From an uncultured Bacilli bacterium (GTDB taxonomy: Bacteria; Bacillota_I; Bacilli_A; RF39; UBA660), in contig CATNCE010000004.1 of NCBI GenBank assembly GCA_950097225.1, positions 2,493 through 66,492 of the forward strand: DNA of 64,000 nt, in the 5' to 3' direction. The notes beneath the pieces are model-generated. The model did not search any database and was not told the DNA's origin. It saw only the letters and a program-made list of their open reading frames with translations. The position numbers and the translations under genes were made by a program. Shown piece by piece: positions 1 through 64,000 of the stretch (within the stretch, counting starts at the first letter, position 1; each line of letters starts with the position of its first letter).

Positions 1-63
1 TCACCAACAGACCAATGACATAATGAGTATAGCAAACATTTATTTAGAATACAACAAAAAATA

Positions 64-363
64 TTATATTCCTAAAATAATTAGGTCATCTATTGCATTT
101 TTGACAAGATTGACAAAAGTCTTTTTATCGATTTTAGCAACTAGTCCTTCTAAGGTTTCTAAATCAATAATAATTAGATCGGGGCGATTAATAATTATTA
201 AGGCAATGGATTCTGTTAAACCAATAGTGTTATAATAGTTTAAAATTTCACGGACATTATTTTCAGTAGTTACCATAAGATCTAAAATATCTTGTTCTAC
301 ATTGCCAATTATGTATTCATAGTCTTTATTAGTTATTCCATATTCTTTTATGTACTCTATCAT
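64..363 (-). CDS. hypothetical small helical protein, last gene of a 3-gene operon
   Basis: 99-aa ORF. Its start overlaps the stop of the upstream ORF in ATGA at 360-363. I/L-rich helical modules (INRPDLIIIDLETLE). No catalytic motif recognised. Confidence 0.5.
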   Translation of the reverse strand: MIEYIKEYGITNKDYEYIIGNVEQDILDLMVTTENNVREILNYYNTIGLTESIALIIINRPDLIIIDLETLEGLVAKIDKKTFVNLVKNAIDDLIILGI

Positions 364-1748
364 TGATTATCCTCCCAGTTAACTCCCCCGGTCATAGCTT
401 CGCGATATACTTTACTGATTATTATTTTATTTAATATTTCGCAAGTTAGAGTTTTACCTTTAAATTCACTTTGATTTTCTATATAGGTTAATTTCTTATC
501 TAAGTCACGCATTTTTAATAGATTGTAATTAACGTTGCTTGGTGCAAAAAAGTCTTTTAAAGAGATATTATGCTTAATCATAACCTCAGTGTTTTCGATC
601 AACAATGATGGCGTCAAAGATAAGGTCTTATAACAACGATTAATAATGTCTTTTTTATCAGCTCCAAGGTTACTCATATAATCTAGAGTATATGAAAGGA
701 TTTCCGGATTTGAAAGCAAGAATAAAGGAGTTCGCTCCATTAAAACCGGATATTTAATATTTAAGCTCTTAAGATAGTTAATATTTTTTATGTAGTCTTG
801 GTAACGGGGGCGATAGTAGGCATTATTCTTACATAGTAAAACATTAGGGATATAGGTGATTATTTTCTTTAAGACACTGATATCAATGTAATTATCATGT
901 GAAACACTTTCAATAACGCCTTTAATAGAATCCTTTGTTGCATATAATAAGATAAGTAGTTTGATGAATTTATTATCTTTATCGATAAAGTGTAAGATGC
1001 CCCCGTTTTCGGCCTTATTCTTTCTAATCGTGTAATAAGTATCTAGAAAATCTTGTTTATTACAATTCTTTATCTCGCTAATCAAGTAATTAGGAATATC
1101 TTTTATATTTATCTCTAGTTTATCAATTATTTCTTTGATTTCTAAATCTAATTTAGGGCGTTTAATCATTTGGATATCGAAAGCAGGCGCATTTTTCTTT
1201 TTAATGTTCATCAAGTTTAAGTTAAATTCATTGATAAATTTGATGACGATTAGCATATTTTTATCATAGTTTAATTCATCGTATGAAAGAGTAACATATT
1301 CTATTAAAGGAAAATTGGTGATAATTTGGTGATTATCGATGCGTTTTTTTAAATTTTGGATACTTTCAATGCGCGACTTTTTGTGGATGATATCTTGATC
1401 AATATCGTTGATGATTTTACCAAGATTCTTAACAAAAGTTCTTATAGCAGCACGTTCTTCATCTTTTAAATTTACTTTAAGATTATAATATTTTTTACCG
1501 ATTAATAAATCACGGGCTTTTTTGGCATTCTGTTTGAATGAAGCTGAATTTTTAATGGCTGCTGAAGCAATAATATGGTCAATTACAGCGTCGGTTACTT
1601 GGTAAAAATTATCTTCATTATTACAAATTTTTATATATAATTCTGGCAAGTTAATATCATCACAGAAAAGTGGACTCTCATCTAGAGATGATAATTTATC
1701 TAGTACATCAGCAATTATAGTATATAATAATTTTTTCCCTTCATTCAT
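360..1748 (-). CDS. hypothetical helical-repeat protein (462 aa)
   Basis: Long uninterrupted ORF, 12 nt downstream of the preceding ORF. The C-terminal third has repeated about 30-aa modules (RTPLFLLSNPEILSYTLDYMSNLG, LSLTPSLLIENTEVMIKHNISL). No known motif recognised. Confidence 0.55.
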   Translation of the reverse strand: MNEGKKLLYTIIADVLDKLSSLDESPLFCDDINLPELYIKICNNEDNFYQVTDAVIDHIIASAAIKNSASFKQNAKKARDLLIGKKYYNLKVNLKDEERAAIRTFVKNLGKIINDIDQDIIHKKSRIESIQNLKKRIDNHQIITNFPLIEYVTLSYDELNYDKNMLIVIKFINEFNLNLMNIKKKNAPAFDIQMIKRPKLDLEIKEIIDKLEINIKDIPNYLISEIKNCNKQDFLDTYYTIRKNKAENGGILHFIDKDNKFIKLLILLYATKDSIKGVIESVSHDNYIDISVLKKIITYIPNVLLCKNNAYYRPRYQDYIKNINYLKSLNIKYPVLMERTPLFLLSNPEILSYTLDYMSNLGADKKDIINRCYKTLSLTPSLLIENTEVMIKHNISLKDFFAPSNVNYNLLKMRDLDKKLTYIENQSEFKGKTLTCEILNKIIISKVYREAMTGGVNWEDNQ

Positions 1749-1760
1749 ATTTTTTCACTC

Positions 1761-2960
1761 CTAATTTATTCTATTTGATATTTCTATTTTTTTGTTTTCT
1801 AATAAGTTATATTGTTCGATCAATTTACTTAAGATATTTAAAGCTTTTTTATATTCATCCGTATCAGGGGACATGGAAGATATAGTGTCTATAGTCTCAT
1901 ATATTGGCTTTAGAACAGCTAATTCTTTATATTCGATTGCTGTTTCGCGAGAAACATTGTTTGATGATTCGATTAAAGAAATTGGTGTATCTAAGTATTC
2001 GTTTATCATTTGGTTAGTTATACCTTGGTTATTAACTGAGTTAAAAAAGAATTCCTCAGTATTTTTCTTTATCGATATTGCTTGGTATATTAATGGATCT
2101 TTAAGTGGTTTTACAAAAGACAAGGAAAAAGCAATGTTATCAAGATATTCATCATGCATTTCTTTGTCGACATTAATAAGATTATCATAAAGTCCACTAG
2201 CGATCATTACAGATAATATGTTGATGATTACCTCAACTGGCAAATCAAGGCTAGCAGCAAGATTTCGAGCTATCGTGGGAATGATATCGATGTCAACAGA
2301 ATTGTTGTTAAGATAGTCAACGATAATGCTTTCGTTTTGAGAAGTTAGATACTCTTCTACTTTGGCATATTCTATATTGATCTTTGTACTAATATCGAAG
2401 TACTTAGTATCGATTGGAAATTGGTTCATTATCGCGACGTACTCAAGAATGGGCCATTTATTTTCATCAGACAATCCAACTTCAGACATGATCTTGGATA
2501 ATTCATTAAATTCTTCGAAGACTTTTCCGCAAGCAAAATTTTCTTCTTTTTCAAACAATGTGATATATTTTTGGTAAGTACCGATTTTATCATTGAACAT
2601 AGTTGTCTGATTAAGGCCAATGCTCATAAATTCTTCAATATATTTTTTTATAGTAGAAGCTATTTTGGCATAAGTTTCTTCTTGATCTAGATGGGTTAGT
2701 AAATAATCTATCGCAGGATCTGCTGTATTGGTAAACATTAGGAGGTCTTTAATATCGCCTGTTTGCATTTGTTTTATGGTGCTTGGCGTTATGCTTGTGC
2801 TAGAGGCACTATTTAAGTTATATTTCTTTAAAACCTGATTAATTGCATTAATATTGGCATTATCAATGTTAGCAGTAACTTGGTTACTGGATAGTAGTTC
2901 AATACGATTTTTTAATTCTTTTAAGAATTCTTTAATGCTTTTACGAGCTTGAATTAACAT
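1761..2960 (-). CDS. hypothetical protein (about 399 aa from the GGAGG-preceded ATG)
   Basis: The ORF track runs to 3062, but the ATG at 2960 (MLIQARKSIKEF) follows GGAGG at the right spacing. Acidic/helical composition, no motif recognised. Confidence 0.5.
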   Translation of the reverse strand: MLIQARKSIKEFLKELKNRIELLSSNQVTANIDNANINAINQVLKKYNLNSASSTSITPSTIKQMQTGDIKDLLMFTNTADPAIDYLLTHLDQEETYAKIASTIKKYIEEFMSIGLNQTTMFNDKIGTYQKYITLFEKEENFACGKVFEEFNELSKIMSEVGLSDENKWPILEYVAIMNQFPIDTKYFDISTKINIEYAKVEEYLTSQNESIIVDYLNNNSVDIDIIPTIARNLAASLDLPVEVIINILSVMIASGLYDNLINVDKEMHDEYLDNIAFSLSFVKPLKDPLIYQAISIKKNTEEFFFNSVNNQGITNQMINEYLDTPISLIESSNNVSRETAIEYKELAVLKPIYETIDTISSMSPDTDEYKKALNILSKLIEQYNLLENKKIEISNRIN

Positions 2961-3089
2961 TTTACTGGCCTCCTTATTATTATAAATATACCATAAAATG
3001 CCTAGAGTTGCAAAGAATATCCACTGATTTTTATTGTATTTGCAAGAAAGTTGTGATAACATGGTTTGTATGATAGGGAGTGGGCTAGC

Positions 3090-3470
3090 GTGAATACTAA
3101 TGTAAGACTCTTCGATGCTAATAACAAATTAGTAACTAATTTTGACGAAGAAATTGAAAAAATATTGATCAGTATTCATGGAGAAGACTACTTTGATGTC
3201 GATGAAGAGCTCATAAATACTAACATGATTCCGATCGAACCAGATATATATCATGATGAAGAATTAGAAAAAACAATGGAACTTGTCGATGCTATGGTCG
3301 ATAATAATGCAAAAGAGATTAAACTCGTAAAAAATGAAAAACAAAGAGTATCAATTAAGGATTTTATTCCCGTTTTGTTTTTCATGTTAATATTTGGAAT
3401 TATTGTCGTTGCTGGATATTATTTTTTAAATACAGTTGATTTGATGAATTTAGTTGGCTCACTTAAGTGA
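3090..3470 (+). CDS. hypothetical acidic protein with C-terminal transmembrane anchor
   Basis: GTG at 3090 follows AGGGAG. C-terminal hydrophobic stretch VLFFMLIFGIIVVAGYYFL. Divergent from the 3-gene operon. Confidence 0.45.
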   Translation: MNTNVRLFDANNKLVTNFDEEIEKILISIHGEDYFDVDEELINTNMIPIEPDIYHDEELEKTMELVDAMVDNNAKEIKLVKNEKQRVSIKDFIPVLFFMLIFGIIVVAGYYFLNTVDLMNLVGSLK

Positions 3471-3508
3471 TGCCTTTTTTATGATATAATTAGCTAGAGG
3501 TGAATAGA

Positions 3509-3751
3509 ATGTTAGATATCGAGATTGATCCAAGTTATACAATGCGCAAGAAAGTAAATGATAAAAATTTATGCTTATCTCAGGAACAAATAGAAATTCT
3601 TAAGAGTTTTAATATTCAATATCAAAACATGTCTTTAAGAAATTTGATATTGGAACTAGATGATTTATATAATCAGACGGGAGACGCTTGTATTGACAAT
3701 CTATTAGATGTATTAAGTGAACAAGATTATTATCAAAATTACAAGAAATAA
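3509..3751 (+). CDS. hypothetical small protein
   Basis: ATG at 3509 follows GAGGTGA. About 80-aa ORF with no recognised motif. Confidence 0.35.
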   Translation: MLDIEIDPSYTMRKKVNDKNLCLSQEQIEILKSFNIQYQNMSLRNLILELDDLYNQTGDACIDNLLDVLSEQDYYQNYKK

Positions 3752-3781
3752 TATTGATTGTCAATAATTATATGTTATAAT
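3752..3781 (+). promoter_or_regulatory. candidate sigma-A promoter with overlapping inverted repeat upstream of the XRE regulator
   Basis: TTGATT (3754-3759), 16-nt spacer, TATAAT (3776-3781). The inverted repeat TATTGA-ttg-TCAATA (3752-3766) overlaps the -35. Confidence 0.4.
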
Positions 3782-3824
3782 ATAGTAAAGAAAGGCTAGT
3801 CAATCTAGAATGGTATATTTTATT

Positions 3825-4049
3825 ATGGGTGTTGTTTTAAGACTTGATCGCGTAATGGCTGATCGCAAAATTTCATTAAAAGAACTTGCATTAAATGTTG
3901 GTATAACAGAAGCTAATTTATCAAATTTAAAAACAGGCAAGGCAAAAGCAATAAGATTCTCAACATTAGAGGGTATTTGCAAAACGTTAAAATGTCAGCC
4001 TGGTGACATTTTAGAATATAAGGAAGATGACGTAGGCGGACTATTATAG
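3825..4049 (+). CDS. XRE/Cro-C1-type helix-turn-helix transcriptional regulator (YozG-like)
   Basis: RLDRVMADRKISLKELALNVGITEANLSNLKTGKAKAIRFSTLEGICKTLKCQPGDILEY is the typical short XRE HTH protein. Start chosen at the internal ATG. Confidence 0.8.
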   Translation: MGVVLRLDRVMADRKISLKELALNVGITEANLSNLKTGKAKAIRFSTLEGICKTLKCQPGDILEYKEDDVGGLL

Positions 4050-4063
4050 TAAAAAATGAAGAT

Positions 4064-4729
4064 TTAATTATTCATTTCAAAAATTTTGAACTCAGATGGA
4101 ATTTTAGCTACGAATTCCATTTTTTTGTGAGTTAGAGGATGAATAAATTCTAAGCGATGAGCGTGGAGGCACATGCGACGCAAAGGATTTTTAGTTGAAC
4201 CATATTTTTTATCGCCAATTATCGGATGATTCATTCCTTGCATAGCAACGCGAATTTGATTTTTTCGTCCCGTCTCGATCGTGATCTTTAAGACACTATA
4301 GTTTTTAGTTTTGTTGATAACTTCATAATTAGTAATAGCTAATTTCCCCATCTTAGGGCTAGTCTTTATAGTATGTAGAGTACTAGTTTCTTTTAAGTAT
4401 TCACGGATGGTACCTCTTTTTTGGTTTACGCTTTTTTCAACGATAGCTAAGTATTCACGAATTGTGGTTTCATCATTCCAGATGCTTTGAAGTTGTTCTT
4501 TAATGTGCGGATTTTTGGCAAAAAGGACAAGCCCAGATGTGTCCTTATCAAGGCGATGAACAATGAATACTCTGTTGCTTTTATGTTTTTTATGAACGTA
4601 TTCGTATACTTTATGATAAAGTGTTTTTATTTTTTCTTCGGATGTGCTAATTGTAAGAAGATGAGCTGGTTTATTGACAACAATAATCTCTTTATCTTCA
4701 TAAATTATATCTAAGCGATCACGAGCCAT
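4064..4729 (-). CDS. RluA-family pseudouridine synthase
   Basis: HRLDKDTSGLVLFAK catalytic-Asp motif and KNQIRVAM / LHAHRLEF C-terminal motifs. Confidence 0.85.
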   Translation of the reverse strand: MARDRLDIIYEDKEIIVVNKPAHLLTISTSEEKIKTLYHKVYEYVHKKHKSNRVFIVHRLDKDTSGLVLFAKNPHIKEQLQSIWNDETTIREYLAIVEKSVNQKRGTIREYLKETSTLHTIKTSPKMGKLAITNYEVINKTKNYSVLKITIETGRKNQIRVAMQGMNHPIIGDKKYGSTKNPLRRMCLHAHRLEFIHPLTHKKMEFVAKIPSEFKIFEMNN

Positions 4730-4743
4730 AAACTCACTTCCTT

Positions 4744-5370
4744 TTATTTTGTTTTAATTATTAATAGCAATAAGACGATTCCAGAATTCATAAAAATCAT
4801 ATATTTTAAATGCTTTAAATCTTTTTTATCTGTTGTTTTTTGTTTCTCACTAGGAGATGCAGCACTTTTTGCTAGTTTAATTCCTGAGTTACAATATTTT
4901 TCTTGGATGTTAGGGTACTGCCAAATACCTAAATTAGCACTTATAGCTGTAACTTGGGTGTCACATAGTTGATCTAAGTAATTATATTTAGCAGTTACGT
5001 TATTTACTTGTCCATAGCCTTTCTTTATAAGTATGTTTTGAAGTAATTCACCATTTACAAAGACAAATGCAGGAATGCGGTTGTATTCATCAACTTCACT
5101 AGACACATATTCTAGTTCGATAGTAGATGATTCTAATGTTGAACATACAAATTCATTTATTTCGCGATCAATGGGTCCTGATTCTGCATCGTAAGCAACC
5201 AAGCGAATACGTTTTATTTGATTGTTTTCTTTTAACCATATATTTTCGGTAGAATCACAGCGGATTAATTCAGCAGAAAAACGGGTACTTTCAGAGTATG
5301 GATCTGGTGTAGCCCCCACTTCGGCAATAGAAAATACACACATGATTATTAAAAGCAATACTTTTTTCAC
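4744..5370 (-). CDS. secreted/membrane-anchored thermonuclease (SNase-like) family protein
   Basis: N-terminal signal peptide, SNase-like core (RIRLVAYDAES...LLQNILIKKGYGQV) and a C-terminal hydrophobic anchor. Confidence 0.6.
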   Translation of the reverse strand: MKKVLLLIIMCVFSIAEVGATPDPYSESTRFSAELIRCDSTENIWLKENNQIKRIRLVAYDAESGPIDREINEFVCSTLESSTIELEYVSSEVDEYNRIPAFVFVNGELLQNILIKKGYGQVNNVTAKYNYLDQLCDTQVTAISANLGIWQYPNIQEKYCNSGIKLAKSAASPSEKQKTTDKKDLKHLKYMIFMNSGIVLLLLIIKTK

Positions 5371-5493
5371 TACTCCACCTCATACTTTATAATGTATAAT
5401 TATAGTTTATTTACGATTAAAAGTAAATTATGTTATCGTTTTTTCTTGTATTTTGGGAAAAGCTAAGTATAATTATAATTAGAGGTGATAAAA

Positions 5494-6192
5494 ATGGCTG
5501 AGGCAAAAGATACTAAGAAAAAAACTACAAGTACAAGTAAGAAAGGAACTAAAGCAACTAATAGTACTAGTTCTACTAAGAAGACAACTAGTGCCCCTGC
5601 TAAAACTAAACAAGCAACAAAGAAAGTTAGTGCGCCTAAGAAAACTGAGGAGTCAAATGTTGCTAGCCCAAAGAGAAGCGTAACAAAGGAACAAAGTGCA
5701 GCGAAAAAGGATGAAGCTAAGACAACTAAAAAAGTTGAAGTAAAAACAACCAAGACTAAACAGCCAGTACACCAAGAAAAAACAGCAGAAAAAAAAGTTG
5801 CTAAAAAAACAACAGAAAAGCCAAAAGAGGCAACAACTACAAAAAAAGAGCAACCAAAAGTTGAAAAAGTTAAAGAAGATGTTCTTATTTATCAAGAAGT
5901 TATCGTTAATGAAGAACAAAAAGAAGCTGCTCCTGTTAAGAATGAGGAACGTCACACCGAAGTAAAAGAATTAGAACGCATAGATGACAATTTGGATAAA
6001 AAAATTAACAAGCGCATTGATATTGGTATTCTTACAGTTATTATCGGATTATTTGTTTTAGTTTTGACAACTTATTTATCTGGCGAGATAGATTTATCTA
6101 TCGAGGTAACACGCATACTTATCGTAGCTTCCTTGGTAATTGAGGCTATTGGTATGTTAATTATGGTTGTAAATATTTGGAAACGAAAATAA
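5494..6192 (+). CDS. Lys/Thr/Ala-rich basic low-complexity protein with two C-terminal TM helices
   Basis: ATG at 5494 follows AGAGGTGA. About 130 aa of KKTT/KKV repeats are followed by GILTVIIGLFVLVLTTYL and ILIVASLVIEAIGMLIMVV. Confidence 0.6.
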   Translation: MAEAKDTKKKTTSTSKKGTKATNSTSSTKKTTSAPAKTKQATKKVSAPKKTEESNVASPKRSVTKEQSAAKKDEAKTTKKVEVKTTKTKQPVHQEKTAEKKVAKKTTEKPKEATTTKKEQPKVEKVKEDVLIYQEVIVNEEQKEAAPVKNEERHTEVKELERIDDNLDKKINKRIDIGILTVIIGLFVLVLTTYLSGEIDLSIEVTRILIVASLVIEAIGMLIMVVNIWKRK

Positions 6193-6289
6193 AAAATGGG
6201 GATTTTCCCTGTTTTTTGTATATGAGCAAGAATGGTATGTAGAAAGAGTACATATAAATTATTAGTCTTGCATAGATATAGGAGATTAT

Positions 6290-7219
6290 ATGTGTAATGT
6301 AAATGATATTACAAAAATGATTCATGTCGGCTATTTGGGCGTAATTATAGCTATTCCCCTTCTTTATTTAATAGCTTATAAGATCCATAAGGCAAAGAAA
6401 AAGAATTATAAAAAGGCCTTAGTTAATGCGATTATTATAGGCATCGTGCTCTATATTCCCAAATTAGTTGGCTTTATTCTTTATGATAGTTGTTACAATT
6501 GTATGATTAATGGCATTTGTGTGCAAGAAAAGAAAGAAGATAATGACATGGACAATGAAAAAACGACTACTAAAGTTAATACAACTGCGAAGCCTGTCGT
6601 TGATACGACACCTAAAACTAGTAAAGGATTTAAAATCGAAACGATTGATGGAGAGACGTATATTGATGGTATTTTAATAGTAAACAAAACTTATCCTTTG
6701 CCAGCTACTTACTCCCCTAAAAATCCGCATAATGATCCGACAGGAAAGACGGGAGTTTGTAACGATTGTATTGATGAAGAAGCTTATCAGGCTTGGACAC
6801 AAATGAAGGCTGATGCTGCGGCTGTTGGGTTAAACTTATGGATTCAAAGTGGGTATCGACCATATAGCTCACAAGAAAAAATCTATAACTCATATGTTTC
6901 TAAAGATGGCAAAGCCTTAGCAGATACTTATTCTGCGCGTCCAGGATATTCAGAACATCAATCGGGTTTTTGTTTCGATATAAATAATCCAAGTTCTAGT
7001 TTTGATAATACACCGCAGGCCAAGTGGATAAATGATAATTGTGCTAAATATGGATTTATTATAAGATTTCCAAAGGGAAAAACTAACGAAACTGGTTACA
7101 AGTATGAATCATGGCATGTTAGATATGTTGGCAAAGAGTTAGCTAACAAACTATATAATGATGGTGATTGGATCACTTTAGAAGATTATTTTGGAATTAC
7201 TAGTGAATATAAAGATTAA
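6290..7219 (+). CDS. VanY/M15B-family D-alanyl-D-alanine carboxypeptidase, membrane anchored
   Basis: SGYRPYSSQ, SEHQSG and ESWHVRYVG motifs typical of the VanY family. N-terminal TM segments. Confidence 0.8.
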   Translation: MCNVNDITKMIHVGYLGVIIAIPLLYLIAYKIHKAKKKNYKKALVNAIIIGIVLYIPKLVGFILYDSCYNCMINGICVQEKKEDNDMDNEKTTTKVNTTAKPVVDTTPKTSKGFKIETIDGETYIDGILIVNKTYPLPATYSPKNPHNDPTGKTGVCNDCIDEEAYQAWTQMKADAAAVGLNLWIQSGYRPYSSQEKIYNSYVSKDGKALADTYSARPGYSEHQSGFCFDINNPSSSFDNTPQAKWINDNCAKYGFIIRFPKGKTNETGYKYESWHVRYVGKELANKLYNDGDWITLEDYFGITSEYKD

Positions 7220-7241
7220 GAGTTTAGTTGAACTCTTTTTT
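7219..7241 (+). terminator. intrinsic terminator after the VanY-like gene
   Basis: AGAGTT-tagttg-AACTCT stem-loop followed by TTTTT. Confidence 0.55.
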
Positions 7242-7289
7242 GTTTGGCGGAAAATTAAAACTAATGCTATAATTTTATTAGGTGGTTTT

Positions 7290-9668
7290 ATGAACTTTTT
7301 AAAAGATATTGAAGGAAATTCAATCTTGGTTATTCCTAGCAAATTAAAGAGCAAAGTTTTAGATTATATCGACAAACAGGAGTTACTCCTTAATATAAAG
7401 ATTTTAACATTTAGTGATTTAAAGAAGGGCTTGTTGTTCGATTATAACAATGAGACTATTAACTATGTAATGAGGAGTCGCAACGTTGGTTATAATGTTG
7501 CGTGTGATCTTATTAATAATATTTATTTTTTGAACAAAAATACGTGTGAAGAAAAGAAGTTGCAGGACTTATTACATTTAAAAAAACAACTTGTTAATAA
7601 CAATTTATTAATTTGCGATAAATTATTTATAAACTTGTTAAAGTCAAAGAAGGCATTGTACGTGTTTGGCTTTGACGCATTAAAGAAATTTGATCTTTAT
7701 TTACTAGACCTAGCTCAGGAATATATTGATATTCACAAAACAAAAAAAACAGACTTTAATTATACTCCCGTGGTCTATGAATTTAATACGATGATTGAAG
7801 AGGCAACGTTTGTATTTGAAGAGATAGCTAAACTAATAGAAAAAGGAATTGGTTTAGAACATATATATATTGCTAATTATAGTGATGAATATTATTTTAC
7901 ATTTAAGATGCTTGCTAAGCAGTATAACTTACCTATTTTTATAAAGTCAGAGACAACACTTTATCAGACGGCAATTGGTCAATATTTTATTGATAATTTA
8001 ATTCCTAATTTAGATTTGTTAATGTATAAAATAAAAAAACGTTTTGATTCTAATAATCCTTTTAATGCTAACGTTATAAATAAATTAGCTAGCTTGCTTA
8101 ACACATATTACTGGTGTTCTTCGATTATGGAGATAAAGGATCTCGTTATCGAAGAGATGAAAACCATTCGCATTGCGGCGAGTCACTTTTTTAAGGAGAT
8201 AGTGACAACAGATATTAGGGATAATGTATTTACTGATGACGATTACGTGTTTTTAATTGGTTTTAATTTAGGAGCTGTCCCAAAATTTAAGCGCGATGAA
8301 GACTACATAAGTGATGATATTAAACCCGACTTTTTAGAAACAGCTGATGAATATAATAACCTTGAAAAAAGACGTTATGTAAGTGCTATAAGAAATATTA
8401 AGAACTTGGTTGTTACTTACAAACTTAGTAGTTCTTTTAAGAGCTATTCACCATCTTTTTTAATCGATGATGAGGGATTAGATGTCGTTAGTGGTAAAAA
8501 GACGATATCAAAATATTCTATTGATAAGAATAAATTGCAATTAGCAACCGAGATCGATAAGTTAATTAAATTTAATGAGTATTCAGAAGAATTAGAAATT
8601 TTATATAATAATTATTTTATACCTTATAAGAGTTATGATAATGCTTTTTCAGGAATCAATAGTGATAACCTAAAGAAGAATATCGATGATAAAATAGTTT
8701 TTTCTTATTCTAATATATCAAAATATTATGAGTGCCCTTTTAAATTCTATGTAAGTAGCATTTTAAAAATTGCCGATTATGAAACTACACTAGAGCAAAC
8801 AATTGGAAATTTGTTTCATTATACCCTAGAGAGAGTTTTAAATGGAACAATGGATGCGGATGATGCGTACAATGAATATTTGGTAAATAATAATTTATTA
8901 AATGGAACTAGTAAAGACAACTTCTTTTTTGAGCTTCTACGTCCTATGGTGCATTTTGTATTAGATACTATTGAAGAACAGTATACGCATTCTAAGCACA
9001 ATGATGCTACTCATGAAAAGGAAATTATTATCGAGATCGAAAGAGATTATAAAACGAAGTTGAAAGGATTTGTTGATAAGATATTAGTTTTAAACAATTA
9101 TTTATTGATAATAGATTATAAAACAACTAATGCTCAAGCCGTGGATTCGGATCTGTTTGACTTAGGAGTATCTTTGCAACTTCCTATATATTTGTATTTG
9201 CTAAAGTGTCTTGATAAAAGTTATGAAGTAGCTGGCCTATATATTCAGCATATTTTAGATTTAAATAATGAGTATATGCCTAATAAAGATATCTTGAGTG
9301 AGCGAAAAAGAAAATTGCGATTAGAAGGTATTACATTCGATGATATTAATTTAATTTCTAAATTTGATGATAGCTATGAAAAGTCGCAAGTTATTAAATC
9401 GCTTAGTACAAAAGATGGCTTTATAAGAAAGAATAAAAATGTTTTATCGCTGGAAGAAAGAGATGAACTAATTGAACTTATGGATTCACTTATCATGGGT
9501 GCGATAGATAATGTCGGCAATGCTTTATTTTCTATACATCCGATAAAGGTTGAAAGCAAAAACATCGATGGATGTAAGTATTGTCAATATAAAGATATAT
9601 GCTTTAGAAAGTTTAAAGACTTTAATTATAAAGTTGTTAATAAGAAAGGCGGTGATGAGGTTGAGTAA
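7290..9668 (+). CDS. addB: AddB/RexB helicase-nuclease subunit B (compact form)
   Basis: Immediately precedes and overlaps addA. C-terminal RecB-type nuclease (IIDYKTT) with Fe-S cysteines (YECPF...CKYCQYKDIC). The ATG at 7290 follows GGTGG. No Walker A seen at the N-terminus. Confidence 0.8.
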   Translation: MNFLKDIEGNSILVIPSKLKSKVLDYIDKQELLLNIKILTFSDLKKGLLFDYNNETINYVMRSRNVGYNVACDLINNIYFLNKNTCEEKKLQDLLHLKKQLVNNNLLICDKLFINLLKSKKALYVFGFDALKKFDLYLLDLAQEYIDIHKTKKTDFNYTPVVYEFNTMIEEATFVFEEIAKLIEKGIGLEHIYIANYSDEYYFTFKMLAKQYNLPIFIKSETTLYQTAIGQYFIDNLIPNLDLLMYKIKKRFDSNNPFNANVINKLASLLNTYYWCSSIMEIKDLVIEEMKTIRIAASHFFKEIVTTDIRDNVFTDDDYVFLIGFNLGAVPKFKRDEDYISDDIKPDFLETADEYNNLEKRRYVSAIRNIKNLVVTYKLSSSFKSYSPSFLIDDEGLDVVSGKKTISKYSIDKNKLQLATEIDKLIKFNEYSEELEILYNNYFIPYKSYDNAFSGINSDNLKKNIDDKIVFSYSNISKYYECPFKFYVSSILKIADYETTLEQTIGNLFHYTLERVLNGTMDADDAYNEYLVNNNLLNGTSKDNFFFELLRPMVHFVLDTIEEQYTHSKHNDATHEKEIIIEIERDYKTKLKGFVDKILVLNNYLLIIDYKTTNAQAVDSDLFDLGVSLQLPIYLYLLKCLDKSYEVAGLYIQHILDLNNEYMPNKDILSERKRKLRLEGITFDDINLISKFDDSYEKSQVIKSLSTKDGFIRKNKNVLSLEERDELIELMDSLIMGAIDNVGNALFSIHPIKVESKNIDGCKYCQYKDICFRKFKDFNYKVVNKKGGDEVE

Positions 9669-12600
9669 TTTAACAAAGGAGCAGCAATTAGCAGTCGACA
9701 AAGATAAGACAAATATTATCGTCTCAGCTGGAGCAGGTTCGGGAAAAACAACAGTATTAAAAACAAGAGTTGCACGAATCTTGCAAAGCGGTGTAGGCAT
9801 AAATAATTTAATTATATTAACATTTACTAATAATGCCGCAGCAGAAATGAAAGAGCGCATTCGCAAGATAATAAATGAAGATAAGACGATTAGCGATCAA
9901 GCGTTGTTACTTGATTCTGCTTATATTACAACATTTGATTCTTTTGCACAGAGTTTAGTAAAAAAGTATAATTATTTATTGGGAATAAGTAAAGATTTTA
10001 CGATTGTCGATAGTTCAATTATTAACTTGGAAATTGAAAGATGCATTGACGAAATATTTGAAAATCTTTACTACAAAAGAGATGAGAATTTCATTAAATT
10101 AGTTAGTGATATTGAAGTAAAAAACGATAAACAGATTCGAGAAATGATTGGCACTTATTATAAGCAGTTAATGAATCTAATTGATAGAAAGCGTTATTTA
10201 GAAGACTATATAGAGACATATTTTAGTGATGATTTTGTAAATAAAATGATAGATAAATTAGAGAATATCTTGTTTGATTTACGCGATAAAATTCTTACCC
10301 TTCTGGAAGATTTAGAAAGTGAGACTTTAAATGAGGGAGCACGAGATAAAAATCAGGTCCTTTATGCTAATTTGAGTTCAGCTAGCTCTTTAGATGATTT
10401 ATACTATCTGGATAATTTAGCACTTGCTAGAGCTTATAAAGGGTATTACACGGATGAAGCTACTATAATTCGCGGACAGATAAAAAGTCTATTAGATGAA
10501 TTGAAAAAATACTTAGTTGATGATAAAGAAAAAGTAATTGAGCATTATTTAAGTACACGACCATATATAGAAGCCATTATAAAAATCCTTCTAGAGTTAG
10601 ATAGAGAGATAAATGATTTTAAGAAGAGTCATAACGTCTATGAGTTTTCCGATATTGCCCTTAAGGCAATTGAGCTTGTAAAAAATAATGCAGATGTACG
10701 CAATGAAATAAAGGAAAAAACTTATGAAATAATGATTGATGAATATCAGGATACTAATGATATTCAAGAAGAATTCATCTCGTATATAGCTAATAATAAT
10801 GTCTATATGGTTGGCGATGTTAAACAATCAATTTATAGATTTAGAAATGCTAATCCTCATATATTTAAGAAAAAATATGATGATTATTCAAAAGATAAGA
10901 ATGGTTTTAAAATTGATTTGAATATGAATTTTCGTTCACGAAATGAAGTAATAAATAATATTAATCTAATATTCGATTTGATCATGTATGATGATGTTGG
11001 AGGAGCTGATTATAAAAATCAACACGAGATGATTTTCGGTAATAAGAATTATTTAAATTTCCAGAATCACGATTATGACATGGAAATTATTAGTTATGAC
11101 AATAGTGAAAAAAAATATAACGATAAGGAAATCGAAGCTTTCTTAATAGCCGATGATATTAATAGAAGACTTGCTAATAAAGAGACTATTACAGATTTTC
11201 AAAATGGTGCTATGATAGCAAGAGCTCTTGAGTATCGGGATTTTTCAGTATTGGTAGATAAGTCTACGAATTTCGAATTAATTAAGAAGATTTTAGAATA
11301 TCGAGGTATTCCAACTACTATATATAAAGATATATCTATAAAAGATGAAGATGAAGTATATATTTTGAAGAATTTGATAACACTTATTATCGGAGTAAAA
11401 AAAGAGAGATTAGATAATGAGTTTAAACATGCATTTTTGTCTATTGCCAGAAGTTATGTTTGTCAGATGAGAGATAATGATGTTTATAATATTTTTGTAA
11501 ATGATGGATTTAGAGAGTGTGAATTATATAAAAAAGTACTTGAGCTAAGTGTGGCCGTGGATAATCATTCTAATAAGGAAATATTGGCGTTAATAATTGA
11601 TAAAATGGAAATAGTTGAAAAATTGGTGATAGTTGGAGATGTGGAAGAGAGATTAACGAAGTTAGAGTATTTTGTTAAAAATGCAGAGTCTTTAAATAAT
11701 TTTGGTTATTCAATATATCAGTTGCGCGATTATTTTGATGAAATTCTTAAAAGTGATGAGGATATTAAAATGACTACTAACAAGGACTCTAGATCTAATA
11801 CGGTTAAGATTATGACTATTCATGCGTCTAAGGGACTTGAGTATCCAATAGTTTATTTGCCTTATTTAAAAAATAATTTTATTAAGGATCCGAAAGTCAC
11901 TAGATTTAAGTTTTCCCCTACTTTGGGTTTTGTTGTACCATTTTATGATAATGGTATTGGGAAGACTTTAGCCTATGATCTCTATAATAATGAAGAGAAT
12001 ATCCAGAAATTATCAGAACGCATAAGATTATTTTATGTAGCTCTTACACGAGCAAAAGAAAAAATAATTATGATAAATGAATTTAATGAGGATATTTCTC
12101 CAAGTGCTAATATAAATACTCATGATCTTGTATCTTTAACTAATTTTAGGGACATTCTAAGCGTAATCAAGTATAAGATTAGCAAATATATTAAACAGGT
12201 GAATTTGAATGATATAAGCATCGATAATGGCTATAATTTGATTAAGGATAGTAATTATAAGGAACGAATTAGAAAGTCAGATGCGGTAATAGATGTAAGA
12301 CCATTAACACATGAATATAAAATATTGGATAATAAACACTTCTCCAAGTCTTTAACGAAAATTATTGATAAGGATTTAAAGACTAAGTTGGACTTTGGAA
12401 CTTATATGCATTATGTGTTTGAGGTGTATGATTTTAATAATGATAATTTAGAGGAGTTAAATATTAATGATAAAGCAAAAAATCATGTTAAAAACTTTTT
12501 AAAGCATCCAGAGGTGTTAAATATCAAGACAGCTAATTGTTTTAAAGAGTATGAGATTCGCTTTATTAAAGATGGTGCAATTTATCATGGGTTTATTGAT

Positions 12601-12780
12601 TTGTTGTTAGAGTTTAGGGACCATTATGTTATTATTGATTATAAGTTATCAGATATTGATAAGAGTGAGTATAAACTACAATTAAAAGGATATAAGGAAT
12701 ATATCGAAACTAAGTTTAAGAAGCCTTGTCAAATATTTTTGTATTCAATTAATAAAGATATATTTAAGGAAATTGTTTAA
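9655..12780 (+). CDS. addA: AddA/RexA ATP-dependent helicase-nuclease subunit A
   Basis: UvrD-type motifs (SAGAGSGKT, MIDEYQDTN, VGDVKQSIYRFR, IHASKGLEYP, LFYVALTRAKE) plus a C-terminal nuclease (IIDYKLSD). The start overlaps the addB stop. Confidence 0.9.
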   Translation: MRLSNLTKEQQLAVDKDKTNIIVSAGAGSGKTTVLKTRVARILQSGVGINNLIILTFTNNAAAEMKERIRKIINEDKTISDQALLLDSAYITTFDSFAQSLVKKYNYLLGISKDFTIVDSSIINLEIERCIDEIFENLYYKRDENFIKLVSDIEVKNDKQIREMIGTYYKQLMNLIDRKRYLEDYIETYFSDDFVNKMIDKLENILFDLRDKILTLLEDLESETLNEGARDKNQVLYANLSSASSLDDLYYLDNLALARAYKGYYTDEATIIRGQIKSLLDELKKYLVDDKEKVIEHYLSTRPYIEAIIKILLELDREINDFKKSHNVYEFSDIALKAIELVKNNADVRNEIKEKTYEIMIDEYQDTNDIQEEFISYIANNNVYMVGDVKQSIYRFRNANPHIFKKKYDDYSKDKNGFKIDLNMNFRSRNEVINNINLIFDLIMYDDVGGADYKNQHEMIFGNKNYLNFQNHDYDMEIISYDNSEKKYNDKEIEAFLIADDINRRLANKETITDFQNGAMIARALEYRDFSVLVDKSTNFELIKKILEYRGIPTTIYKDISIKDEDEVYILKNLITLIIGVKKERLDNEFKHAFLSIARSYVCQMRDNDVYNIFVNDGFRECELYKKVLELSVAVDNHSNKEILALIIDKMEIVEKLVIVGDVEERLTKLEYFVKNAESLNNFGYSIYQLRDYFDEILKSDEDIKMTTNKDSRSNTVKIMTIHASKGLEYPIVYLPYLKNNFIKDPKVTRFKFSPTLGFVVPFYDNGIGKTLAYDLYNNEENIQKLSERIRLFYVALTRAKEKIIMINEFNEDISPSANINTHDLVSLTNFRDILSVIKYKISKYIKQVNLNDISIDNGYNLIKDSNYKERIRKSDAVIDVRPLTHEYKILDNKHFSKSLTKIIDKDLKTKLDFGTYMHYVFEVYDFNNDNLEELNINDKAKNHVKNFLKHPEVLNIKTANCFKEYEIRFIKDGAIYHGFIDLLLEFRDHYVIIDYKLSDIDKSEYKLQLKGYKEYIETKFKKPCQIFLYSINKDIFKEIV

Positions 12781-12804
12781 AGGGAAAGTAAATTCCCTTT
12801 TTTT
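12781..12804 (+). terminator. intrinsic terminator after addA
   Basis: AGGGAA-agtaaa-TTCCCT followed by TTTTTT. Confidence 0.7.
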
Positions 12805-12834
12805 CGTTAATAAATATAGTGTAAGGAGAGGAAA

Positions 12835-14208
12835 ATGGAAGGATTAAAAATTCAGGGCTATTATTTAGATGAAACACAGATGCAGGCGATTATAAGTGAT
12901 TGTGACTCTACCTTGGTTGTGGCAGGAGCTGGGTCAGGTAAAACACTTACGATACTCGGAAAAATTAAATATCTTATTGATAATAAGCTAGCAGACAGTG
13001 ATGAAATTCTTTGCATATCTTTTACTAATGAGACTGTTAATAGCCTAAAGATGAAAACGGAAGAAATGGGTTATTGTTTAGATATATTTACATTTCATAA
13101 ATTGGGATTAACTATTCTTGGAGATGTTAGTATTATAGATGATGCATACTTAGAATTTATAGTTGATGAATACATTTTCTCATATATCCGTTATGAAAAG
13201 AAACAATTTTTAGATTCGATATTTTTCTCTAATCAGAATTTTGAGGTTTTAATTAAAAGCCATGAATATGTAAAATTAAAGAATACTATTGTGACATTTA
13301 TTAGACTAGCCAAAAGCAACAATATGTCATTGCAAACGATTTATAAAATATACAGATGGAGTTTCTTTAATGAGAAAAAGATTTTAAAAATGATTTTAGA
13401 TATTATGCTGATATACATGCGCGAGTGTGAGAGTGTGCAAAAAATTGATTTTGATGACATGATTATCAAAGCAACAGATTTGGTAAAAAAGAAGCCTGTT
13501 AAGTACAAATATATAATAATAGATGAATTTCAAGATACTTCATTAGTTAGATATAATTTGATTAAAGAAATCATTAAAATAAATAAGGCAAAAGTTTTTG
13601 TTGTGGGAGATGATTGGCAAAGTATATATCGATTCTCAGGATGTAATTTGGATATATTTGTCAATTTCAACGAGTATTTTAAGGATGTCTCCATTCATAA
13701 TTTGCGGTACACTTATCGTAATAGCAATGAATTAATTAGGATTAGTTCTAGTTTTATTATGAAGAATAAGAAACAGTTGAGAAAGGATATTGTATCGAAT
13801 AAAAATCTTACTAAACCAATAAAGATATTATTTAATTATACAATTGAGGAAGTACTTGCAATTATTGATAGTGAGGATATTTTAGTAATAGGCCGCAATA
13901 ATGCGGATATAAAAAGTGTTAAATGGCATAAGAAACTTACAATTCATAGATCAAAAGGATTAGAAGCTGATAATGTAATATTGGTTAATTCTGATAATAT
14001 TCCAGCACAGATAAAAAATGAGAGAATTTTGCGGCATGTTATTAATGATAAAGACTATATTCCCTTCGAAGAAGAAAGACGCCTATTTTATGTAGCTCTC
14101 ACTAGAACAAAGAACTATATATATATTTTAGTAAATAAAAAAACTAGCCCTTTTGTTAAAGAGCTAATTCATGATTATAGAAATTCTATTGAAATAATTA
14201 AAAAGTAA
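12835..14208 (+). CDS. small UvrD/Rep/helicase IV-like superfamily-1 DNA helicase
   Basis: VAGAGSGKT, IIIDEFQDTS, VGDDWQSIYRFSG, HRSKGLEADNVIL, RLFYVALTRTKN. Confidence 0.8.
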   Translation: MEGLKIQGYYLDETQMQAIISDCDSTLVVAGAGSGKTLTILGKIKYLIDNKLADSDEILCISFTNETVNSLKMKTEEMGYCLDIFTFHKLGLTILGDVSIIDDAYLEFIVDEYIFSYIRYEKKQFLDSIFFSNQNFEVLIKSHEYVKLKNTIVTFIRLAKSNNMSLQTIYKIYRWSFFNEKKILKMILDIMLIYMRECESVQKIDFDDMIIKATDLVKKKPVKYKYIIIDEFQDTSLVRYNLIKEIIKINKAKVFVVGDDWQSIYRFSGCNLDIFVNFNEYFKDVSIHNLRYTYRNSNELIRISSSFIMKNKKQLRKDIVSNKNLTKPIKILFNYTIEEVLAIIDSEDILVIGRNNADIKSVKWHKKLTIHRSKGLEADNVILVNSDNIPAQIKNERILRHVINDKDYIPFEEERRLFYVALTRTKNYIYILVNKKTSPFVKELIHDYRNSIEIIKK

Positions 14209-14210
14209 TT

Positions 14211-14750
14211 CTAATAATTTTCTGCTTTTATTTCAAAATATGCTTGTGGATGTGCACAAACTGGGCATACTTCTGGTGCTTGTGAACCAATAACGATATG
14301 TCCACAGTTACGACATTTCCAAATGCGATCGCCATCTTTTGAGAATACTAAACCATTTTCAAGATTCTCAATAAGTTTACGATATCTTTCTTCATGTTCT
14401 TTTTCGATTGCTGCTACACTCTCAAACAAGAAAGCGATTCTTTCAAATCCCTCTTCACGAGCTGTGCGAGCAAATTCATCATACATGTCAGTCCATTCAT
14501 AGTTTTCACCATTAGCAGCATCTTTTAAATTATCTAAAGTTGCTGGAACTTTTCCTCCATGTAATTCTTTATACCACATTTTAGCATGTTCTTTTTCGTT
14601 CTCAGCAGTTTCTAAGAAGATTGCTGCTATTTGTTCATAGCCATCCTTTTTTGCTTGAGATGCGAAATATGTGTATTTATTTCGTGCTTGTGATTCGCCA
14701 GCAAATGCTGTCATTAAATTTTGTTCTGTTTTACTTCCTTTTAATTCCAT
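14211..14750 (-). CDS. rbr: rubrerythrin
   Basis: N-terminal ferritin-like diiron domain ([31 protein letters not shown]) and C-terminal rubredoxin CxxC...CxxC (CRNCGH...CPVCAH). Confidence 0.92.
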
Positions 14751-14765
14751 AATTACACCTTTCTT

Positions 14766-14781
14766 AGTAATATTTATTACT
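14766..14781. promoter_or_regulatory. 7-2-7 palindrome at the rbr promoter/TSS, candidate Fur-family (PerR-like) operator
   Basis: AGTAATA-tt-TATTACT lies 16-31 nt upstream of the rbr ATG and starts 6 nt downstream of a minus-strand TATAAT (14788-14793). Confidence 0.4.
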
Positions 14782-14867
14782 TATTTAATTATATCATATA
14801 TTAATTAAATAAGGAAAAAAAAGTAATTTTAAAGAGAGGCGTTTATATGTATATTAGGAGGAAAGAC

Positions 14868-15143
14868 ATGAATAGTTGGAAAAAGTTAAATGATTCTCTT
14901 CTTTATTATATGGAGTATAATATATTACCAAATATGCTTGCTTATGGACTAGCCTACTCTTTTTTTAATAAATTAAGCCTGGATTGCTCGTTTAGCCAAT
15001 ACTTCAATAGCGTTTTAAGTATGTTTAATATTATTGATATAGAGATGAAAAAACAATTTAAGTTAGTTGATAAAATATTAACTAGTAAATATGGAGTCTT
15101 AATTATTAATATTGATCCTATTGAAATTATTAAGATAAGGTGA
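14868..15143 (+). CDS. hypothetical small protein
   Basis: ATG at 14868 follows AGGAGG. No recognisable motif. Confidence 0.4.
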   Translation: MNSWKKLNDSLLYYMEYNILPNMLAYGLAYSFFNKLSLDCSFSQYFNSVLSMFNIIDIEMKKQFKLVDKILTSKYGVLIINIDPIEIIKIR

Positions 15144-15192
15144 AGCTGTATAATTATTTACATCTAACTAATACTATTAATGGTGAAATATT

Positions 15193-15939
15193 ATGGCAAA
15201 TACACATAGTAGTATTAATTTTGGATTAGTCAATATTCCAATTTTAATGAATCCAGTTATCCGCAATAACGATACATCATTTAATCAGTTGCATAAAAAA
15301 TGTGAAAGTAGAATTAATTATATCAAGTATTGTCCAAATTGTAATAAAAAAATTAAAGACGATGAGATCATAAAGGGTTATCAATATGAAAAAGATAAAT
15401 ATGTCTTTTTTGAAAAGGAAGAATTAGATAAACTTAAACCAGAAAACGAAAAAGAGATTGAAATTATTGCCTTTGTTCCTTTAAAAGACATTGACCCAAT
15501 TTATTTTGAAAAAAGTTATGATATCGATGCTGAAGGAAAAGGTAAAGCTTATTATTTATTTTGTGAGGCATTAAAGAGAAGTAAATTGGTGGCATTAGCA
15601 AAGACAGTTATTGGCAGCAAATTTTATTATTGTATTTTAAGATTTAATAATCAAAATATTATTATGACTACTCTGTATTTTGAAGAGGAAGTAAATATAA
15701 ATAAAGATGATAGTCCGATTAAAATCAATGATAAGGAATTAGAATTAGCAATTAAGTTAATTACCTCTCTACAAGGCAAATTTGAGCCTGATAAATATAG
15801 GGATGATTATCAAGATAATATTAGGAAAGCAATTGATGATAAAATTAATGGCAAAAGCATTAAAGGTAAAAAGAAGAAAAGCCGAAAACAAATTAGTGAC
15901 TTGATGGAAGCCTTAGAAAAGAGCTTAAAAGAGCGATGA
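15193..15939 (+). CDS. ku: Ku DNA end-binding protein (NHEJ)
   Basis: INFGLVNIPI N-terminus, Ku core and a basic C-terminal tail (KGKKKKSRKQ). The stop overlaps the ligase start (ATGA). Confidence 0.88.
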   Translation: MANTHSSINFGLVNIPILMNPVIRNNDTSFNQLHKKCESRINYIKYCPNCNKKIKDDEIIKGYQYEKDKYVFFEKEELDKLKPENEKEIEIIAFVPLKDIDPIYFEKSYDIDAEGKGKAYYLFCEALKRSKLVALAKTVIGSKFYYCILRFNNQNIIMTTLYFEEEVNINKDDSPIKINDKELELAIKLITSLQGKFEPDKYRDDYQDNIRKAIDDKINGKSIKGKKKKSRKQISDLMEALEKSLKER

Positions 15940-16823
15940 ATATTTGGAAAAATAGAGATTGGCACCCAATGCTATTAAATAAACTAGATAAACCTTTTGA
16001 TTCGGATGAATATTTATATGAATTAAAGTTTGATGGTATCCGAGCTATTATTTTTGTCTCACCACAAGAAGTGATGATTAAGAGTCGCAACAATGTAGAT
16101 TTAACGAGGCTATTTCCAGAATTAAGTTCTTTAAAAGAATTAGTAAAAAATGATGTAATCTTTGATGGCGAGCTTATTATTTTCAATGATGGAAAACCTG
16201 TTTTTTCTAAAATACAAAAACGAGTGAGATTAAAGAGCAAGAAATCGATTGAATATTATAGCATAAGTGAACCTGCGGTTTTTATGGCTTTTGATATACT
16301 TTATGATAAAAAAGATTTGACTACTACTCCCCTATTTGAAAGAAAGAAGATCTTGAATAAAATTAGGGATAGTGATGTATTTATGAAAGTTAAAATAGTC
16401 GATAAAAAAGGATGTAAATTCTTTGACGCAATAAGAAAAGCTAACCTAGAGGGAATGGTAGCAAAGAATAAATTGGGCTTATATCATATAAATAAAAGGA
16501 CTTCTGATTTTATTAAAATAAAAAACAATATGCGGGAGCAATTTATAATCGGTGGATATAAAGAGAATAAGAATAATACGATGTCAGTTGCTTTGTTAGA
16601 AAGAAAATTAAATAAGTTCTCTTTAGTGGGATTTGTAAGTGTTAGCAAGAATAGTAAATTATTTACAAGGCTTTTGAATATGGGGAATACAAAACCATTT
16701 TTTGAGTGTGATAAGGATATTACTTTTATTAAACCCTTTGTGCAATGCCAAGTATCCTATTTAGAAAAAACGAGCAAGGGATTATTAAGACATGCTAAGC
16801 TTGTGGAAGGTGATGATTTATGA
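15936..16823 (+). CDS. ATP-dependent DNA ligase (stand-alone LigD ligase domain)
   Basis: Nucleotidyltransferase motifs KFDGIR (I), FDGELI (III), EGMVAK (IV), IKIK (V). Confidence 0.88.
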   Translation: MNIWKNRDWHPMLLNKLDKPFDSDEYLYELKFDGIRAIIFVSPQEVMIKSRNNVDLTRLFPELSSLKELVKNDVIFDGELIIFNDGKPVFSKIQKRVRLKSKKSIEYYSISEPAVFMAFDILYDKKDLTTTPLFERKKILNKIRDSDVFMKVKIVDKKGCKFFDAIRKANLEGMVAKNKLGLYHINKRTSDFIKIKNNMREQFIIGGYKENKNNTMSVALLERKLNKFSLVGFVSVSKNSKLFTRLLNMGNTKPFFECDKDITFIKPFVQCQVSYLEKTSKGLLRHAKLVEGDDL

Positions 16824-18202
16824 AATTAGATGAATATAATAAAAAGAGGAATTTTAAAGTTACTAAGGAACCAAAAGGAGCTGTTCTAAAAAGAAAACGT
16901 AAAAACCTAAAGTTTGTGGTACAACATCATCTAGCTTCTAGAGATCATTTTGATGTACGTTTAGAATATAATGGTGTCTATGTAAGTTTTGCTGTTCCAA
17001 AGGGCCCTTCTTTTAATCCAAAAGATAAAAGATTAGCAGTTAAAGTGGAGGATCATCCCCTTTCATATGGCAACTTTGAAGGCGTTATTCCTAAACAGCA
17101 ATATGGTGCGGGAGTTGTTCAACTTTGGGATAAAGGTTATTGGCATCCAGACAAGAGTGAAAAAGTAGATTTCAATAAAGGCCCAATAAAATTCACTTTT
17201 GTTGGAAAAAGATTAATGGGCAAATGGACTCTTGTAAAGTTTAAAGAGGATAATTGGTTATTAATAAAAGAAAAAGATGAGTATGTAAACCTTGCCGATA
17301 TAAAAAAATATACAACAAGTATTACAACTGGTAGAACGATAAAAGAAATCGAAGCAGGCCTCAGTGATGATGATATCCTTATTACTAATCCAAATAAAGT
17401 TATATTTAAGAAATCTATGACGACAAAGAAACAAATTGCGGATTATTATAAATTAGTTGCAAAAAGAATGATGCCCTTTTTAGATAAAAGACTTATAAGC
17501 ACAGTGCGCTCGCCTGAGGGCGGTATACGCAATATATTTTTTATGAAACATTTTAATCAGAAAGTTAATAAAGGTCTTAATAAAAAATTAATAACTAGTA
17601 AGAATGGTGAAAAAACAGACTATTATTATATCAAGAACACTTCTGGATTGGTTGGAGAAGTGCAAATGAATAGTTTTGAATTTCATATTTGGGGATCAAA
17701 AGAAAATAAGATTAAAAAACCAGATATTCTGGTGTTTGATTTAGATCCAGATGAAGGTTTATCTTTAAAGAAAGTGCGTGAGGGAGTTTTAGATTTAAAA
17801 GAAATATTAGATGAATTAGAAGTTCCTGCGTACTTAAAAACTAGCGGAGGTAAAGGATACCATATATACGTTCCTTTACAATTTACATCATGGAAGAAAT
17901 GTGCTGATTTAGCTAAAAATGTTGCTCAAGTTTTAGTAGAAAAATATCCAGATAAGTACACCCTTAGTATGCGAAAAAAGGAGAGAAAAGGAAAAATATT
18001 TATCGATTATTTCCGCAATAAATTGGGAGCCACTAGTGTCTGTCCCTATTCTCTTAGGTTAAAAAATAATCCTACTGTATCTTGTCCAATATTTTGGGAT
18101 GAGTTACAGAAAATCAAACCTGATAGTATTACCATTAATAATATAAAAAACAGATTAAAAAAAGAAGATCCCTGGGAATCTTTCTTTGCTAATTATAATT
18201 AG
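16820..18202 (+). CDS. LigD 3'-phosphoesterase domain fused to LigD polymerase/primase domain
   Basis: N-terminal PE motif FVVQHHLASRDHFDVRLE. C-terminal AEP primase-polymerase motifs (VFDLDPDE, TSGGKGYHIYVPL). The start overlaps the ligase stop (ATGA). Confidence 0.85.
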   Translation: MKLDEYNKKRNFKVTKEPKGAVLKRKRKNLKFVVQHHLASRDHFDVRLEYNGVYVSFAVPKGPSFNPKDKRLAVKVEDHPLSYGNFEGVIPKQQYGAGVVQLWDKGYWHPDKSEKVDFNKGPIKFTFVGKRLMGKWTLVKFKEDNWLLIKEKDEYVNLADIKKYTTSITTGRTIKEIEAGLSDDDILITNPNKVIFKKSMTTKKQIADYYKLVAKRMMPFLDKRLISTVRSPEGGIRNIFFMKHFNQKVNKGLNKKLITSKNGEKTDYYYIKNTSGLVGEVQMNSFEFHIWGSKENKIKKPDILVFDLDPDEGLSLKKVREGVLDLKEILDELEVPAYLKTSGGKGYHIYVPLQFTSWKKCADLAKNVAQVLVEKYPDKYTLSMRKKERKGKIFIDYFRNKLGATSVCPYSLRLKNNPTVSCPIFWDELQKIKPDSITINNIKNRLKKEDPWESFFANYN

Positions 18203-18207
18203 TTATT

Positions 18208-19296
18208 CTACTTTAGCGATGAACTATTGTTTATTAAAGAAGTGTTGTACAAAAATAAAATATCTTTGGTATTAAAATCAATATAATCTGCTAATATCTT
18301 TGGTGATATATAACGAGTGTCAACAATAGTTATGGAACTATATCCTTCAATCAATAACGGAATTAAACTACTACCAAAGGAATCACGGAAGACAACTAGT
18401 TCTCTTTCCGTCTTGTTGTTAGGATTGTCAATTTTTAATAGGGAAACAGATCCTGATAAATAGACGTTGTATTTATCGATGCCATCTATAGCGCTATAAT
18501 CGTATACTGGTCCTTCCTCTTTTGTCTCATAATTGTAGACTACAGCAGAATCGATTATATCATTGGTTAAAATATGAATTTTATCAATTAGTTTATTATC
18601 AGGATAACGTCCATTATAAACACCTTTAAAATCAGCTATAATGCGGTCGTCGTAAGTTGATGATATACGCGTGTTCATTGATGAAGCAATATGCGATGCC
18701 ACATCTATAAGGTGTTCTTGGCGCCAATGAGAATCGGTTAAATAGTACTTCTCGAGATTTAAGGATTTTGTTATATCAATGTATGTAGCCCATGGTATAT
18801 CTTCTTTCATATATTGTTGTAATAAATCATAATCTAATCGTAAATTTTTATCATTAACAAAATAATTTTTATCGGGAATAATAGAATAATATATTTTGTT
18901 ATTATCAGTTAGATAATTATCATGAACATAGTTCATTTTCTTAGTTAGATTATGAATTGATTTTTCATTTAAAGGGTAGATTTGTTCAACTAATGAATTA
19001 TCGTGAATATATATGTTATTGAAATTTGTTTTATGAAATAGTTTCATTTCCATCTTATTTTTTAATTGACGATAGCTCTCACGATGAGCAAATTGATCCA
19101 TTGTATAGTTCTCAAATTTCTCAAAAAAGCTGCCGTCTAGAGTTGATTTAATCGTTAGCTCAGGAAATTGTTCTAGTTTACGTCGCTCAGAAAGTGATAT
19201 GTCCAAATCACTTTTTATAAGGTTGTATATAAACGTTGCTATTATGATTAAAAAGAAAGAGCTAATCACTATTATATTTTTTAATTTATCATTCAT
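18208..19296 (-). CDS. DHHW-motif protein, extracytoplasmic partner of the MBOAT acyltransferase
   Basis: N-terminal TM anchor and LTDSHWRQE motif. Lies 9 nt downstream of the MBOAT gene. Confidence 0.6.
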   Translation of the reverse strand: MNDKLKNIIVISSFFLIIIATFIYNLIKSDLDISLSERRKLEQFPELTIKSTLDGSFFEKFENYTMDQFAHRESYRQLKNKMEMKLFHKTNFNNIYIHDNSLVEQIYPLNEKSIHNLTKKMNYVHDNYLTDNNKIYYSIIPDKNYFVNDKNLRLDYDLLQQYMKEDIPWATYIDITKSLNLEKYYLTDSHWRQEHLIDVASHIASSMNTRISSTYDDRIIADFKGVYNGRYPDNKLIDKIHILTNDIIDSAVVYNYETKEEGPVYDYSAIDGIDKYNVYLSGSVSLLKIDNPNNKTERELVVFRDSFGSSLIPLLIEGYSSITIVDTRYISPKILADYIDFNTKDILFLYNTSLINNSSSLK

Positions 19297-19305
19297 GTTG
19301 GCCTC

Positions 19306-20697
19306 CTAGAATCTAAAATATAAGAATGGGTTATATGAGTTATCTACTAAATAAGCTGTTGTAATAAACAAGATAGCAATTATAACTACTGGCTCTAGTA
19401 GGTTTATTATTTTATTGGTATTTGGCTTGCTTTTTAGTTTATTTACGATACTTTTTAATAGTGGCGTTGAACCTATTATTGCAATTAATAAGATCACAAT
19501 GTTATTTCGCAAAACATAGATAGTATATTGGTTAATAAATAAACTTTCTTTGCCTCCAAATAGACCAATTATATTGCTAAATGCTTCGCTCATATCAGTA
19601 GATGCAAATATAATAAAGCTTATTAAAACTATTAATAGTACATAGCATCGTTTAAAAATGTTTGGTATCTTATCAAGAAAGGAATTTAAGAATAGCTTTT
19701 CAATAATTAACACTACCCCAAATAAAAGTCCCCATATTACGAAGTTCCAACTTGCTCCGTGCCAAATGCCTGTTAGCATCCAGACAATTAATATATTCCT
19801 AATTTGTATTTTTAGACCTTTTTTATTTCCACCTAAGGGAATATAAATGTAATCTTTAAACCATGTACTTAAAGAGATGTGCCAACGATGCCAAAACTCG
19901 GTAATACTCTTGGAGATAAAGGGATAATTGAAGTTTTCAAGAAAATGAAATCCAAATATCCTTCCTAAACCGATGGCCATATCAGAGTAAGCGGAAAAAT
20001 CAAAATAGACTTGCAGCATATAACTTATAGCATAAAGCCAATAAAATACTATGCTTTTTTCATCTGTTGCAAGAAAGTCTGAACAGGTTAATCCAAGCAT
20101 ATTAGCTATCAATACTTTTTTCCCTAGACCAATACAAAATAGTCTTATGCCACTAGAAATATCATCAAGCGTCGATTTTCTATCCTTTAATTCAAGAGCA
20201 ATTTTGTCATATCTAACGATAGGGCCAGCTATAAGTTGAGGAAATAAAGCTACATAAGTGGCAAGGGAGAAAAAGTTTTTTTGGACGGGTACTTTTCCAT
20301 TATATACATCAATCACGTAGCTAAGAATCTGAAAAGTATAAAATGATATGCCAATTGGCAAGGCAATTTCCAAAAATGGAATACTAGTATTAAAAGCAAA
20401 ATTTATGTTGCTAATAAAAAAGGAAGTATATTTAAAAAATATTAAAAGCGATAAATGAATAGCTATGATTAGAACAAAAATAGAACGCTTATGAAATCGA
20501 TTAATTAATAAAGCTCCCAGGTAAGCAATCAATATTTCTGCAAGCATTAACAATACATAGCTTTGTTCCCCATAAAAGTAGAACATTAAAGATGCTAGTA
20601 ATAAAATAAAGTTACGAAACTTATTTGGAATAAGAAAATAAAGAACAATTACAATAGGTAAAAAATAATAAATAAAACTTATACTGGTAAATATCAT
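19306..20697 (-). CDS. MBOAT-family membrane O-acyltransferase (AlgI/DltB-like)
   Basis: Polytopic membrane protein with the conserved FWHRWHISLSTWFKDYIYIPLGG histidine motif. Confidence 0.88.
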   Translation of the reverse strand: MIFTSISFIYYFLPIVIVLYFLIPNKFRNFILLLASLMFYFYGEQSYVLLMLAEILIAYLGALLINRFHKRSIFVLIIAIHLSLLIFFKYTSFFISNINFAFNTSIPFLEIALPIGISFYTFQILSYVIDVYNGKVPVQKNFFSLATYVALFPQLIAGPIVRYDKIALELKDRKSTLDDISSGIRLFCIGLGKKVLIANMLGLTCSDFLATDEKSIVFYWLYAISYMLQVYFDFSAYSDMAIGLGRIFGFHFLENFNYPFISKSITEFWHRWHISLSTWFKDYIYIPLGGNKKGLKIQIRNILIVWMLTGIWHGASWNFVIWGLLFGVVLIIEKLFLNSFLDKIPNIFKRCYVLLIVLISFIIFASTDMSEAFSNIIGLFGGKESLFINQYTIYVLRNNIVILLIAIIGSTPLLKSIVNKLKSKPNTNKIINLLEPVVIIAILFITTAYLVDNSYNPFLYFRF

Positions 20698-20749
20698 TTT
20701 ATAAAATCCTCTCTAATTAAGAAAACTTCCAAAAATGGAAGCTTCTTTT

Positions 20750-21301
20750 TTATAATTCACTTTCAGCTGTTTTCTCTAATTCACGACCTATTTTATTATC
20801 AACATATGCTTTAAATTCATCATATATTGGTTTCGCAGTTGCTTCATCTGTCATTATTAAGAATATAACATTTTCATAGTTTGTTATATATAATTTCTCA
20901 GCTGTAACACAAATCCATCTGCGCATGTCGATATTGTCTAACATCTCTTTTTTCATTTGCTCAATTTTAGATTTGTCTTTCACTTTAACAACAGCAACTG
21001 AATATGCTTGAGCATTAATAAATGGTGTTGAAATCACTACATCACTTACATTTTCATTGCTTTTAAGCCCCGTGTATGTTGTTAATTGTAATTCATCAGT
21101 TATGTCAAGAGTTGTCGTTTCCAAGCTAGGTAGCTCAATCTTTGAACTTTCATATATACTATCTAGCATATTTTGCATAGCTTCTGGTGTTTGTAATTTT
21201 AAGTCTGCAGGTGTTTTGTCCTTTTTTAATAAGATAATACTTCCAGCAATTAAAGCAATTACTACTAATGCAGCTATAATAATTGGCATTGTTTTTTTCA
21301 T
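20750..21301 (-). CDS. membrane-anchored hypothetical protein (possibly DUF4358-like)
   Basis: N-terminal anchor MKKTMPIIIAALVVIALIAG. First gene of the MBOAT/DHHW cluster. Family assignment is from memory only. Confidence 0.4.
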   Translation of the reverse strand: MKKTMPIIIAALVVIALIAGSIILLKKDKTPADLKLQTPEAMQNMLDSIYESSKIELPSLETTTLDITDELQLTTYTGLKSNENVSDVVISTPFINAQAYSVAVVKVKDKSKIEQMKKEMLDNIDMRRWICVTAEKLYITNYENVIFLIMTDEATAKPIYDEFKAYVDNKIGRELEKTAESEL

Positions 21302-21562
21302 ATTTTATTTCTCCTTTTATCTAAATTATATTATATTAATTTCTTTTTGTAAACGATATCTATTATTATTTATTTTAGTTTAGAGAAACTCTGAGCACTA
21401 ATGTTTTTAATATATTTAATATCAACAAGAAATATTTTGATCTTTGTGTGTTTACGCCAATTCGTGGTTATCGCCTAAAATAAATAAACGTTTAGATTCT
21501 ATAAACAACTGAGATATAAAAAAAGTATTTCAATATAGAAGTAATACTAATAGGCTAAATTA

Positions 21563-22387
21563 TTATAATGATTTTAGGAATTCTTCGAAGCATACACCAT
21601 AGTTTGGAGGCAGCTCTAATTGGTTAGTATAACGTATAGATATATTAATAAAATTTACGGCCTTGTTCACAGCTTTGTATAAAGAGCCATTAGGATTCTT
21701 AATTATACTGGCAGCAACAATGGCAGTAAAAATATCCCCTGTTCCCGTGCGATAGTCGCCTATCTTCTTTGTTGTTTTAATTTTTAGATGATTATTTTCA
21801 TAAGCACAATTTAAAATTTTATTTTCTTTTTCAATTCCTGTAATTACAACTTTCTTTGGGCCCATTAAAGATAGCTTATGACATAGATCTTTTAAATTTT
21901 CTAAAGTCGGAATAAATGTTTCATAATCCGTATTAGTTAATTTGCAAGCTTCTGTTAAATTAGGAGTTATTAAATCAGCATAGGGAATCATATTTTTAAT
22001 CTGTTCACACATCTTTTCTGTGTAGGAATTATATAAATGTCCATTATCTCCCATTACTGGATCAATTACTATAAAAGTTGTCTCCTTTTTAAATTTCTTG
22101 AAAAAACTTATAACATGGTTTATTTGTGCTTCTGATCCTAAAAAGCCTGTGCATATGCTATCGAATTCAATATTATTAAATTGCCAATTATCCATATAAC
22201 TTTCCATGTTAGCAGTGAAATCATATAATTGGTACTGCGGAAATTTGGTATGTGTCGATAATATAGCAGTTGGCATAACACATGCTTGGATTTTCATAGC
22301 AGATATTATGGGCTGTTGAACAGCTATTGAACAACGTCCAAAACCAGTAATATCATTTATTAAAGCTATTCTTTTTTGTCTTTTCAT
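21563..22387 (-). CDS. pdxK: pyridoxal/pyridoxamine kinase
   Basis: N-terminus RIALINDITGFGRCSIAVQQPIISAMKIQACVMPTAILSTHT and ribokinase-fold C-terminal GTGDIF motif. Confidence 0.75.
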   Translation of the reverse strand: MKRQKRIALINDITGFGRCSIAVQQPIISAMKIQACVMPTAILSTHTKFPQYQLYDFTANMESYMDNWQFNNIEFDSICTGFLGSEAQINHVISFFKKFKKETTFIVIDPVMGDNGHLYNSYTEKMCEQIKNMIPYADLITPNLTEACKLTNTDYETFIPTLENLKDLCHKLSLMGPKKVVITGIEKENKILNCAYENNHLKIKTTKKIGDYRTGTGDIFTAIVAASIIKNPNGSLYKAVNKAVNFINISIRYTNQLELPPNYGVCFEEFLKSL

Positions 22388-22425
22388 TTTTACGATTCAC
22401 CTCTATATGTCAGATATTATATCAT

Positions 22426-23409
22426 TTATAAAATAGAATTCCAAAAGTCTGAATCACTAAAATTTAGCCCCTTTTCACTTTCTTTTAGCCAAAATTTATC
22501 TTCTTCGGATATCGGCGCAAAATTATTTAAATAGCATATTTGCAGAATACCAATTGCATTGGCTAAGTCGTATAGTAAAGGAAATACTTCGAGTTCATAT
22601 TCTGTTAATTTTGCATATTTTTGATATTCACTTAACATTAGATGCGTTTTTCTTATTGTATCTGCCTTGTTGTTTGAGTTTAAACACAAGTCACAAGCTG
22701 CAACTGCTAAATCCACAATACGTGGTAAATAATTTGAAGAAGCAAAATCAATTATCCATACTGAACCATTAGTGTCTTTCATAATATTAGATTTTATGAT
22801 GTCCCCATGAATAAAGCATTGTGGCAATTTGTCGAGCTCGATATTTTTAAAACGCATAGATAATTCCGAAAACAATTTTGAGTATTTTGAATCCAAATAC
22901 TTCTTTTTAGAATCATACTCTTTTGTGAAGTTTGTAATAGTACATGGATCGTATATAAATTCAGGTTTTAGTTTTAAATTATGAATCTCGCTCATTTGTT
23001 GGACGATAGATTTTATCTCATCATCACTCGGCATCGCTTTTAATTCATAGAAACTTTTTCCATCTATATGCTCAAATACACACACTCTATATTCTATATT
23101 ATTAAACTCAATTATTTGCAAATAGATATTGCTAACCTGTAATGGTTTTGGAGTATTAATATCTAGATTTGAAACCATTTTAATTCTGGTAATATAATTA
23201 CGTATTTCTTCCATGGTCCGATCTTTATTAAATATCTTAACACAATATTGCGCCTTAGATGTGGTTAATATATAGTTGAAGTCTTCATATCCTATTAAGA
23301 TGACCTCATCTTTTATATAGTCTCCTATTTTATATAACTGACAAATACTTTCTGATATGTTTTTCAATTCCGTGTTTAAATTTATTCTCTTGTAAAATTC
23401 ATTAAGCAT
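22426..23409 (-). CDS. aminoglycoside/choline-kinase-type phosphotransferase (APH family)
   Basis: Catalytic loop FIHGDIIKSNIM and WIIDF metal-binding motif. Confidence 0.7.
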   Translation of the reverse strand: MLNEFYKRINLNTELKNISESICQLYKIGDYIKDEVILIGYEDFNYILTTSKAQYCVKIFNKDRTMEEIRNYITRIKMVSNLDINTPKPLQVSNIYLQIIEFNNIEYRVCVFEHIDGKSFYELKAMPSDDEIKSIVQQMSEIHNLKLKPEFIYDPCTITNFTKEYDSKKKYLDSKYSKLFSELSMRFKNIELDKLPQCFIHGDIIKSNIMKDTNGSVWIIDFASSNYLPRIVDLAVAACDLCLNSNNKADTIRKTHLMLSEYQKYAKLTEYELEVFPLLYDLANAIGILQICYLNNFAPISEEDKFWLKESEKGLNFSDSDFWNSIL

Positions 23410-23420
23410 TGTTTTTCTCC

Positions 23421-24170
23421 TTAGTTTTTATTGTAAGTTCTGTTTAATGCATCAATATATTTATTCATATATTTATCACGATCTTTTTTATTATATTGCA
23501 TGATGTATCTTGGATGTTCTAGTGCAATAATTTGATCAAAAAATTGATACTTTTCGTTAATCTCTGTTAGGAATTTAAAATTGTCGCCAGTTCCTATGCA
23601 GTAACAGATAGAGGTATCAATTCCCATAGCAATTTGCCGTTTTATTGATTCAACAATGAAATCATACAAAGATTCTCTTAGCTTCTTTTTCTCGTAATAA
23701 TTGGCGTTTATTTCATTACCTTTAGGACTTATATTGATGATTCCTAATGGGCAAACAAAGCTCATAAAAAAGTGAGCATAAAACTTTTTACAACCTCCAT
23801 ATTGCTCTATGACATCATATAAAAAATCAGAAGACGATTTATTTATATAAAAGTCATCAATCTTAATACCAGTTTCTTTGTAAAGATGATTGGCATCTTC
23901 AAACGGAATTCCCGTAGTTGATGTTCCTTTTCTAGCTGGTGAGCTTCCAAGAATTAGGTATCTCTTTTTATGATCATTATAGTATTTATTATAAAAAGAC
24001 GTTGTAATTTCTTTTATTTTTGCTCTGTTTTCACCATTGAAAGGATTTAGAATACTGTAACTATCAAATAATTCTAAAGATACACTTGCTAACCATTCAT
24101 TATATTCTAGTACACGTTCTGAAAATTTTTTCTGGGTGTCCATATTATCAACTCGCTTTTTTAGACTCAT
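23421..24170 (-). CDS. uracil-DNA-glycosylase-superfamily-like protein (DUF4918/SMUG2-like), tentative
   Basis: YLILGSSPARKGTSTTGIPFEDA resembles the GxNPG...G(V/I)PF(T/E)D motif of that family. Recognition is from memory. Confidence 0.4.
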   Translation of the reverse strand: MSLKKRVDNMDTQKKFSERVLEYNEWLASVSLELFDSYSILNPFNGENRAKIKEITTSFYNKYYNDHKKRYLILGSSPARKGTSTTGIPFEDANHLYKETGIKIDDFYINKSSSDFLYDVIEQYGGCKKFYAHFFMSFVCPLGIINISPKGNEINANYYEKKKLRESLYDFIVESIKRQIAMGIDTSICYCIGTGDNFKFLTEINEKYQFFDQIIALEHPRYIMQYNKKDRDKYMNKYIDALNRTYNKN

Positions 24171-24231
24171 GTTTTCCGATTTTATTTTTTAGTTGGAAAA
24201 ATCTTAAATAAGATATGGATTATTTATCTAG

Positions 24232-24624
24232 TTAGTTATCTTTTGCTACTATTTCAATTTCTATTGTGGCAACTTGAGCTGGGTAACTTTCTAAGATTGC
24301 GCCTTCATAAGTTATTTTTACCGTTGTTCCTACTTCGTAAGGTGTATTGTCATTCTTTAAATTAATATGAAATTTATCAGAGCTTTTTTTCTCTTCTTCA
24401 TTATCGTTAGGTTCTACTATTAAGTATGATGGTTTAATTTCAAGGATTTTCCCATAAAACGAATGTTTATCGTGACTTATAGTATCATTAGAGCCATTAG
24501 AATTTGTTTGAAAATCAAAAGTTTCGCGAGCTGTTACATCTTTTTCGATGATTTTATATATGACTCCGATTCCTGTACTTAAAATTAATACAATTATAAC
24601 ACTTATAATTATTTTTCTTTTCAT
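24232..24624 (-). CDS. small membrane-anchored/secreted protein
   Basis: N-terminal TM/signal segment. C-terminal beta-rich domain (YGKILEIKPSYLIVEP...VKITYEGAILESYPAQV). Confidence 0.45.
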   Translation of the reverse strand: MKRKIIISVIIVLILSTGIGVIYKIIEKDVTARETFDFQTNSNGSNDTISHDKHSFYGKILEIKPSYLIVEPNDNEEEKKSSDKFHINLKNDNTPYEVGTTVKITYEGAILESYPAQVATIEIEIVAKDN

Positions 24625-24663
24625 AATATTCTCCTTTATATTTTAAATTCTGTACGTTTAATG

Positions 24664-25725
24664 CTATGAAATTTTCTTTATCAATATTTCAGGATTTTCT
24701 GCTGCCACTTTTTCTCCAGAAATATATTTATTTTCTAAGGCATATTTAAGAGTCATTGTTTGATTAGTTAACATAAATTTAATTAATATTTCATTTGGAT
24801 TATCACTCTTTATATAGTAACTATTTTTATGATCTTTATAAATCAATTGCTCATTAGAGTTATTAAAATCCCCGTAAGCTAAAATGCTATAAAATACATA
24901 GTTTGTGTTCTCTTCTATAATTTTTCTTAGATCAATGTCATTTGATATTGAGTAGTAAGAACAGCCCTTGTGGAGGCTTGCTGGGATAACTCTTTTTCCG
25001 TCACTCCAAACATCAATTGTATCAATTAATTTGCCATTATCATACATTTTAAATTGAAAACTATTACCATCGCACAAGAATGCATCTCCATATTTTTTAC
25101 TGCTAGAAATAGTATTTAATACTTCTTTTAATGTGTCTTTGTCGTCAATGATTCCTAATTCTTCCTGGTTAAATTCGATAACTATTTTAGTGGTATTATT
25201 TATTTTATTTAATGTTTTTTTAGGAATAGTTTTGCCATCATCAGTGGCATTTTTAACCATACATTTATTAACCACCTCTTTGAAATCAACGTCATTATCT
25301 TGACTATGGATATAAATAGTAGGTGTTAGTGGGCTTTCGTACATTTGATATACGGAGAATTTATTATAAAAATATTCATCAAAATCTTTCATGACGCTTG
25401 ATTCATAAGTTCCATTTTTAGGGAAAACCATTACATAAATATTATTTGGCTGATTACCAGCATACACTCCTTTATAATAATCTATTTTTTCTTCATCACT
25501 ACTTTTTATCGCACTTAAAGGTATTTCGATTAGTCCATCTTGTTCTTGGGAAAGATAACTTTCTAGTTGATTTTCTAGACATTGTATTAATTCTTTATTA
25601 TCAGCTTCTGTTGGGGTATTATCAACATCTTGATCTTTCTTGCCACAACCTACAACTCCTAAAATCATCACTCCAAATAAAAAAATCGTTAATATAGTTC
25701 TTTTCATATTCACTCTTCCATTCAT
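24664..25725 (-). CDS. lipoprotein, unknown function
   Basis: Signal peptide ending in the lipobox LGVVGCGK. Confidence 0.6.
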   Translation of the reverse strand: MNGRVNMKRTILTIFLFGVMILGVVGCGKKDQDVDNTPTEADNKELIQCLENQLESYLSQEQDGLIEIPLSAIKSSDEEKIDYYKGVYAGNQPNNIYVMVFPKNGTYESSVMKDFDEYFYNKFSVYQMYESPLTPTIYIHSQDNDVDFKEVVNKCMVKNATDDGKTIPKKTLNKINNTTKIVIEFNQEELGIIDDKDTLKEVLNTISSSKKYGDAFLCDGNSFQFKMYDNGKLIDTIDVWSDGKRVIPASLHKGCSYYSISNDIDLRKIIEENTNYVFYSILAYGDFNNSNEQLIYKDHKNSYYIKSDNPNEILIKFMLTNQTMTLKYALENKYISGEKVAAENPEILIKKIS

Positions 25726-25838
25726 AATTCACTATTATTATATCATTATCGGATGTTATTTATATAGCATTAGATAGCAAATTTATTATAAAACAAAAAA
25801 AGAGTTCTTTATCGACTCTTTCACTTCTTGTATTTAGA

Positions 25839-26558
25839 TTAGTCAATCATATCAAACCAGTAAGCCATTTCTAATGTTCTACAATTAATATAGCAAAATG
25901 CATAACTTGATTGCATTTGATCACACGATGCAGAAACATAAAGGAAACTATCATTTTCGTTAGAATGAGCATATAGTTTTTCTAAATTTTCTAAACCAGC
26001 CACATAATTTTGGGCATACTCTTTATTCTCTGTTAGCTCTTGATAAGTGCTACTTCCAATAGAGGCAATATAAAAATTTTTTTCTATGTAATATTCATCA
26101 TAATCCAAAAGATAATAATGTTGCAAATTTTCTTCAATTTCCTGTTGATGAGATTCAATATATCTTAATACTTCTAAATAAGATTCTTTTGACATGTTTT
26201 CACCCATTTTTAAATATATTTGATTTTGATTCATTAAAATAGGAGATCCTTTTAATTTAATGCTTTTTTGCAACTCATCCATTTCTATATTTATTTTTCC
26301 TAATTTAGGATCATCGATTATTTCTTCAGTCACATTATTTTCTTTATATTTCTCCTCTTTTTTGCTGAGGGTAGCACCATAAATTATACCAATAACAAAT
26401 ATTATAACTACTATTGATATATAGATTAATGTCGGATTAAAATTTCCATTTTCCATAAATATCTTGGAAACGATTTGAAATAATGGTAATCCGATAAAAA
26501 TTGCCAATGCAAAAATGACTAATAAAATGGTTTTAAATTTTTCTTTCATAATTAGCAC
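25839..26558 (-). CDS. membrane protein, unknown function
   Basis: Two N-terminal TM helices then a soluble domain. The start could be the internal MKEKFK. Confidence 0.45.
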   Translation of the reverse strand: MLIMKEKFKTILLVIFALAIFIGLPLFQIVSKIFMENGNFNPTLIYISIVVIIFVIGIIYGATLSKKEEKYKENNVTEEIIDDPKLGKINIEMDELQKSIKLKGSPILMNQNQIYLKMGENMSKESYLEVLRYIESHQQEIEENLQHYYLLDYDEYYIEKNFYIASIGSSTYQELTENKEYAQNYVAGLENLEKLYAHSNENDSFLYVSASCDQMQSSYAFCYINCRTLEMAYWFDMID

Positions 26559-26632
26559 CTAATACTTTAATGGTTTAATTATAACATATATTTATAAAGT
26601 TTTAATACATTAATAATTTTTAATTTCAATTT

Positions 26633-27328
26633 TTAGTCATTGTCCCTTACTTTATTTTTCCTTTTTAATTCATAAACTATATCAACATTATCACAAACAT
26701 TTTTAGAATGAGTAACAATAATTACACATTTATTTTCTTTATGTGCTAAAGTTTTGAATATTTTTAAAATCTCATCTTCTGTATCTTTATCTAAATTTCC
26801 CGTTGGTTCATCTGCAAGAATAATATTCGGATTGTAAGATAGACTTCTAGCAATAGCGATTCTTTGTTGCTCTCCACCCGATAATTTTAAAACTCTGCGA
26901 TTGGCGAATGATTCATCAAGTCCAACGCTTTTCATAAGTTCAATTGCTCGACTTCTTTTATTGTCAACTTTCACTTTGCTTATATCCATAGAAAGTATTA
27001 TATTTTCAACTGCTGTTAGATGAGGAAGTAAGTTATAACTTTGAAATACAATGCCAGTATAAGTATTTCTATAGGTATCTAAATCTATCTTTTTAAGATT
27101 TTTATCATCATAGAGAATACTTCCTTCATATTTTGTTTCTAAACCACTAATAAGAGAAAGTAAGGTAGTCTTCCCACTGCCACTTTTTCCTTTTATAGCA
27201 TATATTTTTCCTAATTCAAAAGAATAATTAATATTTCTTAAGACATAATCATCTTTATCTGCATCTTTGTAACGATAACTAACATTTGTTAAATTTAATG
27301 TTTCTTTATTTTCTTTTTTCTGTTCCAT
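26633..27328 (-). CDS. ABC transporter ATP-binding protein (MacB/LolD-like)
   Basis: Walker A GKSGSGKTT, signature LSGGEQQR, Walker B ILADEPTGNLD. Confidence 0.9.
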   Translation of the reverse strand: MEQKKENKETLNLTNVSYRYKDADKDDYVLRNINYSFELGKIYAIKGKSGSGKTTLLSLISGLETKYEGSILYDDKNLKKIDLDTYRNTYTGIVFQSYNLLPHLTAVENIILSMDISKVKVDNKRSRAIELMKSVGLDESFANRRVLKLSGGEQQRIAIARSLSYNPNIILADEPTGNLDKDTEDEILKIFKTLAHKENKCVIIVTHSKNVCDNVDIVYELKRKNKVRDND

Positions 27329-28347
27329 TAGCTTCTCTCCTTTAAAATAGTAAGTGGCGAAAATTTTGATATAGAAATCATACTGGCAAGCGAACTAAGT
27401 ATTGTAAGTAATATTCCTATTCCAAGTAACTCTGCTAATATTTTAAAATCTACAACTGCATTTATCGTATCTACTTGGCTAATGTCTGCAACCCTGAACT
27501 TTGATCTGATGCTTTCACTATCACTTTTGTTATTTTCGTTCATATCTTTATCATCTGAACGACCAAAGTTTTTATTAATATTAGAATACTCATTTTTAGA
27601 ATTCGCAATTTCTGATGCTAAAAGATTGTTGGCAACTTTCACACTTGCAAACGAACCGATTCCAGCTCCAATACTCAAAGACAAAATACAAATAATTAGC
27701 AATTCTATCATAAATTGGAATGATAATTTTGTTTTTTTCATTCCAATAGTTCGTAAAACTCCTATTTCATATTTTCTTTCACGAATATTTATCATGTTTA
27801 TTACAATTAAAACAACTCCACCAATAATTAAAGTAATAACTAAAAAGTTGAATGCGAATATTTTAACATTTTTTATTGAATTTGTAGCACTTTCTATTTC
27901 CTCTATATTATCATCTACTTTATAGTACTCACTTAATCCCTTTACTTTTACTTCATTTGCAAACTTATCAATATTTTCTTTATTATTTAAAATAAATGTA
28001 GGCGTTATGGTTGCACTTAGATCCTCATTTGTTGATAGAATAGTTTTGATAAAATTTACGTTTGTTATTATTTCGTTTGCAGAGTTTGAAAACATTTTAG
28101 ATATATTATCTGATGATTCTGTATTCTCTTTGTAAATACCTGTTATTAAGAGTTCATAAGCGTTTTTCTCGTTTTTAGTATCAAGAACCGTGATTGAGTC
28201 TCCTAATGATAAATCATTTAAACTAGCAAGTTCCTCTGAGATCACACAATTACTACTATTAAAATCTTCACTTACTTCTCCCTCTATAATTGTGTAATTT
28301 CCATTTACAAAGTCTTTTATGTCTTCGTAAGAATTATAACCAATCAA
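27328..28347 (-). pseudogene. FtsX/MacB-type ABC permease lacking its N-terminal TM1 (5'-truncated)
   Basis: Begins inside the extracytoplasmic domain (LIGYNSYEDIKDF..) at a TTG. Only the C-terminal TM bundle is present. The frame is open for only 13 codons upstream, where it runs into histidine-kinase sequence. Confidence 0.65.
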
Positions 28348-29051
28348 TGTAAAAGCTCCATTTTGGGATTTTCCTCTAAAGTTTCAGCACAAGCTATTAT
28401 TACAGATAGTGGTGTCTTTAATTCATGGGAAGCATTGGCGATAAACTCTTTTTGCTTATTGAAACTTCGTTCAACTGGTTTAATAATCCAACTCAATAAT
28501 ACTTTTGAAATGATTAAAATAATAATTTCAGAAAAAATGAATATTATGCTCCCAGTCAAAAATGAAGTTTGAAGTCTATTATTTATGTCACTGTTGTCTA
28601 TTAAAGTAATATAATTATTTTTTTCATATTTATAAGATATTTTATTAAAATAAAGATTTCCTATATAAGTACAGCTCTCTTCATTATCGTTCTTTATTTT
28701 TAAAGCATAGTCTTTGATATTACTATCTATGAGTCCATCTGGTGTATGACTTATTATTTCTAGCATGTCATTATTATCATCTAGCAAAATCGTATATATT
28801 GTAGCATCCATAAATCTTCTAGGATTTTCTTTAACTATCTTATCAGGAACGGTGTCATCGTCTGTTAATTTTAGATTAAAATCTTTTTCATGTAGTCTTT
28901 TATCGTTATTCATTCGGAGTAGATTTTGTTGTATATTCATTTTCTCTCTATTGTAATTTTGAAAGGTAAAAATATATAAAATACTAATAACAAACAAAGA
29001 GAGAATAATAAATATTGTCCAAAATATCTTTCTTCTTAACTTATTCATCAT
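28344..29051 (-). pseudogene. sensor histidine kinase truncated just after the H-box (no HATPase domain)
   Basis: TM1, sensor domain, TM2 and H-box ANASHELKTPLSVI are present. A TGA stop follows about 20 codons later, so the N/G1/F/G2 boxes are absent. Confidence 0.7.
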
Positions 29052-29727
29052 ATACCTCTAACTTATATCCAAGACCTCTTACTGCTTTTATAGAGACATT
29101 ACAATCTATAATCTTTAATTTCTTTCTTATAAAAGATATATATGCCTCTAAATTATTCGATTCATAAACACTATCCAGGCCCCATACAGCATCATATATT
29201 TGATTTTTTGATATTATAATATCTTTATTTTTCATTAAATACTCAAGTAATAAAAATTCTTTGCATCCTATTTCTATAGATTCATTTGTTGATGTGCAAT
29301 ATAAACTAGATGTTTTTAAATTAAGTTTTAAGTTTCCTACTTCTATATAATCTTTTATTTTTTTGGAATTATCTTTTCTTAGTTGCACATTTACTCTTGC
29401 TATTAATTCTTCAACATGAAATGGTTTTGTTACATAATCATCTGCGCCATAATTAAAGCCACTTAATTTATCTTCTAGTTCGGCTTTGGCAGTTAGCATT
29501 ATAACTTTTGTATCTATCTTTTCTTCTCTTATTTGTTTTAATATTTCAAAACCATTTACAAAAGGCAGCATTACATCTAGAATGATTAAATTATATATTC
29601 CGCTAAGGGAATTATATAAACCTTCTTCTCCATTAGTAGCTATATCAACTGAATATTTTTCTTTTGTTAATCTACTAAAAATTATATCAGCTATAGTTAA
29701 TTCGTCTTCGATAATTAAGATTTGCAT
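29041..29727 (-). CDS. OmpR-family response regulator
   Basis: Receiver domain (ILIIEDE, DVMLP, LTAK) plus a winged-helix output domain (VRGLGYKL). Confidence 0.9.
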   Translation of the reverse strand: MQILIIEDELTIADIIFSRLTKEKYSVDIATNGEEGLYNSLSGIYNLIILDVMLPFVNGFEILKQIREEKIDTKVIMLTAKAELEDKLSGFNYGADDYVTKPFHVEELIARVNVQLRKDNSKKIKDYIEVGNLKLNLKTSSLYCTSTNESIEIGCKEFLLLEYLMKNKDIIISKNQIYDAVWGLDSVYESNNLEAYISFIRKKLKIIDCNVSIKAVRGLGYKLEVYDE

Positions 29728-30061
29728 AAATTCACCACCTTAAATGTAAACTATAATTATTAAGAAATGTTCCTTACTTTATGGGCTTTTGCAAATAGCC
29801 GATTTTTAAGTATAACATTTAATTTTAAACGTATAATCTATATAATATTTATACTTTTTGTTCTAATATTTACCGTTTTTTCCTATATTATAACATTTAT
29901 TTATATATTAATTAAATTTTTTTACCTGAATTTTAAAGGGTTTAAAAATAGTTAAATTTAACAAGTATTTTATGAATTTTACATTTTGGATAATTAAAAG
30001 GGTTGTTTATTCGTAGTTTCAATCTTTTAAGATTATTTTTATTTTTGCCTTTTTCTTCATT

Positions 30062-30084
30062 AAAAAACAAGCCCTTTTGGGCTT
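30062..30084 (-). terminator. intrinsic terminator after the VanZ-like gene
   Basis: AAGCCC-aaaa-GGGCTT followed by GTTTTTT on the minus strand, 10 nt after the stop. Confidence 0.7.
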
Positions 30085-30093
30085 TTATTGTAA

Positions 30094-30609
30094 TTATCTA
30101 TGACTTATATAATTTAATGTTTTAGTTGTCAGTGGTTTGAATATTAAATACACAACATATCCAATGCTTCCACCTATGACATTAGTTATTAAATCCGTTA
30201 TATCTGCTGATCTAAAACCATTTATTAAAGGCTGTAATAGCTCAATCCCCAGACTCAATAAAAAAGTATAAAATACAACTTTTAATGGTCTAATTTCTTT
30301 TTTTACTAAAGGCATTAAAAAACCAAAAGGAATTGTCATTATTATGTTTAATCCAACTTGTCTAATGAAATCGCCTCTGCCTTTTAAAACATCGATAAAT
30401 GGTACTAAATTCATTGGATCGTATGGGTGATTAAATATAAATGGTAATGATACTGTTATAGGCATTAAAGTAAAAAATAATACAAAAGATAGATATGTAT
30501 ACATTAAAGTATTTACGAGCAATACGTCTTTGCCTTTTTTCTTCCATTTTTTATAAAATTTCCAAAAATATATTATTATTAAAACTACAAAATCAACTAA
30601 TACTTTCAT
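30094..30609 (-). CDS. VanZ-family membrane protein
   Basis: Four TM helices with the conserved ADITDLITNVIGGSIGY segment. Confidence 0.75.
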   Translation of the reverse strand: MKVLVDFVVLIIIYFWKFYKKWKKKGKDVLLVNTLMYTYLSFVLFFTLMPITVSLPFIFNHPYDPMNLVPFIDVLKGRGDFIRQVGLNIIMTIPFGFLMPLVKKEIRPLKVVFYTFLLSLGIELLQPLINGFRSADITDLITNVIGGSIGYVVYLIFKPLTTKTLNYISHR

Positions 30610-30832
30610 ATTCTTTTCTCCTCGATAAATTATTGTTTGGACAACACTTTATATTAAATATAATACTATAAAAATTTCATCTATTCTAACACCTTTTTCA
30701 TTTCTATATTTTATTGTAATTTTGATGATATTTATAAATTTATTTCTGTAATATTTATTGTTTTAACATATTGTATCACTGCCTCTGCATCATCATAATT
30801 TAAACCATAATTTATAATTGCTACATTTTTAT

Positions 30833-31377
30833 TCAAATTGTAGCTAGTTTTTCTAAGATATTTATAATGGTATTGAAATCATCCTCAGTTATCTTCGATT
30901 GTTTATTTCCTTTTTGTATTTCTTTACAAGACTCTTTTATATAATATACTTCATTGTTTAAAGTTATTTTGTGAGTATTTATTCCATCACATAATTCTCT
31001 GTCATATTTTGAATTTAATAGTATATTTTCTATAAGTCCTATATCTTTTATATCGGTAACTATAACTGTATGTCCTTCATATTCAATTTTAATTCCATTA
31101 CTTTTTGGTAGTTCATATTTCATAAACCAGCTTCCCATTTTCGTTCCAACATTATTTTCATAAGGCTCATTTGGGGATACACTTGTATAGCGAATTGTTT
31201 TATAACCTATCCCCCAATAAGTTACCTTTCTCCCGTCCTTACTAATTACTTTTATAGAATACTTTGGCTCGTGTCCTGTTGTTACTCTACCACTATCAAT
31301 ATAGTTTGTTATTATCCCTATATAGCTATAAGTATAGTTACAAACGCTCCTATGATCATACCTATTTTCTTTTTCAT
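30833..31377 (-). pseudogene. frameshifted membrane-anchored protein gene
   Basis: The ATG at 31377 gives MKKKIGMIIGAFVTILIAI, then TAG at 31320-31318. The +1 frame stays open from there (GIIITNYIDSGRVTTGHEPKY...) into the 101-aa ORF 30833-31138. Confidence 0.6.
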
Positions 31378-31561
31378 AATTTTTCTCACTTTCTATAAGT
31401 CTTTTGGCAATTTACTATAATCATATTTCTTAGCATCAGATTCTAAATCATTTAATGCTTGATTTTCTTCTATTGCTTTTTCTATTAAATAATCAAATTC
31501 AGGATGATTATTTATATTTCTTGATTATTATAACATATAATATTGTATGGCTTTAATTAAA

Positions 31562-31668
31562 ACAAAAAGTGTCCAGCATTTCTGCTGGACTTCAGGGGGT
31601 TTTGGTTGATATACTCTAACATTAGGTAATCGTTAGAGATACCGACATGATATTTCTACCATGCCTAT
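31562..31668 (-). ncRNA. candidate small RNA (promoter-to-terminator unit) downstream of recG
   Basis: Minus strand: TTGACA (31701-31696), 15-nt spacer, TATAAT (31680-31675). Two hairpins follow (31669-31638 and 31637-31615). Then an unpaired CAACCAAAACCCCCUGAAG, then terminator GTCCAGCA-gaaa-TGCTGGAC plus T-run (31590-31561). Confidence 0.45.
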
Positions 31669-31707
31669 CATAATATTATACGAATTTATAGTTTTTGTCA
31701 ATAGATG

Positions 31708-33699
31708 TTAATCATTATTCATTAAATCTTGAACGATATTCTGAAAATAAGAATAATCGCGGAAATTATTTTCAATAGAATTTAGTACAAACTCTTCTGT
31801 ATCCTTTTTGCATTGAAGTAAAATTTTAAAATCTCTTTTTATGTCCCCTATTTTAAATGTCATATCTCCCGATTGGCGAATGCCAAATAAGTCTCCTGAT
31901 CCGCGAATATCAAAATCTTTTTCAGAAATATAGAATCCATCATTACTTTCTTCTAATACGCTTAAGCGTTCACTGTCTTTATCCGATATTAAAATACATT
32001 TGGATTGTAGAGAATTTCTTCCGACTCTTCCACGCAACTGATGAAGAGTGGCAAGACCGAATCGCTCGGCATTAAATATAGCTATAATAGTAGCATTTTT
32101 AACATCTACTCCAACTTCGATTACAGTAGTAGAAATTAAGATATTGATATTACCTTCTTTAAAATCGTTCATTATTTTGTCTTTATCAGCTTGCTTCATT
32201 TTACCATGTAATAAGCCAAGCGAGTATTTCCCGTGCAAATTACTTTCTAATAGCTCTTTTATTTTTTTTATGTCCGATAATTCAGTTTCGTTTTCATCCT
32301 CTATTAAAGGTGCTATTACATAAGCCTGATGGGATAAAGACAACTCTGTTTCTATTTCATCTACTATTTTAGTTATATCTTTAAAGGGATATCTTTTAGT
32401 TAAAATATCTTTTCTGCCAGATGGCTTTTCTTTGATATAGGAAATATCCATATCCCCATAAATTGTTAAGGCGTAGGTTCTAGGAATTGGCGTTGCAGAC
32501 ATATAAAGAACATCAACACACTTTCCTTTGTTTTGAAGGGACTTACGCTGATTAACTCCAAAGCGATGTTGTTCGTCGGTTACAACGAGGCCAATATTGG
32601 CAAATTCAACATTATCTTCAAGCATGGCATGAGTTCCAATTAATAAATCTATTTCATTATTTTTCAAGCGATTAAGAACATTTATTTTTTCATTCTTAGT
32701 TAGAGATCCTACTAATAGTTCGACTTTGATATTTGGAAATAGACTTTTAAAATTAGCAAGGTGCTGGTGAGCTAAAACCTCTGTAGGAGCTAAAAGAGCA
32801 CTTTGATATCCGGCGTGGTGATTTAACAATATGGCGATAAAAGCAACGATCGTTTTGCCTGAGCCAACATCTCCAAGAATAAGACGATTCATGCGTTTTA
32901 AGGCATTAAAATCTTGCATAATCTCTTTTATTGCAGTTAATTGATCTGATGTAAGCTCGAAGGGAATTTTACTTATAATAATGTTCATAGTATCATCATT
33001 TAGCTCCTTAATAATAAAGTCATCGAATATTTGATTTTTATATTTCAAAAGATTTATCTTGAACATAAATTGAAAAAATTCTTCATAAATTAACTTTAAT
33101 TGAGCCTTTTTCAAAGTCGATGTAGTTGTTGGATTATGGATTTCTCTTATAGCATCTAGCGTGTTAATAAATTGGTATCTTTGAGATAAGTAATCAGGAA
33201 TTATTTCCTTAATAGTTATCTTGCTTTTTAAAGATTCAGCAATGATTTTCTTTAAGACTGAAGATTTTAGGCCATTAATCATGTGATATACTGGTTCTAC
33301 TTTCGTATTAGTTAAACCATATAATAATATGTCTGATGCTGTTAATTGATTTTTTAAACGATTATATTTACCGATAACTGTGATTAGACTACCAACTTTT
33401 AGATGGGGAGCTAAAAAGGCACGATTAAATATAATAGTATTCATTACAATATTATTGGTTTCAAAAGAAAAACTTACACGATTAAAATTGCGCTTGATAT
33501 ACCCTACTTTGACTGCGGAAGTGATGCGTCCAGTAAGTATAAGTGTTTCATCTAAATTAGCGTTTTCAAGCACGCTTGGTTTATATATATTATAGCGATA
33601 AGGATAATAGCGCATTAAATCATCAACATTATGAATATTAAGCTTACTCAAATATTCAAGAGTTTTTGGGCCCACGCCTTTTATTTCCAATAAATCCAT
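31708..33699 (-). CDS. recG: ATP-dependent DNA helicase RecG
   Basis: Wedge domain plus SF2 motifs GDVGSGKT, TDEQHRFG, MSATPIPRT, QLRGRVGR. Start chosen at MDLLEIKG. Confidence 0.92.
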   Translation of the reverse strand: MDLLEIKGVGPKTLEYLSKLNIHNVDDLMRYYPYRYNIYKPSVLENANLDETLILTGRITSAVKVGYIKRNFNRVSFSFETNNIVMNTIIFNRAFLAPHLKVGSLITVIGKYNRLKNQLTASDILLYGLTNTKVEPVYHMINGLKSSVLKKIIAESLKSKITIKEIIPDYLSQRYQFINTLDAIREIHNPTTTSTLKKAQLKLIYEEFFQFMFKINLLKYKNQIFDDFIIKELNDDTMNIIISKIPFELTSDQLTAIKEIMQDFNALKRMNRLILGDVGSGKTIVAFIAILLNHHAGYQSALLAPTEVLAHQHLANFKSLFPNIKVELLVGSLTKNEKINVLNRLKNNEIDLLIGTHAMLEDNVEFANIGLVVTDEQHRFGVNQRKSLQNKGKCVDVLYMSATPIPRTYALTIYGDMDISYIKEKPSGRKDILTKRYPFKDITKIVDEIETELSLSHQAYVIAPLIEDENETELSDIKKIKELLESNLHGKYSLGLLHGKMKQADKDKIMNDFKEGNINILISTTVIEVGVDVKNATIIAIFNAERFGLATLHQLRGRVGRNSLQSKCILISDKDSERLSVLEESNDGFYISEKDFDIRGSGDLFGIRQSGDMTFKIGDIKRDFKILLQCKKDTEEFVLNSIENNFRDYSYFQNIVQDLMNND

Positions 33700-33773
33700 T
33701 TTATACCTCCTAAAGTTTAACAAATAAGTAAAAAAGTATTGACAAAAAGTACCTTATAGATTAGTATATTAAC

Positions 33774-33868
33774 TACCAATTCACTTACAGGCGAATTGGT
33801 GCTAGTATCACACTAGCCAACCCCTTTTTATTCTTTGAAGCAGTTCTCAGGGGGACTGCTTCTTTTTT
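33774..33868 (+). ncRNA. candidate small RNA divergent from recG
   Basis: TTGACA (33739-33744), 17-nt spacer, TAGTAT (33762-33767). Hairpins ACCAATTC/GAATTGGT (33775-33800) and GCTAGT/ACTAGC (33801-33817). Unpaired CCAACCCCUUUUU, then terminator GAAGCAG/CTGCTTC plus TTTTTT (33837-33868). No ORF. Confidence 0.5.
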
Positions 33869-33900
33869 ATATTTAAATTATAGCATATAAAAAGAAAGTA

Positions 33901-34431
33901 TTATCTACTTTCTTCAATGAAGTTAAAAATAAGCAGTTTCTTATTTTCATAGTCAAATATTGGAGTTTCAATACTATAGTTATATTGTTCATCACCACAA
34001 GTTAAAGCATATTTTTTATTTAATTGGTTAATAATTCTGGGGTTATAGCGACTTACTACAACCTCGTTGTTATTTACATAACAATAGTTTAAAGAGGAGT
34101 TCCAATTCATTATGATAAGATTATCATTTGTTAGCTTATGTTTGATGATATCAATATCATTTACGATCTTATAGTTTAAAAGTCCCATATTATCAAATAC
34201 ATAGCGGTATACAAAGAGATCTGAATTACATAAAAGAGTATCTAAGATAAAGATATATCTTTTTTTTAGGATACCTTTATTTAAGATGGAATTTAGATAA
34301 CTAATTAATTTATGAACATTATCTACTTTTCCATTCTTAATATATTTAGAGTTATAGGTTTTAAGAACTTTATTTGAATAGACATATATGTATTTATCAG
34401 TTAATTTAACATATATATTACGTTTATTCAT
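33901..34431 (-). CDS. hypothetical protein downstream of the SpoIIQ-like gene
   Basis: 176-aa ORF. Its ATG (34431-34429) abuts the TAA stop (34433-34431) of the upstream gene, sharing one base. No motif recognised. Confidence 0.45.
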   Translation of the reverse strand: MNKRNIYVKLTDKYIYVYSNKVLKTYNSKYIKNGKVDNVHKLISYLNSILNKGILKKRYIFILDTLLCNSDLFVYRYVFDNMGLLNYKIVNDIDIIKHKLTNDNLIIMNWNSSLNYCYVNNNEVVVSRYNPRIINQLNKKYALTCGDEQYNYSIETPIFDYENKKLLIFNFIEESR

Positions 34432-35063
34432 TAGTTCATTTCTTTGATTTCTTTATTATAGTAATTTTCAGGATTTACGTATTCGCCATTATATATCATT
34501 TCAAATAGAAGCATGTTTTCAGATACGCTTGATACTTTATTCACACTACTAGTACCGATTATTTCACCAGAGTTAACAGTATCTCCTACTTGAACTTTAA
34601 CATCTTTTATACTAGAGTATTTAGTTGTTAAGTTGTTATTGTGTTTAATGGTAATAATAGTTCCAAATGTTTCATCCTCTAAAACTTCTTCTACTTTACC
34701 TTCAGATATTGCTAAAACATCGAATGATTTGTCACTAGAGTATAAAACTCCTGTACTTGGCATGTAGGTATTATCATAGAGAATTAAAGATCTTTCTTGT
34801 TGTTCTTTTGAATCAGCTATGTTATAAAAACTTATTTGAATATTTACGCTTTCATCGTTAAAGGGACGTTCAATTTTTTTGACAACTTCATTAACAACTG
34901 GTAAATCAACTGAAACAATGTCTTTTAAAACATATGATTGATTATCTGATTGAGAGGATAAAAAGATATTTTTCGATACCATAGATGTTAAACCAATTAT
35001 ACCAACTACCGCGATTACCAATACACTTACACTGACGATTTCTTTCACTTTATTAGACTTCAT
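34431..35063 (-). CDS. membrane-anchored degenerate LytM/M23 domain protein (SpoIIQ-like)
   Basis: N-terminal TM. The M23 fold is recognisable (TIKHNNNLTTKYSSIKDVKVQVGDTVNSGEIIG...LLFEMIYNGEYVNP), but the HxH zinc ligands are replaced (MLLFE instead of HLHFE). It lies next to spoIID as in clostridia. Confidence 0.6.
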   Translation of the reverse strand: MKSNKVKEIVSVSVLVIAVVGIIGLTSMVSKNIFLSSQSDNQSYVLKDIVSVDLPVVNEVVKKIERPFNDESVNIQISFYNIADSKEQQERSLILYDNTYMPSTGVLYSSDKSFDVLAISEGKVEEVLEDETFGTIITIKHNNNLTTKYSSIKDVKVQVGDTVNSGEIIGTSSVNKVSSVSENMLLFEMIYNGEYVNPENYYNKEIKEMN

Positions 35064-35110
35064 TTTATCACCTTCCTAATAAAAGTGTTAGCAAAATTAA
35101 TATAATTATA

Positions 35111-35971
35111 CTAATATTTTAATAAATCTATTGAGCCGTAGTAATATTTCAAAATTTCTTCATAGCTTTTTCCTTCTTTTGCAAGCATATTAGCTCCATA
35201 TTGACTCATTCCTACTCCATGTCCATATCCATGAGTAGTTATTTTATAGACATCTCCTTCGTTAACAATGGAAAAATCGGTACTACGCAATTTTAGAAGC
35301 TTGCGAAATTCAATTCCCGTATATGTTGAATTATCAACTGCTACCTCTTCAACGTGATTAGTTCCGCTGCGTTTAGTTATTGCGATATTAGAAAATTCTC
35401 CTAATGCACTTACTAATTCAGATTTAGTAAAAGTGGTTTCAACTTGATAATTTTTGCTTTCTTTATCCCAAGGGGAGGCAACAGATGTTATGTTTCCCTC
35501 TTTGAATACGGTCATAGAGTCTTCTGTCTCGCCATTTGATGTTGAAAAATAGAAACTTTTAAACAATTTATTATCTTTGTTCATGACGATAGATTCTGTT
35601 TCTTGAACACACTTTTTAATTTTTTCGTAGTAAAGTTCAAAGTCGTCTTTCCAACGTTCTCCCATTTCTTCTAGAGTATTTAGGCATTGATCTTGCTTGG
35701 TTAAACTAACATTTCCAATATCCCTTTGATATAAAGCATAGGTTCTTGAGGCGATGGCTTGTGCTTTTAATGCATTTTCTTCATAAAGGGCTGGCATCTC
35801 ACAGGCAACGACACTTATAAGATAATTTTCTAACTCTTCATCCGTATTAATAGTAATTGGTTTGTCTTTGATTTCGGGGACTTTAAATGAAGATTTAACT
35901 ACATCGAAGAAATAGAATAAGGAAACTACTACTACTATGCATATAAAAAGATTAATTATATTATTTTTCAC
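35111..35971 (-). CDS. spoIID: SpoIID/LytB-domain lytic transglycosylase (stage II sporulation protein D)
   Basis: [14 protein letters not shown] and [18 protein letters not shown] signature. Confidence 0.85.
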
Positions 35972-36043
35972 TTTATCACCTGATAAGAGAATAATATAAT
36001 TAATCTAACTAATTTGTCGAATATTGCATATATTTTATGCTTT

Positions 36044-36238
36044 TTAATTAATAATTTCAATGGCCATTAAATCAAGGATGAAATTAGCCAATAAATATGT
36101 TAATGCGAAAGATATTATGCAAAAAAGGAAGCGCGCTTCCGATACATGATTGCGCTTTATTATGTGTTCAAAATTGATGCCACTTACTGCAAAAATAGAA
36201 CATATTAAAGAGAGTATATAAACTAATAATTTAAGCAT
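36044..36238 (-). CDS. small integral membrane protein (YwzB/DUF1146-like)
   Basis: 64 aa with two TM helices. It sits near murA/spoIID as ywzB does in Bacillus. Family assignment is from memory. Confidence 0.45.
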   Translation of the reverse strand: MLKLLVYILSLICSIFAVSGINFEHIIKRNHVSEARFLFCIISFALTYLLANFILDLMAIEIIN

Positions 36239-36239
36239 A

Positions 36240-36677
36240 TTATACCTCTAAATCGGTTATTTTAGCTATTCGCCTGATATGTCGCTCATCATAAGTAAAT
36301 TCTGTGTTTAAGAAAGCGCTTAAGATATCTTTAGCATCAGCAATAGAGGTTTTTGCGCTCAAAGATATTACGTTAGCATCATTATCTTTGCGCGTTAATA
36401 TGGCCTCTTCTACTGTACTGACTTTAGCACAGCGAATGCCCTTAATTTTATTGGCAGCTATGGATATTCCTATGCCAGTAGAACACATCAAAATTCCATA
36501 ATCAACTTCGTGATTTGTGATAGCACTACATAGTAGTCTAGCATAGTCTGGATAATCATCAGTCGGTGTATTATGAGGACTATAGTCAACTATTTCGTAT
36601 CCTAAATCTTTTAGATAAGCGAAGAGCATTTTCTTTTTTTCTTGAGCTCCATGATCTGTTGCAATTCCTATTTTCAT
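36240..36677 (-). CDS. rpiB: ribose-5-phosphate isomerase B (RpiB/LacAB family)
   Basis: MKIGIATDHGA...ILMCSTGIGISIAANK, typical RpiB. Confidence 0.85.
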   Translation of the reverse strand: MKIGIATDHGAQEKKKMLFAYLKDLGYEIVDYSPHNTPTDDYPDYARLLCSAITNHEVDYGILMCSTGIGISIAANKIKGIRCAKVSTVEEAILTRKDNDANVISLSAKTSIADAKDILSAFLNTEFTYDERHIRRIAKITDLEV

Positions 36678-37675
36678 TTTTTACCTTCTTTCATAGCTTT
36701 TTCAAATTGGGGAAGAAGCCCATAGTTATCATCACGATGAACGGGAAGCTGATATAAATCGTGGCCGGGGAAGTCGTTTCCTTCTATTAAAAAAGGTTTA
36801 TCTTCACCTAAACATACATCCCATCCAACATATCCCAATTCAGGGACGATGCTACATGCTTCAATACATAATTCTTTAACACTTTCCCACATGGGGATTT
36901 GAGTACCAATTATTGGAGTATTTGTCTCAGGATGAATGGTGTATACGTTACCTATTTTATCAATCGCAGGGTATTTTATTATACCTGTTTCTATATCGAT
37001 AGTTGTAACCATTCCTTCATGATTGAAATTGTCTACAACATGACCATGATTTCCAATTCTAAGGAGAGCGGCAACAACTACTTTATTTAAAGTTACAATT
37101 CTTAGAGTATTGACAGAATGAGGATATATTTCATTTAGGACTTGATGTTGCTTAGCTACATCTTCGACAAGTGTCTGATCGTGATTCAGAAGTTCATGGT
37201 ATAACTCTTCTGGATCATAGTCTTTTACAATTAGTTTTTCAACACCTTTTCCACAGGATAACGATAATGGTTTAACAATTATTTCTTTTTTACCCTTCAA
37301 ATACTTTTTAAAGTCTTCAATACTAGCTTCTTTTAAGTATATCCATTCGCGATTCATATATTTAGAAAATAATTTATTGAATAAAGCCTTATCTTCAAAT
37401 TTATAAGCATAACTCATATCATTAAATTTTTTTATAATGTCATTATTGATACCACGTGTAATAACTGTTTTACGTTCTTTTTTATTCATTTTATACATTT
37501 CGTATAGGTTGTAATCGACATAACCCGCTTGATATTTGAGACCACAACCAATGATGTCAAAGAAAATAAATACTTTTGACTTATTAGTTTTTTTACTGAC
37601 AAGATCTATGGTTTTAAACATGTTTTTATAGTTCATTTTTTTTATTCTTGCTAGTATATATTTTACTTTTCCCAT
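36674..37675 (-). CDS. ATP-grasp domain protein (sugar-transfer-associated type)
   Basis: ATG at 37675 follows GGTGAAAG. ATP-grasp-like core (IVKPLSLSCGKGVEKL...LIEGNDFPGHD). Subfamily assignment is tentative. Confidence 0.55.
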   Translation of the reverse strand: MGKVKYILARIKKMNYKNMFKTIDLVSKKTNKSKVFIFFDIIGCGLKYQAGYVDYNLYEMYKMNKKERKTVITRGINNDIIKKFNDMSYAYKFEDKALFNKLFSKYMNREWIYLKEASIEDFKKYLKGKKEIIVKPLSLSCGKGVEKLIVKDYDPEELYHELLNHDQTLVEDVAKQHQVLNEIYPHSVNTLRIVTLNKVVVAALLRIGNHGHVVDNFNHEGMVTTIDIETGIIKYPAIDKIGNVYTIHPETNTPIIGTQIPMWESVKELCIEACSIVPELGYVGWDVCLGEDKPFLIEGNDFPGHDLYQLPVHRDDNYGLLPQFEKAMKEGKK

Positions 37676-37710
37676 ACTTTCACCTATTATCATTATAGCA
37701 AATAATTATA

Positions 37711-37733
37711 TAAAAAAACTAGCTAATGCTAGT
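37711..37733 (-). terminator. intrinsic terminator after rpmE
   Basis: ACTAGC-atta-GCTAGT followed by TTTTTTT on the minus strand. Confidence 0.7.
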
Positions 37734-37739
37734 AATTTA

Positions 37740-37940
37740 TTATTCGAGATTGAATTTTTTGTTGAATTTTTCAATATTACCTTTTTTCTTACGGTTATTT
37801 TGAGATCCTTTATAGAATGGATGACATTCAGAGCAAACTTCTAGTAATTGTTCTGGTTTATTACTAATTGCTTTAAATGTAGCTCCACAAGCACATTTGA
37901 AAGTGCATTCAACGCGATTTGGATGTATATTTGCTTTCAT
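37740..37940 (-). CDS. rpmE: 50S ribosomal protein L31 (Zn-ribbon type)
   Basis: MKANIHPN...CACGATF...CSECHPFYKG. Confidence 0.95.
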   Translation of the reverse strand: MKANIHPNRVECTFKCACGATFKAISNKPEQLLEVCSECHPFYKGSQNNRKKKGNIEKFNKKFNLE

Positions 37941-38034
37941 CTAAATCCTCCTTCCGCCATAACTCAGCATGAGTTATAGAAATTCATTTACTTGTCTAGT
38001 ATAGCACAAATAATCAAAAATGCAAGATTATTTA

Positions 38035-39294
38035 CTATTTTTCATCATCGATTAGTTTAATATTAACGCCGACTTCCGATAGTTTATCGACGATGCGCTC
38101 ATAGCCACGAAGAAGATGTTCAATATTGTATACTTCGGTCGTTCCTTCTGCTATTAACCCAGCGACAACCATGCTAGCTCCAGCGCGTAAATCGGTTGCC
38201 TTTACTTTGCGCCCATGCAAAGGAGTACGTCCTTTAATGATGGCTTTATTATCAAAAGCTTTGATATTTGCTCCCATGGAATTTAGGTGGGGAACATGGC
38301 GAAGACGATTTTCGTAAATCGTTTCTTCAAAAAGAGATTCTCCTTCACATTGTGTTAAAAGAGCTGACATTGGTTGCCCAAGATCGGTTGGAAATCCAGG
38401 GAATACAGAGGTTTTGACGTTAACAGCTTTTATTTTTTCGGATTTTGATATAGTTATAGAATTAACTGTTGATTGATACTCTATTCCTGCTTCTTTTAAC
38501 TTACATAGTAAGGCTAGAAGATGTTCTTTTATGACATTTTCGATTTTTAAGTTATTACCTATTAAAGCCCCGATTATGAGATAAGTTCCTGCTTCAATAC
38601 GATCGGGAATTGTCTCTACAAATCCGTCACTAAGCTTGCTAACACCTTCAATAGTTATAGTAGAAGTCCCTGCTCCAAACACACGAGCTCCCATGGAATT
38701 AAGGAAGGTTGCAACATTAGCAATTTCGGGTTCTTTAGCAGCATTTTCAATGATAGTTTTTCCTTCTGCTAAGACAGATGATAACATTATGTTTATTGTG
38801 GCTCCAACAGATGGAAAATCAAGATAGAATTCACATCCTTTAAGATTATCAACATTTAAGGTATATTGTGAGTCTTTTTCTTCTATATGCACTCCCATTT
38901 TTTTAAATGCCGCGATATGATAGTCAATTGGTCTTGACCCGATAACACAGCCTCCTGGATAGGCAATTTCTGCCTTATGATAAGCGCCAATAAGAGATCC
39001 CATAAAGTAATATGAGGCACGTATTTTCGATGCATAATGTTCACTTATAGGTTTGTTTGATACGTTTTTATTATCGATTATGATCGTGTCATTTTCAAAT
39101 ACAATTTCTGAACCTAACTCCTTCATCATCTCTAAAAGGATTCGCACATCCGAAATATCAGGCACATTTGTAATTGTACATTTGCCTTTAGTAAGGATAC
39201 TAGCCGGTATTAACGCCACGACTGAATTCTTTGCTCCATTGATTTTGATAGTACCACTAATCTCTTTACAGCCTTCAATAATTAATTTTTTCAT
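38035..39294 (-). CDS. murA: UDP-N-acetylglucosamine 1-carboxyvinyltransferase
   Basis: Full-length MurA-like sequence (KLIIEG...GAKNSVVALIPA...YPGGCVIGSRPID). Start placed at the third ATG, which follows GTGGGA. Confidence 0.92.
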   Translation of the reverse strand: MKKLIIEGCKEISGTIKINGAKNSVVALIPASILTKGKCTITNVPDISDVRILLEMMKELGSEIVFENDTIIIDNKNVSNKPISEHYASKIRASYYFMGSLIGAYHKAEIAYPGGCVIGSRPIDYHIAAFKKMGVHIEEKDSQYTLNVDNLKGCEFYLDFPSVGATINIMLSSVLAEGKTIIENAAKEPEIANVATFLNSMGARVFGAGTSTITIEGVSKLSDGFVETIPDRIEAGTYLIIGALIGNNLKIENVIKEHLLALLCKLKEAGIEYQSTVNSITISKSEKIKAVNVKTSVFPGFPTDLGQPMSALLTQCEGESLFEETIYENRLRHVPHLNSMGANIKAFDNKAIIKGRTPLHGRKVKATDLRAGASMVVAGLIAEGTTEVYNIEHLLRGYERIVDKLSEVGVNIKLIDDEK

Positions 39295-39444
39295 TTTCAT
39301 CCCACTCATTCAAGTTAATTTTATTATATTATTAATAATTGTTTTAAGCAATAAAACAATGTAAATATTATGAAAACAGGATAACTTATCTGTTTTATAC
39401 CATATATTATTCTTATTTTAGTGTTTTTAGGATAAAAAAATATG

Positions 39445-39960
39445 CTAAGCATTGTATTTTTTTAGCATATCTTGAACTAATGTCGTATATTCATTTTCGG
39501 AAGTATCTTCATCTATTAAACATAATGGCGGATACATAACACACCACCAGTTAACACCACGTTTTTCACCTAGTGATAAAACAATCGAATCGTAGTAACC
39601 AGCATTGTAATCTATTCCTTGATAGTTTTTCTGATCAAAGTAATTTAATCCAATTGATAAGTCGTATTTATCATGAATATTGTTCATAATTAGGTAGTTT
39701 TTAACAAAGTCATCAATATTGTGATAATTACTATTGATAATATTGGTAGCATCTTCCTTAGATTTAGCATCTTTAATAAGATTATATATATAACTACTTA
39801 AGTTTTTACTTAGCTTACTTTTGTTTACTTGATCTTCTAGCGTATTAGAATTAGCAATAACGCGAAAACGAATAGAACTTTCTGGTATTATTATATTAGT
39901 TTCTTTATTATACATTATTATCGTAATAACAATTGCTACTACAATTAATATCTTTTTCAT
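39445..39960 (-). CDS. spoIIR: stage II sporulation protein R
   Basis: Signal anchor, RFRVIANSNTLEDQ and WWCVMYPPLCL signature motifs. Confidence 0.8.
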   Translation of the reverse strand: MKKILIVVAIVITIIMYNKETNIIIPESSIRFRVIANSNTLEDQVNKSKLSKNLSSYIYNLIKDAKSKEDATNIINSNYHNIDDFVKNYLIMNNIHDKYDLSIGLNYFDQKNYQGIDYNAGYYDSIVLSLGEKRGVNWWCVMYPPLCLIDEDTSENEYTTLVQDMLKKYNA

Positions 39961-40007
39961 AAAAAAATTACCCTTTCTACTATATATATGGGGTAACTTT
40001 ATTTTTT

Positions 40008-40748
40008 TTATTCATTTATGATAAATAAATATCTATTTTTGTTAGCTAAGTCTTTTTCTATAGTAATTAGGGCATCAGGAAAATATTGCTTAGCATAGCT
40101 ACTTAGATATTCACCTTGCTTATAACCAATTTCAAAAGCAAGAATACTTTTATTAGCTAAATATGAACTACAAGACTTTATTATATGTTTATAAAAAGCT
40201 AAGCCTGAGTCAGAGGCATATAAAGCTTGTTTTGGTTCGTATTTACACTTAGGATCAATAATCTCATCACTGGCAATATAGGGCGGATTACTAATTATGA
40301 CATCATACTTAATAGATGGATTATAATTAAATATGTCCGCAACAAGAAAATTAATATCGGCTTGATTTTGATTAGCGTTAGACTCTGCCACTTCTAAAGC
40401 TAAGTGGGATATATCTATAGCTGTAAGATCGAGAGTTGCTAATTCTTTTTTTAGGGTAATGGCAATACAGCCTGAACCAGTCCCAATTTCTAAAACTTTG
40501 GCATTAGTTAAATTATACTTTTTAAGATATTCAAGGGTCTTATATACGAGAGTTTCAGTTTCGAAACGGGGAATTAAAACATTATCATTGACATTAATTC
40601 TATATCCATAAAAATCGACGTTACCAATTAAATATTGAACGGGATAATTTTGATTTAATTTATCAATAATGGGATTTAGATCCAGATACTTATTCGTAAG
40701 AAGACGCCAGTCATTATCAGTTAGATAATCAGGTTTAACTATTTTCAA
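40008..40748 (-). CDS. prmC: release-factor glutamine N5-methyltransferase
   Basis: SAM motif LEIGTGSGCIA and NPPY. Overlaps the prfA stop. Confidence 0.9.
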   Translation of the reverse strand: MKIVKPDYLTDNDWRLLTNKYLDLNPIIDKLNQNYPVQYLIGNVDFYGYRINVNDNVLIPRFETETLVYKTLEYLKKYNLTNAKVLEIGTGSGCIAITLKKELATLDLTAIDISHLALEVAESNANQNQADINFLVADIFNYNPSIKYDVIISNPPYIASDEIIDPKCKYEPKQALYASDSGLAFYKHIIKSCSSYLANKSILAFEIGYKQGEYLSSYAKQYFPDALITIEKDLANKNRYLFIINE

Positions 40749-41790
40749 GTTTAATCCTTTGATCTTCAGTTATTAGTGCTTCAATGATGGCATCCATCTC
40801 CCCATCAATTACTTTATCAAGATTCATGACACTAAAACCAATTCGATGGTCGGTTACACGATTTTGAGGGTAATTGTAGGTACGGATTTTTTCCGCACGG
40901 TCACCAGTACCAATTTTATTACGACGTTCATTTCCTAAAGCTTCTTCTTTTTCACGTAATTTTAGGTCATATAAACGTGTTTTCATAATTTTTAAAGCTA
41001 TTTCTTTATTTTTTATTTGAGAACGCTCAGTTTGGCTATAGACAATAATTCCAGTAGGAATATGAGTTAATCGTACAGCTGAGTCAGTAGTATTTACTCC
41101 CTGTCCGCCACAGCCAGATGAACGAGTAATATCAATTCTTATTTCATTCATATCTAGTTCAAAGTCAATATCTTCTGCTTCAGGCATTACGGCAACAGTT
41201 GCCGTTGATGTTTGAATACGCCCTTGAGATTCTGTTTCTGGAACTCTTTGAACACGATGGGAGCCACTTTCAAATTTTAATTTTGAATAGACATTTTCTC
41301 CCTTTATAGAAAACTCAACTTGGGAAAATCCTCCAGCAGTTCCTTCAACTTCATTAATAACTTCAATTTTCCATCCTTGTTTTTCAGCGTAGCGAGTATA
41401 CATGCGGTATAAATCCCCAGCAAATATGTTTGCCTCATCTCCGCCAGCTGCCCCACGAATTTCCATAATTATATTTTTGCCATCATTTTCATCTTTTGGA
41501 ATTAACTCGATTTCAATTTCGTGAATTAAATTAGGTAAACGTTCTTGTTTCTCAGCTAGTTCTAAAGATGCCATTTCTCCCATGTCTGGGTCATTTATTA
41601 GTTCTTTTAATTCTTCAATTTCAGAAGTTAGCTTTTTATACTCTTCATATTTAGCAACTGTACTTTCAAGTTCAGATTTTTCCTTGGAAAGTTTAGTCAT
41701 TTTAGTATAGTCATTTAAAACTTCTGGATTTACTAATTCACTTTCTAATTCCTTATAACGATTATTTATTATTTCTAATCTCTCTATCAT
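40735..41790 (-). CDS. prfA: peptide chain release factor 1
   Basis: GGQ motif (SGCGGQGVNTTDSAVR) and RF1-type tripeptide region (RVPETESQGRIQTS). Confidence 0.95.
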   Translation of the reverse strand: MIERLEIINNRYKELESELVNPEVLNDYTKMTKLSKEKSELESTVAKYEEYKKLTSEIEELKELINDPDMGEMASLELAEKQERLPNLIHEIEIELIPKDENDGKNIIMEIRGAAGGDEANIFAGDLYRMYTRYAEKQGWKIEVINEVEGTAGGFSQVEFSIKGENVYSKLKFESGSHRVQRVPETESQGRIQTSTATVAVMPEAEDIDFELDMNEIRIDITRSSGCGGQGVNTTDSAVRLTHIPTGIIVYSQTERSQIKNKEIALKIMKTRLYDLKLREKEEALGNERRNKIGTGDRAEKIRTYNYPQNRVTDHRIGFSVMNLDKVIDGEMDAIIEALITEDQRIKLENS

Positions 41791-41826
41791 ATTATACCTC
41801 TTCTCTTTTTAAATTAAGAAGAATAT

Positions 41827-42270
41827 CTACATCATATCTTGCTCTTCTGAGTCGTCCATAATTACTAATTCTTTTAAATCATCATCGTCATCGTCATCAT
41901 CTACTGTATCATCATCATAGTTTATCTCATCCTCTTCATCATCAGAATCGGTAATAATTTCTTCGTCTTCAACAACTATTTCCTCTTCTTCCTCTTCTTC
42001 ATCTTCAATAACTACTTTTGTAGAGTGATTCTCTTTTAAATCCCAGAAGCCTTTTTCTAACATAATGAATCTCTTATCAGTTGATAAAAGGCCAAAAAAG
42101 TCCCCTATTTTGCTTTCAAAATAACTTTCAGGTAAGCCCATTATCTTGATAACTTCTTGGAACATATTTTGTATGGTCATTTTCTTTCCATATTCTTTTA
42201 AGACTAAATTAGCAATATCAGCGTGTGACATACTCTCTAATTCTTCTTGAGATAATTTTATTGATTTCAT
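41827..42270 (-). CDS. rpoE: RNA polymerase delta subunit
   Basis: N-terminal HARE-HTH (DIANLVLKEYGKKMTIQNMFQEV...FWDLKENH) and a poly-Asp/Glu tail. The ATG follows AGGAGG. Confidence 0.85.
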   Translation of the reverse strand: MKSIKLSQEELESMSHADIANLVLKEYGKKMTIQNMFQEVIKIMGLPESYFESKIGDFFGLLSTDKRFIMLEKGFWDLKENHSTKVVIEDEEEEEEEIVVEDEEIITDSDDEEDEINYDDDTVDDDDDDDDLKELVIMDDSEEQDMM

Positions 42271-42396
42271 ATAATACCTCCTAATCACAAAAACATTATA
42301 TGTATGTAATCAAAAAAATGTCATTGTTACTTAAAACAATACTAATTTTATCATATAATTATCCGTTGTCAACAGAAACTTTACATCAGTGTAAAA

Positions 42397-42741
42397 TTAC
42401 CATTTAATTGCGATCTTTATATGATTCATATTATCATCAGTTTCATAGGTACTATATTCAAATTCAATTGAATTGTTCCCTTTTAAAACATTTATATTAT
42501 CGATAAACATGTCGAAATTATACCCCTCTTTTCTTAAAAGGATGTTAATGACTTTTAAAGTGGGATCTATGAAAATAATTGTATCATTATTTTTTTTTAA
42601 TAAGGTGGTTTTATTTATATCATATTCATATAGAGTATTGTCTATTTTAAACTTTATCATATTGTTAGTGATAAAGTATGATGTAACTGATTCTATTTCG
42701 ACTTTTTTATTGCATATTAAGGTAAATTTAAGTTTTTTCAT
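42397..42741 (-). CDS. hypothetical small beta-rich protein (possibly DUF1934-like)
   Basis: About 114-aa ORF preceded by GGTGAT. No motif recognised with certainty. Confidence 0.4.
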   Translation of the reverse strand: MKKLKFTLICNKKVEIESVTSYFITNNMIKFKIDNTLYEYDINKTTLLKKNNDTIIFIDPTLKVINILLRKEGYNFDMFIDNINVLKGNNSIEFEYSTYETDDNMNHIKIAIKW

Positions 42742-42794
42742 GGGATCACCATGCATATTTTATCATAAATTAGAAAATTTGCACCAATATATAA

Positions 42795-44720
42795 ATGGTG
42801 GTTGACTTGAAAAAGATAAAGTTTCTCTTTAAATTGGGAATATTTTTAGGAATTATAGGTTTTATATCCTTAATTGGAATTTATGTTTATGCTTATTTTA
42901 CAGAACCTATTTCTTTGAATCTCGCAAATTCATACTATATATATGATAATAAAGATAATGTTATTTATCAGGGATCAAATAATTCTGAATGGGTACCATT
43001 ATCGGAAATTGATGAAAAAATGGTTGATTACATAGTAAATGTGGAAGATAGACATTTTTATAAACATAAGGGATTTGATATTCTGCGTATCCTTAAAAGC
43101 TTTTATTTGAATTTTAAAGCGGGAAAAATTGTCGGTGGAGCATCGTCTATCTCTCAGCAATATGTAAAAAATCTCTTCTTAGAGTTTGATCAGACTTGGG
43201 CACGAAAAATAGAGGAAGCTTTTCTGACGATTAGATTAGAAACGCATTATTCTAAGAAAGAAATACTAGAAGGATACTTAAACACGATTTATTTTGGGCA
43301 AGGAATATATGGAATTAAAGATGCAGCTCAATATTACTTTAATAAAGATATTAGTGATATTACGATGGAAGAAGCTATTATGTTATCAGGAATTCCAAAG
43401 AGTCCAAACTATTATAATCCTGTTAGCAATAAAGAGGCTGCCTATAAACGTTTTAAGGTTGTTGCTACATATTTAAAAGAAAGAGAAATAATTAGCGAAG
43501 AAGAATATAATAATTTAGATTTTGAAAATATGAATATTCATGGTAAACATCAAAATAATAATTTGGATACATTAATGTATTATCAAGATGCGGTTATTGC
43601 CGAGTTAAAGAATTTGAGTGGAATACCTAAAAGCTTAATAGATGATGGAGGCCTTAGAATATTTACTAATTTAGATATTGATACGCAAACGGTTATGGAA
43701 GAGAGCATAAAAAAGCATGCTTTAGAAGACGACAATCAACTTGCTAGTATTGTTGTTAATCCCAATACGGGAGGGGTTTTAGCGCTTGCAGGAGGAAAAA
43801 ATTATGCAGTTAGTCAATATAATCGTGCAACGCAAGCCAAACGCCATGTTGGTTCAATTATAAAACCTTTCTTGTATTATGCAGCACTAAATAATGGAAT
43901 GACGGAAGCATCGACTTTTAAATCAGAACAGACATCGTTTGTATTTGGGGAAAATAAAACTTATAATCCAACGAATTATGGTAATACTTATGGCAATAAA
44001 GATATTACAATGGGCACAGCTCTTGCCTATTCAGATAATATATATGCCGTTAAAACTCATTTGTTTTTAGGCGAAAATACACTTGTTGATACTTTAAAAA
44101 CGTGTGGTTTGAAGGAGGATGTTATGGCTGTTCCTTCACTAGCATTAGGAGCAAAAGAAATCAATATGCTCGATTTTGCAACAGCTTATAATACGCTTGC
44201 GACTGGTGGTATCAAAAGAGATGCATTCTTTATACGTCGAGTTGAAGATATTAATGGCAATATTATCTATGAGAAGAAAATCGATGATAAATATGTTTTA
44301 GATCAATCTATTACCTATATTTTAAATGAAATGATGACAAATACTTATAATTATAACTATGTAGATTATTATTCACCAACAGTATTATATTTAAATGGCA
44401 AATTAAGTAAAAAGTATGCACTTAAGAGTGGAACTACAGACAATGATTATTGGCTAGTTGGTTATAATAAAGAGGCTTTGATGATGGTATGGGCTGGGAA
44501 TGATGTTAATAAGGATGTTCCTAAAACTTACTCTAATATTATAAAAAATATTTGGTTAGACACTATTGAAAAGTATGAGGAAGACATGGAAGATGTTTGG
44601 TACCAAAAACCAGAAAATGTCGTAGCAGTTCCGATGGATCCAGTTACTGGGGCATATAATCCTAAATCGAAAACTTTATTTTATTTTTTAAATGGAACGG
44701 AACTTGCCTATATTAATTAA
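42795..44720 (+). CDS. class A penicillin-binding protein (GT51 glycosyltransferase + transpeptidase)
   Basis: GT51 motifs EDRHFYKHKGFD and GASSISQQYVKN. Transpeptidase SxxK (GSIIKPF) and KSGTT. N-terminal TM. Confidence 0.9.
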   Translation: MVVDLKKIKFLFKLGIFLGIIGFISLIGIYVYAYFTEPISLNLANSYYIYDNKDNVIYQGSNNSEWVPLSEIDEKMVDYIVNVEDRHFYKHKGFDILRILKSFYLNFKAGKIVGGASSISQQYVKNLFLEFDQTWARKIEEAFLTIRLETHYSKKEILEGYLNTIYFGQGIYGIKDAAQYYFNKDISDITMEEAIMLSGIPKSPNYYNPVSNKEAAYKRFKVVATYLKEREIISEEEYNNLDFENMNIHGKHQNNNLDTLMYYQDAVIAELKNLSGIPKSLIDDGGLRIFTNLDIDTQTVMEESIKKHALEDDNQLASIVVNPNTGGVLALAGGKNYAVSQYNRATQAKRHVGSIIKPFLYYAALNNGMTEASTFKSEQTSFVFGENKTYNPTNYGNTYGNKDITMGTALAYSDNIYAVKTHLFLGENTLVDTLKTCGLKEDVMAVPSLALGAKEINMLDFATAYNTLATGGIKRDAFFIRRVEDINGNIIYEKKIDDKYVLDQSITYILNEMMTNTYNYNYVDYYSPTVLYLNGKLSKKYALKSGTTDNDYWLVGYNKEALMMVWAGNDVNKDVPKTYSNIIKNIWLDTIEKYEEDMEDVWYQKPENVVAVPMDPVTGAYNPKSKTLFYFLNGTELAYIN

Positions 44721-44775
44721 AAATTTGCTACTATTTTTGCACTTACTTTGATATACTTATAGTGGAAAGGAAGTA

Positions 44776-45348
44776 GTGAGTGTGGAAGAATCTGTTTTTG
44801 CGGGAATGGCATTGTTCTTGATAATATTCTTTTTGATATTCGGACTAATTGCAATTGTAGCTAGTATTTTCTGTTTAATTGGAAACTATAAGTTTTATGA
44901 AAAGATGGGTGTCCCTGGTTGGAAAGCAATTATCCCTTTTTATAATCAATGGGTATTAGTGGAAATGGCTGGCTTAGATCCATATTGGTTCGTATTATTA
45001 ATTGCGCCTGTTGTTTTATCAATATTAAGTGCAATTTTACCATTTATCGGACTATTATCATGGGTTGGATCTTTAGCAATGATTTTAGCTAATATAAGCA
45101 TTTATACTAATATTAGTAAGATGTTACATAAGGATACCGGCTGGATAATCTGTGGAGTGATATTCGGGCCAGTTATGTTAGCTATTGCTGGCTTTAGTAA
45201 TAAAACAGAAATTGATAAGTCAATGACTTTTGATAAGAATGGTTTATTTGCTAGCATGGGCAATAAACAAGCTAATTCGAATACTAATACAGTTAATACT
45301 GACAATCAAAATTCAGAAGACACAAACAAAAAAGAAGAAGACAATTAG
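44776..45348 (+). CDS. membrane protein (DUF5684-like)
   Basis: Several TM helices and the GWKAIIPFYNQWVLVEMAG motif. Family assignment is from memory. Confidence 0.5.
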   Translation: MSVEESVFAGMALFLIIFFLIFGLIAIVASIFCLIGNYKFYEKMGVPGWKAIIPFYNQWVLVEMAGLDPYWFVLLIAPVVLSILSAILPFIGLLSWVGSLAMILANISIYTNISKMLHKDTGWIICGVIFGPVMLAIAGFSNKTEIDKSMTFDKNGLFASMGNKQANSNTNTVNTDNQNSEDTNKKEEDN

Positions 45349-46428
45349 TTATTTGTCTTCTTTTTCTTCGGGAATACGAACGATAAATTGATAAAATGGA
45401 TCAAAGTCAAATTCCTCTACTTCAAGAGCAACTTGATTTTTTTTAGCGTTAGCAATGATTTTTTTGATTCCTTCGATAACATCTTGACGAGTTTGATATT
45501 CAGGTTCTTTATAAACTTTCTCTTCAATTTCTTGAATAGTTTCAATTTCATCTGGTTCCTCTTCGTCATCTAATTCTAATAATTCATAGTCTCTTTCAAC
45601 CGAATCGGAAGCATTAATAGGCGTTTTAAAGGGATTAAATCCAAGGGATGGGTTCATATTAACAGATTCATTTTCTAGATTGTTGAAGAAAAGAGAATCT
45701 TTTTTCTTTTCTCTTGGAACTTCATTATTATAAACATCGGTCTTAGGGGTATAAGAATTAGCTAGAATATCAACGGAATTGCTGACTAAGCCGTCGATAT
45801 CAATATCCCCATTTTTTTGAAATACGCCTTGAATGATATCAATTTCATTGTCCAGTCTTCTTACGGGCCATTTTTCAGTAATTATTTTTTGAAGTAACTC
45901 GACTTGCTTACCTTTGTCATTTACTCTTAAAAGGCTTCTGGCGTGTCTTTCGCTGATTTTATCATGCAAAACAGCGTCTTGAACTGGCTCTGCTAAAGTT
46001 AAAAGACGAATTTTGTTGGCAACACTGGATTGACTAGTACCTAATCTTTTAGCAAGTTGTTCTTGTGTTACATAGTTTCGATCGAGCAATTTCTTATATG
46101 ATTTAGCTTCTTCGATAGCTGATAGGTTGCGACGATGCGTATTTTCAATTATGGCTACTTCGGCTGATTCATTGTCATCGAGTTCAGCAATAATGGCTGG
46201 AACACTTGTTAAACCCGCCAAGGAAGCAGCTTTAAAACGACGCTCTCCGGCGATTATTTCAAACTTATCTCCTGCTCTTCTAAGTACAAGAGGCTGAATT
46301 ATTCCATGCTCTTTTATTGATGCTGCTAGTTCGTCTAAGGCTTCTTTATCAAATTGAAGTCTTGGTTGAAAGCGATTAGGAATAATACTATCAATATTAA
46401 TTAATCTTATTTGTGCTTCCATTTTCAT
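45349..46428 (-). CDS. ParB/Spo0J/Noc-family protein with Noc-like HTH and C-terminus and a long acidic insertion
   Basis: ParB N-domain (IPNRFQPR, GIIQPLVLRR, IIAGERRFKAA), HTH (VTQEQLAKRLGTSQSSVANKIRLL), ISERHARSLL, and C-terminal EVEEFDFDPFYQFIVRIPEE. Directly downstream of rsmG. No parA/soj adjacent. Confidence 0.85.
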   Translation of the reverse strand: MKMEAQIRLINIDSIIPNRFQPRLQFDKEALDELAASIKEHGIIQPLVLRRAGDKFEIIAGERRFKAASLAGLTSVPAIIAELDDNESAEVAIIENTHRRNLSAIEEAKSYKKLLDRNYVTQEQLAKRLGTSQSSVANKIRLLTLAEPVQDAVLHDKISERHARSLLRVNDKGKQVELLQKIITEKWPVRRLDNEIDIIQGVFQKNGDIDIDGLVSNSVDILANSYTPKTDVYNNEVPREKKKDSLFFNNLENESVNMNPSLGFNPFKTPINASDSVERDYELLELDDEEEPDEIETIQEIEEKVYKEPEYQTRQDVIEGIKKIIANAKKNQVALEVEEFDFDPFYQFIVRIPEEKEDK

Positions 46429-46473
46429 GAAATATTTCTCCCCTTTTTATTTTTATCCTATATTTATATTACT

Positions 46474-47190
46474 TTATTTTAGGTATTTTTTCAATGACTT
46501 TTTAATTTTATCATATGAACGGGGATATCCACTTGGGGTTTTAGCGTCTTTTTTTATTTTAAGTATGTTGCGCATCGATTCCTCTTTAGGTAAGGAAAAA
46601 CACTCAATTTTATCAATTTGGCCATGCATTGTGGCTAGGATATCTTTTGATATATTAAGTTCATCTTCAATGTTGCCTTTTAAAGGAATAAAGTAGCCCT
46701 CTACTTTTACTAAAGGCAAGCATAGCTCAATTAATACTGGCAAGGCAGCTACAGCACGAGAGGTTACAACATCGAATAATTCTGAGTGTTTATGAGCATA
46801 AATCTCACTGCGCTCGTTGATAGCTTCAACATTCTCCAAATTTAATTTAGCTATTAAACTATTTAAAAATGTTACTTTCTTATTATTAGAGTCGATTAGT
46901 GTTACGGATAGATGGGGAAAGACAATTTTTAAAACCAAACCAGGAAATCCAGCACCAGAGCCAACATCGGCCAAAGTATTAACACTATTTAAATCTATTA
47001 CTTTAGCAATAGTTAATGAATCATAAAAATGTTTTAAGTAAATAAGTTTTATATCGGTAATAGCAGTTAAATTAGTGTGTTGGTTGTATTCTATTAAATA
47101 TTTGGCATAAATTTCCAAGTTATTTAGCATAGTATCAGTTAGAGATATTCCTAATTCTTTGACGCTATTTATAAATTCTTCAGGCTTCAT
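46474..47190 (-). CDS. rsmG: 16S rRNA m7G527 methyltransferase RsmG (GidB)
   Basis: DVGSGAGFPGLVLKI SAM motif. Conserved position after mnmG. Confidence 0.92.
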   Translation of the reverse strand: MKPEEFINSVKELGISLTDTMLNNLEIYAKYLIEYNQHTNLTAITDIKLIYLKHFYDSLTIAKVIDLNSVNTLADVGSGAGFPGLVLKIVFPHLSVTLIDSNNKKVTFLNSLIAKLNLENVEAINERSEIYAHKHSELFDVVTSRAVAALPVLIELCLPLVKVEGYFIPLKGNIEDELNISKDILATMHGQIDKIECFSLPKEESMRNILKIKKDAKTPSGYPRSYDKIKKSLKKYLK

Positions 47191-49052
47191 TTTTTTCCAT
47201 CCTTACTATAATATTTTTTCAAATAAATCGTTAAAATAGATATATCAGCGGGATTAACGCCACTTATTCTCGTCGCCTGAGCAATGGTTTTTGGACGAAC
47301 ACTTTGAAGTTTTTGACGAGCTTCACTTGCTAGATTTTGTACTTTTTCGTAATCAATGTCTTCAGGTATTTGTTTACTTTCTAATTTTAACATTTTTTCT
47401 ACTTCGCGATTAGTTTTGGCAATATATCCCTCATATTTAATGGCTATTTCAACTATTTCGTATATATCTTTTGGATATTCTTTTTTAAGATATTGGATTA
47501 GATAATGTATTTTTATTTCTGGACGCTTTAGTAATTCTAAACAACTTATTCCAAAATTTAAATTTGGAATTACAGATTTAATTTCATCGTTGATATCTTG
47601 CGGATGTATTTTAGTATTTTTTAAATCTTCAGTAAGACATTCAATATTTTTTCTTTTTGTAAGCAGTCTTTCGTGTTGCTCTTCACTTATTAATCCGATT
47701 TTATAGCCATATTCACGGAGACGCAAATCGGCATTGTCATGACGCAAAATCAAACGATATTCAGCACGAGATGTCAAAAGACGATAAGGTTCTTTTGTTC
47801 CTTTAGTAACTAAATCATCAATTAAAACGCCGATATAAGCTTCATTTCTTTTTAAGATTAAAGGATCTTTTCCTTTTAATTTTAAGCCAGCATTTATTCC
47901 AGCAATTAAACCTTGGCAAGCCGCTTCTTCATATCCGCTTGTTCCATTTATTTGACCAGCAGTGTATAAATTGGCAACTATTTTGGATTCTAGCGAGGCA
48001 TTCATCTGCAAGGGATTTATTGCATCATATTCAATTGCATATGCGTATTTTAAGATTTTCGCATTTTCAAGTCCTTCAAGAGAATGCACCATTTGTTCTT
48101 GAACGTCGATTGGCATGGAAGTAGAAAATCCTTGAAGATATAAATCTGGATAAAACGCACTTTCTGGTTCTAAGAATAACTGGTGACGCTCTTTATCGGC
48201 AAAGCGCACAACTTTATCTTCAATAGATGGACAATAACGAGGACCAATTCCTTCAGCATATCCTCCATACATAGCCGATTTTGTTAAGTTATTGCGAATA
48301 ATTTCATGAGTTTTGGCATTGGTATAAACTAAATAGCATTTGTGTTGCTTGGCCACATCATAAGTTGGCTCTAAATCAAAGGAAAAAGTCCATGGTGTTT
48401 CGTCCCCCTTTTCTTCTTGTAGACGCGAATAATCGATAGTTTTTGGATCTAGACGTTGAGGAGTTCCTGTTTTTAAACGCTGTAACTCAAAACCAAGAGA
48501 TGCTAATCTATCGGATAAGTGTTTGGCGGAAGTTTCTCCATGTGGTCCTTCGTTCTTGCTAGTATCCCCTATTAGTATTTTGCTTTTTAGGTATGTTCCT
48601 GTCGTTAAAATTAGGGCATCACATATGTAAGTTTTTTCATCTGATGTTATTACGCCTTTAATAGTAGCAGAATCAACTATTAAGTCCTCTACTAGGGCCT
48701 CTATGATGTCCAAATTACTTAATTTATTTAATTCCGCCAGCATGTTTTCTGGATATTTTATTTTGTCACCTTGAGCTCGCAAAGATTTTACGGCAGGACC
48801 CTTTCCTGAATTAAGCATCTTAATTTGCAGATGCGAAATATCTGCTACACGTCCCATTAATCCACCTAAGGCATCAATTTCTCTTACTACGATACCCTTA
48901 GCTGTTCCTCCAATTGACGGATTACATGGCATATCGGCAATATTTTTTATATTAGCAGTAATTAGTGCCGTTTTTAGTCCTTGTTTGGAAGAAGCATAGG
49001 CGGCTTCGCATCCTGCATGTCCTGCTCCAACGACTATAATATCGTATTTCAT
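47187..49052 (-). CDS. mnmG: tRNA uridine 5-carboxymethylaminomethyl modification enzyme MnmG (GidA)
   Basis: FAD motif YDIIVVGAGHAGCEAA and full-length GidA-like sequence. Confidence 0.95.
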   Translation of the reverse strand: MKYDIIVVGAGHAGCEAAYASSKQGLKTALITANIKNIADMPCNPSIGGTAKGIVVREIDALGGLMGRVADISHLQIKMLNSGKGPAVKSLRAQGDKIKYPENMLAELNKLSNLDIIEALVEDLIVDSATIKGVITSDEKTYICDALILTTGTYLKSKILIGDTSKNEGPHGETSAKHLSDRLASLGFELQRLKTGTPQRLDPKTIDYSRLQEEKGDETPWTFSFDLEPTYDVAKQHKCYLVYTNAKTHEIIRNNLTKSAMYGGYAEGIGPRYCPSIEDKVVRFADKERHQLFLEPESAFYPDLYLQGFSTSMPIDVQEQMVHSLEGLENAKILKYAYAIEYDAINPLQMNASLESKIVANLYTAGQINGTSGYEEAACQGLIAGINAGLKLKGKDPLILKRNEAYIGVLIDDLVTKGTKEPYRLLTSRAEYRLILRHDNADLRLREYGYKIGLISEEQHERLLTKRKNIECLTEDLKNTKIHPQDINDEIKSVIPNLNFGISCLELLKRPEIKIHYLIQYLKKEYPKDIYEIVEIAIKYEGYIAKTNREVEKMLKLESKQIPEDIDYEKVQNLASEARQKLQSVRPKTIAQATRISGVNPADISILTIYLKKYYSKDGKK

Positions 49053-49106
49053 CTATTTCACATCCTTTTAAATATCAAGGTTTTACCAGTAAACAAAAAG
49101 ACTATT

Positions 49107-50462
49107 TTATTTACCTAAACAAAACTTTGAAAATAGTTCATCTAATAATTCATCTTTGTAAGTTACTCCGATGATTTCCCCTAAAGCATCATAAGCTTCT
49201 TTCAAATCCTCAGCTATCATCTCTAGAGGAATTCCATCTTTAGCACCCTGAATACCGTCTTTAATTCTTTCTAAAGAAGCATTTACTAAGGCTATTTGAC
49301 GGGCATTTGAAAGAAAATTATAGTTCTTTTCTTTAATTAAATCAAGTTTAAATAAAGATATAATTTGATTCTTTAAATCTTGTAAGCCATTTGGAGTTAT
49401 TGTATTTCCATAGATAATTGTATTACATTCAATTAAATCAAGATTTATTTTGGAAGGTAAATCATTTTTGTTGATAAATACAATCTTTTGAACATTTTTT
49501 ATGGAAGCTAATAACTCTAGTTCTTCTTTAGTAACTGGTTCATTATTATTTAGAACATATATTACTAAATCAGCATTTTGGAGAATTTCAAGAGATTTGT
49601 TGACTCCAATTTGTTCAACTACATCATTGGTTGAGCGAATTCCAGCAGTATCAATTAGATTTAATTTTATTCCAGCTAAAGTTATAGTGCCTTCGACAAT
49701 ATCGCGAGTTGTTCCAGCAATATCGGTAACTATAGCTTTATTTTCATCTAGTAAATGATTTAATATACTGCTTTTACCTACATTTGGTTTACCTATAATA
49801 GCGACATCTATTCCGTTTTTTATAATTTTCCCATCTTGACTCGTGGCTAACAATTCTTCTAAATTATTTTTAACAGTGCTAAGTTCTTTTAAAACGAGTT
49901 CGTGAGTCATATCGATGTTATCCATTTCTTCTGGATAATCAAAGTTAACAGCTAGTTTAGCTTGAATATTAACAATTATTTGCCTATTATCGATAATTAA
50001 TTTAGATAAGTTGCCTAAAGTACGGTTCATAGCGTATTTTCTTTCCAAGTCAGTTTCCGCGGATATTAAATCGTTTACACCTTCTGCTTGAGTAAGATCT
50101 ATTCGTCCATTGAGATAAGCTTTTTTAGTGAACTCCCCTGCCCCTGCTAGACGAATTCCTTTTTGAATTAATAATTCTAATATTTTATTAGTTGTGGAAA
50201 TACCTCCATGACAATTTATTTCAACGACGTCTTCTTTGGTAAAGGTTTTAGGAGCTCGCATGATAGTTACTAGTACTTCATCAATTATTTCATTATTATC
50301 AACTATATGCCCATAATTTATGGTGTGTGTGGCTACACTGGTTAGGTCAGCTCCTTTAAATAGGCCATTAACTATGTTTATAACATCAGGTCCCGATGCA
50401 CGGACAATTGATATTGCCCCTACTCCTAGAGACGTAGATATTGCACAAATATTTTCATTCAT
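49107..50462 (-). CDS. mnmE: tRNA modification GTPase MnmE (TrmE)
   Basis: G-domain GKPNVGKSS, DTAGIR, NKND. C-terminal CLGK. Confidence 0.95.
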   Translation of the reverse strand: MNENICAISTSLGVGAISIVRASGPDVINIVNGLFKGADLTSVATHTINYGHIVDNNEIIDEVLVTIMRAPKTFTKEDVVEINCHGGISTTNKILELLIQKGIRLAGAGEFTKKAYLNGRIDLTQAEGVNDLISAETDLERKYAMNRTLGNLSKLIIDNRQIIVNIQAKLAVNFDYPEEMDNIDMTHELVLKELSTVKNNLEELLATSQDGKIIKNGIDVAIIGKPNVGKSSILNHLLDENKAIVTDIAGTTRDIVEGTITLAGIKLNLIDTAGIRSTNDVVEQIGVNKSLEILQNADLVIYVLNNNEPVTKEELELLASIKNVQKIVFINKNDLPSKINLDLIECNTIIYGNTITPNGLQDLKNQIISLFKLDLIKEKNYNFLSNARQIALVNASLERIKDGIQGAKDGIPLEMIAEDLKEAYDALGEIIGVTYKDELLDELFSKFCLGK

Positions 50463-50592
50463 AGTTTTTCCTCCTAATGTTGTATTATAACATACAAAAA
50501 ATAATAGATACTATAAAATTAGTTTATTATAATAAGAAGTATTATTCAATTATATTTAATTTATTTTACATAATAAAAAGAGGTTTATTTAT

Positions 50593-51204
50593 TTAGTCCT
50601 CTTTTGGTTTTATAACGATATGACGATTAGGTTCTTCCCCAATACTTTCAGTATAAACACTTGGATTATCAGTTAGAATATTATGAACGATACGACGCTC
50701 ATAGGAATTCATGTTTTCTAGTTCAACCGCATTTTTGGTACTAGCGACCTCTTTGGCAATGTTTTTTGCTAAGCGTTCAAGATATTTTTCTTTTTTCTCT
50801 TTGTAGTCTTCAACGTCTAATATAACATATGGATAACTATTAATCTGATTGTATACTAATTGTTTAACAACAGTCGTAAGTGCTTGGAGCGTTTGCCCTG
50901 ATTTACCAATTAGAATCTTATTGTTATCAGAATACATTTTAATTGTTATTTGTTTTTCGCGGATTTTTGATTCAAATGTTACTTCTAGGCCCATATCTGC
51001 AGTAAGAGATTTTAAATACTCTTTGATATATTCAGTTATATCGGCATACGTGCTGATGTGAATACTAACACTTTCCTTCTTTAAAAGGCCAGTTTTAGTT
51101 TTGGTAGTATAATACACGATATCATCTAGGGTAAGATTTTTTTCCTGTAATATACTTTCTAATAATTCTTGTTCGTCTTTTCCTTCAAATACTTCTATTT
51201 TCAT
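50593..51204 (-). CDS. jag: Jag/KhpB KH-R3H RNA-binding protein
   Basis: Jag_N, KH (LIGKSGQTLQAL) and R3H (ERRIVHNIL) regions. Conserved position after yidC. Confidence 0.88.
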   Translation of the reverse strand: MKIEVFEGKDEQELLESILQEKNLTLDDIVYYTTKTKTGLLKKESVSIHISTYADITEYIKEYLKSLTADMGLEVTFESKIREKQITIKMYSDNNKILIGKSGQTLQALTTVVKQLVYNQINSYPYVILDVEDYKEKKEKYLERLAKNIAKEVASTKNAVELENMNSYERRIVHNILTDNPSVYTESIGEEPNRHIVIKPKED

Positions 51205-51206
51205 AA

Positions 51207-52136
51207 CTATCCTCGTTTCTTCATAATCGCCATTTGCACGACCGTAAATGCATTTGTAACTACCCAGTAAAGCGCTATTGCGGATGGCAATTGGAATGAT
51301 GCTATACCGATAAATACGGTCATAAATATAAGCATAAACTTGGTTTGCTTAACTTGTTCTGGTGAACTACTCATAGTAGCCATACTATGTTTAAACGATA
51401 AAGCTGTGAATATTAGTATTAAAATTATAAGAATGGCGTAATAGTAATTTCCTTGCTTTAACCCAACAAATGGTGTTGTTCCTAGTTGGAAACGCCAGAA
51501 ATAGTTTTCGAAAATCGCTGGGACGCGATTAATAGCCTCTAGGAATGCAAAGAACAGTGGCAATTGGATGAAAGCAACAAGACAACTACTCATAGGATTA
51601 ATATTGTATTTTTGATATATTGCTAGAGTTTCTTGACTCTTTTTCATCATCGATTCTTGATCGTTCTTATTAGCGTATTTTTTCTCGATGCGTTCCATTT
51701 CAGGTTGAATTAATTTCATTGCCTCTTGCTGACGAGAAGTTTTAGCAGATAATGGCAAGATTATTATTTTTATTAGCAAGCCGATTAGCATTACCGATAA
51801 ACCATAATTGCCAAGCCACTTCCCTACTTGAATGATGGCATATGCTAGTGGTCTTACGAATAAGCCAACCCATAAACCATTGTAGGATTTCTTCTCATAA
51901 ATTTTCATGTTGGTACATTTTGGTAAGTCATTTAATTTAACACTTAAATTCTTTTCATACTTTTGATATTCAGCTAATAAACTTTCGTCTTCGGGAAGAC
52001 AAAGAATATTAGCAGTTAAATTTTGCCCTGTTTTTTCGTTTACAACAGTTTTTTTATTATCATCTACTAAAGTTTTAGTACATCCTGTTAATGTTAATAA
52101 AATAATGGCAAATACTACTACTAGTTTCTTTTTCAT
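51207..52136 (-). CDS. yidC: YidC/OxaA/SpoIIIJ membrane insertase (lipoprotein type)
   Basis: Lipobox LTGC, and a 60-kDa-IMP core with five TM helices. Confidence 0.92.
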   Translation of the reverse strand: MKKKLVVVFAIILLTLTGCTKTLVDDNKKTVVNEKTGQNLTANILCLPEDESLLAEYQKYEKNLSVKLNDLPKCTNMKIYEKKSYNGLWVGLFVRPLAYAIIQVGKWLGNYGLSVMLIGLLIKIIILPLSAKTSRQQEAMKLIQPEMERIEKKYANKNDQESMMKKSQETLAIYQKYNINPMSSCLVAFIQLPLFFAFLEAINRVPAIFENYFWRFQLGTTPFVGLKQGNYYYAILIILILIFTALSFKHSMATMSSSPEQVKQTKFMLIFMTVFIGIASFQLPSAIALYWVVTNAFTVVQMAIMKKRG

Positions 52137-52474
52137 ATTTTCACCTTTTTTTCCATTAAGTTTATTAGCTCTAGTTCTAATTCTTGATAACTAGCGCTTA
52201 ATGAACTTGTTTTTACTATTATAATATAATCTTGGTGATTTGAAAATAACTTTTTATTGGTTGTTAATAACATTCGCATTTGGCGTTTTAATTTATTTCG
52301 AGTAACAGCATTTCCAACTTTTTTCCCTACAGCAACGCCAAAACGTGGATGTGCGAAAGTACTTTCCTTATTATATATAACAAAATATTTATTTTTTTTA
52401 TATCTTCCTGTGGCAATGATGTCATCAAATTCTTTATGTTCCTTAACTATTTCATATTTTTTCATATGCTTCAC
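52133..52474 (-). CDS. rnpA: RNase P protein component
   Basis: GVAVGKKVGNAVTRNKLKRQMR signature. Overlaps the yidC start. Confidence 0.92.
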   Translation of the reverse strand: MKHMKKYEIVKEHKEFDDIIATGRYKKNKYFVIYNKESTFAHPRFGVAVGKKVGNAVTRNKLKRQMRMLLTTNKKLFSNHQDYIIIVKTSSLSASYQELELELINLMEKKVKI

Positions 52475-52516
52475 CCACTCTTAAAGTAAAAAAACCACGA
52501 ATTTTTGTGGCTTACA

Positions 52517-52639
52517 TTATTTGCAAAGTACCTTGCGTCCTTTAGCTCTTCTGCTTTTTAGAATTTTTGTATTTTTACGTGCAAAGAAACCATGTTTTTT
52601 TGCTTTCTTGCGATTATTTGGTTGATAAGTTCTTTTCAT
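52517..52639 (-). CDS. rpmH: 50S ribosomal protein L34 (below the ORF-track length cutoff)
   Basis: Hand translation of the minus strand gives [53 protein letters not shown] upstream. Confidence 0.9.
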
Positions 52640-52747
52640 ATTTGCTCCACCTCCACATCTCTAAAGCAAGGTTATTATATTATATATGAAATTATAAGTC
52701 AACTAAATTCAGTTATTTAGCCCTTTATATTCGCTTATAAAAATTCT

Positions 52748-52980
52748 TGTTGAAAAACATGTACTTATCAACACGATTAGGGATCTTAATACAGTTATCA
52801 ACAGTTTCAACGTTGATTGTTAATAAGTTTTCAAGTACTTTTAATAACTATTTTTTTATTTTGTTGAAAGGGTTGAAAAGTAGGATAAAATACTATATTA
52901 TAGATGACTAAGAGTTGAAAAATATGTTGAAAACGGTGTTGATAAAGATATTTTTGATTTTTTGCTTTACTTTTTCAACT
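52748..52980. promoter_or_regulatory. oriC part 1: DnaA-box cluster upstream of dnaA
   Basis: At least 9 nonamers of the form TT(A/T)TCAACA or close variants, in both orientations. Starts: 52748, 52765, 52795, 52862, 52871, 52913, 52925, 52937, 52972. Confidence 0.8.
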
Positions 52981-53029
52981 AAAAAGTTATAAAATTTAAT
53001 TAGTTATGAGACTAGGACAGGGTGGTTAA

Positions 53030-54379
53030 ATGGACAGAGAGAAATTTTGGAAAAATTGTCTGGATTATATTTATTCAAAAGTATCAACGATTTCATTTAA
53101 TATCTGGTTCAAAGATGCTGAATTAGTAAATATAAATAATGGAAATTTAGTAATTAAAGTTAATTCAACATATATAAAACAACATCTAACTACTTATTAT
53201 GATGATGTCATTGAAGAGGCAATTAATAATGAATCTGATGTGACTTATACTTATGAAATAGTAACGCAGGATGAAATAGTACACGATGAACCAGTAGTTA
53301 TTGAAGAGAGAATTGAGATTCCTAAATATAAAGACAATAATTCGAACTTAAATAAGGCTTATACTTTTGATAATTTTGTAATAGGGGAAACGAATCGTTT
53401 GGCAGCTACTGTAGGACTTTCTGTTGCTGAAGAACCAGGAAAAATATATAATCCATTATTTATATATGGAAAAAGCGGACTTGGGAAAACTCATTTGATG
53501 CATGCAATCGGAAATTTTATCAAGGAAAATTCAAGTAAAACCGTACTTTATATAACTAGTGAAACATTTATTGATGATTTTACGCGTTTATATAAAAAAG
53601 ATGATAGCAAATACGAATTAGAGGAGAATTTTAAGGATAAGTACCGAAATGTCGATGTTTTGATTATTGATGATATTCAATTTTTAGGAGGAGCGACAAA
53701 AACACAAGATGAATTTTTTAATACATTCAATTTTCTTCACGAAGGAAAAAAACAAATAATAATTAGTTCAGATAGATCACCTGATGACTTAAAATTGTTA
53801 GAGGATCGTTTAAAAACGCGTTTTTCCTGGGGGATAACAGTTAACATAACACCGCCAGATTATGAACTGCGATTAAAGATTATAAAAAATAAGATAACAG
53901 GCCACGAAGTTTCGCGATTAATAAAGAATGAGGTTCTTGAGTACATAGCTAATAATTGTGAAAGCGATGTTCGTCATTTAGAGGGTGCTATTAATCGTCT
54001 CTATGCAGTAACAGCAATGTATTCACCAAAGGAAATCAATTTAGAATTTGCCCAAGATGCCTTGCGTGATTATATAGGAAATTCTCTTTATATAACGAAT
54101 AACATCGCCAAAATTCAAAAAGCCGTAGCAGAGTACTTTGACTTAACTGTAGAAAACTTAAAAAGCAAGAAGAGAACAGCTAATATTAATAATGCTCGGC
54201 AAATCGCGATGTATATATGTAAGATGACAACAGAGGAGACAATTGAGCGAATAGGTTTAGAATTTAATCGCGATCATGCGACTGTTATTCATGCTTGTGA
54301 TAAAATTGATGAAGAATATAAGAAAAGTGATGAATTGCGCGAGCAAATTAAAGAGATTAAGAATAAAATTAGTAACTAA
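53030..54379 (+). CDS. dnaA: chromosomal replication initiator DnaA
   Basis: AAA+ motifs GKSGLGKTHLMHAIGN, LIIDDIQFL, and domain IV (RQIAMYICK...DHATVIHA). Confidence 0.97.
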   Translation: MDREKFWKNCLDYIYSKVSTISFNIWFKDAELVNINNGNLVIKVNSTYIKQHLTTYYDDVIEEAINNESDVTYTYEIVTQDEIVHDEPVVIEERIEIPKYKDNNSNLNKAYTFDNFVIGETNRLAATVGLSVAEEPGKIYNPLFIYGKSGLGKTHLMHAIGNFIKENSSKTVLYITSETFIDDFTRLYKKDDSKYELEENFKDKYRNVDVLIIDDIQFLGGATKTQDEFFNTFNFLHEGKKQIIISSDRSPDDLKLLEDRLKTRFSWGITVNITPPDYELRLKIIKNKITGHEVSRLIKNEVLEYIANNCESDVRHLEGAINRLYAVTAMYSPKEINLEFAQDALRDYIGNSLYITNNIAKIQKAVAEYFDLTVENLKSKKRTANINNARQIAMYICKMTTEETIERIGLEFNRDHATVIHACDKIDEEYKKSDELREQIKEIKNKISN

Positions 54380-54459
54380 TGTTAAAAAGTTATGAGTTTT
54401 TAACAACAAAATTTGATAAATAAACAGCTATTTTGCAGAAAAATAGAGGATTAGAAGGG

Positions 54460-54515
54460 TTTTCCACTTTTTCAACCTCTATAATAATACTATTATATAA
54501 AAAATAATAATAAAA
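54460..54515. promoter_or_regulatory. oriC part 2: two DnaA-box-like nonamers followed by a purely A/T run (candidate unwinding element)
   Basis: TTTTCCACT (54460-54468) and TTTTCAACC (54469-54477), then ATAATAATACTATTATATAAAAAATAATAATAAAA. Confidence 0.6.
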
Positions 54516-54530
54516 GAAAGAAGGATTTAT

Positions 54531-55652
54531 ATGAAATTTTCCATAAAGAAAAATATAATATTAGAACAATTAACTAATGTAAGTAAGGCAATATCAACGA
54601 GAAATATTATTCCTATATTGAATGGTATAAAATTTGATCTTAATGATGAAGGTCTTTATTTAACAGCAAGTGATTCTGATTTAACTATTAAGTCATTTAT
54701 TCCTAGTGATAAGATTGAAAGTATTGATATGCAAGGAACAATAATTATTCAGAGTAAATATATATTAGAGATAATTAAAAAATTGCCTAGTGATATTGTT
54801 AATTTTGAAGTTATCGATAGTTTAAAGATATTAATATATACAGAGACTAGCCAATATAATTTAAATTGTTTAAATAGTGGGGATTATCCACAAATTGAAT
54901 TAAAGGAAAGAGAAAACTTTATTACTATAAAAGCTCTTTTCTTGAAGAAAATGATTAAACAGACTATTTTTGCTGTATCAACTCAAGAATCTCGTCCATT
55001 GTTAACGGGAATAAATGTTAAAGTTAATGGGGAGTTATTAGAGTGTGTTGCAACAGATTCATATCGTTTAGCTAAGAAGTCGATTGTATTAGATAAGCCA
55101 TATGATGATGTAGTCGATATCGTTATTCCTGGTAAAAATATTAGTGAACTAGATAAGATAATAACTGATGAGGAAAAAGATGTAGAAATTCATATATTTG
55201 ATAATAAGATAATGTTTAAATATGAGGGGATTTTATTTCAGTCTAATCTTCTTAATGGAAGTTATCCTAATACATCTAATTTTATTCCTGCCGAGTTTGT
55301 ACATATTATATCTGTAAAATTAAATGATTATTTTGCTTGTATTGATGGGGCGTCTCTTTTAACACAAAGTAAAGAGAAAAATATTGTCAAAATGGATGCT
55401 ATTGCCGATGAAATAGTGGTTAGTTCTTATGCATCAGAAATAGGGAAGGCAGAGAATAGAATAAGTGTAGAGCGCAATGTTACTGATGATATATCCATTT
55501 CTTTTAGTGCTAAATATATGATGGATGCTCTTAGAACTTTTGATGAAGAAGATATAATTATATGTATGAATAGTGATTCTAAGCCAATAGTTATTAAGTC
55601 AGCAACAGATGAATCTTTAATTCAACTAGTTTTACCTATAAAAACGTATTAA
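54531..55652 (+). CDS. dnaN: DNA polymerase III beta sliding clamp
   Basis: Full-length DnaN-like sequence in the conserved position after dnaA. Confidence 0.95.
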   Translation: MKFSIKKNIILEQLTNVSKAISTRNIIPILNGIKFDLNDEGLYLTASDSDLTIKSFIPSDKIESIDMQGTIIIQSKYILEIIKKLPSDIVNFEVIDSLKILIYTETSQYNLNCLNSGDYPQIELKERENFITIKALFLKKMIKQTIFAVSTQESRPLLTGINVKVNGELLECVATDSYRLAKKSIVLDKPYDDVVDIVIPGKNISELDKIITDEEKDVEIHIFDNKIMFKYEGILFQSNLLNGSYPNTSNFIPAEFVHIISVKLNDYFACIDGASLLTQSKEKNIVKMDAIADEIVVSSYASEIGKAENRISVERNVTDDISISFSAKYMMDALRTFDEEDIIICMNSDSKPIVIKSATDESLIQLVLPIKTY

Positions 55653-55677
55653 TGAGGAAGAAATTCTTCATTTTTTT
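55652..55677 (+). terminator. intrinsic terminator after dnaN
   Basis: ATGAGGAA-gaaa-TTCTTCAT stem-loop followed by TTTTTT. Confidence 0.65.
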
Positions 55678-55749
55678 ATGTTTTTTCATTATTCGACAAA
55701 TTATTAGAATATTATTTGTTAGGGTAGGACCTCGTTAGGAGGTGAGATT

Positions 55750-56199
55750 ATGAAAAATTATGTTATTAATGCTAATACTTTGGCGATTATTCCCTGTGAT
55801 AATAATATGTCATTAGTTTATGAAGGGGAAAATATGTTTATTATTGATTCTAAGCCCAATAATATCATTAATAAGAATTGTATTCGCAATGGGAGTACAC
55901 TTAATGGAAGACAAAAATCGACGGAGAATATTACAGGAAGTAACTACAAGGTGCCAATTTTGGTTAGTGAAGAGGATAAAATTATCTTTTTCCCAACTTC
56001 TTCGCCCCGCTTAAAAAGTGTTTCATGGCTAAATTTAACTAATATCGATAAGACATATTATAATATAGCTAAAAAGGTTAGTGTTGTGGTTTTTTATAAT
56101 GCGGTTATGATTGAATTAAATGTTTCTTTAAATATAATTAATAACCAAATTCTGAAAGCAACAAGATTAGAACATAATTTGCGCAGAAATCGAGCATAA
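55750..56199 (+). CDS. ComK-family protein (short form)
   Basis: Aligns by eye with B. subtilis ComK, recalled from memory: YVINANTLAIIP / YEVNGATIAVLP; NCIRNGSTLNGRQKS / SCRFFGSSYAGRKAG; KVPILVSEEDKIIFFPTSSP / KPPIMVDPSNQIFLFPTLSS. Confidence 0.7.
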   Translation: MKNYVINANTLAIIPCDNNMSLVYEGENMFIIDSKPNNIINKNCIRNGSTLNGRQKSTENITGSNYKVPILVSEEDKIIFFPTSSPRLKSVSWLNLTNIDKTYYNIAKKVSVVVFYNAVMIELNVSLNIINNQILKATRLEHNLRRNRA

Positions 56200-56309
56200 T
56201 TATAATAATTTTCTTTTTAAAAGTGTCTAATTTATGATATAATTAAGATGTGTATAGGTGTACCTATAAATATGAAAAATCACTTAAATAGCTTTTAAAG
56301 GGGGATATA

Positions 56310-57410
56310 ATGATAATTTTAAATTTAAAATTGTTAAATTTTAGAAATTATGAAAAGTTAGAATTAGAATTTAATCCTTCAAAAAATATTATTATTGGTC
56401 CTAATGGAATGGGAAAGACGAATATTGTTGAAGCAATATATGTTCTGGCCTTTACTAAGTCTTTTCGAGGTTCTAAAGAAGAAGTAATTATTAGAAATAA
56501 TGCTGATTTAACCAGAGTAGAAGGAACAATAAAAGAAAAGTATAAAAATGATTATAAAGTGATTATTAGAAATAATTCTAAGCGAGTAAAAATTAATAAT
56601 ACTAATATTGATAGGTTAACAGACTATTTGTCCAATATTAATATTGTTTTGTTTACAGCAGAAGATTTAAAGTTGATAAAAGATACACCTAATACGAGAA
56701 GAAAGTTAATAAATATTGAATTATCACAATTTTCGAATGATTATTTAAAAATATTGACTTACTATAATAAGGTTTTAAAACAACGTAATTCCTATTTAAA
56801 GACCCTATACCTAAATGGTAATGCTTCGTTGGAATATTTGAGTATACTTACAGATCAATTAATTGAGTTAGGTTTAAAAGTTCATAGTTATCGAGAGGAT
56901 TTTATTAATGATATAAATTCTTATGTTAGGAATAATTATTTGAAGATAGCTGGAAAAGATGGCTTAATTTTAAATTATAAGTCGGATTATACAGGAAAAA
57001 CTAAAGAAGAAATAAAGAAGATGTATGAAAAAGAGAAGGATAGAGACGTTGTCTTAGGAAAAACTAATATCGGTGTTCATCGTGATGATTATGATTTTTG
57101 TCTTAATGATTTTAATTTAAAAGATTATGGATCAGAAGGAGAACAAAAGAATGCCATTATTTCTTTGAAAATGGCGGAAATAGAAATATTTAAGGATAAG
57201 AAGAAGATTACACCTATTTTGATATTAGATGATTTATTTAGTGAGTTGGATGAAGAGAAAATTAATAATATTTTAGAGTTTATAAGTGATGATATTCAAA
57301 CATTTGTAACAACTACTGAATTAGATAAAGTTTCAGATAAGCTTAAAGAAAATAGTAAAGTTATGAGCGTATCAAATGGAACGGTTAAGGAGGAAATATA
57401 TGAAAAATGA
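56310..57410 (+). CDS. recF: DNA replication and repair protein RecF
   Basis: Walker [10 protein letters not shown], signature GSEGEQK, Walker [13 protein letters not shown]. Confidence 0.95.
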
Positions 57411-59313
57411 TTATAATGATAGTTCTATTCAAGTTCTTGAAGGATTAGAAGCTGTTCGTAAAAGACCAGGGATGTATATTGGAACGACTAGTGAAAGAGG
57501 CTTACATCATTTAGTTTGGGAAATTGTTGATAACTCAGTTGATGAGGCTTTAGCAGGGTATTGTACAGAAATTCAAGTAACAATAGAAAAAGGAAATGTT
57601 ATAAGTGTTCGTGATAATGGACGTGGTATGCCTACAGGAATTAATGAAAAAACAGGGTTATCTACTGTTGAAACTATTTTTACTGTTTTACATGCTGGTG
57701 GTAAATTTGGTGGAGGAGGATATAAGGTATCTGGGGGATTACATGGAGTAGGAGCTTCTGTTGTAAATGCTTTATCTAATTGGTTAGAAGTTAAAGTATA
57801 TCGTGATGGTAAAGTCTATTTTCAACGCTTTGAAAATGGAGGAAAGCCATCGGGAACTTTGGCAGTTTCTGGGGAGACTGATCCTAATAATACGGGGACA
57901 GAAGTTAGATTTAAAGCGGATCCAGAAATATTTAGAGAAACGACTATTTATGATTATGATACTTTAGAACAAAGACTAAGAGAAATAGCTTTTTTAAATA
58001 AAGGGTTAAAGATATCACTTCGTGATGAGCGTGATGATGAGAAAAATGCTACTTATCATTATTTAGGTGGAATTATTGAGTATGTTGAACTTTTGAATAA
58101 AAATAAGACACCATTACACCAAAATGTTATTTATGTTGAAGGTGTACAAGATGGTATCGTTGTTGAAGTGGCTATGCAATATAATGATGGGTATAATGCT
58201 AATATATATTCATTTACAAATAATATTCATACTATTGAAGGTGGAACTCATGAAGATGGAGTTAAAGTAGCTTTAACAAGAGTTATTAATAATTATGCAA
58301 AGGCAAATAAAATATTAAAAGATAATGATGAGGCATTAACTGGAGAAGATGTTAGGGAAGGTATTACAATGATTGTTTCTTGTAAGCATCCTAATCCTCA
58401 GTTTGAAGGACAAACTAAAACGAAACTTGGTAATAGTGAAGTAAGAAAGATAGCCTCAGATTTATTTGCTGAGGGATTTGATAGATTTTTAATGGAAAAT
58501 CCAACTGAGGCACGAATGATTGTTGAAAAGTGTAGTACGGCAGCAAGAGCACGTATGGCAGCTAAGAAGGCAAGGGAACTTACTCGACGTAAGGGTGGAT
58601 TAGATATTATTAATAATATGAAGAAACTTACGGATTGTAAGAGTAAAGATCCTAGTGAGTGTGAGATATTTATTGTCGAGGGAGATTCAGCTGGGGGATC
58701 AGCTAAAGATGGTAGAGATTATATGACACAAGCAATTCTTCCTTTACGTGGTAAAATATTAAATGTTGAAAAAGCTCGTTTAGATAAGGCACTTGCTAAT
58801 GAAGAAATTAGAAGTATGATAACAGCTTTTGGAACGGGGATTGGGGAAGAATTTGATATTAGTAAATTAAGATATCATAAAATTATTATTATGACAGATG
58901 CTGATGTTGATGGAGCGCATATAAGAACCCTTTTATTGACTTTATTTTATAGATTCTTTAGACCAGTTGTAGAAGGTGGATATGTTTATGCGGCTACTCC
59001 TCCTTTATATAATATTATTTATGGAAAAAATCAGAAATTAGCTATGTCAGAAGAAGAGTTACAAGAGATATTGAGTTCTATTCCTGAGAATACTAAAAGG
59101 GAAATTAGAAGATTTAAGGGTTTAGGAGAGATGGATGCAATTGAGTTAAGAGAAACTACTATGAGTCCTGAACATCGTACTTTAAAACAAATTACAGTAG
59201 AAGATGCTATGGCAGCAGATGCGGCATTTGAGTTATTAATGAGTGATAATGTTGAACCTAGAAGAGATTTTATTATAGAGAATGCACATTATGTTGAAAA
59301 CTTGGATGTATAG
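57400..59313 (+). CDS. gyrB: DNA gyrase subunit B
   Basis: [23 protein letters not shown] ATPase and Toprim (EGDSAGGS) motifs. Start chosen at MKNDYN. Overlaps the recF end by 11 nt. Confidence 0.95.
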
Positions 59314-59322
59314 GAGGTAAGT

Positions 59323-61776
59323 ATGGATAATAATGGAATTGTAAAAATTAATATTGAAGATGAAATTAAGGATTCATTTTTGGAATATTCAATGAGTGTA
59401 ATTGTTGCACGTGCTTTACCTGACCTTAGAGATGGTTTAAAGCCAGTTCACAGACGTATTTTATATTCTATGTATGAGAATGGCTATACACCTGATAAAC
59501 CTTTCAGAAAGTCTGCTAAGACGGTTGGAGAGGTTATGGGTAATTACCATCCGCATGGAGATTCATCTATTTATGATGCTATGGTACGTATGGCTCAGCC
59601 TTTTTCTTATCGTAATGTATTAATTGATGGCCATGGAAATTTTGGTTCTATGGATGGCGATGGTGCAGCAGCAATGCGTTATACTGAGGCTAGACTTTCT
59701 AAGCTTTCATTGGAATTATTAAGGGATATAAAGAAGGATACTGTTGATTTTGTTCCTAATTTCGACGATACAACAACAGAACCATCGATATTACCATGTC
59801 GTTTTCCTAATATTTTGGTAAATGGTACAGTTGGTATTGCCGTTGGTATGGCAACAAATATTCCTCCTCATAATTTAGGAGAGGTAATAAATGGATGTAT
59901 TGCCTATATCGATAATCATGATATAACTACTGATGAATTGATGGAGCATGTAAAAGGTCCAGATTTTCCAACAGGAGCTGTTATTCTTGGTAATTCGGGT
60001 ATTAGAAGAGCTTATGAAACTGGTAAAGGAACTATTACTTTACGAGGTAAGGTGGCAATCGAGGAAAATAATGGACACCAAACCATTATTATTACTGAGT
60101 TACCATATATGGTTAATAAGAAACTTTTTCAACATCGTATTGCTGAGTTAGTTCGCGATAAGTTAATCGATGGAATCGCTGATTTACATGAAGAAACTAA
60201 CCTTGAAAATGGTGTTAAAATTGTTATTACTCTTAAAAAGGATGCTAATGCTAATGTAGTTTTGAACAATTTATACAAGCAAACAGCATTACAATCGAAT
60301 TTTAGTATTAATTTGTTAATGATTGATCAACAAAAACCATGTACTTATGGATTGAAGACAATTATTTCTAAATATGTTGAGTTCCAAAAAGAAGTTATTA
60401 TTCGTCGTACTAAGTATGATTTGGGTAAAGCTGAGGATCGTGTGCATATTTTAAATGGTTTGAAGATTGCGTTAGATAATATTGATGAAGTTGTTCACAT
60501 TATTCGTAATTCGAAGACTGATGAGATTGCTAAACAGCAATTAATTGAACGTTTTGGTTTGACTGATATTCAAACTGAGGCAATATTAGAAATGCGCCTT
60601 AGAAGATTAACTGGCTTAGAAATCGACAAGATTTTAGAAGAATTAGCTGAGTTATTAGAAAAAATTAAGTATTATAGAGCGATTTTAGAAAGCGATGAGA
60701 TGGTTTTAGGAATTATTAAGGATGAATTAATTGAAATAAGAGAACGTTATGCTGATGAACGTCGTACTTATATCGATATGACCGCTGTTGATTTCATTGA
60801 TGATGAGTCTTTAATTCCTGAAGAAAACATTATTGTTAGTATAACTGATAAGGGTTATATTAAAAGATGTACATCAGATACATTTAAATCTCAACATCGT
60901 GGTGGTGTAGGAGTTAAGGGAATGTCGACGAATGAAGAGGATTATGTTAAACATTTGATTAATTGCTCAACGCATGATTATGTTGCATTTTTTACTAATA
61001 AGGGAAAAGTGTATCGTATTAAAGGTTATGAAATACCAGAGTATTCTCGCCAAGCTAAAGGACTTCCAATCATTAATCTATTGCAAATAGAGAAGGATGA
61101 GCGAATTAGTTCAATAGTTGCATATAACCGTGAACTTGAGGATTCTTATCTGTGTTTTGCTACTAAAAATGGTATCGTTAAACGTACTAGATTGGATGAA
61201 TTTGAAAATATTCGAACAAGCGGTAAAATTGCTATTAGTTTAAGAGAAGGAGACGAGCTTTTAGATGTTAAGAGTACAGATGGAGATTCTAAGATTATTT
61301 TAGCTTCTACTTCAGGCCGCATGGTTGTTTTTGACGAGAATGAGATTAGACCAATGGGACGTACAGCTTCGGGAGTTCGTGGAATTAATTTAGATGGTGA
61401 ATTCTGTACAGGAATGGAAATCGGCAAGCTTGATGATAATATTTTAGTTGTTACTAAGAATGGTTATGGAAAGAAAACCTTTGTTAATGAGTACAGAATG
61501 ACTAAACGTGGTAGCAAAGGAGTAAAGGCTCTTAGCATAACTGATAAGAATGGACCATTAGTTGCTCATAAAATTGTTAACAATGATTCTGATTTAATGA
61601 TTATTACTGAATCAGGCATGTTGATTCGTTTACCAATTGAACAAATTTCTCAATTAGGCCGAGTTACACAAGGTGTTAAATTGATAAATTTGAGAGAGAA
61701 TCAATTTGTATCAACAGTGAGTGTTGTTTCTAAAGATGAGGAAGTGACAACTGATGAAGAGAGTGTGGAAGAATAG
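59323..61776 (+). CDS. gyrA: DNA gyrase subunit A
   Basis: [18 protein letters not shown] active-site Tyr region, and C-terminal beta-pinwheel repeats. Confidence 0.97.
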
Positions 61777-61843
61777 AACACTTTCTTTTTTTTTGTTCTT
61801 CTTTTTAATATAATGTTAATAAGAAGAGCGGCTATTCGTTTTA

Positions 61844-61859
61844 TGTTTCACGTGAAACT
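61844..61859. promoter_or_regulatory. parS-like site 1 (15/16)
   Basis: TGTTTCACGTGAAACT. The perfect palindrome is 14 bp (61845-61858). Confidence 0.8.
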
Positions 61860-61903
61860 ACACATTTTGAAAATCTGTTTTTAACATGTTTAATGATAAC
61901 CAA

Positions 61904-61919
61904 TGTTTCACGTGAAACA
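61904..61919. promoter_or_regulatory. parS site 2
   Basis: TGTTTCACGTGAAACA. The perfect palindrome extends to 20 bp (61902-61921). Confidence 0.85.
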
Positions 61920-62005
61920 TTCATTTAATATAATTATCTGTGTTTATGAGGGAAAAAAGTACTAAAATATTCAAAATACAGATAAATAGCATAGTACTTT
62001 TCTAA

Positions 62006-62021
62006 TGTTTCACGTGAAACA
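62006..62021. promoter_or_regulatory. parS site 3
   Basis: TGTTTCACGTGAAACA. The perfect palindrome extends to 32 bp (61998-62029). Confidence 0.85.
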
Positions 62022-62111
62022 TTAGAAAATAATAGTTATGGTGTTAAAAATCGAACCTCATAATCAGAATTTGTAGCTTAATTGCTAGAAGTGGGTTATC
62101 TATTTATACGA

Positions 62112-62127
62112 TGTTTCACGTGAAACA
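62112..62127. promoter_or_regulatory. parS site 4
   Basis: TGTTTCACGTGAAACA. The perfect palindrome is 18 bp (62111-62128). Confidence 0.85.
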
Positions 62128-62324
62128 TTGATTGTTGGCATTGATAAATAAATCCGATGTTAGTTTTAATTATATTATACTGAAAGGTTTATGTCAGAGT
62201 TCAATATTTAACTTGAGATGTAGCATGCTTTCTGCTTTTTTTATAAATAGTTCCTAAAAAGGATGATAATTTCTAACAAATAATTAATATTGGATTATAT
62301 ATTAAGTTGGTTAAAATTTCACAA

Positions 62325-62340
62325 TGTTTCACGTGAAACA
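62325..62340. promoter_or_regulatory. parS site 5
   Basis: TGTTTCACGTGAAACA. The perfect palindrome extends to 30 bp (62318-62347). Confidence 0.85.
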
Positions 62341-62419
62341 TTGTGAATATAAATATTTCATATTTTATCTAGAATAATTCTTATGAACTTAATTTTTATT
62401 CTTCGCTTTCTTATTGATA

Positions 62420-62435
62420 TGTTTCACGTGAAACA
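62420..62435. promoter_or_regulatory. parS site 6
   Basis: TGTTTCACGTGAAACA. The perfect palindrome extends to 28 bp (62414-62441). Confidence 0.85.
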
Positions 62436-62537
62436 TATCAAGTAAATATTCTTTGTTTTTTTATAAAAGAAACAATGATTTTAAGCAAAAAAGTAAATAT
62501 TAGATAGTGTATTTGGAATCTATCAGTCGTTTTTCAA

Positions 62538-62553
62538 TGTTTCACGTGAAACA
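62538..62553. promoter_or_regulatory. parS site 7
   Basis: TGTTTCACGTGAAACA. The perfect palindrome extends to 28 bp (62532-62559). Confidence 0.85.
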
Positions 62554-62634
62554 TTGAAAGAAAATAAAGATGAAATTAACTAATGTATTTATAAAGAAGG
62601 AGTTGAATACTTATGACTGCAAGTTCGATTTATA

Positions 62635-62650
62635 TGTTTCACGTGAAACA
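62635..62650. promoter_or_regulatory. parS site 8
   Basis: TGTTTCACGTGAAACA. The perfect palindrome extends to 22 bp (62632-62653). Confidence 0.85.
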
Positions 62651-62744
62651 TATTTTATACAGATATTTTGTTTTTGAAAGAAATGTTATCTTTTTCTGTA
62701 CAAATATTAATAATTATTGAAGTAATGTAAACGTATATCATCAA

Positions 62745-62760
62745 TGTTTCACGTGAAACA
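62745..62760. promoter_or_regulatory. parS site 9
   Basis: TGTTTCACGTGAAACA. The perfect palindrome extends to 20 bp (62743-62762). Confidence 0.85.
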
Positions 62761-62921
62761 TTAGTTGTAAATATAGTTATCAACATTTTATTTTTATTTT
62801 ATTCGTAGATATAAGGCTATTTCTTGAAATCTGTGTGTTGTGACAGAAATTTAGAATTTGTTTTAAGCATAAAATGGCAAAAAAAGCTATACTTTTTTAT
62901 AAAATATGTTATAATTTAATT

Positions 62922-62998
62922 GCGCAACAGATATGTTAGAACTTGGTCAGGATCGGAAGATAGCAGCCATAATATCCTCTATTTGTGTGCGCTTTTTT
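62922..62998 (+). ncRNA. ffs: small signal recognition particle RNA (4.5S/scRNA type)
   Basis: GGTCAGGATCGGAAGATAGCAGCC matches the conserved SRP domain IV motif (GGUCAGGUCCGGAAGGAAGCAGCC in E. coli 4.5S). The closing helix is GCGCAACAGATA / TATTTGTGTGCGC followed by a T-run. Extended -10 TGtTATAAT at 62907-62915. Position next to tadA/dnaX as in Bacillus. Confidence 0.75.
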
Positions 62999-63012
62999 TA
63001 TGAGGTGATAAT

Positions 63013-63438
63013 GTGAATGAATATTTTAATATAGCGCTTAAAGAAGCTGATAAAGCGCTTCGTTCTTTCGACGTTCCTGTGGGTGCAGTTATAGTTTTCA
63101 ACAATAAAATTATTTCTAGAGCACATAATAAAAGAATTCGGACACATGATGTGACTAATCATGCTGAGATTATCGCGATTAAAAAGGCCGCAAAAAAAAT
63201 GAGGGATTGGAGATTGTCCGATTGTGATTTATATGTTACTTTAGAACCTTGTGATATGTGTAAGGAAATTATCCTTCAATCACGGATAAGAAGCGTCTAT
63301 TATTTAGCAAATAAGCCTTCTTATAAAAAAGGGTATAAAAAAACTGAGTTTGTGAATGTGGGAACAGATATGAGTTTTCAACAACAAGAATCGTCCGATA
63401 AGTTATCAACATTTTTTAAAATGAACTGCAAAAGATAG
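63013..63438 (+). CDS. tadA: tRNA-specific adenosine deaminase TadA
   Basis: CDA zinc motifs HAEIIAI and LEPCDMC. GTG start after GAGGTGA. Confidence 0.9.
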   Translation: MNEYFNIALKEADKALRSFDVPVGAVIVFNNKIISRAHNKRIRTHDVTNHAEIIAIKKAAKKMRDWRLSDCDLYVTLEPCDMCKEIILQSRIRSVYYLANKPSYKKGYKKTEFVNVGTDMSFQQQESSDKLSTFFKMNCKR

Positions 63439-63473
63439 GAAAAACATGATATAATTTTATTAGGTGAGTAGTC

Positions 63474-64000
63474 ATGTATTATAAAGTTTTATATCGAAAG
63501 TATCGTCCAACGAATTTTGATGATTTAGTTGGACAGGATCATATTAAGGGTATTTTAAAAAATTCGATTATTAACAATAAAATTGCTCATGCCTATATGT
63601 TTACGGGCCCAAGAGGGACTGGAAAAACCAGTTCAGCGAAGATTTTTGCAAGAACGCTTAATTGTTTGAATCCTAATGCTGGAATTCCTTGCGGTGAGTG
63701 TGATAATTGTTTGAATTTTAGTACTTCGCCCGATGTAATTGAGATGGACGCAGCTAGTAATAATAGTGTCGATGATATTCGTGAAATTATAGATAATGTG
63801 AGTGTTGCTCCAACTAATAGTAAGTATAAAATTTATATTATTGATGAGGTACACATGCTTTCGAATCAAGCTTGGAATGCTTTTTTGAAAACTTTAGAGG
63901 AGCCTCCACACAACGTAATTTTTATTTTGGCAACAACTGATATTCAAAAAGTGCCGATTACAGTTTTATCCCGTTGTCAGAGGTTTGATTTTCAACGTAT
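63474..64000 (+). CDS. dnaX: DNA polymerase III gamma/tau subunit, 5' part (runs off the window)
   Basis: Hand translation from the ATG at 63474 gives [24 protein letters not shown]...[17 protein letters not shown]...CGECDNC...IIDEVHMLS...TLEEPP...SRCQRFDF. The frame is open to position 64000. Confidence 0.92.

Follow-up and report, generated by a model that had tools for sequence, protein, structure and literature searches.

In the textbook account, Noc arose by duplication of ParB, took on a new DNA site together with a membrane helix, and so turned into an inhibitor of division. The stretch of Bacilli DNA analyzed here (64,000 nucleotides; hereafter 'the window') contains a gene that resembles noc together with an array of parS sites, and the question is what this protein is and which sites it serves. 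A sequence-only reading of the window had left two alternatives: either a canonical Spo0J is encoded elsewhere in the genome, or the protein, as an intermediate between ParB and Noc, reads parS itself. The observations behind that reading were confirmed in part, and its interpretation was also partly supported.

Genomic context of the noc-like gene

The noc-like gene (45349-46428, minus strand; 359 aa in the ORF list, with Pfam ParB_N and HTH_ParB domains) comes right after rsmG, as had been described. Its upstream neighbour rsmG (46474-47190, minus strand; TIGR00138, 169.8 bits) is separated from it by a 45-bp spacer (46429-46473, minus strand), and the order rsmG then noc was kept in every relative that we examined. 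The next gene, as also described, is convergent and abuts the noc-like stop. It encodes a DUF5684 membrane protein (44776-45348, plus strand; PF18936) and ends one base before that stop. We considered this membrane protein as a partner or anchor of the noc-like protein and dropped it: it is found beside noc in only four of 22 genus loci, the convergent neighbour elsewhere being a PBP1A gene, and therefore it is not a conserved partner.

A probable oriC region (52137-53029, no strand) lies upstream of dnaA (53030-54379). The call relies on the gene order, in which mnmE-mnmG-rsmG-noc and dnaA-dnaN-recF-gyrB-gyrA lie to opposite sides of the region. The GC skew switches sign near 52 kb of the window, and three TTATCAACA boxes are found at 52765-52945, in the probable oriC region. 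Between gyrA and the SRP RNA (62916-63001) and tadA, there is an array of nine parS sites (61844-62760, no strand), the only parS sites in the genome at ≤1 mismatch. Eight of them are perfect and one has one mismatch.

The protein belongs to the Noc clade

To judge from its sequence, the protein retains a domain for CTP binding, a DNA-binding domain of the NBS type (Q-K-T-R) and a dimerisation domain of the Noc type. The ParB N-terminal (CTP-binding) domain (residues 6-97; 46138-46413, minus strand; Pfam PF02195, 112.8 bits) contains the motifs PNRFQPR, GERRFKAA and ENTHRR. The CTP-binding motifs GERR, ENxxR and QPR are thus intact, and little or no variation is seen among 37 homologues at residues G61, E62, R63, R64, E95, N96, R99 and Q45. 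The HTH_ParB DNA-binding domain follows (residues 101-196; 45841-46128, minus strand; Pfam PF17762, 111.1 bits). The AF2 pLDDT, taken in blocks of 10 residues, ranges from 68 to 90 in the N-terminal domain, where most blocks reach 85-90; in the HTH_ParB domain it is 82-93. The C-terminal dimerisation domain (residues 315-353; 45370-45486, minus strand) is predicted by AF2 to form a helix and two strands (pLDDT 82-86). It can be aligned with its counterparts in helix-bearing Nocs, not with those in Spo0J, which bears out the earlier impression of a Noc-like C-terminus. The best PDB matches were those to Geobacillus Noc (7NG0/7NFU, 199 bits, vs 170 bits for B. subtilis Spo0J). Among NCBIfam models, TIGR04285 (nucleoid_noc) was the best, with 268 bits over model positions 2-195 of 255, below its cut-off of 315. 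Because the Spo0J of the same genome scores 236 bits, also below the cut-off, this model separates the two paralogues poorly, and we used the tree and the specificity residues in its place.

The recognition region (LGTSQSSVANKIRLLTLAEPVQDAVLHDKISERHARSLL; 45946-46032, minus strand) was aligned to B. subtilis Noc and Spo0J, whose sequences in the PDB agree with the strings that the sequence-only reading had used for comparison. In this alignment, Q133, K139, T144 and R161 are the equivalents of positions 173, 179, 184 and 201, and the three Noc-type residues and one T noticed earlier are all recovered. At these four positions ParB has RTAG and Noc has QKKR, and a single Lys at 179 or 184 suffices (PMC7383237). 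The QKTR of our protein therefore includes the Q173, the Lys at 179 or 184 and the R201 of the NBS type, not the R173 and small residue at 201 of the Spo0J type, so that it would fit NBS binding under these published rules (PMC7383237). Throughout the genus, the residues are QK[T/S/N]R, and position 184 is variable among Nocs of this class (N, S, T or K).

In a maximum-likelihood tree (IQ-TREE, 54 sequences), the noc-like protein grouped with B. subtilis and Geobacillus Noc with support of 99/96. The Spo0J clade (93/94) excluded it and included a Spo0J encoded on contig 18 of the same genome. Together with the Q/K/R residues and the Noc-type C-terminal domain, this upholds the Noc-like identity first proposed and establishes the protein as a Noc-clade ParB paralogue. 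It is not a ParB/Noc intermediate, because the T at 184 sits at a permissive, variable position.

The reader of the parS array

Since the window contains no other ParB-family gene, since 15 kb separate the noc-like gene from the nine parS sites, and since the T at 184 is shared with B. subtilis Spo0J, the protein could be taken for an intermediate ParB/Noc centromere-binding protein that reads the array. We regard this as extremely improbable. In parS binders, R173 is invariant and the residue at 201 is small (Jalal 2020, PMC7383237), whereas the noc-like protein has Q and R at these positions; given that Q replaces R173, parS reading by this protein is very unlikely. Its place in the Noc clade also speaks against such a role, as does the absence of the N-terminal ParA-stimulating peptide: the ParA-interacting LG(K/R)GL is not present in the protein, and no parA or soj was found within the 64-kb window.

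The genome does encode a canonical Spo0J elsewhere, as the other of the two alternatives had it. A soj and spo0J pair lies on contig 18, and this Spo0J bears KALGKGLEQLF, has soj adjacent, and carries R at 173 and S at 201, which makes it parS-type by the published rules (Jalal 2020, PMC7383237). A third ParA/ParB pair was found on contig 2. Thus, the claims that the noc-like gene is the sole ParB-family gene and that soj and spo0J are missing hold for the window and fail for the genome. Canonical soj-spo0J with R173 and S201 is found throughout the genus, at 104-140 kb from noc where both are on one contig (G003, G006). With Spo0J established elsewhere in the genome, its specificity residues suggest that the contig-18 protein is the likely reader of the parS array.

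Absence of the N-terminal membrane helix

The sequence-only reading had also held that the protein lacks the Noc membrane helix, and on this point it was right. It had misplaced the start, which it put six residues before IPNRFQPR: this block begins at residue 16 (16 residues precede PNRFQPR). B. subtilis and Geobacillus Noc have ~21-23 additional N-terminal residues compared with our protein. Upstream of the noc-like ATG, the in-frame peptide is KGEKYF, only six codons, followed by a stop (open frame of 365 codons vs 359 in the ORF). Because of this stop and the 45-bp spacer, there is no room for an N-terminal extension. The hydrophobic moments of the N-terminal windows were 0.04-0.29, and the protein has no amphipathic membrane-targeting helix at about residues 1-10 or 1-15. 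The short noc start is common to all 21 other genus species searched; it recurs in the six other family genera that we examined and, with few exceptions, in the best 150 cluster representatives. We also considered a hidden extension that a different start codon or a frameshift might reveal, but the upstream stop and the identical layout in the 21 other species exclude it, and the loss of the helix is established. According to the published view, this helix was present in all Noc homologues examined (Adams 2015, PMC4331003), and it is universal and essential for function (PMC4331003).

The roughly 100-aa acidic insertion pointed out earlier was confirmed as a linker of ~110 aa (residues ~200-312; 45493-45831, minus strand). 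It is rich in E, D and N, has a net charge of -20, and is predicted to be disordered, with AF2 pLDDT <50 at residues 218-244 and 263-306. The helix-bearing Nocs of relatives have, in contrast, a short basic segment. Linker length is variable among homologues, and the total protein length ranges from 340 to 980 aa. Two short linker motifs (45625-45708, minus strand), namely KKKDSLFFNNLENESVNM (residues 241-258) and GFNPFK (residues 263-268), are nearly invariant in the genus, whereas their flanks are variable; a hydrophobic-moment scan flagged no amphipathic helix in either. In a genome-wide hunt for these motifs as a clue to a common partner, the only notable match was LGFNPF. It falls in the disordered tail of a protein of 902 aa resembling a conjugative coupling protein, and we judged it to be coincidental.

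The conserved motifs introduce the question of whether the protein could be an ordinary nucleoid-occlusion Noc whose tether comes from a linker motif (KKKDSLFFNNLENE or GFNPFK) or from a partner protein. The Noc-clade placement, the NBS-type residues and the Noc-type C-terminal domain would all be consistent with this. Moreover, conservation of the linker motif within the genus is strong, basic residues come before it, and its sequence bears a loose resemblance to the SxFF..L.E of Noc N-termini. A heterologous amphipathic helix can stand in for the Noc N-terminus (PMC4331003). However, KKKDSLFFNNLENE, which we considered as a Noc helix relocated into the linker, was unremarkable in the hydrophobic-moment scan, whose top windows were in the helix of the C-terminal domain. 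The segment is strongly acidic and of low AF2 confidence (pLDDT ~50-56), and the only helix predicted there is 4 residues long and directly follows the SLFF core. In addition, the motif is genus-specific, occurring in only two of 150 family representatives, whereas the helix loss is family-wide. A single centromere-side NBS per genome, described below, would also be unable to survey the whole nucleoid. For these reasons, an ordinary Noc seems unlikely here, although the linker motifs could yet provide a membrane or divisome contact.

A single NBS beside the parS array

The earlier statement that nine parS sites occur with no NBS holds for the 64-kb window, inside which no NBS was found. A perfect NBS (TATTTCCCGGGAAATA) is located 532 bp past the end of the window, in dnaX, the 5' part of which is included in the window (63474-63998, plus strand). 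This site, at C4:67024-67039 (would-be window positions 64532-64547), is 1.8 kb from the parS array and ~11.5 kb from dnaA. It is the only perfect 16-mer NBS in the 1.61 Mb of this draft, which is 92% complete, so that others may sit in unassembled DNA. The composition-based expectation for a perfect NBS is ~5e-4, and 40 composition-matched palindromes gave zero perfect matches in the genome.

We found no excess of degenerate NBS sites over the same 40 composition-matched palindromes (with two mismatches, 5 vs 4.5 expected; with three, 47 vs 58.8), and such sites were accordingly dropped as extra docking sites. In a de novo count of 12-16-bp palindromes, parS was the one enriched GC-containing palindrome, and otherwise only AT-only palindromes recurred. 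For Noc, Wu et al. (2009) reportedly described about 70 scattered sites. Many scattered origin-proximal NBS were not found in this 92%-complete draft, where there is one perfect site.

In the dnaX NBS, Ser and Arg are moreover encoded by their rarest codons (TCC, 4.6%, and CGG, 1.3%; joint p ~4e-5). Among 17 distinct dnaX sequences, the 16-mer is invariant, every third codon position included, whereas mean identity at the flanking third positions is 0.67 and an Arg codon close by is variable. These results establish both the uniqueness of the site in the draft and its conservation at the DNA level. The dnaX palindrome is likely to be the cis-site of the noc-like protein.

NBS in the genus and the family

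Of the 21 other genus genomes searched, 20 contain a perfect NBS, and in the 18 species compared it lies at the same dnaX codons. In G006, three further NBS flank and split a six-site parS array. Across the family, 122 of 149 genomes contain 1-10 perfect NBS (0 for the control pattern). Four genomes with helix-bearing Nocs contain instead 13-23 scattered degenerate NBS-like sites (the excess in G038 is weak, 19 vs 11 for the control), so that this contrast between anchor-less and helix-bearing Nocs is based on four helix-bearing genomes only.

The conservation of the NBS at the same codons inside dnaX would be expected if the protein were a KorB-like CTP-dependent regulator or roadblock at this site, tuning the dnaX-ybaB-recR operon or neighbouring origin-region genes. 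ParB-family clamps can be long-range repressors, according to a KorB review (PMC13768133). However, other family genera have their NBS paired with parS within the non-coding gyrA-tadA spacer, within rsmG, or within other genes. Therefore, the shared factor is nearness to the centromere, not dnaX, and we consider such a regulator decidedly improbable.

The gyrA-tadA spacer of these genera contains parS-NBS pairs with a constant offset of 28, 58 or 95 bp, and Noc is equally anchor-less where NBS is paired with parS in such phased modules. The gyrA-tadA/dnaX neighbourhood is the same as in our genome. In contrast to these modules, our genome and most of the genus have a parS array without NBS and a lone NBS in dnaX, and the soj-spo0J pair has moved elsewhere.

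A possible second clamp at the centromere

Both a soj-spo0J pair and an NBS are formally present elsewhere in this genome, a combination that the sequence-only reading had associated with an ordinary Noc. Nevertheless, the protein is not an ordinary Noc, because it has no membrane helix and a single centromere-side NBS. Like B. subtilis Noc (YyaA) and Geobacillus thermoleovorans Noc (PDB 7OL9, 7NFU, 7NG0, 6Y93), it belongs to the same clade, is encoded after rsmG, and has the ParB_N CTP-binding motifs, Q173/K179/R201, a Noc-type C-terminal domain and a cognate 16-bp NBS (TATTTCCCGGGAAATA) in its genome. Unlike them, it has no N-terminal amphipathic helix, falls below the TIGR04285 cut-off, has one perfect NBS beside parS, and in this genus is not adjacent to soj-spo0J. 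With Spo0J/ParB (B. subtilis, 6SDK; Caulobacter ParB, 6T1F) it shares an architecture of CTP-binding N-terminal, HTH, linker and C-terminal dimerisation domains, and a centromere-like distribution of few perfect palindromic sites near oriC. It differs from them in lying outside the Spo0J clade, in having Q at 173, no LG(K/R)GL peptide and no adjacent parA, and in its site, which is NBS.

We propose, with moderate confidence, that this protein is an anchor-less Noc relative that acts at the origin and centromere as a CTP clamp, and not in classical nucleoid occlusion. Its NBS binding, CTP clamping and cellular role are all inferred. Dimers would nucleate at the dnaX NBS and, after CTP-dependent clamp closure, spread along the neighbouring centromere and origin DNA, and the linker motifs may then recruit a partner. 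In this way, the protein would be a second, centromere-associated clamp rather than a genome-wide membrane-tethering nucleoid-occlusion factor. In Staphylococcus aureus, Noc does more than block division: it restrains replication initiation (Pang et al. 2017, PMC5540599), and an origin-related function thus has a precedent. That Noc is, however, membrane-associated, unlike the anchor-less protein described here.

For the family as a whole, a large one of gut Bacilli with small genomes, we see an even chance that Noc serves as a second centromere protein rather than as a nucleoid-occlusion factor, being an anchor-less clamp that loads at a single perfect NBS or a few of them, which lie next to parS or in phase with it. 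In that case, two paralogous CTP clamps, Spo0J and Noc, would together make up the chromosomal centromere, and the genus would have pared this down to one rare-codon NBS in dnaX. The anchor-less Noc could be a derived re-purposing, or a surviving early stage in which specificity had switched before membrane binding and scattered sites arose.

Our searches of the full-text literature turned up nothing on helix-less Nocs, on genomes with a single NBS or on parS/NBS modules. In these genomes, the label 'ParB/RepB/Spo0J family partition protein' masks a distinct Noc subfamily. It is a large natural clade with NBS-type specificity and CTP motifs but without the helix, and it has a small number of perfect sites, linked to the parS centromere. 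Here, DNA specificity appears to be separated from membrane binding in nature, which offers a test case for a membrane-free Noc clamp. Two clamps of the ParB family might, moreover, work together at a single centromere or hold each other in check there.

Identity of the ParB-family protein

The ParB-family gene (window 45349-46428, minus strand, 359 codons) follows mnmE, mnmG and rsmG, with a gap of 45 bp after rsmG, which agrees with the sequence-only reading that it lies directly after rsmG, as noc does in Bacillus. A DUF5684 ORF runs towards the gene and terminates one base short of the gene's stop. Profile matches assigned residues 6-97 to ParB_N and residues 101-196 to HTH_ParB. The best NCBIfam model was nucleoid_noc (TIGR04285), which scored 268 bits, under its cut-off of 315 bits, and matched over model positions 2-195 of 255 only. 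The closest solved structures in a PDB sequence search were Geobacillus Noc (199 bits), B. subtilis Spo0J (170 bits) and B. subtilis Noc (170 bits).

Phylogeny was inferred by maximum likelihood (LG+C20; 54 sequences, 191 columns) on a set that included the two ParB paralogues from 20 genera of the class together with reference segments taken from the PDB. In this tree, the protein and its orthologues fell into one clade with B. subtilis Noc and Geobacillus Noc (support 99/96), and B. subtilis Spo0J fell into another with a protein encoded on contig 18 of the same genome (93/94). It has been reported that the four specificity positions (173, 179, 184 and 201) read RTAG in ParB and QKKR in Noc, that R173 is invariant among parS binders, and that a single Lys at 179 or 184 suffices to license Q173 and R201 (PMC7383237). 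The protein has QKTR at these positions (Q133, K139, T144 and R161), compared with QK[T/S/N]R within its genus and QKNR in the majority of Nocs in the class. Because one Lys at 179 or 184 suffices, the T in RLLTL, previously taken as a ParB-type residue, is not a ParB signal. In addition, the C-terminal domain aligned with those of Nocs, without a match to Spo0J C-terminal domains. The recognition region had been quoted correctly, the strings given beside it for B. subtilis Noc and Spo0J agree with the PDB sequences, and the proposed Noc-like nature and Noc-like C-terminus are supported by the tree, the QKTR residues and the C-terminal alignment; the description of the protein as intermediate-looking is not, given its position inside the Noc clade. 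On these sequence comparisons, we conclude that the protein is a Noc, not a ParB/Noc intermediate.

Noc-clade proteins of two relatives (G024, locus L035; G025, locus L071) carry E-K-S-G and E-K-D-G at the four positions, and neither genome yielded a Noc-binding site (NBS) with one mismatch or fewer. In these lineages the DNA specificity seems to have shifted naturally to another site.

The N-terminal, DNA-binding and C-terminal domains were predicted confidently (AF2), with a disordered acidic linker (net charge -20) between them, in which the motifs SLFFNNLENE..NM, GFNPFK and DY(E/D)LLEL are nearly invariant within the genus. The short motif LGFNPF also occurs in the disordered C-terminal tail (~300 aa) of a 902-aa protein resembling a conjugative coupling protein (contig C10:28472-31180; locus L095 173-2881), a likeness that we judged coincidental. 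In the product of the RNA polymerase delta subunit gene (window 41827-42288, minus strand), the C-terminus extends into a long tail made almost entirely of acidic residues (E/D).

Absence of the N-terminal helix

The amphipathic membrane-targeting helix of classical Noc is indeed missing, as had been noted. An in-frame stop lies six codons upstream of the ATG, with no other start in between (open frame of 365 versus 359 codons), so no N-terminal extension is possible. Residues 5-6 align with residues 26-29 of characterised Nocs; thus about 21-23 N-terminal residues, namely the helix and its spacer, are absent. The same start (MKME(A/S)QI...), each time with a close upstream stop, was found in 21 of the 21 other genus species searched, and an equally short one in members of six further family genera examined. 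Of the 150 best representatives of clusters at 50% identity, 141 have the PNRFQPR box at a distance of 13-21 residues from the N-terminus; the total length is mostly 340-980 aa, and the C-terminal ending (...EEFDFEDxYQIIIKIxK) and the specificity residues (QKxR) are kept. The helix was present in all Noc homologues examined by Adams et al. (PMC4331003), and normal-length Nocs that bear it occur in other families of the class (e.g. MASLFNIL... and MGLFDFLG...).

Other ParB genes and the parS array

The gene had been called the sole ParB-family gene, with no soj; this holds within the window but not genome-wide. In the assembly (1.61 Mb, 58 contigs, 92% complete), contig 18 carries soj (266 aa) overlapping spo0J (296 aa). 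A third, more divergent pair, ParA (319 aa) and a ParB-like protein (336 aa), is encoded on contig 2 (C2:16178-17375, minus strand; locus L005 330-2190) next to a 332-aa ORF without assigned function. This pair probably represents a partition module belonging to an integrated mobile element. Where one contig carries both noc and spo0J (relatives G003 and G006), they are 104-140 kb apart, and other family genera retain the classical order rsmG-noc-soj-spo0J.

The nine sites of the array (window 61844-62760) are all the parS sites with one mismatch or fewer in the genome. The contig-18 Spo0J has the N-terminal peptide KALGKGLEQLF and parS-type residues (R-L-S-S) at the specificity positions, so that a canonical Spo0J is encoded elsewhere, one of the two options raised earlier. 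Given these residues and the adjoining soj, this Spo0J is likely to be the reader of the array. Between the array and tadA lies a small bacterial SRP RNA (Rfam RF00169, 59 bits; window 62916-63001, plus strand). The perfect palindrome TGTTTCGCGAGAAACA (window 1941-1956), in a coding region some 60 kb away from the array, differs from parS at two positions; it may match by chance or be a site that ParB binds weakly.

A single NBS within dnaX

The site search confirmed that the 64-kb window holds parS sites and no NBS. However, one perfect NBS, TATTTCCCGGGAAATA, lies just outside, within dnaX at contig position C4:67024, 532 bp beyond the end of the window; the array is 1.8 kb away and dnaA ~11.5 kb. 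It is the only perfect match in the draft genome, against ~5e-4 expected from composition; 40 composition-matched palindromes gave zero perfect matches in the genome, and NBS-like sites with 2-3 mismatches did not exceed the chance level. The site encodes I-S-R-E-I, with the Ser written as TCC (4.6%) and the Arg as CGG (1.3%), in each case the rarest codon for that amino acid. The 16-mer, which its flanks extend to a 20-bp palindrome, does not vary at any position among 17 distinct dnaX sequences from the genus, while flanking third codon positions show a mean identity of 0.67 and the neighbouring Arg codon varies (CGC, CGT, CGA, AGA). This pattern of substitution indicates that the site is under selection as DNA, beyond the protein requirement. 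A perfect NBS occurs exactly once in 19 of the 21 other genus genomes; of the remaining two, one has four such sites and the other, 85% complete, lacks any. A control pattern had zero matches in all genus genomes.

NBS and the centromere across the family

Perfect NBSs, 1-10 per genome, were found in 122 of 149 family genomes (87 genera; control zero), where they are locally clustered. Three additional NBSs flank and bisect a six-site parS array in G006. In five genomes of four other genera, the gyrA-tadA spacer contains repeated parS and NBS modules at fixed start-to-start offsets of 28 bp (12-bp spacer TTGTGxATAxAT), 58 bp or about 95 bp. In one relative (G084, locus L080 7769-7998), gyrA is directly followed by NBSs with a 71-bp period and no parS between them (three perfect and one with one mismatch), and the contig ends there. 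The dnaX-embedded single NBS is a reduced form of this arrangement, found in this genus. Genomes with a helix-bearing Noc, a small sample (n=4), have 13-23 dispersed imperfect NBS-like sites versus 0-11 for the control.

A literature search found no description of an anchor-less Noc with a centromere-side NBS arrangement. Classical nucleoid occlusion is unlikely, because there is a single origin-side site and no membrane helix. The protein is best read, from its sequence and that of its site, as a Noc-derived clamp that would load at the centromere-side NBS. Such a clamp might tether the origin through its linker motifs, or might act on ParB clamps, either as a boundary or cooperatively. It is also possible that it controls replication, for which S. 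aureus Noc provides a precedent (PMC5540599).

What the first reader, a model, noticed from the sequence alone, without database searches (positions are those of the whole stretch)
61844..62760. Plasmid-centromere-like array of nine parS sites in a 1.2-kb ORF-free region next to gyrA
GTTTCACGTGAAAC occurs nine times, with palindrome centres at 61851.5, 61911.5, 62013.5, 62119.5, 62332.5, 62427.5, 62545.5, 62642.5 and 62752.5. Eight copies are the perfect 16-mer TGTTTCACGTGAAACA. This equals the Firmicute Spo0J/ParB binding site parS (consensus TGTTNCACGTGAAACA). Centre-to-centre spacings are 60, 102, 106, 213, 95, 118, 97 and 110 bp, and the intervening sequences look unrelated to each other. 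The whole 61777-63012 stretch has no ORF of 60 aa or more in any frame, which is unusual for an otherwise tightly packed region. In characterised chromosomes, parS sites are usually single and scattered over tens to hundreds of kb around oriC, often inside genes. A dense tandem intergenic array is the architecture of plasmid centromeres such as F sopC. The array lies about 8-9 kb from the DnaA-box clusters. It could act as a dedicated chromosomal centromere, a very strong ParB/condensin loading platform, or a ParB sink. I did not notice other copies in the window, but I could not search exhaustively.
Basis: partly seen in the sequence, partly recalled or inferred. Interest (0 to 1): 0.85.

Follow-up and report, generated by a model that had tools for sequence, protein, structure and literature searches.

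The report
Conserved origin-proximal parS centromere array
Nine perfect copies of the bacterial centromere sequence parS sit in under 1 kb of non-coding DNA about 9 kb from the replication origin; the array is real, conserved and under selection, but it is a dense example of a known kind of chromosomal centromere cluster, and the ParB protein that should bind it is not encoded in the window.

Summary
There are nine exact GTTTCACGTGAAAC cores, eight of them perfect 16-mers, at 61844-62760 between gyrA and an SRP-RNA gene. Chance expectation is 0.

The array is not an artefact. Independent assemblies carry it with 9 or 10 copies. Between the two alleles the sites have 0/144 substitutions and the spacers 60/1083.

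The same layout, gyrA-[3-10 parS]-SRP RNA-tadA, recurs in about 11 related AT-rich Bacilli MAG species.

Dense parS clusters are not rare. Sixteen of those loci have at least 5 sites per kb. Myxococcus xanthus has a published 22-site stretch in 3.1 kb. The array is therefore a new member of a known kind. It is not a tandem repeat and not plasmid-like.

The only ParB-family gene in the window is Noc-like (Q-K-T-R specificity residues, no membrane helix) and is predicted to bind NBS, not parS. Perfect NBS sites lie next to, or interleaved with, the parS arrays in this clade. One lies 533 bp beyond the window end.

Best explanation: a ParB loading and condensin-recruitment platform served by a canonical ParB encoded elsewhere. 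That ParB is inferred, not found.

The parts
61844..61859 (.). parS-1, TGTTTCACGTGAAACT (perfect 14-bp core; last base of the 16-mer differs)
61904..61919 (.). parS-2, perfect 16-mer (20-bp palindrome 61902-61921)
62006..62021 (.). parS-3, perfect 16-mer inside a 32-bp perfect palindrome (61998-62029)
62112..62127 (.). parS-4, perfect 16-mer
62325..62340 (.). parS-5, perfect 16-mer inside a 30-bp perfect palindrome (62318-62347)
62420..62435 (.). parS-6, perfect 16-mer inside a 28-bp perfect palindrome (62414-62441)
62538..62553 (.). parS-7, perfect 16-mer inside a 28-bp perfect palindrome (62532-62559)
62635..62650 (.). parS-8, perfect 16-mer (22-bp palindrome 62632-62653)
62745..62760 (.). 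parS-9, perfect 16-mer; corresponds to a fusion of sites 9 and 10 of the 10-copy allele (104-bp indel)
62916..63001 (+). small SRP RNA gene; right-hand boundary of the array, conserved next to the arrays of relatives
59323..61776 (+). gyrA, left-hand flank of the array
63013..63438 (+). tadA, right-hand flank (then dnaX, ybaB, recR beyond the window)
52765..52945 (.). DnaA-box-like cluster upstream of dnaA (oriC region; GC skew changes sign here), 8.9 kb from the array
45349..46428 (-). Only ParB-family gene in the window, called 'NocL' here. It is a Noc-like CTPase-fold protein with Q-K-T-R specificity residues. It lacks the N-terminal membrane helix and has a long acidic linker and a small C-terminal domain. 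Predicted binder of NBS, not of the parS array.

Best explanation
The array is the main chromosomal centromere, that is, the ParB loading zone, of an uncultured, spore-forming, AT-rich member of the Bacilli (MAG GCA_948979055.1).

Proposed mechanism, from established ParB biochemistry. Each 16-bp palindrome is a nucleation site where a canonical CTP-bound ParB dimer closes into a clamp. The clamp slides off onto flanking DNA and frees the site for the next dimer. Nine or ten perfect sites within 1 kb, in DNA free of coding genes, raise the loading rate at one point 9 kb from oriC. This builds one large ParB-DNA complex over the origin region. That complex recruits SMC-ScpAB condensin and marks the origin for segregation. 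It probably works without a ParA motor, as in S. aureus and S. pneumoniae.

Copy number drifts by recombination between sites (9 against 10 copies).

Shown: the sites, their selection, their conservation and their position.

Inferred: the binder is a canonical ParB (R173/G201 type) encoded outside the roughly 74 kb seen; SMC is recruited; no ParA takes part.

The Noc-like protein encoded 15 kb away is not the binder. It has its own NBS sites beside the array.
For: Site identity and non-randomness.

Real in independent assemblies, with 9- and 10-copy alleles that differ by exactly one site plus spacer.

Purifying selection on the sites: 0/144 against 60/1083 substitutions, P = 2.7e-4.

Same gyrA-parS array-SRP RNA-tadA architecture, with unrelated spacers, in L032, L035, L038, L096, L102, L103, L106, L117, L119, L122 and L125 (GyrA 60-71% identical where gyrA is within the locus).

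Origin-proximal position.

The spacers hold no ORF, no other Rfam RNA, and no excess of promoters or terminators.

Two separate, perfectly conserved site classes, parS and NBS, occur in the same loci with no hybrid sites. This implies two binders.

NocL carries the NBS-type residues Q173/K179/R201 in all 120 close homologues and in 145 of 150 cluster representatives (a further 4 could not be read by the motif search). The residue code is from PMC7383237.

Relatives L143, L145 and L146 encode rsmG-NocL-Soj-Spo0J, with an R..G Spo0J in the two read in full (L143, L145). NocL therefore coexists with a canonical ParB in this group.

Precedent for Noc at the origin with an orphan ParB elsewhere and no ParA: S. 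aureus (bioRxiv 10.64898/2026.03.06.710092).
Against: No canonical ParB and no ParA is encoded in the 64-kb window or in the 10 kb to its right.

The closest NocL lineage examined (P0008, 67% identical) also lacks Soj-Spo0J next to NocL.

I could not retrieve a canonical ParB from this MAG. A homologue search seeded with a relative's Spo0J saturated at 84% identity or more.

SMC-ScpAB was not seen in the window.

No binding data exist for this organism.
Confidence: 0.8

Rival explanations
1. The Noc-like protein (NocL, 45349-46428) is itself the parS binder. In this lineage Soj-Spo0J were lost and a Noc paralogue that had lost its membrane helix took over the centromere role.
For: NocL is the only ParB-family gene in about 74 kb around oriC. 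It lacks the Noc membrane-targeting N-terminus: 16 residues precede PNRFQPR and the ORF cannot be extended. Soj-Spo0J are missing from their usual place after it. K171, a DNA contact conserved in both ParB and Noc, is T in this subfamily. The four-residue specificity code may therefore not transfer fully.
Against: Q173 and R201 are invariant across the family, whether or not Spo0J is adjacent. In the ParB scaffold, parS-specific variants always have R173, and Q173/R201 variants prefer A1/C6 (PMC7383237). Perfect NBS sites exist in the same species and clade beside the parS sites, with no hybrids. NocL therefore has its own target.
Confidence: 0.08
2. The palindromes are operators for an unrelated regulator (for example a CACGTG-binding factor) that controls the SRP RNA/tadA/dnaX operon or gyrA read-through. 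On this reading they are not centromere sites.
For: The array lies directly upstream of the SRP RNA gene, and that adjacency is conserved.
Against: All 16 positions match the ParB consensus exactly. Nine or ten operators spread over 1 kb is not a promoter architecture. Promoter-like hits are no more frequent than in shuffles. In L096 and L122, sites also lie downstream of tadA. In other phyla the same sequence clusters next to parB/rsmG.
Confidence: 0.04
3. The array is a selfish or mutationally generated palindromic repeat (REP/MITE-like, or produced by hairpin template switching) that only resembles parS and has no function.
For: Four of eight sites sit in perfect palindromes of 28-32 bp whose outer arms differ between copies. 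This is far beyond chance and points to hairpin-mediated processes. Copy number changes by recombination.
Against: There are no other copies in the 64 kb. The site is fixed at one syntenic location across species whose GyrA is only 60-71% identical, with unrelated spacers. The 16-mers have zero substitutions while the spacers diverge by 5.5%.
Confidence: 0.04
4. Assembly artefact: a collapsed or chimeric repeat.
For: Several short-read unitig assemblies (Logan) break inside the array.
Against: SPAdes contigs from at least two ENA samples and an NCBI MAG span the whole array with unique spacers. The NCBI contig is identical to the window over 10,971 nt.
Confidence: 0.01

Closest known systems
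Myxococcus xanthus chromosomal parS cluster (22 sites in a 3.12-kb segment next to parAB; PMC3899335)
   Same: A dense run of many chromosomal ParB sites (about 1 per 100-140 bp) near the origin region. It works as one centromere and is bound by ParB in vitro.
   Different: The M. xanthus sites use the GC-rich variant (consensus TGTTCCACGTGGAACG as printed in that paper) and lie beside parAB, with an essential ParA. Here the sites are all perfect TGTTTCACGTGAAACA, lie between gyrA and the SRP RNA gene, and no parAB is nearby.
Bacillus subtilis / Staphylococcus aureus Spo0J(ParB)-parS-SMC systems
   Same: The same 16-bp consensus, origin-proximal position and Firmicute context. S. aureus likewise has Noc beside rsmG, an orphan ParB and no ParA.
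   Different: B. subtilis has 10 parS sites (PMC7022226). S. aureus has five sites spread over about 400 kb. Here 9-10 sites are packed into under 1 kb of non-coding DNA, and no other site is seen in 74 kb.
Plasmid F sopC and other plasmid centromere arrays
   Same: Many ParB-family binding sites are concentrated in a short non-coding stretch.
   Different: As I recall it, sopC is a head-to-tail tandem repeat of 43-bp units next to sopAB on a plasmid. Here the spacing varies from 60 to 213 bp, the spacers are unrelated, Tandem Repeats Finder finds no array, the context is chromosomal and there is no adjacent partition operon. One relative, L096, does have a true 55-bp tandem parS repeat.
Noc-NBS nucleoid occlusion system of Bacillales (PMC7383237)
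   Same: The neighbouring ParB-family gene has Noc-type residues (Q173, K179, R201). Perfect NBS sites (ATTTCCCGGGAAAT) occur in this species and clade.
   Different: The array sites are parS (G1/A6), not NBS (A1/C6). The protein lacks the membrane-targeting helix. Position 184 is N/S/T rather than K. Its NBS sites cluster beside the parS arrays rather than being spread out.

Membership tests
Chromosomal ParB-parS centromere (ParABS/SMC-loading type) | 16-bp palindrome matching tGTTNCACGTGAAACa | tested here: met
   Eight perfect 16-mers and one with a perfect 14-bp core
Chromosomal ParB-parS centromere (ParABS/SMC-loading type) | Location in the origin-proximal domain | tested here: met
   8.9 kb from the DnaA-box cluster, dnaA and the GC-skew switch
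Chromosomal ParB-parS centromere (ParABS/SMC-loading type) | Sites maintained by selection and conserved in relatives | tested here: met
   0/144 against 60/1083 substitutions between alleles; the same syntenic array in about 11 related species
Chromosomal ParB-parS centromere (ParABS/SMC-loading type) | A cognate canonical ParB (R173/G201, CTPase) encoded in the genome | tested here: inconclusive
   None in the window or in the next 10 kb. Relatives L143 and L145 encode one. The rest of the MAG could not be searched.
Chromosomal ParB-parS centromere (ParABS/SMC-loading type) | ParB binding and spreading at the sites; SMC recruitment | not testable with these tools
   Needs ChIP-seq, BLI or Hi-C
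Complete ParABS system | A ParA (Soj) ATPase partner | tested here: not met
   No Soj-like ORF in the window (tblastn), beside NocL or in the next 10 kb. The rest of the genome is unseen.
Plasmid-type tandem centromere (sopC-like) | Head-to-tail repeat units of constant period | tested here: not met
   Spacings range from 60 to 213 bp, the spacers are unrelated and Tandem Repeats Finder finds no array
Plasmid-type tandem centromere (sopC-like) | Adjacent cognate partition operon on an extrachromosomal replicon | tested here: not met
   Flanked by gyrA and SRP RNA/tadA in the dnaA-dnaN-recF-gyrBA origin cluster
Noc-NBS sites | A at position 1 and C at position 6 of each half-site (ATTTCCCGGGAAAT) | tested here: not met
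   The array sites are G1/A6. No NBS-like site with up to 3 mismatches lies in the window. The nearest perfect NBS is 533 bp beyond the window end.

The most novel reading that the evidence does not exclude
The locus is a composite, two-protein centromere. In this clade of uncultured Bacilli, a Noc paralogue has lost its membrane helix (NocL, with a conserved FFNNLE linker motif and a small C-terminal domain). It no longer acts in nucleoid occlusion. Instead it loads at NBS sites placed beside, or 23-25 bp from, the parS sites, so that ParB and NocL clamps are co-loaded at one origin-proximal platform. NocL might then act as a boundary, a helper or a second segregation adaptor, in lineages that have lost ParA.
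Probability: 0.3. Interest if true: 0.7.

Novelty: new member of a known kind. Interest (0 to 1): 0.45.

Why it matters
Reviews list parS number and clustering as an open question: why do sites multiply and stay close together when one is enough (PMC7333895)?

This locus gives a clean natural case. It has 9-10 identical sites in non-coding DNA and a visible copy-number polymorphism made by site-to-site recombination. Selection on the sites is measurable, and the array holds a conserved position across a whole clade of uncultured gut Bacilli.

The truncated survey also shows that arrays of at least 5 sites per kb are common in genomes that have never been studied experimentally. The textbook picture of 'single, scattered sites' therefore comes from a few model organisms.

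The side observation may matter more. A very large family of helix-less Noc-like proteins has NBS sites that sit with the parS arrays. This would make the functional divergence of ParB and Noc directly testable in a new setting.

Tried and rejected
Prevalence figures are lower bounds and are biased towards spacings of about 100 bp.

(2) I looked for function in the spacers: ORFs of 20 aa or more, sigma-70 promoters, terminators, and Rfam at E <= 1. Only the SRP RNA turned up.

(3) I looked for spacer homology or tandem structure and found none.

(4) I looked for other repeated palindromes in the window that could be NocL targets and found none.

(5) I tried several ways to find the cognate ParB:
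- tblastn of Spo0J and Soj against the window;
- the contexts of NocL homologues;
- the 10 kb to the right of tadA;
- a homologue search with a relative's Spo0J, whose top 120 hits were all at least 84% identical and so never reached this lineage;
- cluster look-ups, which gave no accession numbers that could tie proteins to the MAG.

(6) The deep-mutational-scan values for QKTR, QKSR and QKNR were not in the held supplements of PMC7383237. Livny et al. 2007 is not held. The supplements of PMC8136486 are not held.

(7) The AlphaFold model of NocL shows a confident ParB-N/HTH core (residues 1-200), a disordered linker and a small helix-strand-strand C-terminal domain. It says nothing about DNA specificity, so I did not take it further.

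(8) Helical phasing of the spacings: by my own arithmetic on the spacings there is no consistent phase, so I dropped the idea.

Full report
OBSERVATION. The pattern search confirms nine exact copies of GTTTCACGTGAAAC at 61845-62759, against none in 100 shuffles. Eight are the perfect 16-mer TGTTTCACGTGAAACA, and the first ends in T. The only other near-match in the 64 kb is a 2-mismatch, non-palindromic site at 1941 inside an ORF. Centre-to-centre spacings are 60, 102, 106, 213, 95, 118, 97 and 110 bp. The region 61777-63012 has no ORF of 60 aa or more. It is not empty, though: a small SRP RNA gene lies at 62916-63001. The spacers show no excess of promoter-like sites, no terminators and no other Rfam family. 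Apart from the 20-28 nt around each site, the spacers are unrelated, and Tandem Repeats Finder reports no array.

CONTEXT. The window covers a Firmicute-type origin region. The gene order is rnpA-yidC-jag-mnmE-mnmG-rsmG followed by a ParB-family gene (45349-46428, minus strand). To the right come dnaA (53030), dnaN, a ComK-like ORF, recF, gyrB, gyrA (to 61776), the array, the SRP RNA and tadA. DnaA-box-like sites cluster at 52765-52945 and the GC skew changes sign there. The array therefore lies 8.9 kb into the right replichore. G+C content is 29.7%. The window also carries spoIIR and spoIID, so the organism is probably a spore-former. It is identical over 10,971 nt to contig CARGCH010000007.1 of the NCBI MAG GCA_948979055.1.

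IS IT REAL AND SELECTED? Contigs from independent metagenome assemblies carry the same locus. Two ENA SPAdes contigs span it with ten sites, and the NCBI contig spans it with nine. Many Logan unitigs enter it from either side. Alignment of the 9- and 10-copy alleles shows a single 104-bp indel that removes exactly one site plus one spacer. This is the signature of recombination or slippage between two sites. Across the alignment the parS 16-mers have 0 substitutions in 144 positions. The rest of the gyrA-tadA interval has 60 in 1083, or 5.5% (binomial P = 2.7e-4). For comparison, gyrA third codon positions differ by 3.3%. The sites are therefore under purifying selection and the spacers are not.

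CONSERVATION. I scanned one genome per GTDB species for two parS cores 75-105 nt apart. The scan returned its maximum of 120 stretches and stopped early.
- Eleven of the hits are AT-rich (22-33% G+C) Bacilli, 'Tenericutes' or 'Mycoplasma'-labelled MAGs. In each, the sites lie in the gyrA-tadA neighbourhood. GyrA is 60-71% identical where gyrA falls within the locus.
- Ten of these eleven show the SRP RNA gene beside the array.
- They carry 3-10 sites, mostly spaced 90-120 bp apart, though that spacing range is biased by the scan pattern.
- One of them, L096, has a true 55-bp tandem repeat with nine perfect cores and one 1-mismatch copy.

The array is thus a clade-level feature at a fixed syntenic position.

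HOW UNUSUAL IS IT?
- The other hits come from Actinomycetota, Alpha- and Betaproteobacteria, Clostridia, Planctomycetota, Spirochaetota, Patescibacteria and other groups. Their clusters usually lie beside rsmG, parB or mnmG.
- Sixteen of the 120 loci hold at least 5 sites within 1 kb and four hold at least 8. These are lower bounds because the scan was truncated.
- In the literature, M. xanthus has a '22-repeat parS stretch' on a 3.12-kb fragment that ParB shifts in vitro (PMC3899335).
- A review notes 20-23 sites in S. coelicolor and L. innocua. It lists the number and clustering of parS as open questions (PMC7333895).

This array, at 9-10 sites per kb, is at the top of the range I saw. It is still a member of a known kind. 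It is not sopC-like, because it has no constant period, no repeated unit and no adjacent partition operon.

WHO BINDS IT? The window encodes one ParB-family protein and no ParA. That protein is Noc-like, for these reasons.
- Its best solved relatives are Noc structures (7NG0/7NFU, 199 bits), ahead of B. subtilis Spo0J (170 bits).
- Its best NCBIfam model is nucleoid_noc, at 268 bits against a cut-off of 315.
- Jalal et al. showed that four positions set parS or NBS specificity. [quoted passage not shown] Noc has Q173, K179, K184 and R201 (PMC7383237). At these positions the window protein reads Q-K-T-R.
- All 120 close homologues (54-100% identity) read Q-K-x-R. So do 145 of the 150 representatives of 50%-identity clusters; one reads Q-R-N-R twice over (2 sequences) and 4 could not be read by the motif search.

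The family differs from classical Noc in four ways.
- It has no N-terminal membrane-targeting extension. Sixteen residues precede PNRFQPR, and the ORF cannot be extended.
- Position 184 is N, S or T.
- In the window's own subfamily, K171 is replaced by T.
- It has a long acidic, disordered linker with a conserved FFNNLE motif, followed by a small helix-strand-strand C-terminal domain.

I call this protein NocL.

Three results argue that NocL is not the parS binder.
(i) A metagenome scan with the family alignment found relatives L143, L145 and L146 in which rsmG-NocL is followed by Soj and a second ParB-family gene. In L143 and L145, which I read in full, that gene is a canonical Spo0J with R173, G201 and the N-terminal LGKGLEELF / LGRGLEELF motif. 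NocL therefore coexists with a true ParB.
(ii) Q173 and R201 stay invariant in lineages that lack an adjacent Spo0J.
(iii) Perfect NBS sites (ATTTCCCGGGAAAT) exist in this clade. Only about 0.004 would be expected by chance in the 1.86 Mb held.

The NBS sites lie beside or inside the parS arrays.
- In L102 there are three NBS sites, each 23-25 bp from a parS.
- In L122 there are three.
- L125 and L117 have one each.
- L119 has one inside dnaX.
- The window's own species has one inside dnaX (L007:9306, L218:11521). It maps 533 bp beyond the window end and is present in every strain contig that reaches that position. It encodes the peptide IISREII using the codons TCC and CGG, which I would expect to be rare in a genome this AT-rich.

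The density is 10 perfect NBS in about 91 kb around the arrays. Elsewhere I saw 1 perfect site plus one 1-mismatch site in about 339 kb of related AT-rich sequence. There are two perfectly conserved site classes and no hybrids, which implies two proteins: NocL for NBS and a canonical ParB for parS.

That canonical ParB is not in the window or in the 10 kb to its right, which holds dnaX, ybaB, recR, holB, yaaT, pth, mfd and further genes. I could not retrieve it by other routes. S. aureus is a precedent: it has Noc, an orphan ParB, five parS sites and no ParA.

MECHANISM.
- Shown: the sites exist, are selected, are conserved and are origin-proximal.
- From established ParB biochemistry: CTP-ParB nucleates at parS, closes into a clamp and slides away. 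Loading is limited by site turnover, so many sites in one place raise the flux of clamps and the local ParB density. The ParB complex then loads SMC-ScpAB.
- Inferred for this organism: the array is the principal, possibly the only, loading zone, and it acts without ParA. Its position in DNA free of coding genes may limit collisions with transcription at the loading sites. Copy number is tuned by unequal recombination.

RIVALS. I rank the alternatives as follows: NocL as the binder (0.08), an unrelated regulator (0.04), a non-functional selfish or mutational palindrome (0.04) and an assembly artefact (0.01). The evidence for and against each is given in the rival-explanation entries.

VERDICT. 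The centromere or ParB-loading reading is supported by comparative evidence. The claim that the architecture is exceptional or plasmid-like is not supported. The array is a new, very dense and cleanly conserved member of the known class of origin-proximal parS clusters. The more novel lead is the pairing of parS arrays with NBS sites for a large, uncharacterised family of Noc-like proteins that lack the membrane helix.

Noticed in passing
window 45349-46428 (-); homologues P0001-P0269: The ParB-family gene next to rsmG belongs to a very large family of uncultured-Bacilli proteins (at least 150 clusters at 50% identity). They carry the Noc-type specificity residues Q173/K179/R201. They lack the Noc N-terminal membrane helix. 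Position 184 is N/S/T. They have a long disordered acidic linker with a conserved FFNNLE..E..NM motif and a small C-terminal domain ending EEFDF..YQ.IIKI. PGAP names them only 'ParB/RepB/Spo0J family'.
   Followed up: partly
about 64533 (533 bp beyond the window end; L218:11521, L007:9306); L102, L117, L119, L122, L125: Perfect Noc-binding sites (ATTTCCCGGGAAAT) co-localise with the parS arrays in this clade, several only 23-25 bp from a parS. In the window's species and in L119 one lies inside dnaX at the same peptide (IISREII), encoded with TCC and CGG codons. There are 10 perfect NBS in about 91 kb around the arrays, against 1 in about 339 kb elsewhere.
   Followed up: partly
window 61998-62029, 62318-62347, 62414-62441, 62532-62559: Four of the parS sites sit in perfect palindromes of 28-32 bp. 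Their outer arms differ between copies (ttttctaat/attagaaaa, ttcacaat/attgtgaa, ttgatat/atatcaa, tttcaat/attgaaa). The chance of an extension of 5 bp or more is 0.0034 per site. Similar extensions occur at parS sites in relatives and in other phyla, and some NBS sites in relatives also appear to sit in longer palindromes. Possible causes are hairpin template-switch 'correction' or selection for cruciform formation.
   Followed up: partly
window 62700-62760 against L007 7416-7533: Copy-number polymorphism. The 9-copy allele differs from the 10-copy allele by a clean 104-bp deletion between two parS sites. In some strains the last site carries one mismatch (L220, L222, L224, L226).
   Followed up: yes
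window 55750-56199 (+): A ComK-family ORF (Pfam PF06338, E = 1e-33) lies between dnaN and recF inside the conserved origin gene cluster. From my recollection of other Firmicute origin regions, this is an unusual place for a competence regulator.
   Followed up: no
window 39445-39960 (-), 35111-35971 (-): SpoIIR and SpoIID homologues show that this reduced, 30% G+C uncultured bacterium is probably an endospore former. Even so, Soj-Spo0J are missing from their usual place beside rsmG/noc.
   Followed up: no
window 360-1748 (-), 1761-3062 (-): Two adjacent large ORFs (462 and 433 aa) have no Pfam match. The second contains the only other parS-like sequence in the window (TGTTTCGCGAGAAACA at 1941, 2 mismatches, not palindromic).
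   Followed up: no
window 1-20000: GC skew is positive over 1-20 kb, negative over 20-52 kb and positive again after oriC. The left part of the window may be an inverted or rearranged segment, or it may simply follow the gene strand (the addAB-like genes lie on the + strand).
   Followed up: no
L096 5385-5893: A related rabbit-gut Bacilli MAG has a true tandem array, ten 55-bp units each holding a parS (nine perfect cores, one with 1 mismatch). It lies between tadA and the next gene, with one more site upstream of the SRP RNA. This is much closer to a plasmid-type centromere than the window's array.
   Followed up: partly

Follow-up and report, generated by a model that had tools for sequence, protein, structure and literature searches.

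Extended, copy-specific palindromes around the parS sites of an origin-proximal array in an uncultured Bacilli bacterium

The parS site, among the best-studied bacterial DNA sites, is regarded as a 16-bp duplex motif. The array described here shares with origin-proximal parS of the Bacillus subtilis type the identical 16-bp sequence (TGTTNCACGTGAAACA), the location near oriC and the presence of a soj-spo0J operon in the genome, and with species that have several origin-near parS sites it shares the clustering of these sites. It differs from the B. subtilis type in that nine sites lie within 0.9 kb at a spacing of about 100 bp, are the only ones in the genome and form copy-specific perfect palindromes. 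A regular series of short palindromic ParB-type sites also serves as the centromere in F sopC, a tandem series of 43-bp units that all contain a 16-bp inverted repeat. However, the sopC units are near-identical throughout, whereas here only an 18-bp core is common to the copies, and both spacers and arms are unique to each of them. Arms common to the copies, as in REP/MITE-like or sopC-like whole-unit repeats, were not observed, cross-site arm complementarity being at the background level.

A parallel for the arms themselves is found in quasipalindrome template switching (E. coli hotspots; RNA hairpins, PMC8794818; yeast, PMC13100816, PMC8604942), where arms likewise become longer or perfect and change jointly, and where the seed is likewise a pre-existing short palindrome, in yeast the site of a dimeric protein. 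Template switching yields perfect stems and multi-base compensatory changes in a single event (PMC8794818), and it homogenises and expands inverted repeats, among which are yeast binding sites for dimeric transcription factors (PMC13100816, PMC8604942). In contrast to these cases, a single class of sites, a bacterial centromere, would here be affected systematically and lineage-wide, and the arms are apparently constrained afterwards. The anatomy of an intrinsic terminator, i.e. a GC-containing stem-loop followed by a T-run, is shared by one parS site in relatives that has both arms and a T-run, but no T-run follows any of the sites in the present array. The extended, copy-specific parS palindromes reported below are real and recur across the lineage, and no prior description was found: a literature search retrieved no paper on extended, co-varying parS palindromes, or linking parS to cruciforms or hairpins.

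The parS array and its palindromes

The window, that is, the entire stretch of 64,000 nucleotides that was analysed (GCA_950097225.1 CATNCE010000004.1:2493-66492), contains nine parS sites without strand at 61844..62762, eight of them perfect (TGTTTCACGTGAAACA) and one with 1 mismatch, at spacings of 60, 102, 106, 213, 95, 118, 97 and 110 bp. In a motif search with the consensus TGTTNCACGTGAAACA, 0.01 matches are expected by chance, and the nine sites are the sole parS matches (at most 1 mismatch) in the whole 1.61-Mb assembly, which is 92% complete. The array occupies a 1.15-kb stretch without genes, with gyrA (59323..61776, plus strand) directly upstream and the small SRP RNA gene ffs (62916..63001, plus strand; Rfam RF00169, 59 bits) directly downstream. 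It begins about 7.5 kb past dnaA (53030-54379), which is followed by dnaN (54531-55652), recF (56310-57410), gyrB (57376-59313) and gyrA, whereas ffs is followed by tadA (63013-63438) and dnaX (from 63474), all protein-coding genes in this order being assigned by Pfam.

A ParB-family paralogue is encoded at 45349..46428 on the minus strand, after rsmG, which is the position of Noc. The canonical soj-spo0J pair lies on a different contig, C18 (L036 600-2274), and encodes a Soj of 266 aa and a Spo0J of 296 aa with ParB_N (122 bits) and HTH_ParB (116 bits) domains; the genome also encodes a third ParA/ParB pair. The sequence-level hallmarks of a chromosomal parS are present, namely the 16-bp palindrome, the origin-proximal location and a ParB with ParB_N and HTH_ParB that has a ParA partner. 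Judging from these sequence features, the proteins of the soj-spo0J pair on C18 should bind the parS sites of the array, and the array is the sole predicted centromere (ParB/Spo0J loading sites) of the chromosome.

When extended outward from the dyad centres, the nine sites form perfect palindromes of 14, 20, 32, 18, 30, 28, 28, 22 and 20 bp, exactly the sites and lengths given in an initial annotation of this DNA, which also quoted the arms correctly; its coordinates, 61998-62559, fit sites 3-7 but fall short of the complete array. Site 1 (61845..61858) is the degenerate copy, TGTTTCACGTGAAACT, with a 14-bp palindrome and without extension, and site 2 (61902..61921) is the 20-bp palindrome AATGTTTCACGTGAAACATT. 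Site 3 (61998..62029), with arms TTTTCTAA and TTAGAAAA, is at 32 bp the longest palindrome without a spacer in the genome, and its single-stranded DNA hairpin has a predicted energy of -11.2 kcal/mol (z = -5.7). Site 4 (62111..62128) consists of the 18-bp core alone, pair 10 being mismatched (G/T), with a hairpin energy of -4.9 kcal/mol. Site 5 (62318..62347; 30 bp, arms TTCACAA and TTGTGAA) reaches -11.8 kcal/mol, and a T/C polymorphism among strains at 62318 cuts its palindrome to 28 bp. The 28-bp palindrome of site 6 (62414..62441; arms TTGATA and TATCAA) is broken internally by a T/C polymorphism among strains at 62438 (pair 11). Site 7 (62532..62559), also 28 bp, has arms TTTCAA and TTGAAA that are identical to the weak arm consensus of the genus. 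The last two palindromes are of 22 bp (site 8, 62632..62653) and 20 bp (site 9, 62743..62762), and the core of site 9 is CATGTG, not CACGTG, in 6 of the 10 strain contigs. Arm extension doubles the stability of the single-strand hairpins, from about -5 kcal/mol to between -10 and -12 kcal/mol in the four sites of 28-32 bp with AT-rich arms.

Past pair 10, the eight perfect-core sites extend by 0, 6, 1, 5, 4, 4, 1 and 0 pairs, and permutation tests were performed on these eight sites, leaving out the degenerate site 1. None of the 20,000 flank shuffles reached the observed sum, and none had 4 or more extra pairs at four sites; when right flanks were combined with left flanks in every possible way (40,320 re-pairings), the observed sum was attained 10 times. 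The rough figure of 0.3 that had been assumed for a chance match per flanking pair is close to those calculated from the regional (0.315) and flank-specific (0.326) composition, and the proposal that the extension is unlikely to be due to chance withstood a composition-matched permutation test. Given that few re-pairings reach the observed sum, the symmetry is specific to each copy and does not reflect a longer common consensus; the copies are indeed not duplicates of one extended unit, as had been proposed, but combine an invariant 18-bp core with copy-specific arms.

Of the palindromes without a spacer in the 1.61-Mb genome, the four longest (28-32 bp) all coincide with parS. For spacer-less perfect palindromes outside parS, the counts at half-lengths 8, 9, 10 and 11 were 55, 17, 6 and 3, compared to 52, 17, 5 and 1 in the first-order Markov simulation from which the genome-wide expectation was obtained. 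A general palindrome-extending process was accordingly rejected. The Noc-box, a second palindromic site of the ParB family that was considered as a control, is present as just one conserved orthologous copy per genome. We argue that parS alone is affected because it is the sole long, GC-centred palindrome that is kept perfect over long times.

Co-variation of parS flanks in the genus and in code-4 relatives

Downstream of gyrA, arrays of 2-9 parS sites at about 100-bp spacing were detected in 19 of the 21 other species of the genus. Pooled from 24 genomes, namely those of the genus and of four gyrA-linked relatives, the data set comprises 115 unique sites; a metagenome scan for further close relatives yielded 8 loci, and a genus-level search added no further genomes. 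In this set, same-site complementarity in pairs 10 to 16 was 0.75, 0.70, 0.68, 0.68, 0.60, 0.49 and 0.49, compared to a baseline, obtained from other sites of the same genome, of 0.49, 0.28, 0.32, 0.35, 0.34, 0.36 and 0.36, and from pair 17 outward there was no consistent excess (0.31-0.43 same-site vs. 0.29-0.41 other-site). Pair 9 showed a complementarity of 1.00 both within and across sites, being A:T in 96/96 genus sites and in 113/113 distinct alignment rows, and at pair 10, A:T and T:A predominate. The only invariant part across the 115 sites is the 18-bp core ATGTTTCACGTGAAACAT, presumably kept so by selection for ParB binding. In a gapless alignment, the covariation score was 0.248, compared to 0.137 +/- 0.007 in shuffled data (0 of 500 shuffles reached 0.248) and to 0.115-0.137 when the partners were slid by 1-3 columns. 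A weak arm consensus, TTTCAA|TTGAAA, is common to the genus, and each arm position carries all four pair types among the alignment rows. A shared longer consensus as the source of the symmetry is ruled out by the cross-site pairing together with the re-pairing test.

The distribution of perfect half-lengths is nearly flat between 10 and 17 and then falls, with 29 of the 115 sites lacking any extension. Past the first mismatch, complementarity is at the background level (0.26-0.43), and the palindrome resumes for at least 4 pairs in 6/115 sites. The stem continues past 7 of 41 mismatches of the transition type vs. 1 of 74 mismatches of other types. Symmetry is thus perfect as far as a boundary that varies from copy to copy, and random past it. 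Since the two arms of a copy match each other but not those of other copies, no protein that reads the half-sites independently can be their cause, and since self-pairing of the strand is the sole property common to all arms, the signal is one of intrastrand pairing. The extra dyad symmetry thus appears to be the footprint of a DNA strand pairing with itself rather than of protein contacts.

Comparison of orthologous arrays revealed symmetric flanks that, in relatives, have undergone symmetric, i.e. compensatory, changes. In one orthologous site of the genus, for example, sister genomes have AAAGCAA..TTGCTTT and AAAACAA..TTGTTTT, that is, G:C and A:T at the same pair. Extended parS palindromes were also found outside the genus, in further families from the class or phylum sample, and the wider sampled group includes code-4 genomes of about 1 Mb; in unrelated phyla, Flavobacteriia and Ruminococcus yielded only a few parS sites. 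In a code-4 family with complete genomes, the order is serS, parS1, parS2, ffs. There, all seven species have a perfect parS2 palindrome of 38-56 bp, in spite of 24-45% difference between them in the third codon positions of serS. The parS2 arms differ by species (TATAAAT, TATCAAAT, TATGAAAA, TATAGAAT and TCTAAAT), but every arm difference is mirrored on the opposite arm, including a symmetric 1-bp insertion, and the right arm mirrors nearly the whole spacer, even the T-run on which the adjacent terminator relies. Thus, the parS2 arms change symmetrically and more slowly than synonymous sites. Cultivable code-4 relatives carry these 38-56 bp versions, so that the finding is directly testable there. 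Lineage-wide, parS flanks co-evolve as mirror images, and their mirror symmetry is apparently under constraint.

Proposed hairpin-templated copying and probable selection on the arms

The permutation test and the orthologue comparison, both suggested in the initial annotation, favour two of the explanations offered there, namely a palindrome-homogenising mechanism and a hairpin or cruciform potential. On balance, we lean towards hairpin-templated copying as the process that generates the arms, with purifying selection for symmetry probably acting afterwards. The 18-bp core would be a stable seed for snap-back: as DNA is synthesised in replication or repair, a new strand that already contains the core would fold back on itself, copy its own upstream flank for a few bases and then rejoin the template. 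A single step of this kind, known as a replication template switch or inverted-repeat expansion, would convert one flank into the reverse complement of its partner and leave perfect arms, specific to each copy, with abrupt ends. Recombination between parS copies would produce chimeric sites in which the arms are gone, and fresh switches would restore them. Once finished, the arms would stay perfect and both would change together, purifying selection probably adding to the copying.

Several observations are suggestive of template switching as the generator of the arms. The arms are perfect reverse complements with a sharp boundary, past which complementarity is at background, and joint changes of both arms, including symmetric substitutions and a 1-bp indel, are seen among orthologues. 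A template switch would explain why the symmetry is first perfect and then random, why the half-lengths are distributed almost evenly, and why an indel and a T-run with an unrelated function are mirrored. Within the species, arms are mutation-prone positions, with 2 SNPs in 45 arm nucleotides vs. 6 in 837 spacer nucleotides, which we count in favour of template switching. In contrast, it is implausible that five to eight matched pairs were built de novo by point mutation at many sites, and repeatedly so after recombination. A polarised one-step event, i.e. a multi-base change in one arm with the other arm unchanged and an outgroup, was not found among the 14 orthologous site pairs, and the sole clustered one-arm change, between L048 and L051, does not fit a copied tract. 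Loss of repair genes was considered as an enabling factor and rejected: MutS and ExoVII (XseA) are present, and only the hairpin nuclease SbcD did not score above the cut-off, which, in an assembly that is 92% complete, is at most weak evidence.

Loss of arms by recombination was observed. A chimeric site in L022 joins the left flank of one unit to the right flank of another, with deletion of the intervening units; its flanks are unrelated, and it has the 18-bp core alone. Within the species, strain contig L178 shows a similar deletion, in which two units are lost and the joined flanks share two more pairs, yielding 22 bp. Recombination between parS sites thus erases arms, which helps to explain the sites that lack them. 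Nevertheless, across the lineage most sites carry arms, and therefore arms must be rebuilt at a comparable pace.

Copying alone does not seem to account for the divergence data. In the 14 orthologous site pairs of sister species, arm bases differ at 1/94 positions, compared to 20/158 at control positions, defined as those just outside the palindrome or the matching positions in non-extended sites (Fisher P = 7 x 10^-4, an overstated significance given the small sample and related genomes), and to 87/784 in distal flanks. No symmetric change was found in 47 arm pairs, whereas about 5 are expected under neutral copying alone. The slow divergence of the arms and the lack of symmetric changes together imply that some selection is needed besides copying. 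The spacers combine low polymorphism (6/837) with about 11% divergence, whereas the arms show the opposite pattern (2/45 vs. 1/94), and both arm SNPs within the species break a pair. High polymorphism with low divergence is typical of weakly deleterious variants, i.e. of weak purifying selection. Taken together, constraint on the arms for perfect symmetry is likely rather than proven.

These data bear also on an adaptive DNA structure, under which natural selection would keep perfect parS-centred palindromes because a hairpin or cruciform extruded from the centromere is of use, the candidate roles being a junction for the HU/ParB partition complex, a single-stranded loop aiding SMC loading or a supercoil sink. 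The arms would then arise by ordinary mutation and compensatory change, with or without template switching. We consider this explanation, the main rival of hairpin-templated copying or else its complement, somewhat unlikely, but it draws on much of the evidence: the slow divergence of the arms and their excess of polymorphism over divergence, the perfect palindromy in all seven code-4 species, the doubling of hairpin stability by the extension, the persistence of the trait across the whole phylum sample and the lack of a detectable SbcD are all in its favour, and cruciform extrusion demands strict Watson-Crick perfection. However, the 29 sites without extension, the variation of boundaries between 10 and 17 pairs and the segregation of arm-breaking SNPs within the species argue against it. 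Moreover, a cruciform splits parS into two half-site hairpins and should block the loading of the ParB dimer, and at physiological supercoiling, extrusion of palindromes as short as 20-32 bp would probably be poor.

The arm constraint, together with the 38-56 bp palindromes across diverged species, is compatible with a centromere that, in these Mollicutes-related bacteria with small genomes, is in part a structured element, where selection would keep every parS site foldable into a perfect hairpin or cruciform and the extruded form would be used. Such a use may be, for example, as a junction or loop that aids assembly of the ParB complex or SMC loading, or in the self-templated repair of the GC-containing core against strong AT mutation pressure. 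We regard this possibility as rather doubtful. If selection maintains the symmetry, current ParB models would lack a structural (non-B DNA) component of bacterial centromeres. If, instead, it is purely mutational, parS would provide a clean natural case of inverted-repeat expansion at a bacterial dimeric-protein site, and the 'compensatory' changes need not signal a functional stem.

Transcripts, protein contacts and chance

Selection could also act on RNA if the array is transcribed, e.g. by read-through from gyrA, with the stems serving as terminators, pause or processing sites, or protectors of 3' ends. At some sites of relatives, parS clearly has a second role as an RNA element. Thus, in the code-4 family, parS1 abuts the serS stop codon, and its sequence, AAAATAA[parS]TTATTTT with a T-run behind it, is arranged like a terminator. 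Another family has AAAAAAGCAA[parS]TTGCTTTTTT, a palindrome of 50 bp that resembles a terminator acting in both directions, and in several families, parS directly precedes ..AGGGTGGC. This last sequence seems to resemble the conserved T-box sequence, in which case parS would be at the stem III position of T-box leaders. In the window itself, no terminator-like site was found on either strand in 61650-63050, so that no canonical terminator separates gyrA from the array, which counts in favour of the RNA reading. However, the same result also means that none of the array sites resembles a terminator: the 5' arms are rich in T and the 3' arms in A, and no U-tract follows any stem. The stems are strictly Watson-Crick, unlike the usual selected RNA stems, and although slightly more of them extend beyond a G:T mismatch on the sense strand than on the other strand (5/22 vs. 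2/19), this trend is not significant; the lack of significant G:T tolerance on the transcribed strand fits a process at the DNA level. In relatives, the longest palindromes, those of parS2 (38-56 bp), are located between a terminator and the ffs promoter, in a region that should be little transcribed. A role at the RNA level therefore appears improbable as the source of the arms and is the weaker rival in this window.

A further proposal of the initial annotation, that ParB contacts or nucleation of spreading favour symmetric flanks, is contradicted by the distribution of complementarity, the excess of which is confined to copies (0.60-0.75 within vs. 0.28-0.49 across). Recognition by ParB, or by a partner, of DNA past the 16-bp site, with a preference for symmetric flanks, would account for the invariant A:T at pair 9 and the predominance of A:T and T:A at pair 10, which indicate a recognised core of at least 18 bp, and it is consistent with the weak common consensus. 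Past pair 10, however, cross-site complementarity is 0.28-0.36 vs. 0.60-0.70 within sites, all four pair types occur at each position, and a homodimer that reads the two halves independently would give rise to a common consensus, not to co-variation. Extended recognition is thus very improbable overall, and on these comparisons ParB contacts appear to be ruled out as the cause of the symmetry past pairs 9-10.

Chance in AT-rich DNA or an assembly artefact is scarcely credible: the flanks are about 75% A+T, so that about one third of the flanking pairs match randomly, and Logan contigs end at the centre of the 32-bp site 3, but the shuffles and re-pairings almost never gave palindromes as extended as those observed, the arms contain matched G/C positions, and a like pattern is present in complete genomes. 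De Bruijn assemblers misbehave at palindromes, and a practical consequence is that these palindromes break k-mer assemblies right at the centromere. The arms of sites 4-9 recur, in identical form, in ten independently assembled contigs from other samples and hence are no artefact of assembly.

Strain variation and assembly breaks in the parS array

Within the species, the array of nine parS sites (61844-62762) varies among strains in single positions, in spacing and in the number of units. At site 9 (62743-62762), the palindrome core (position 62752) reads CATGTG rather than CACGTG in 6 of the 10 contigs; between sites 3 and 4, a 10-bp indel (62042-62051) distinguishes strains; and two whole units (62417-62631) are absent from one strain (L178), a loss that is due to recombination between parS copies. 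The centre of site 3, a 32-bp perfect palindrome (61998-62029; centre at 62013/62014), is the exact start of Logan contigs from several samples (L176-L181). These contig starts are probably due to palindromes about as long as the assembler word, or longer, breaking de Bruijn assemblies; centromere arrays of this kind would then often end up fragmented in, or missing from, metagenome bins.

Across the whole source genome, whose assembly is 92% complete, MutS and exonuclease VII (large subunit) were found, and no gene scored above the family cut-off for the SbcD hairpin nuclease (best match, 29 bits).

ParB-family genes and a Noc-box-like palindrome

The source genome encodes three ParB_N-family genes, namely, the canonical soj-spo0J operon, on a separate contig from the window (C18; 600-2274 of stretch L036), a paralogue in the Noc position (45349-46428 in the window, minus strand), and the partner in a third ParA/ParB pair (contig C2; 925-2785 of stretch L038), which adjoins a secreted-protein gene and may be part of a mobile element. 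A Noc-box-like palindrome, ATTATTTCCCGGGAAATAAT (20-24 bp), lies about 530 bp past the window end, at 67026-67037 of the contig that carries the window (C4; position 1501 of stretch L230). Of 22 genomes sampled across the genus, 21 have this palindrome as a single copy in a conserved position; its distance to the parS array is 0.2-2.7 kb, and in most cases about 1.7-2 kb. One genome (G006) has three additional copies, interleaved with its own parS array.

Transcription and parS surroundings

A terminator scan found no intrinsic terminator between the stop codon of gyrA (59323-61776, plus strand) and the array (61777-61843), so that, judging from the sequence, gyrA transcription may read through into the centromere. 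In two related species, the gyrA 3' end contains the first parS, and DnaA-box-like TTATCCACA and TCCACA motifs directly adjoin several parS sites (L048, 6437-7212; L051, 6438-7352).

In other families of the class, parS is found immediately 5' of ..AGGGTGGC (loci L011, L119-L121, L123, L128, L129, L134-L136, L193 and L194); this sequence resembles the conserved T-box sequence, which would place parS at the stem III position of a T-box leader. The second parS of L011 forms the core of a 50-bp palindrome with A- and T-runs on its flanks, an arrangement that looks like a bidirectional terminator.
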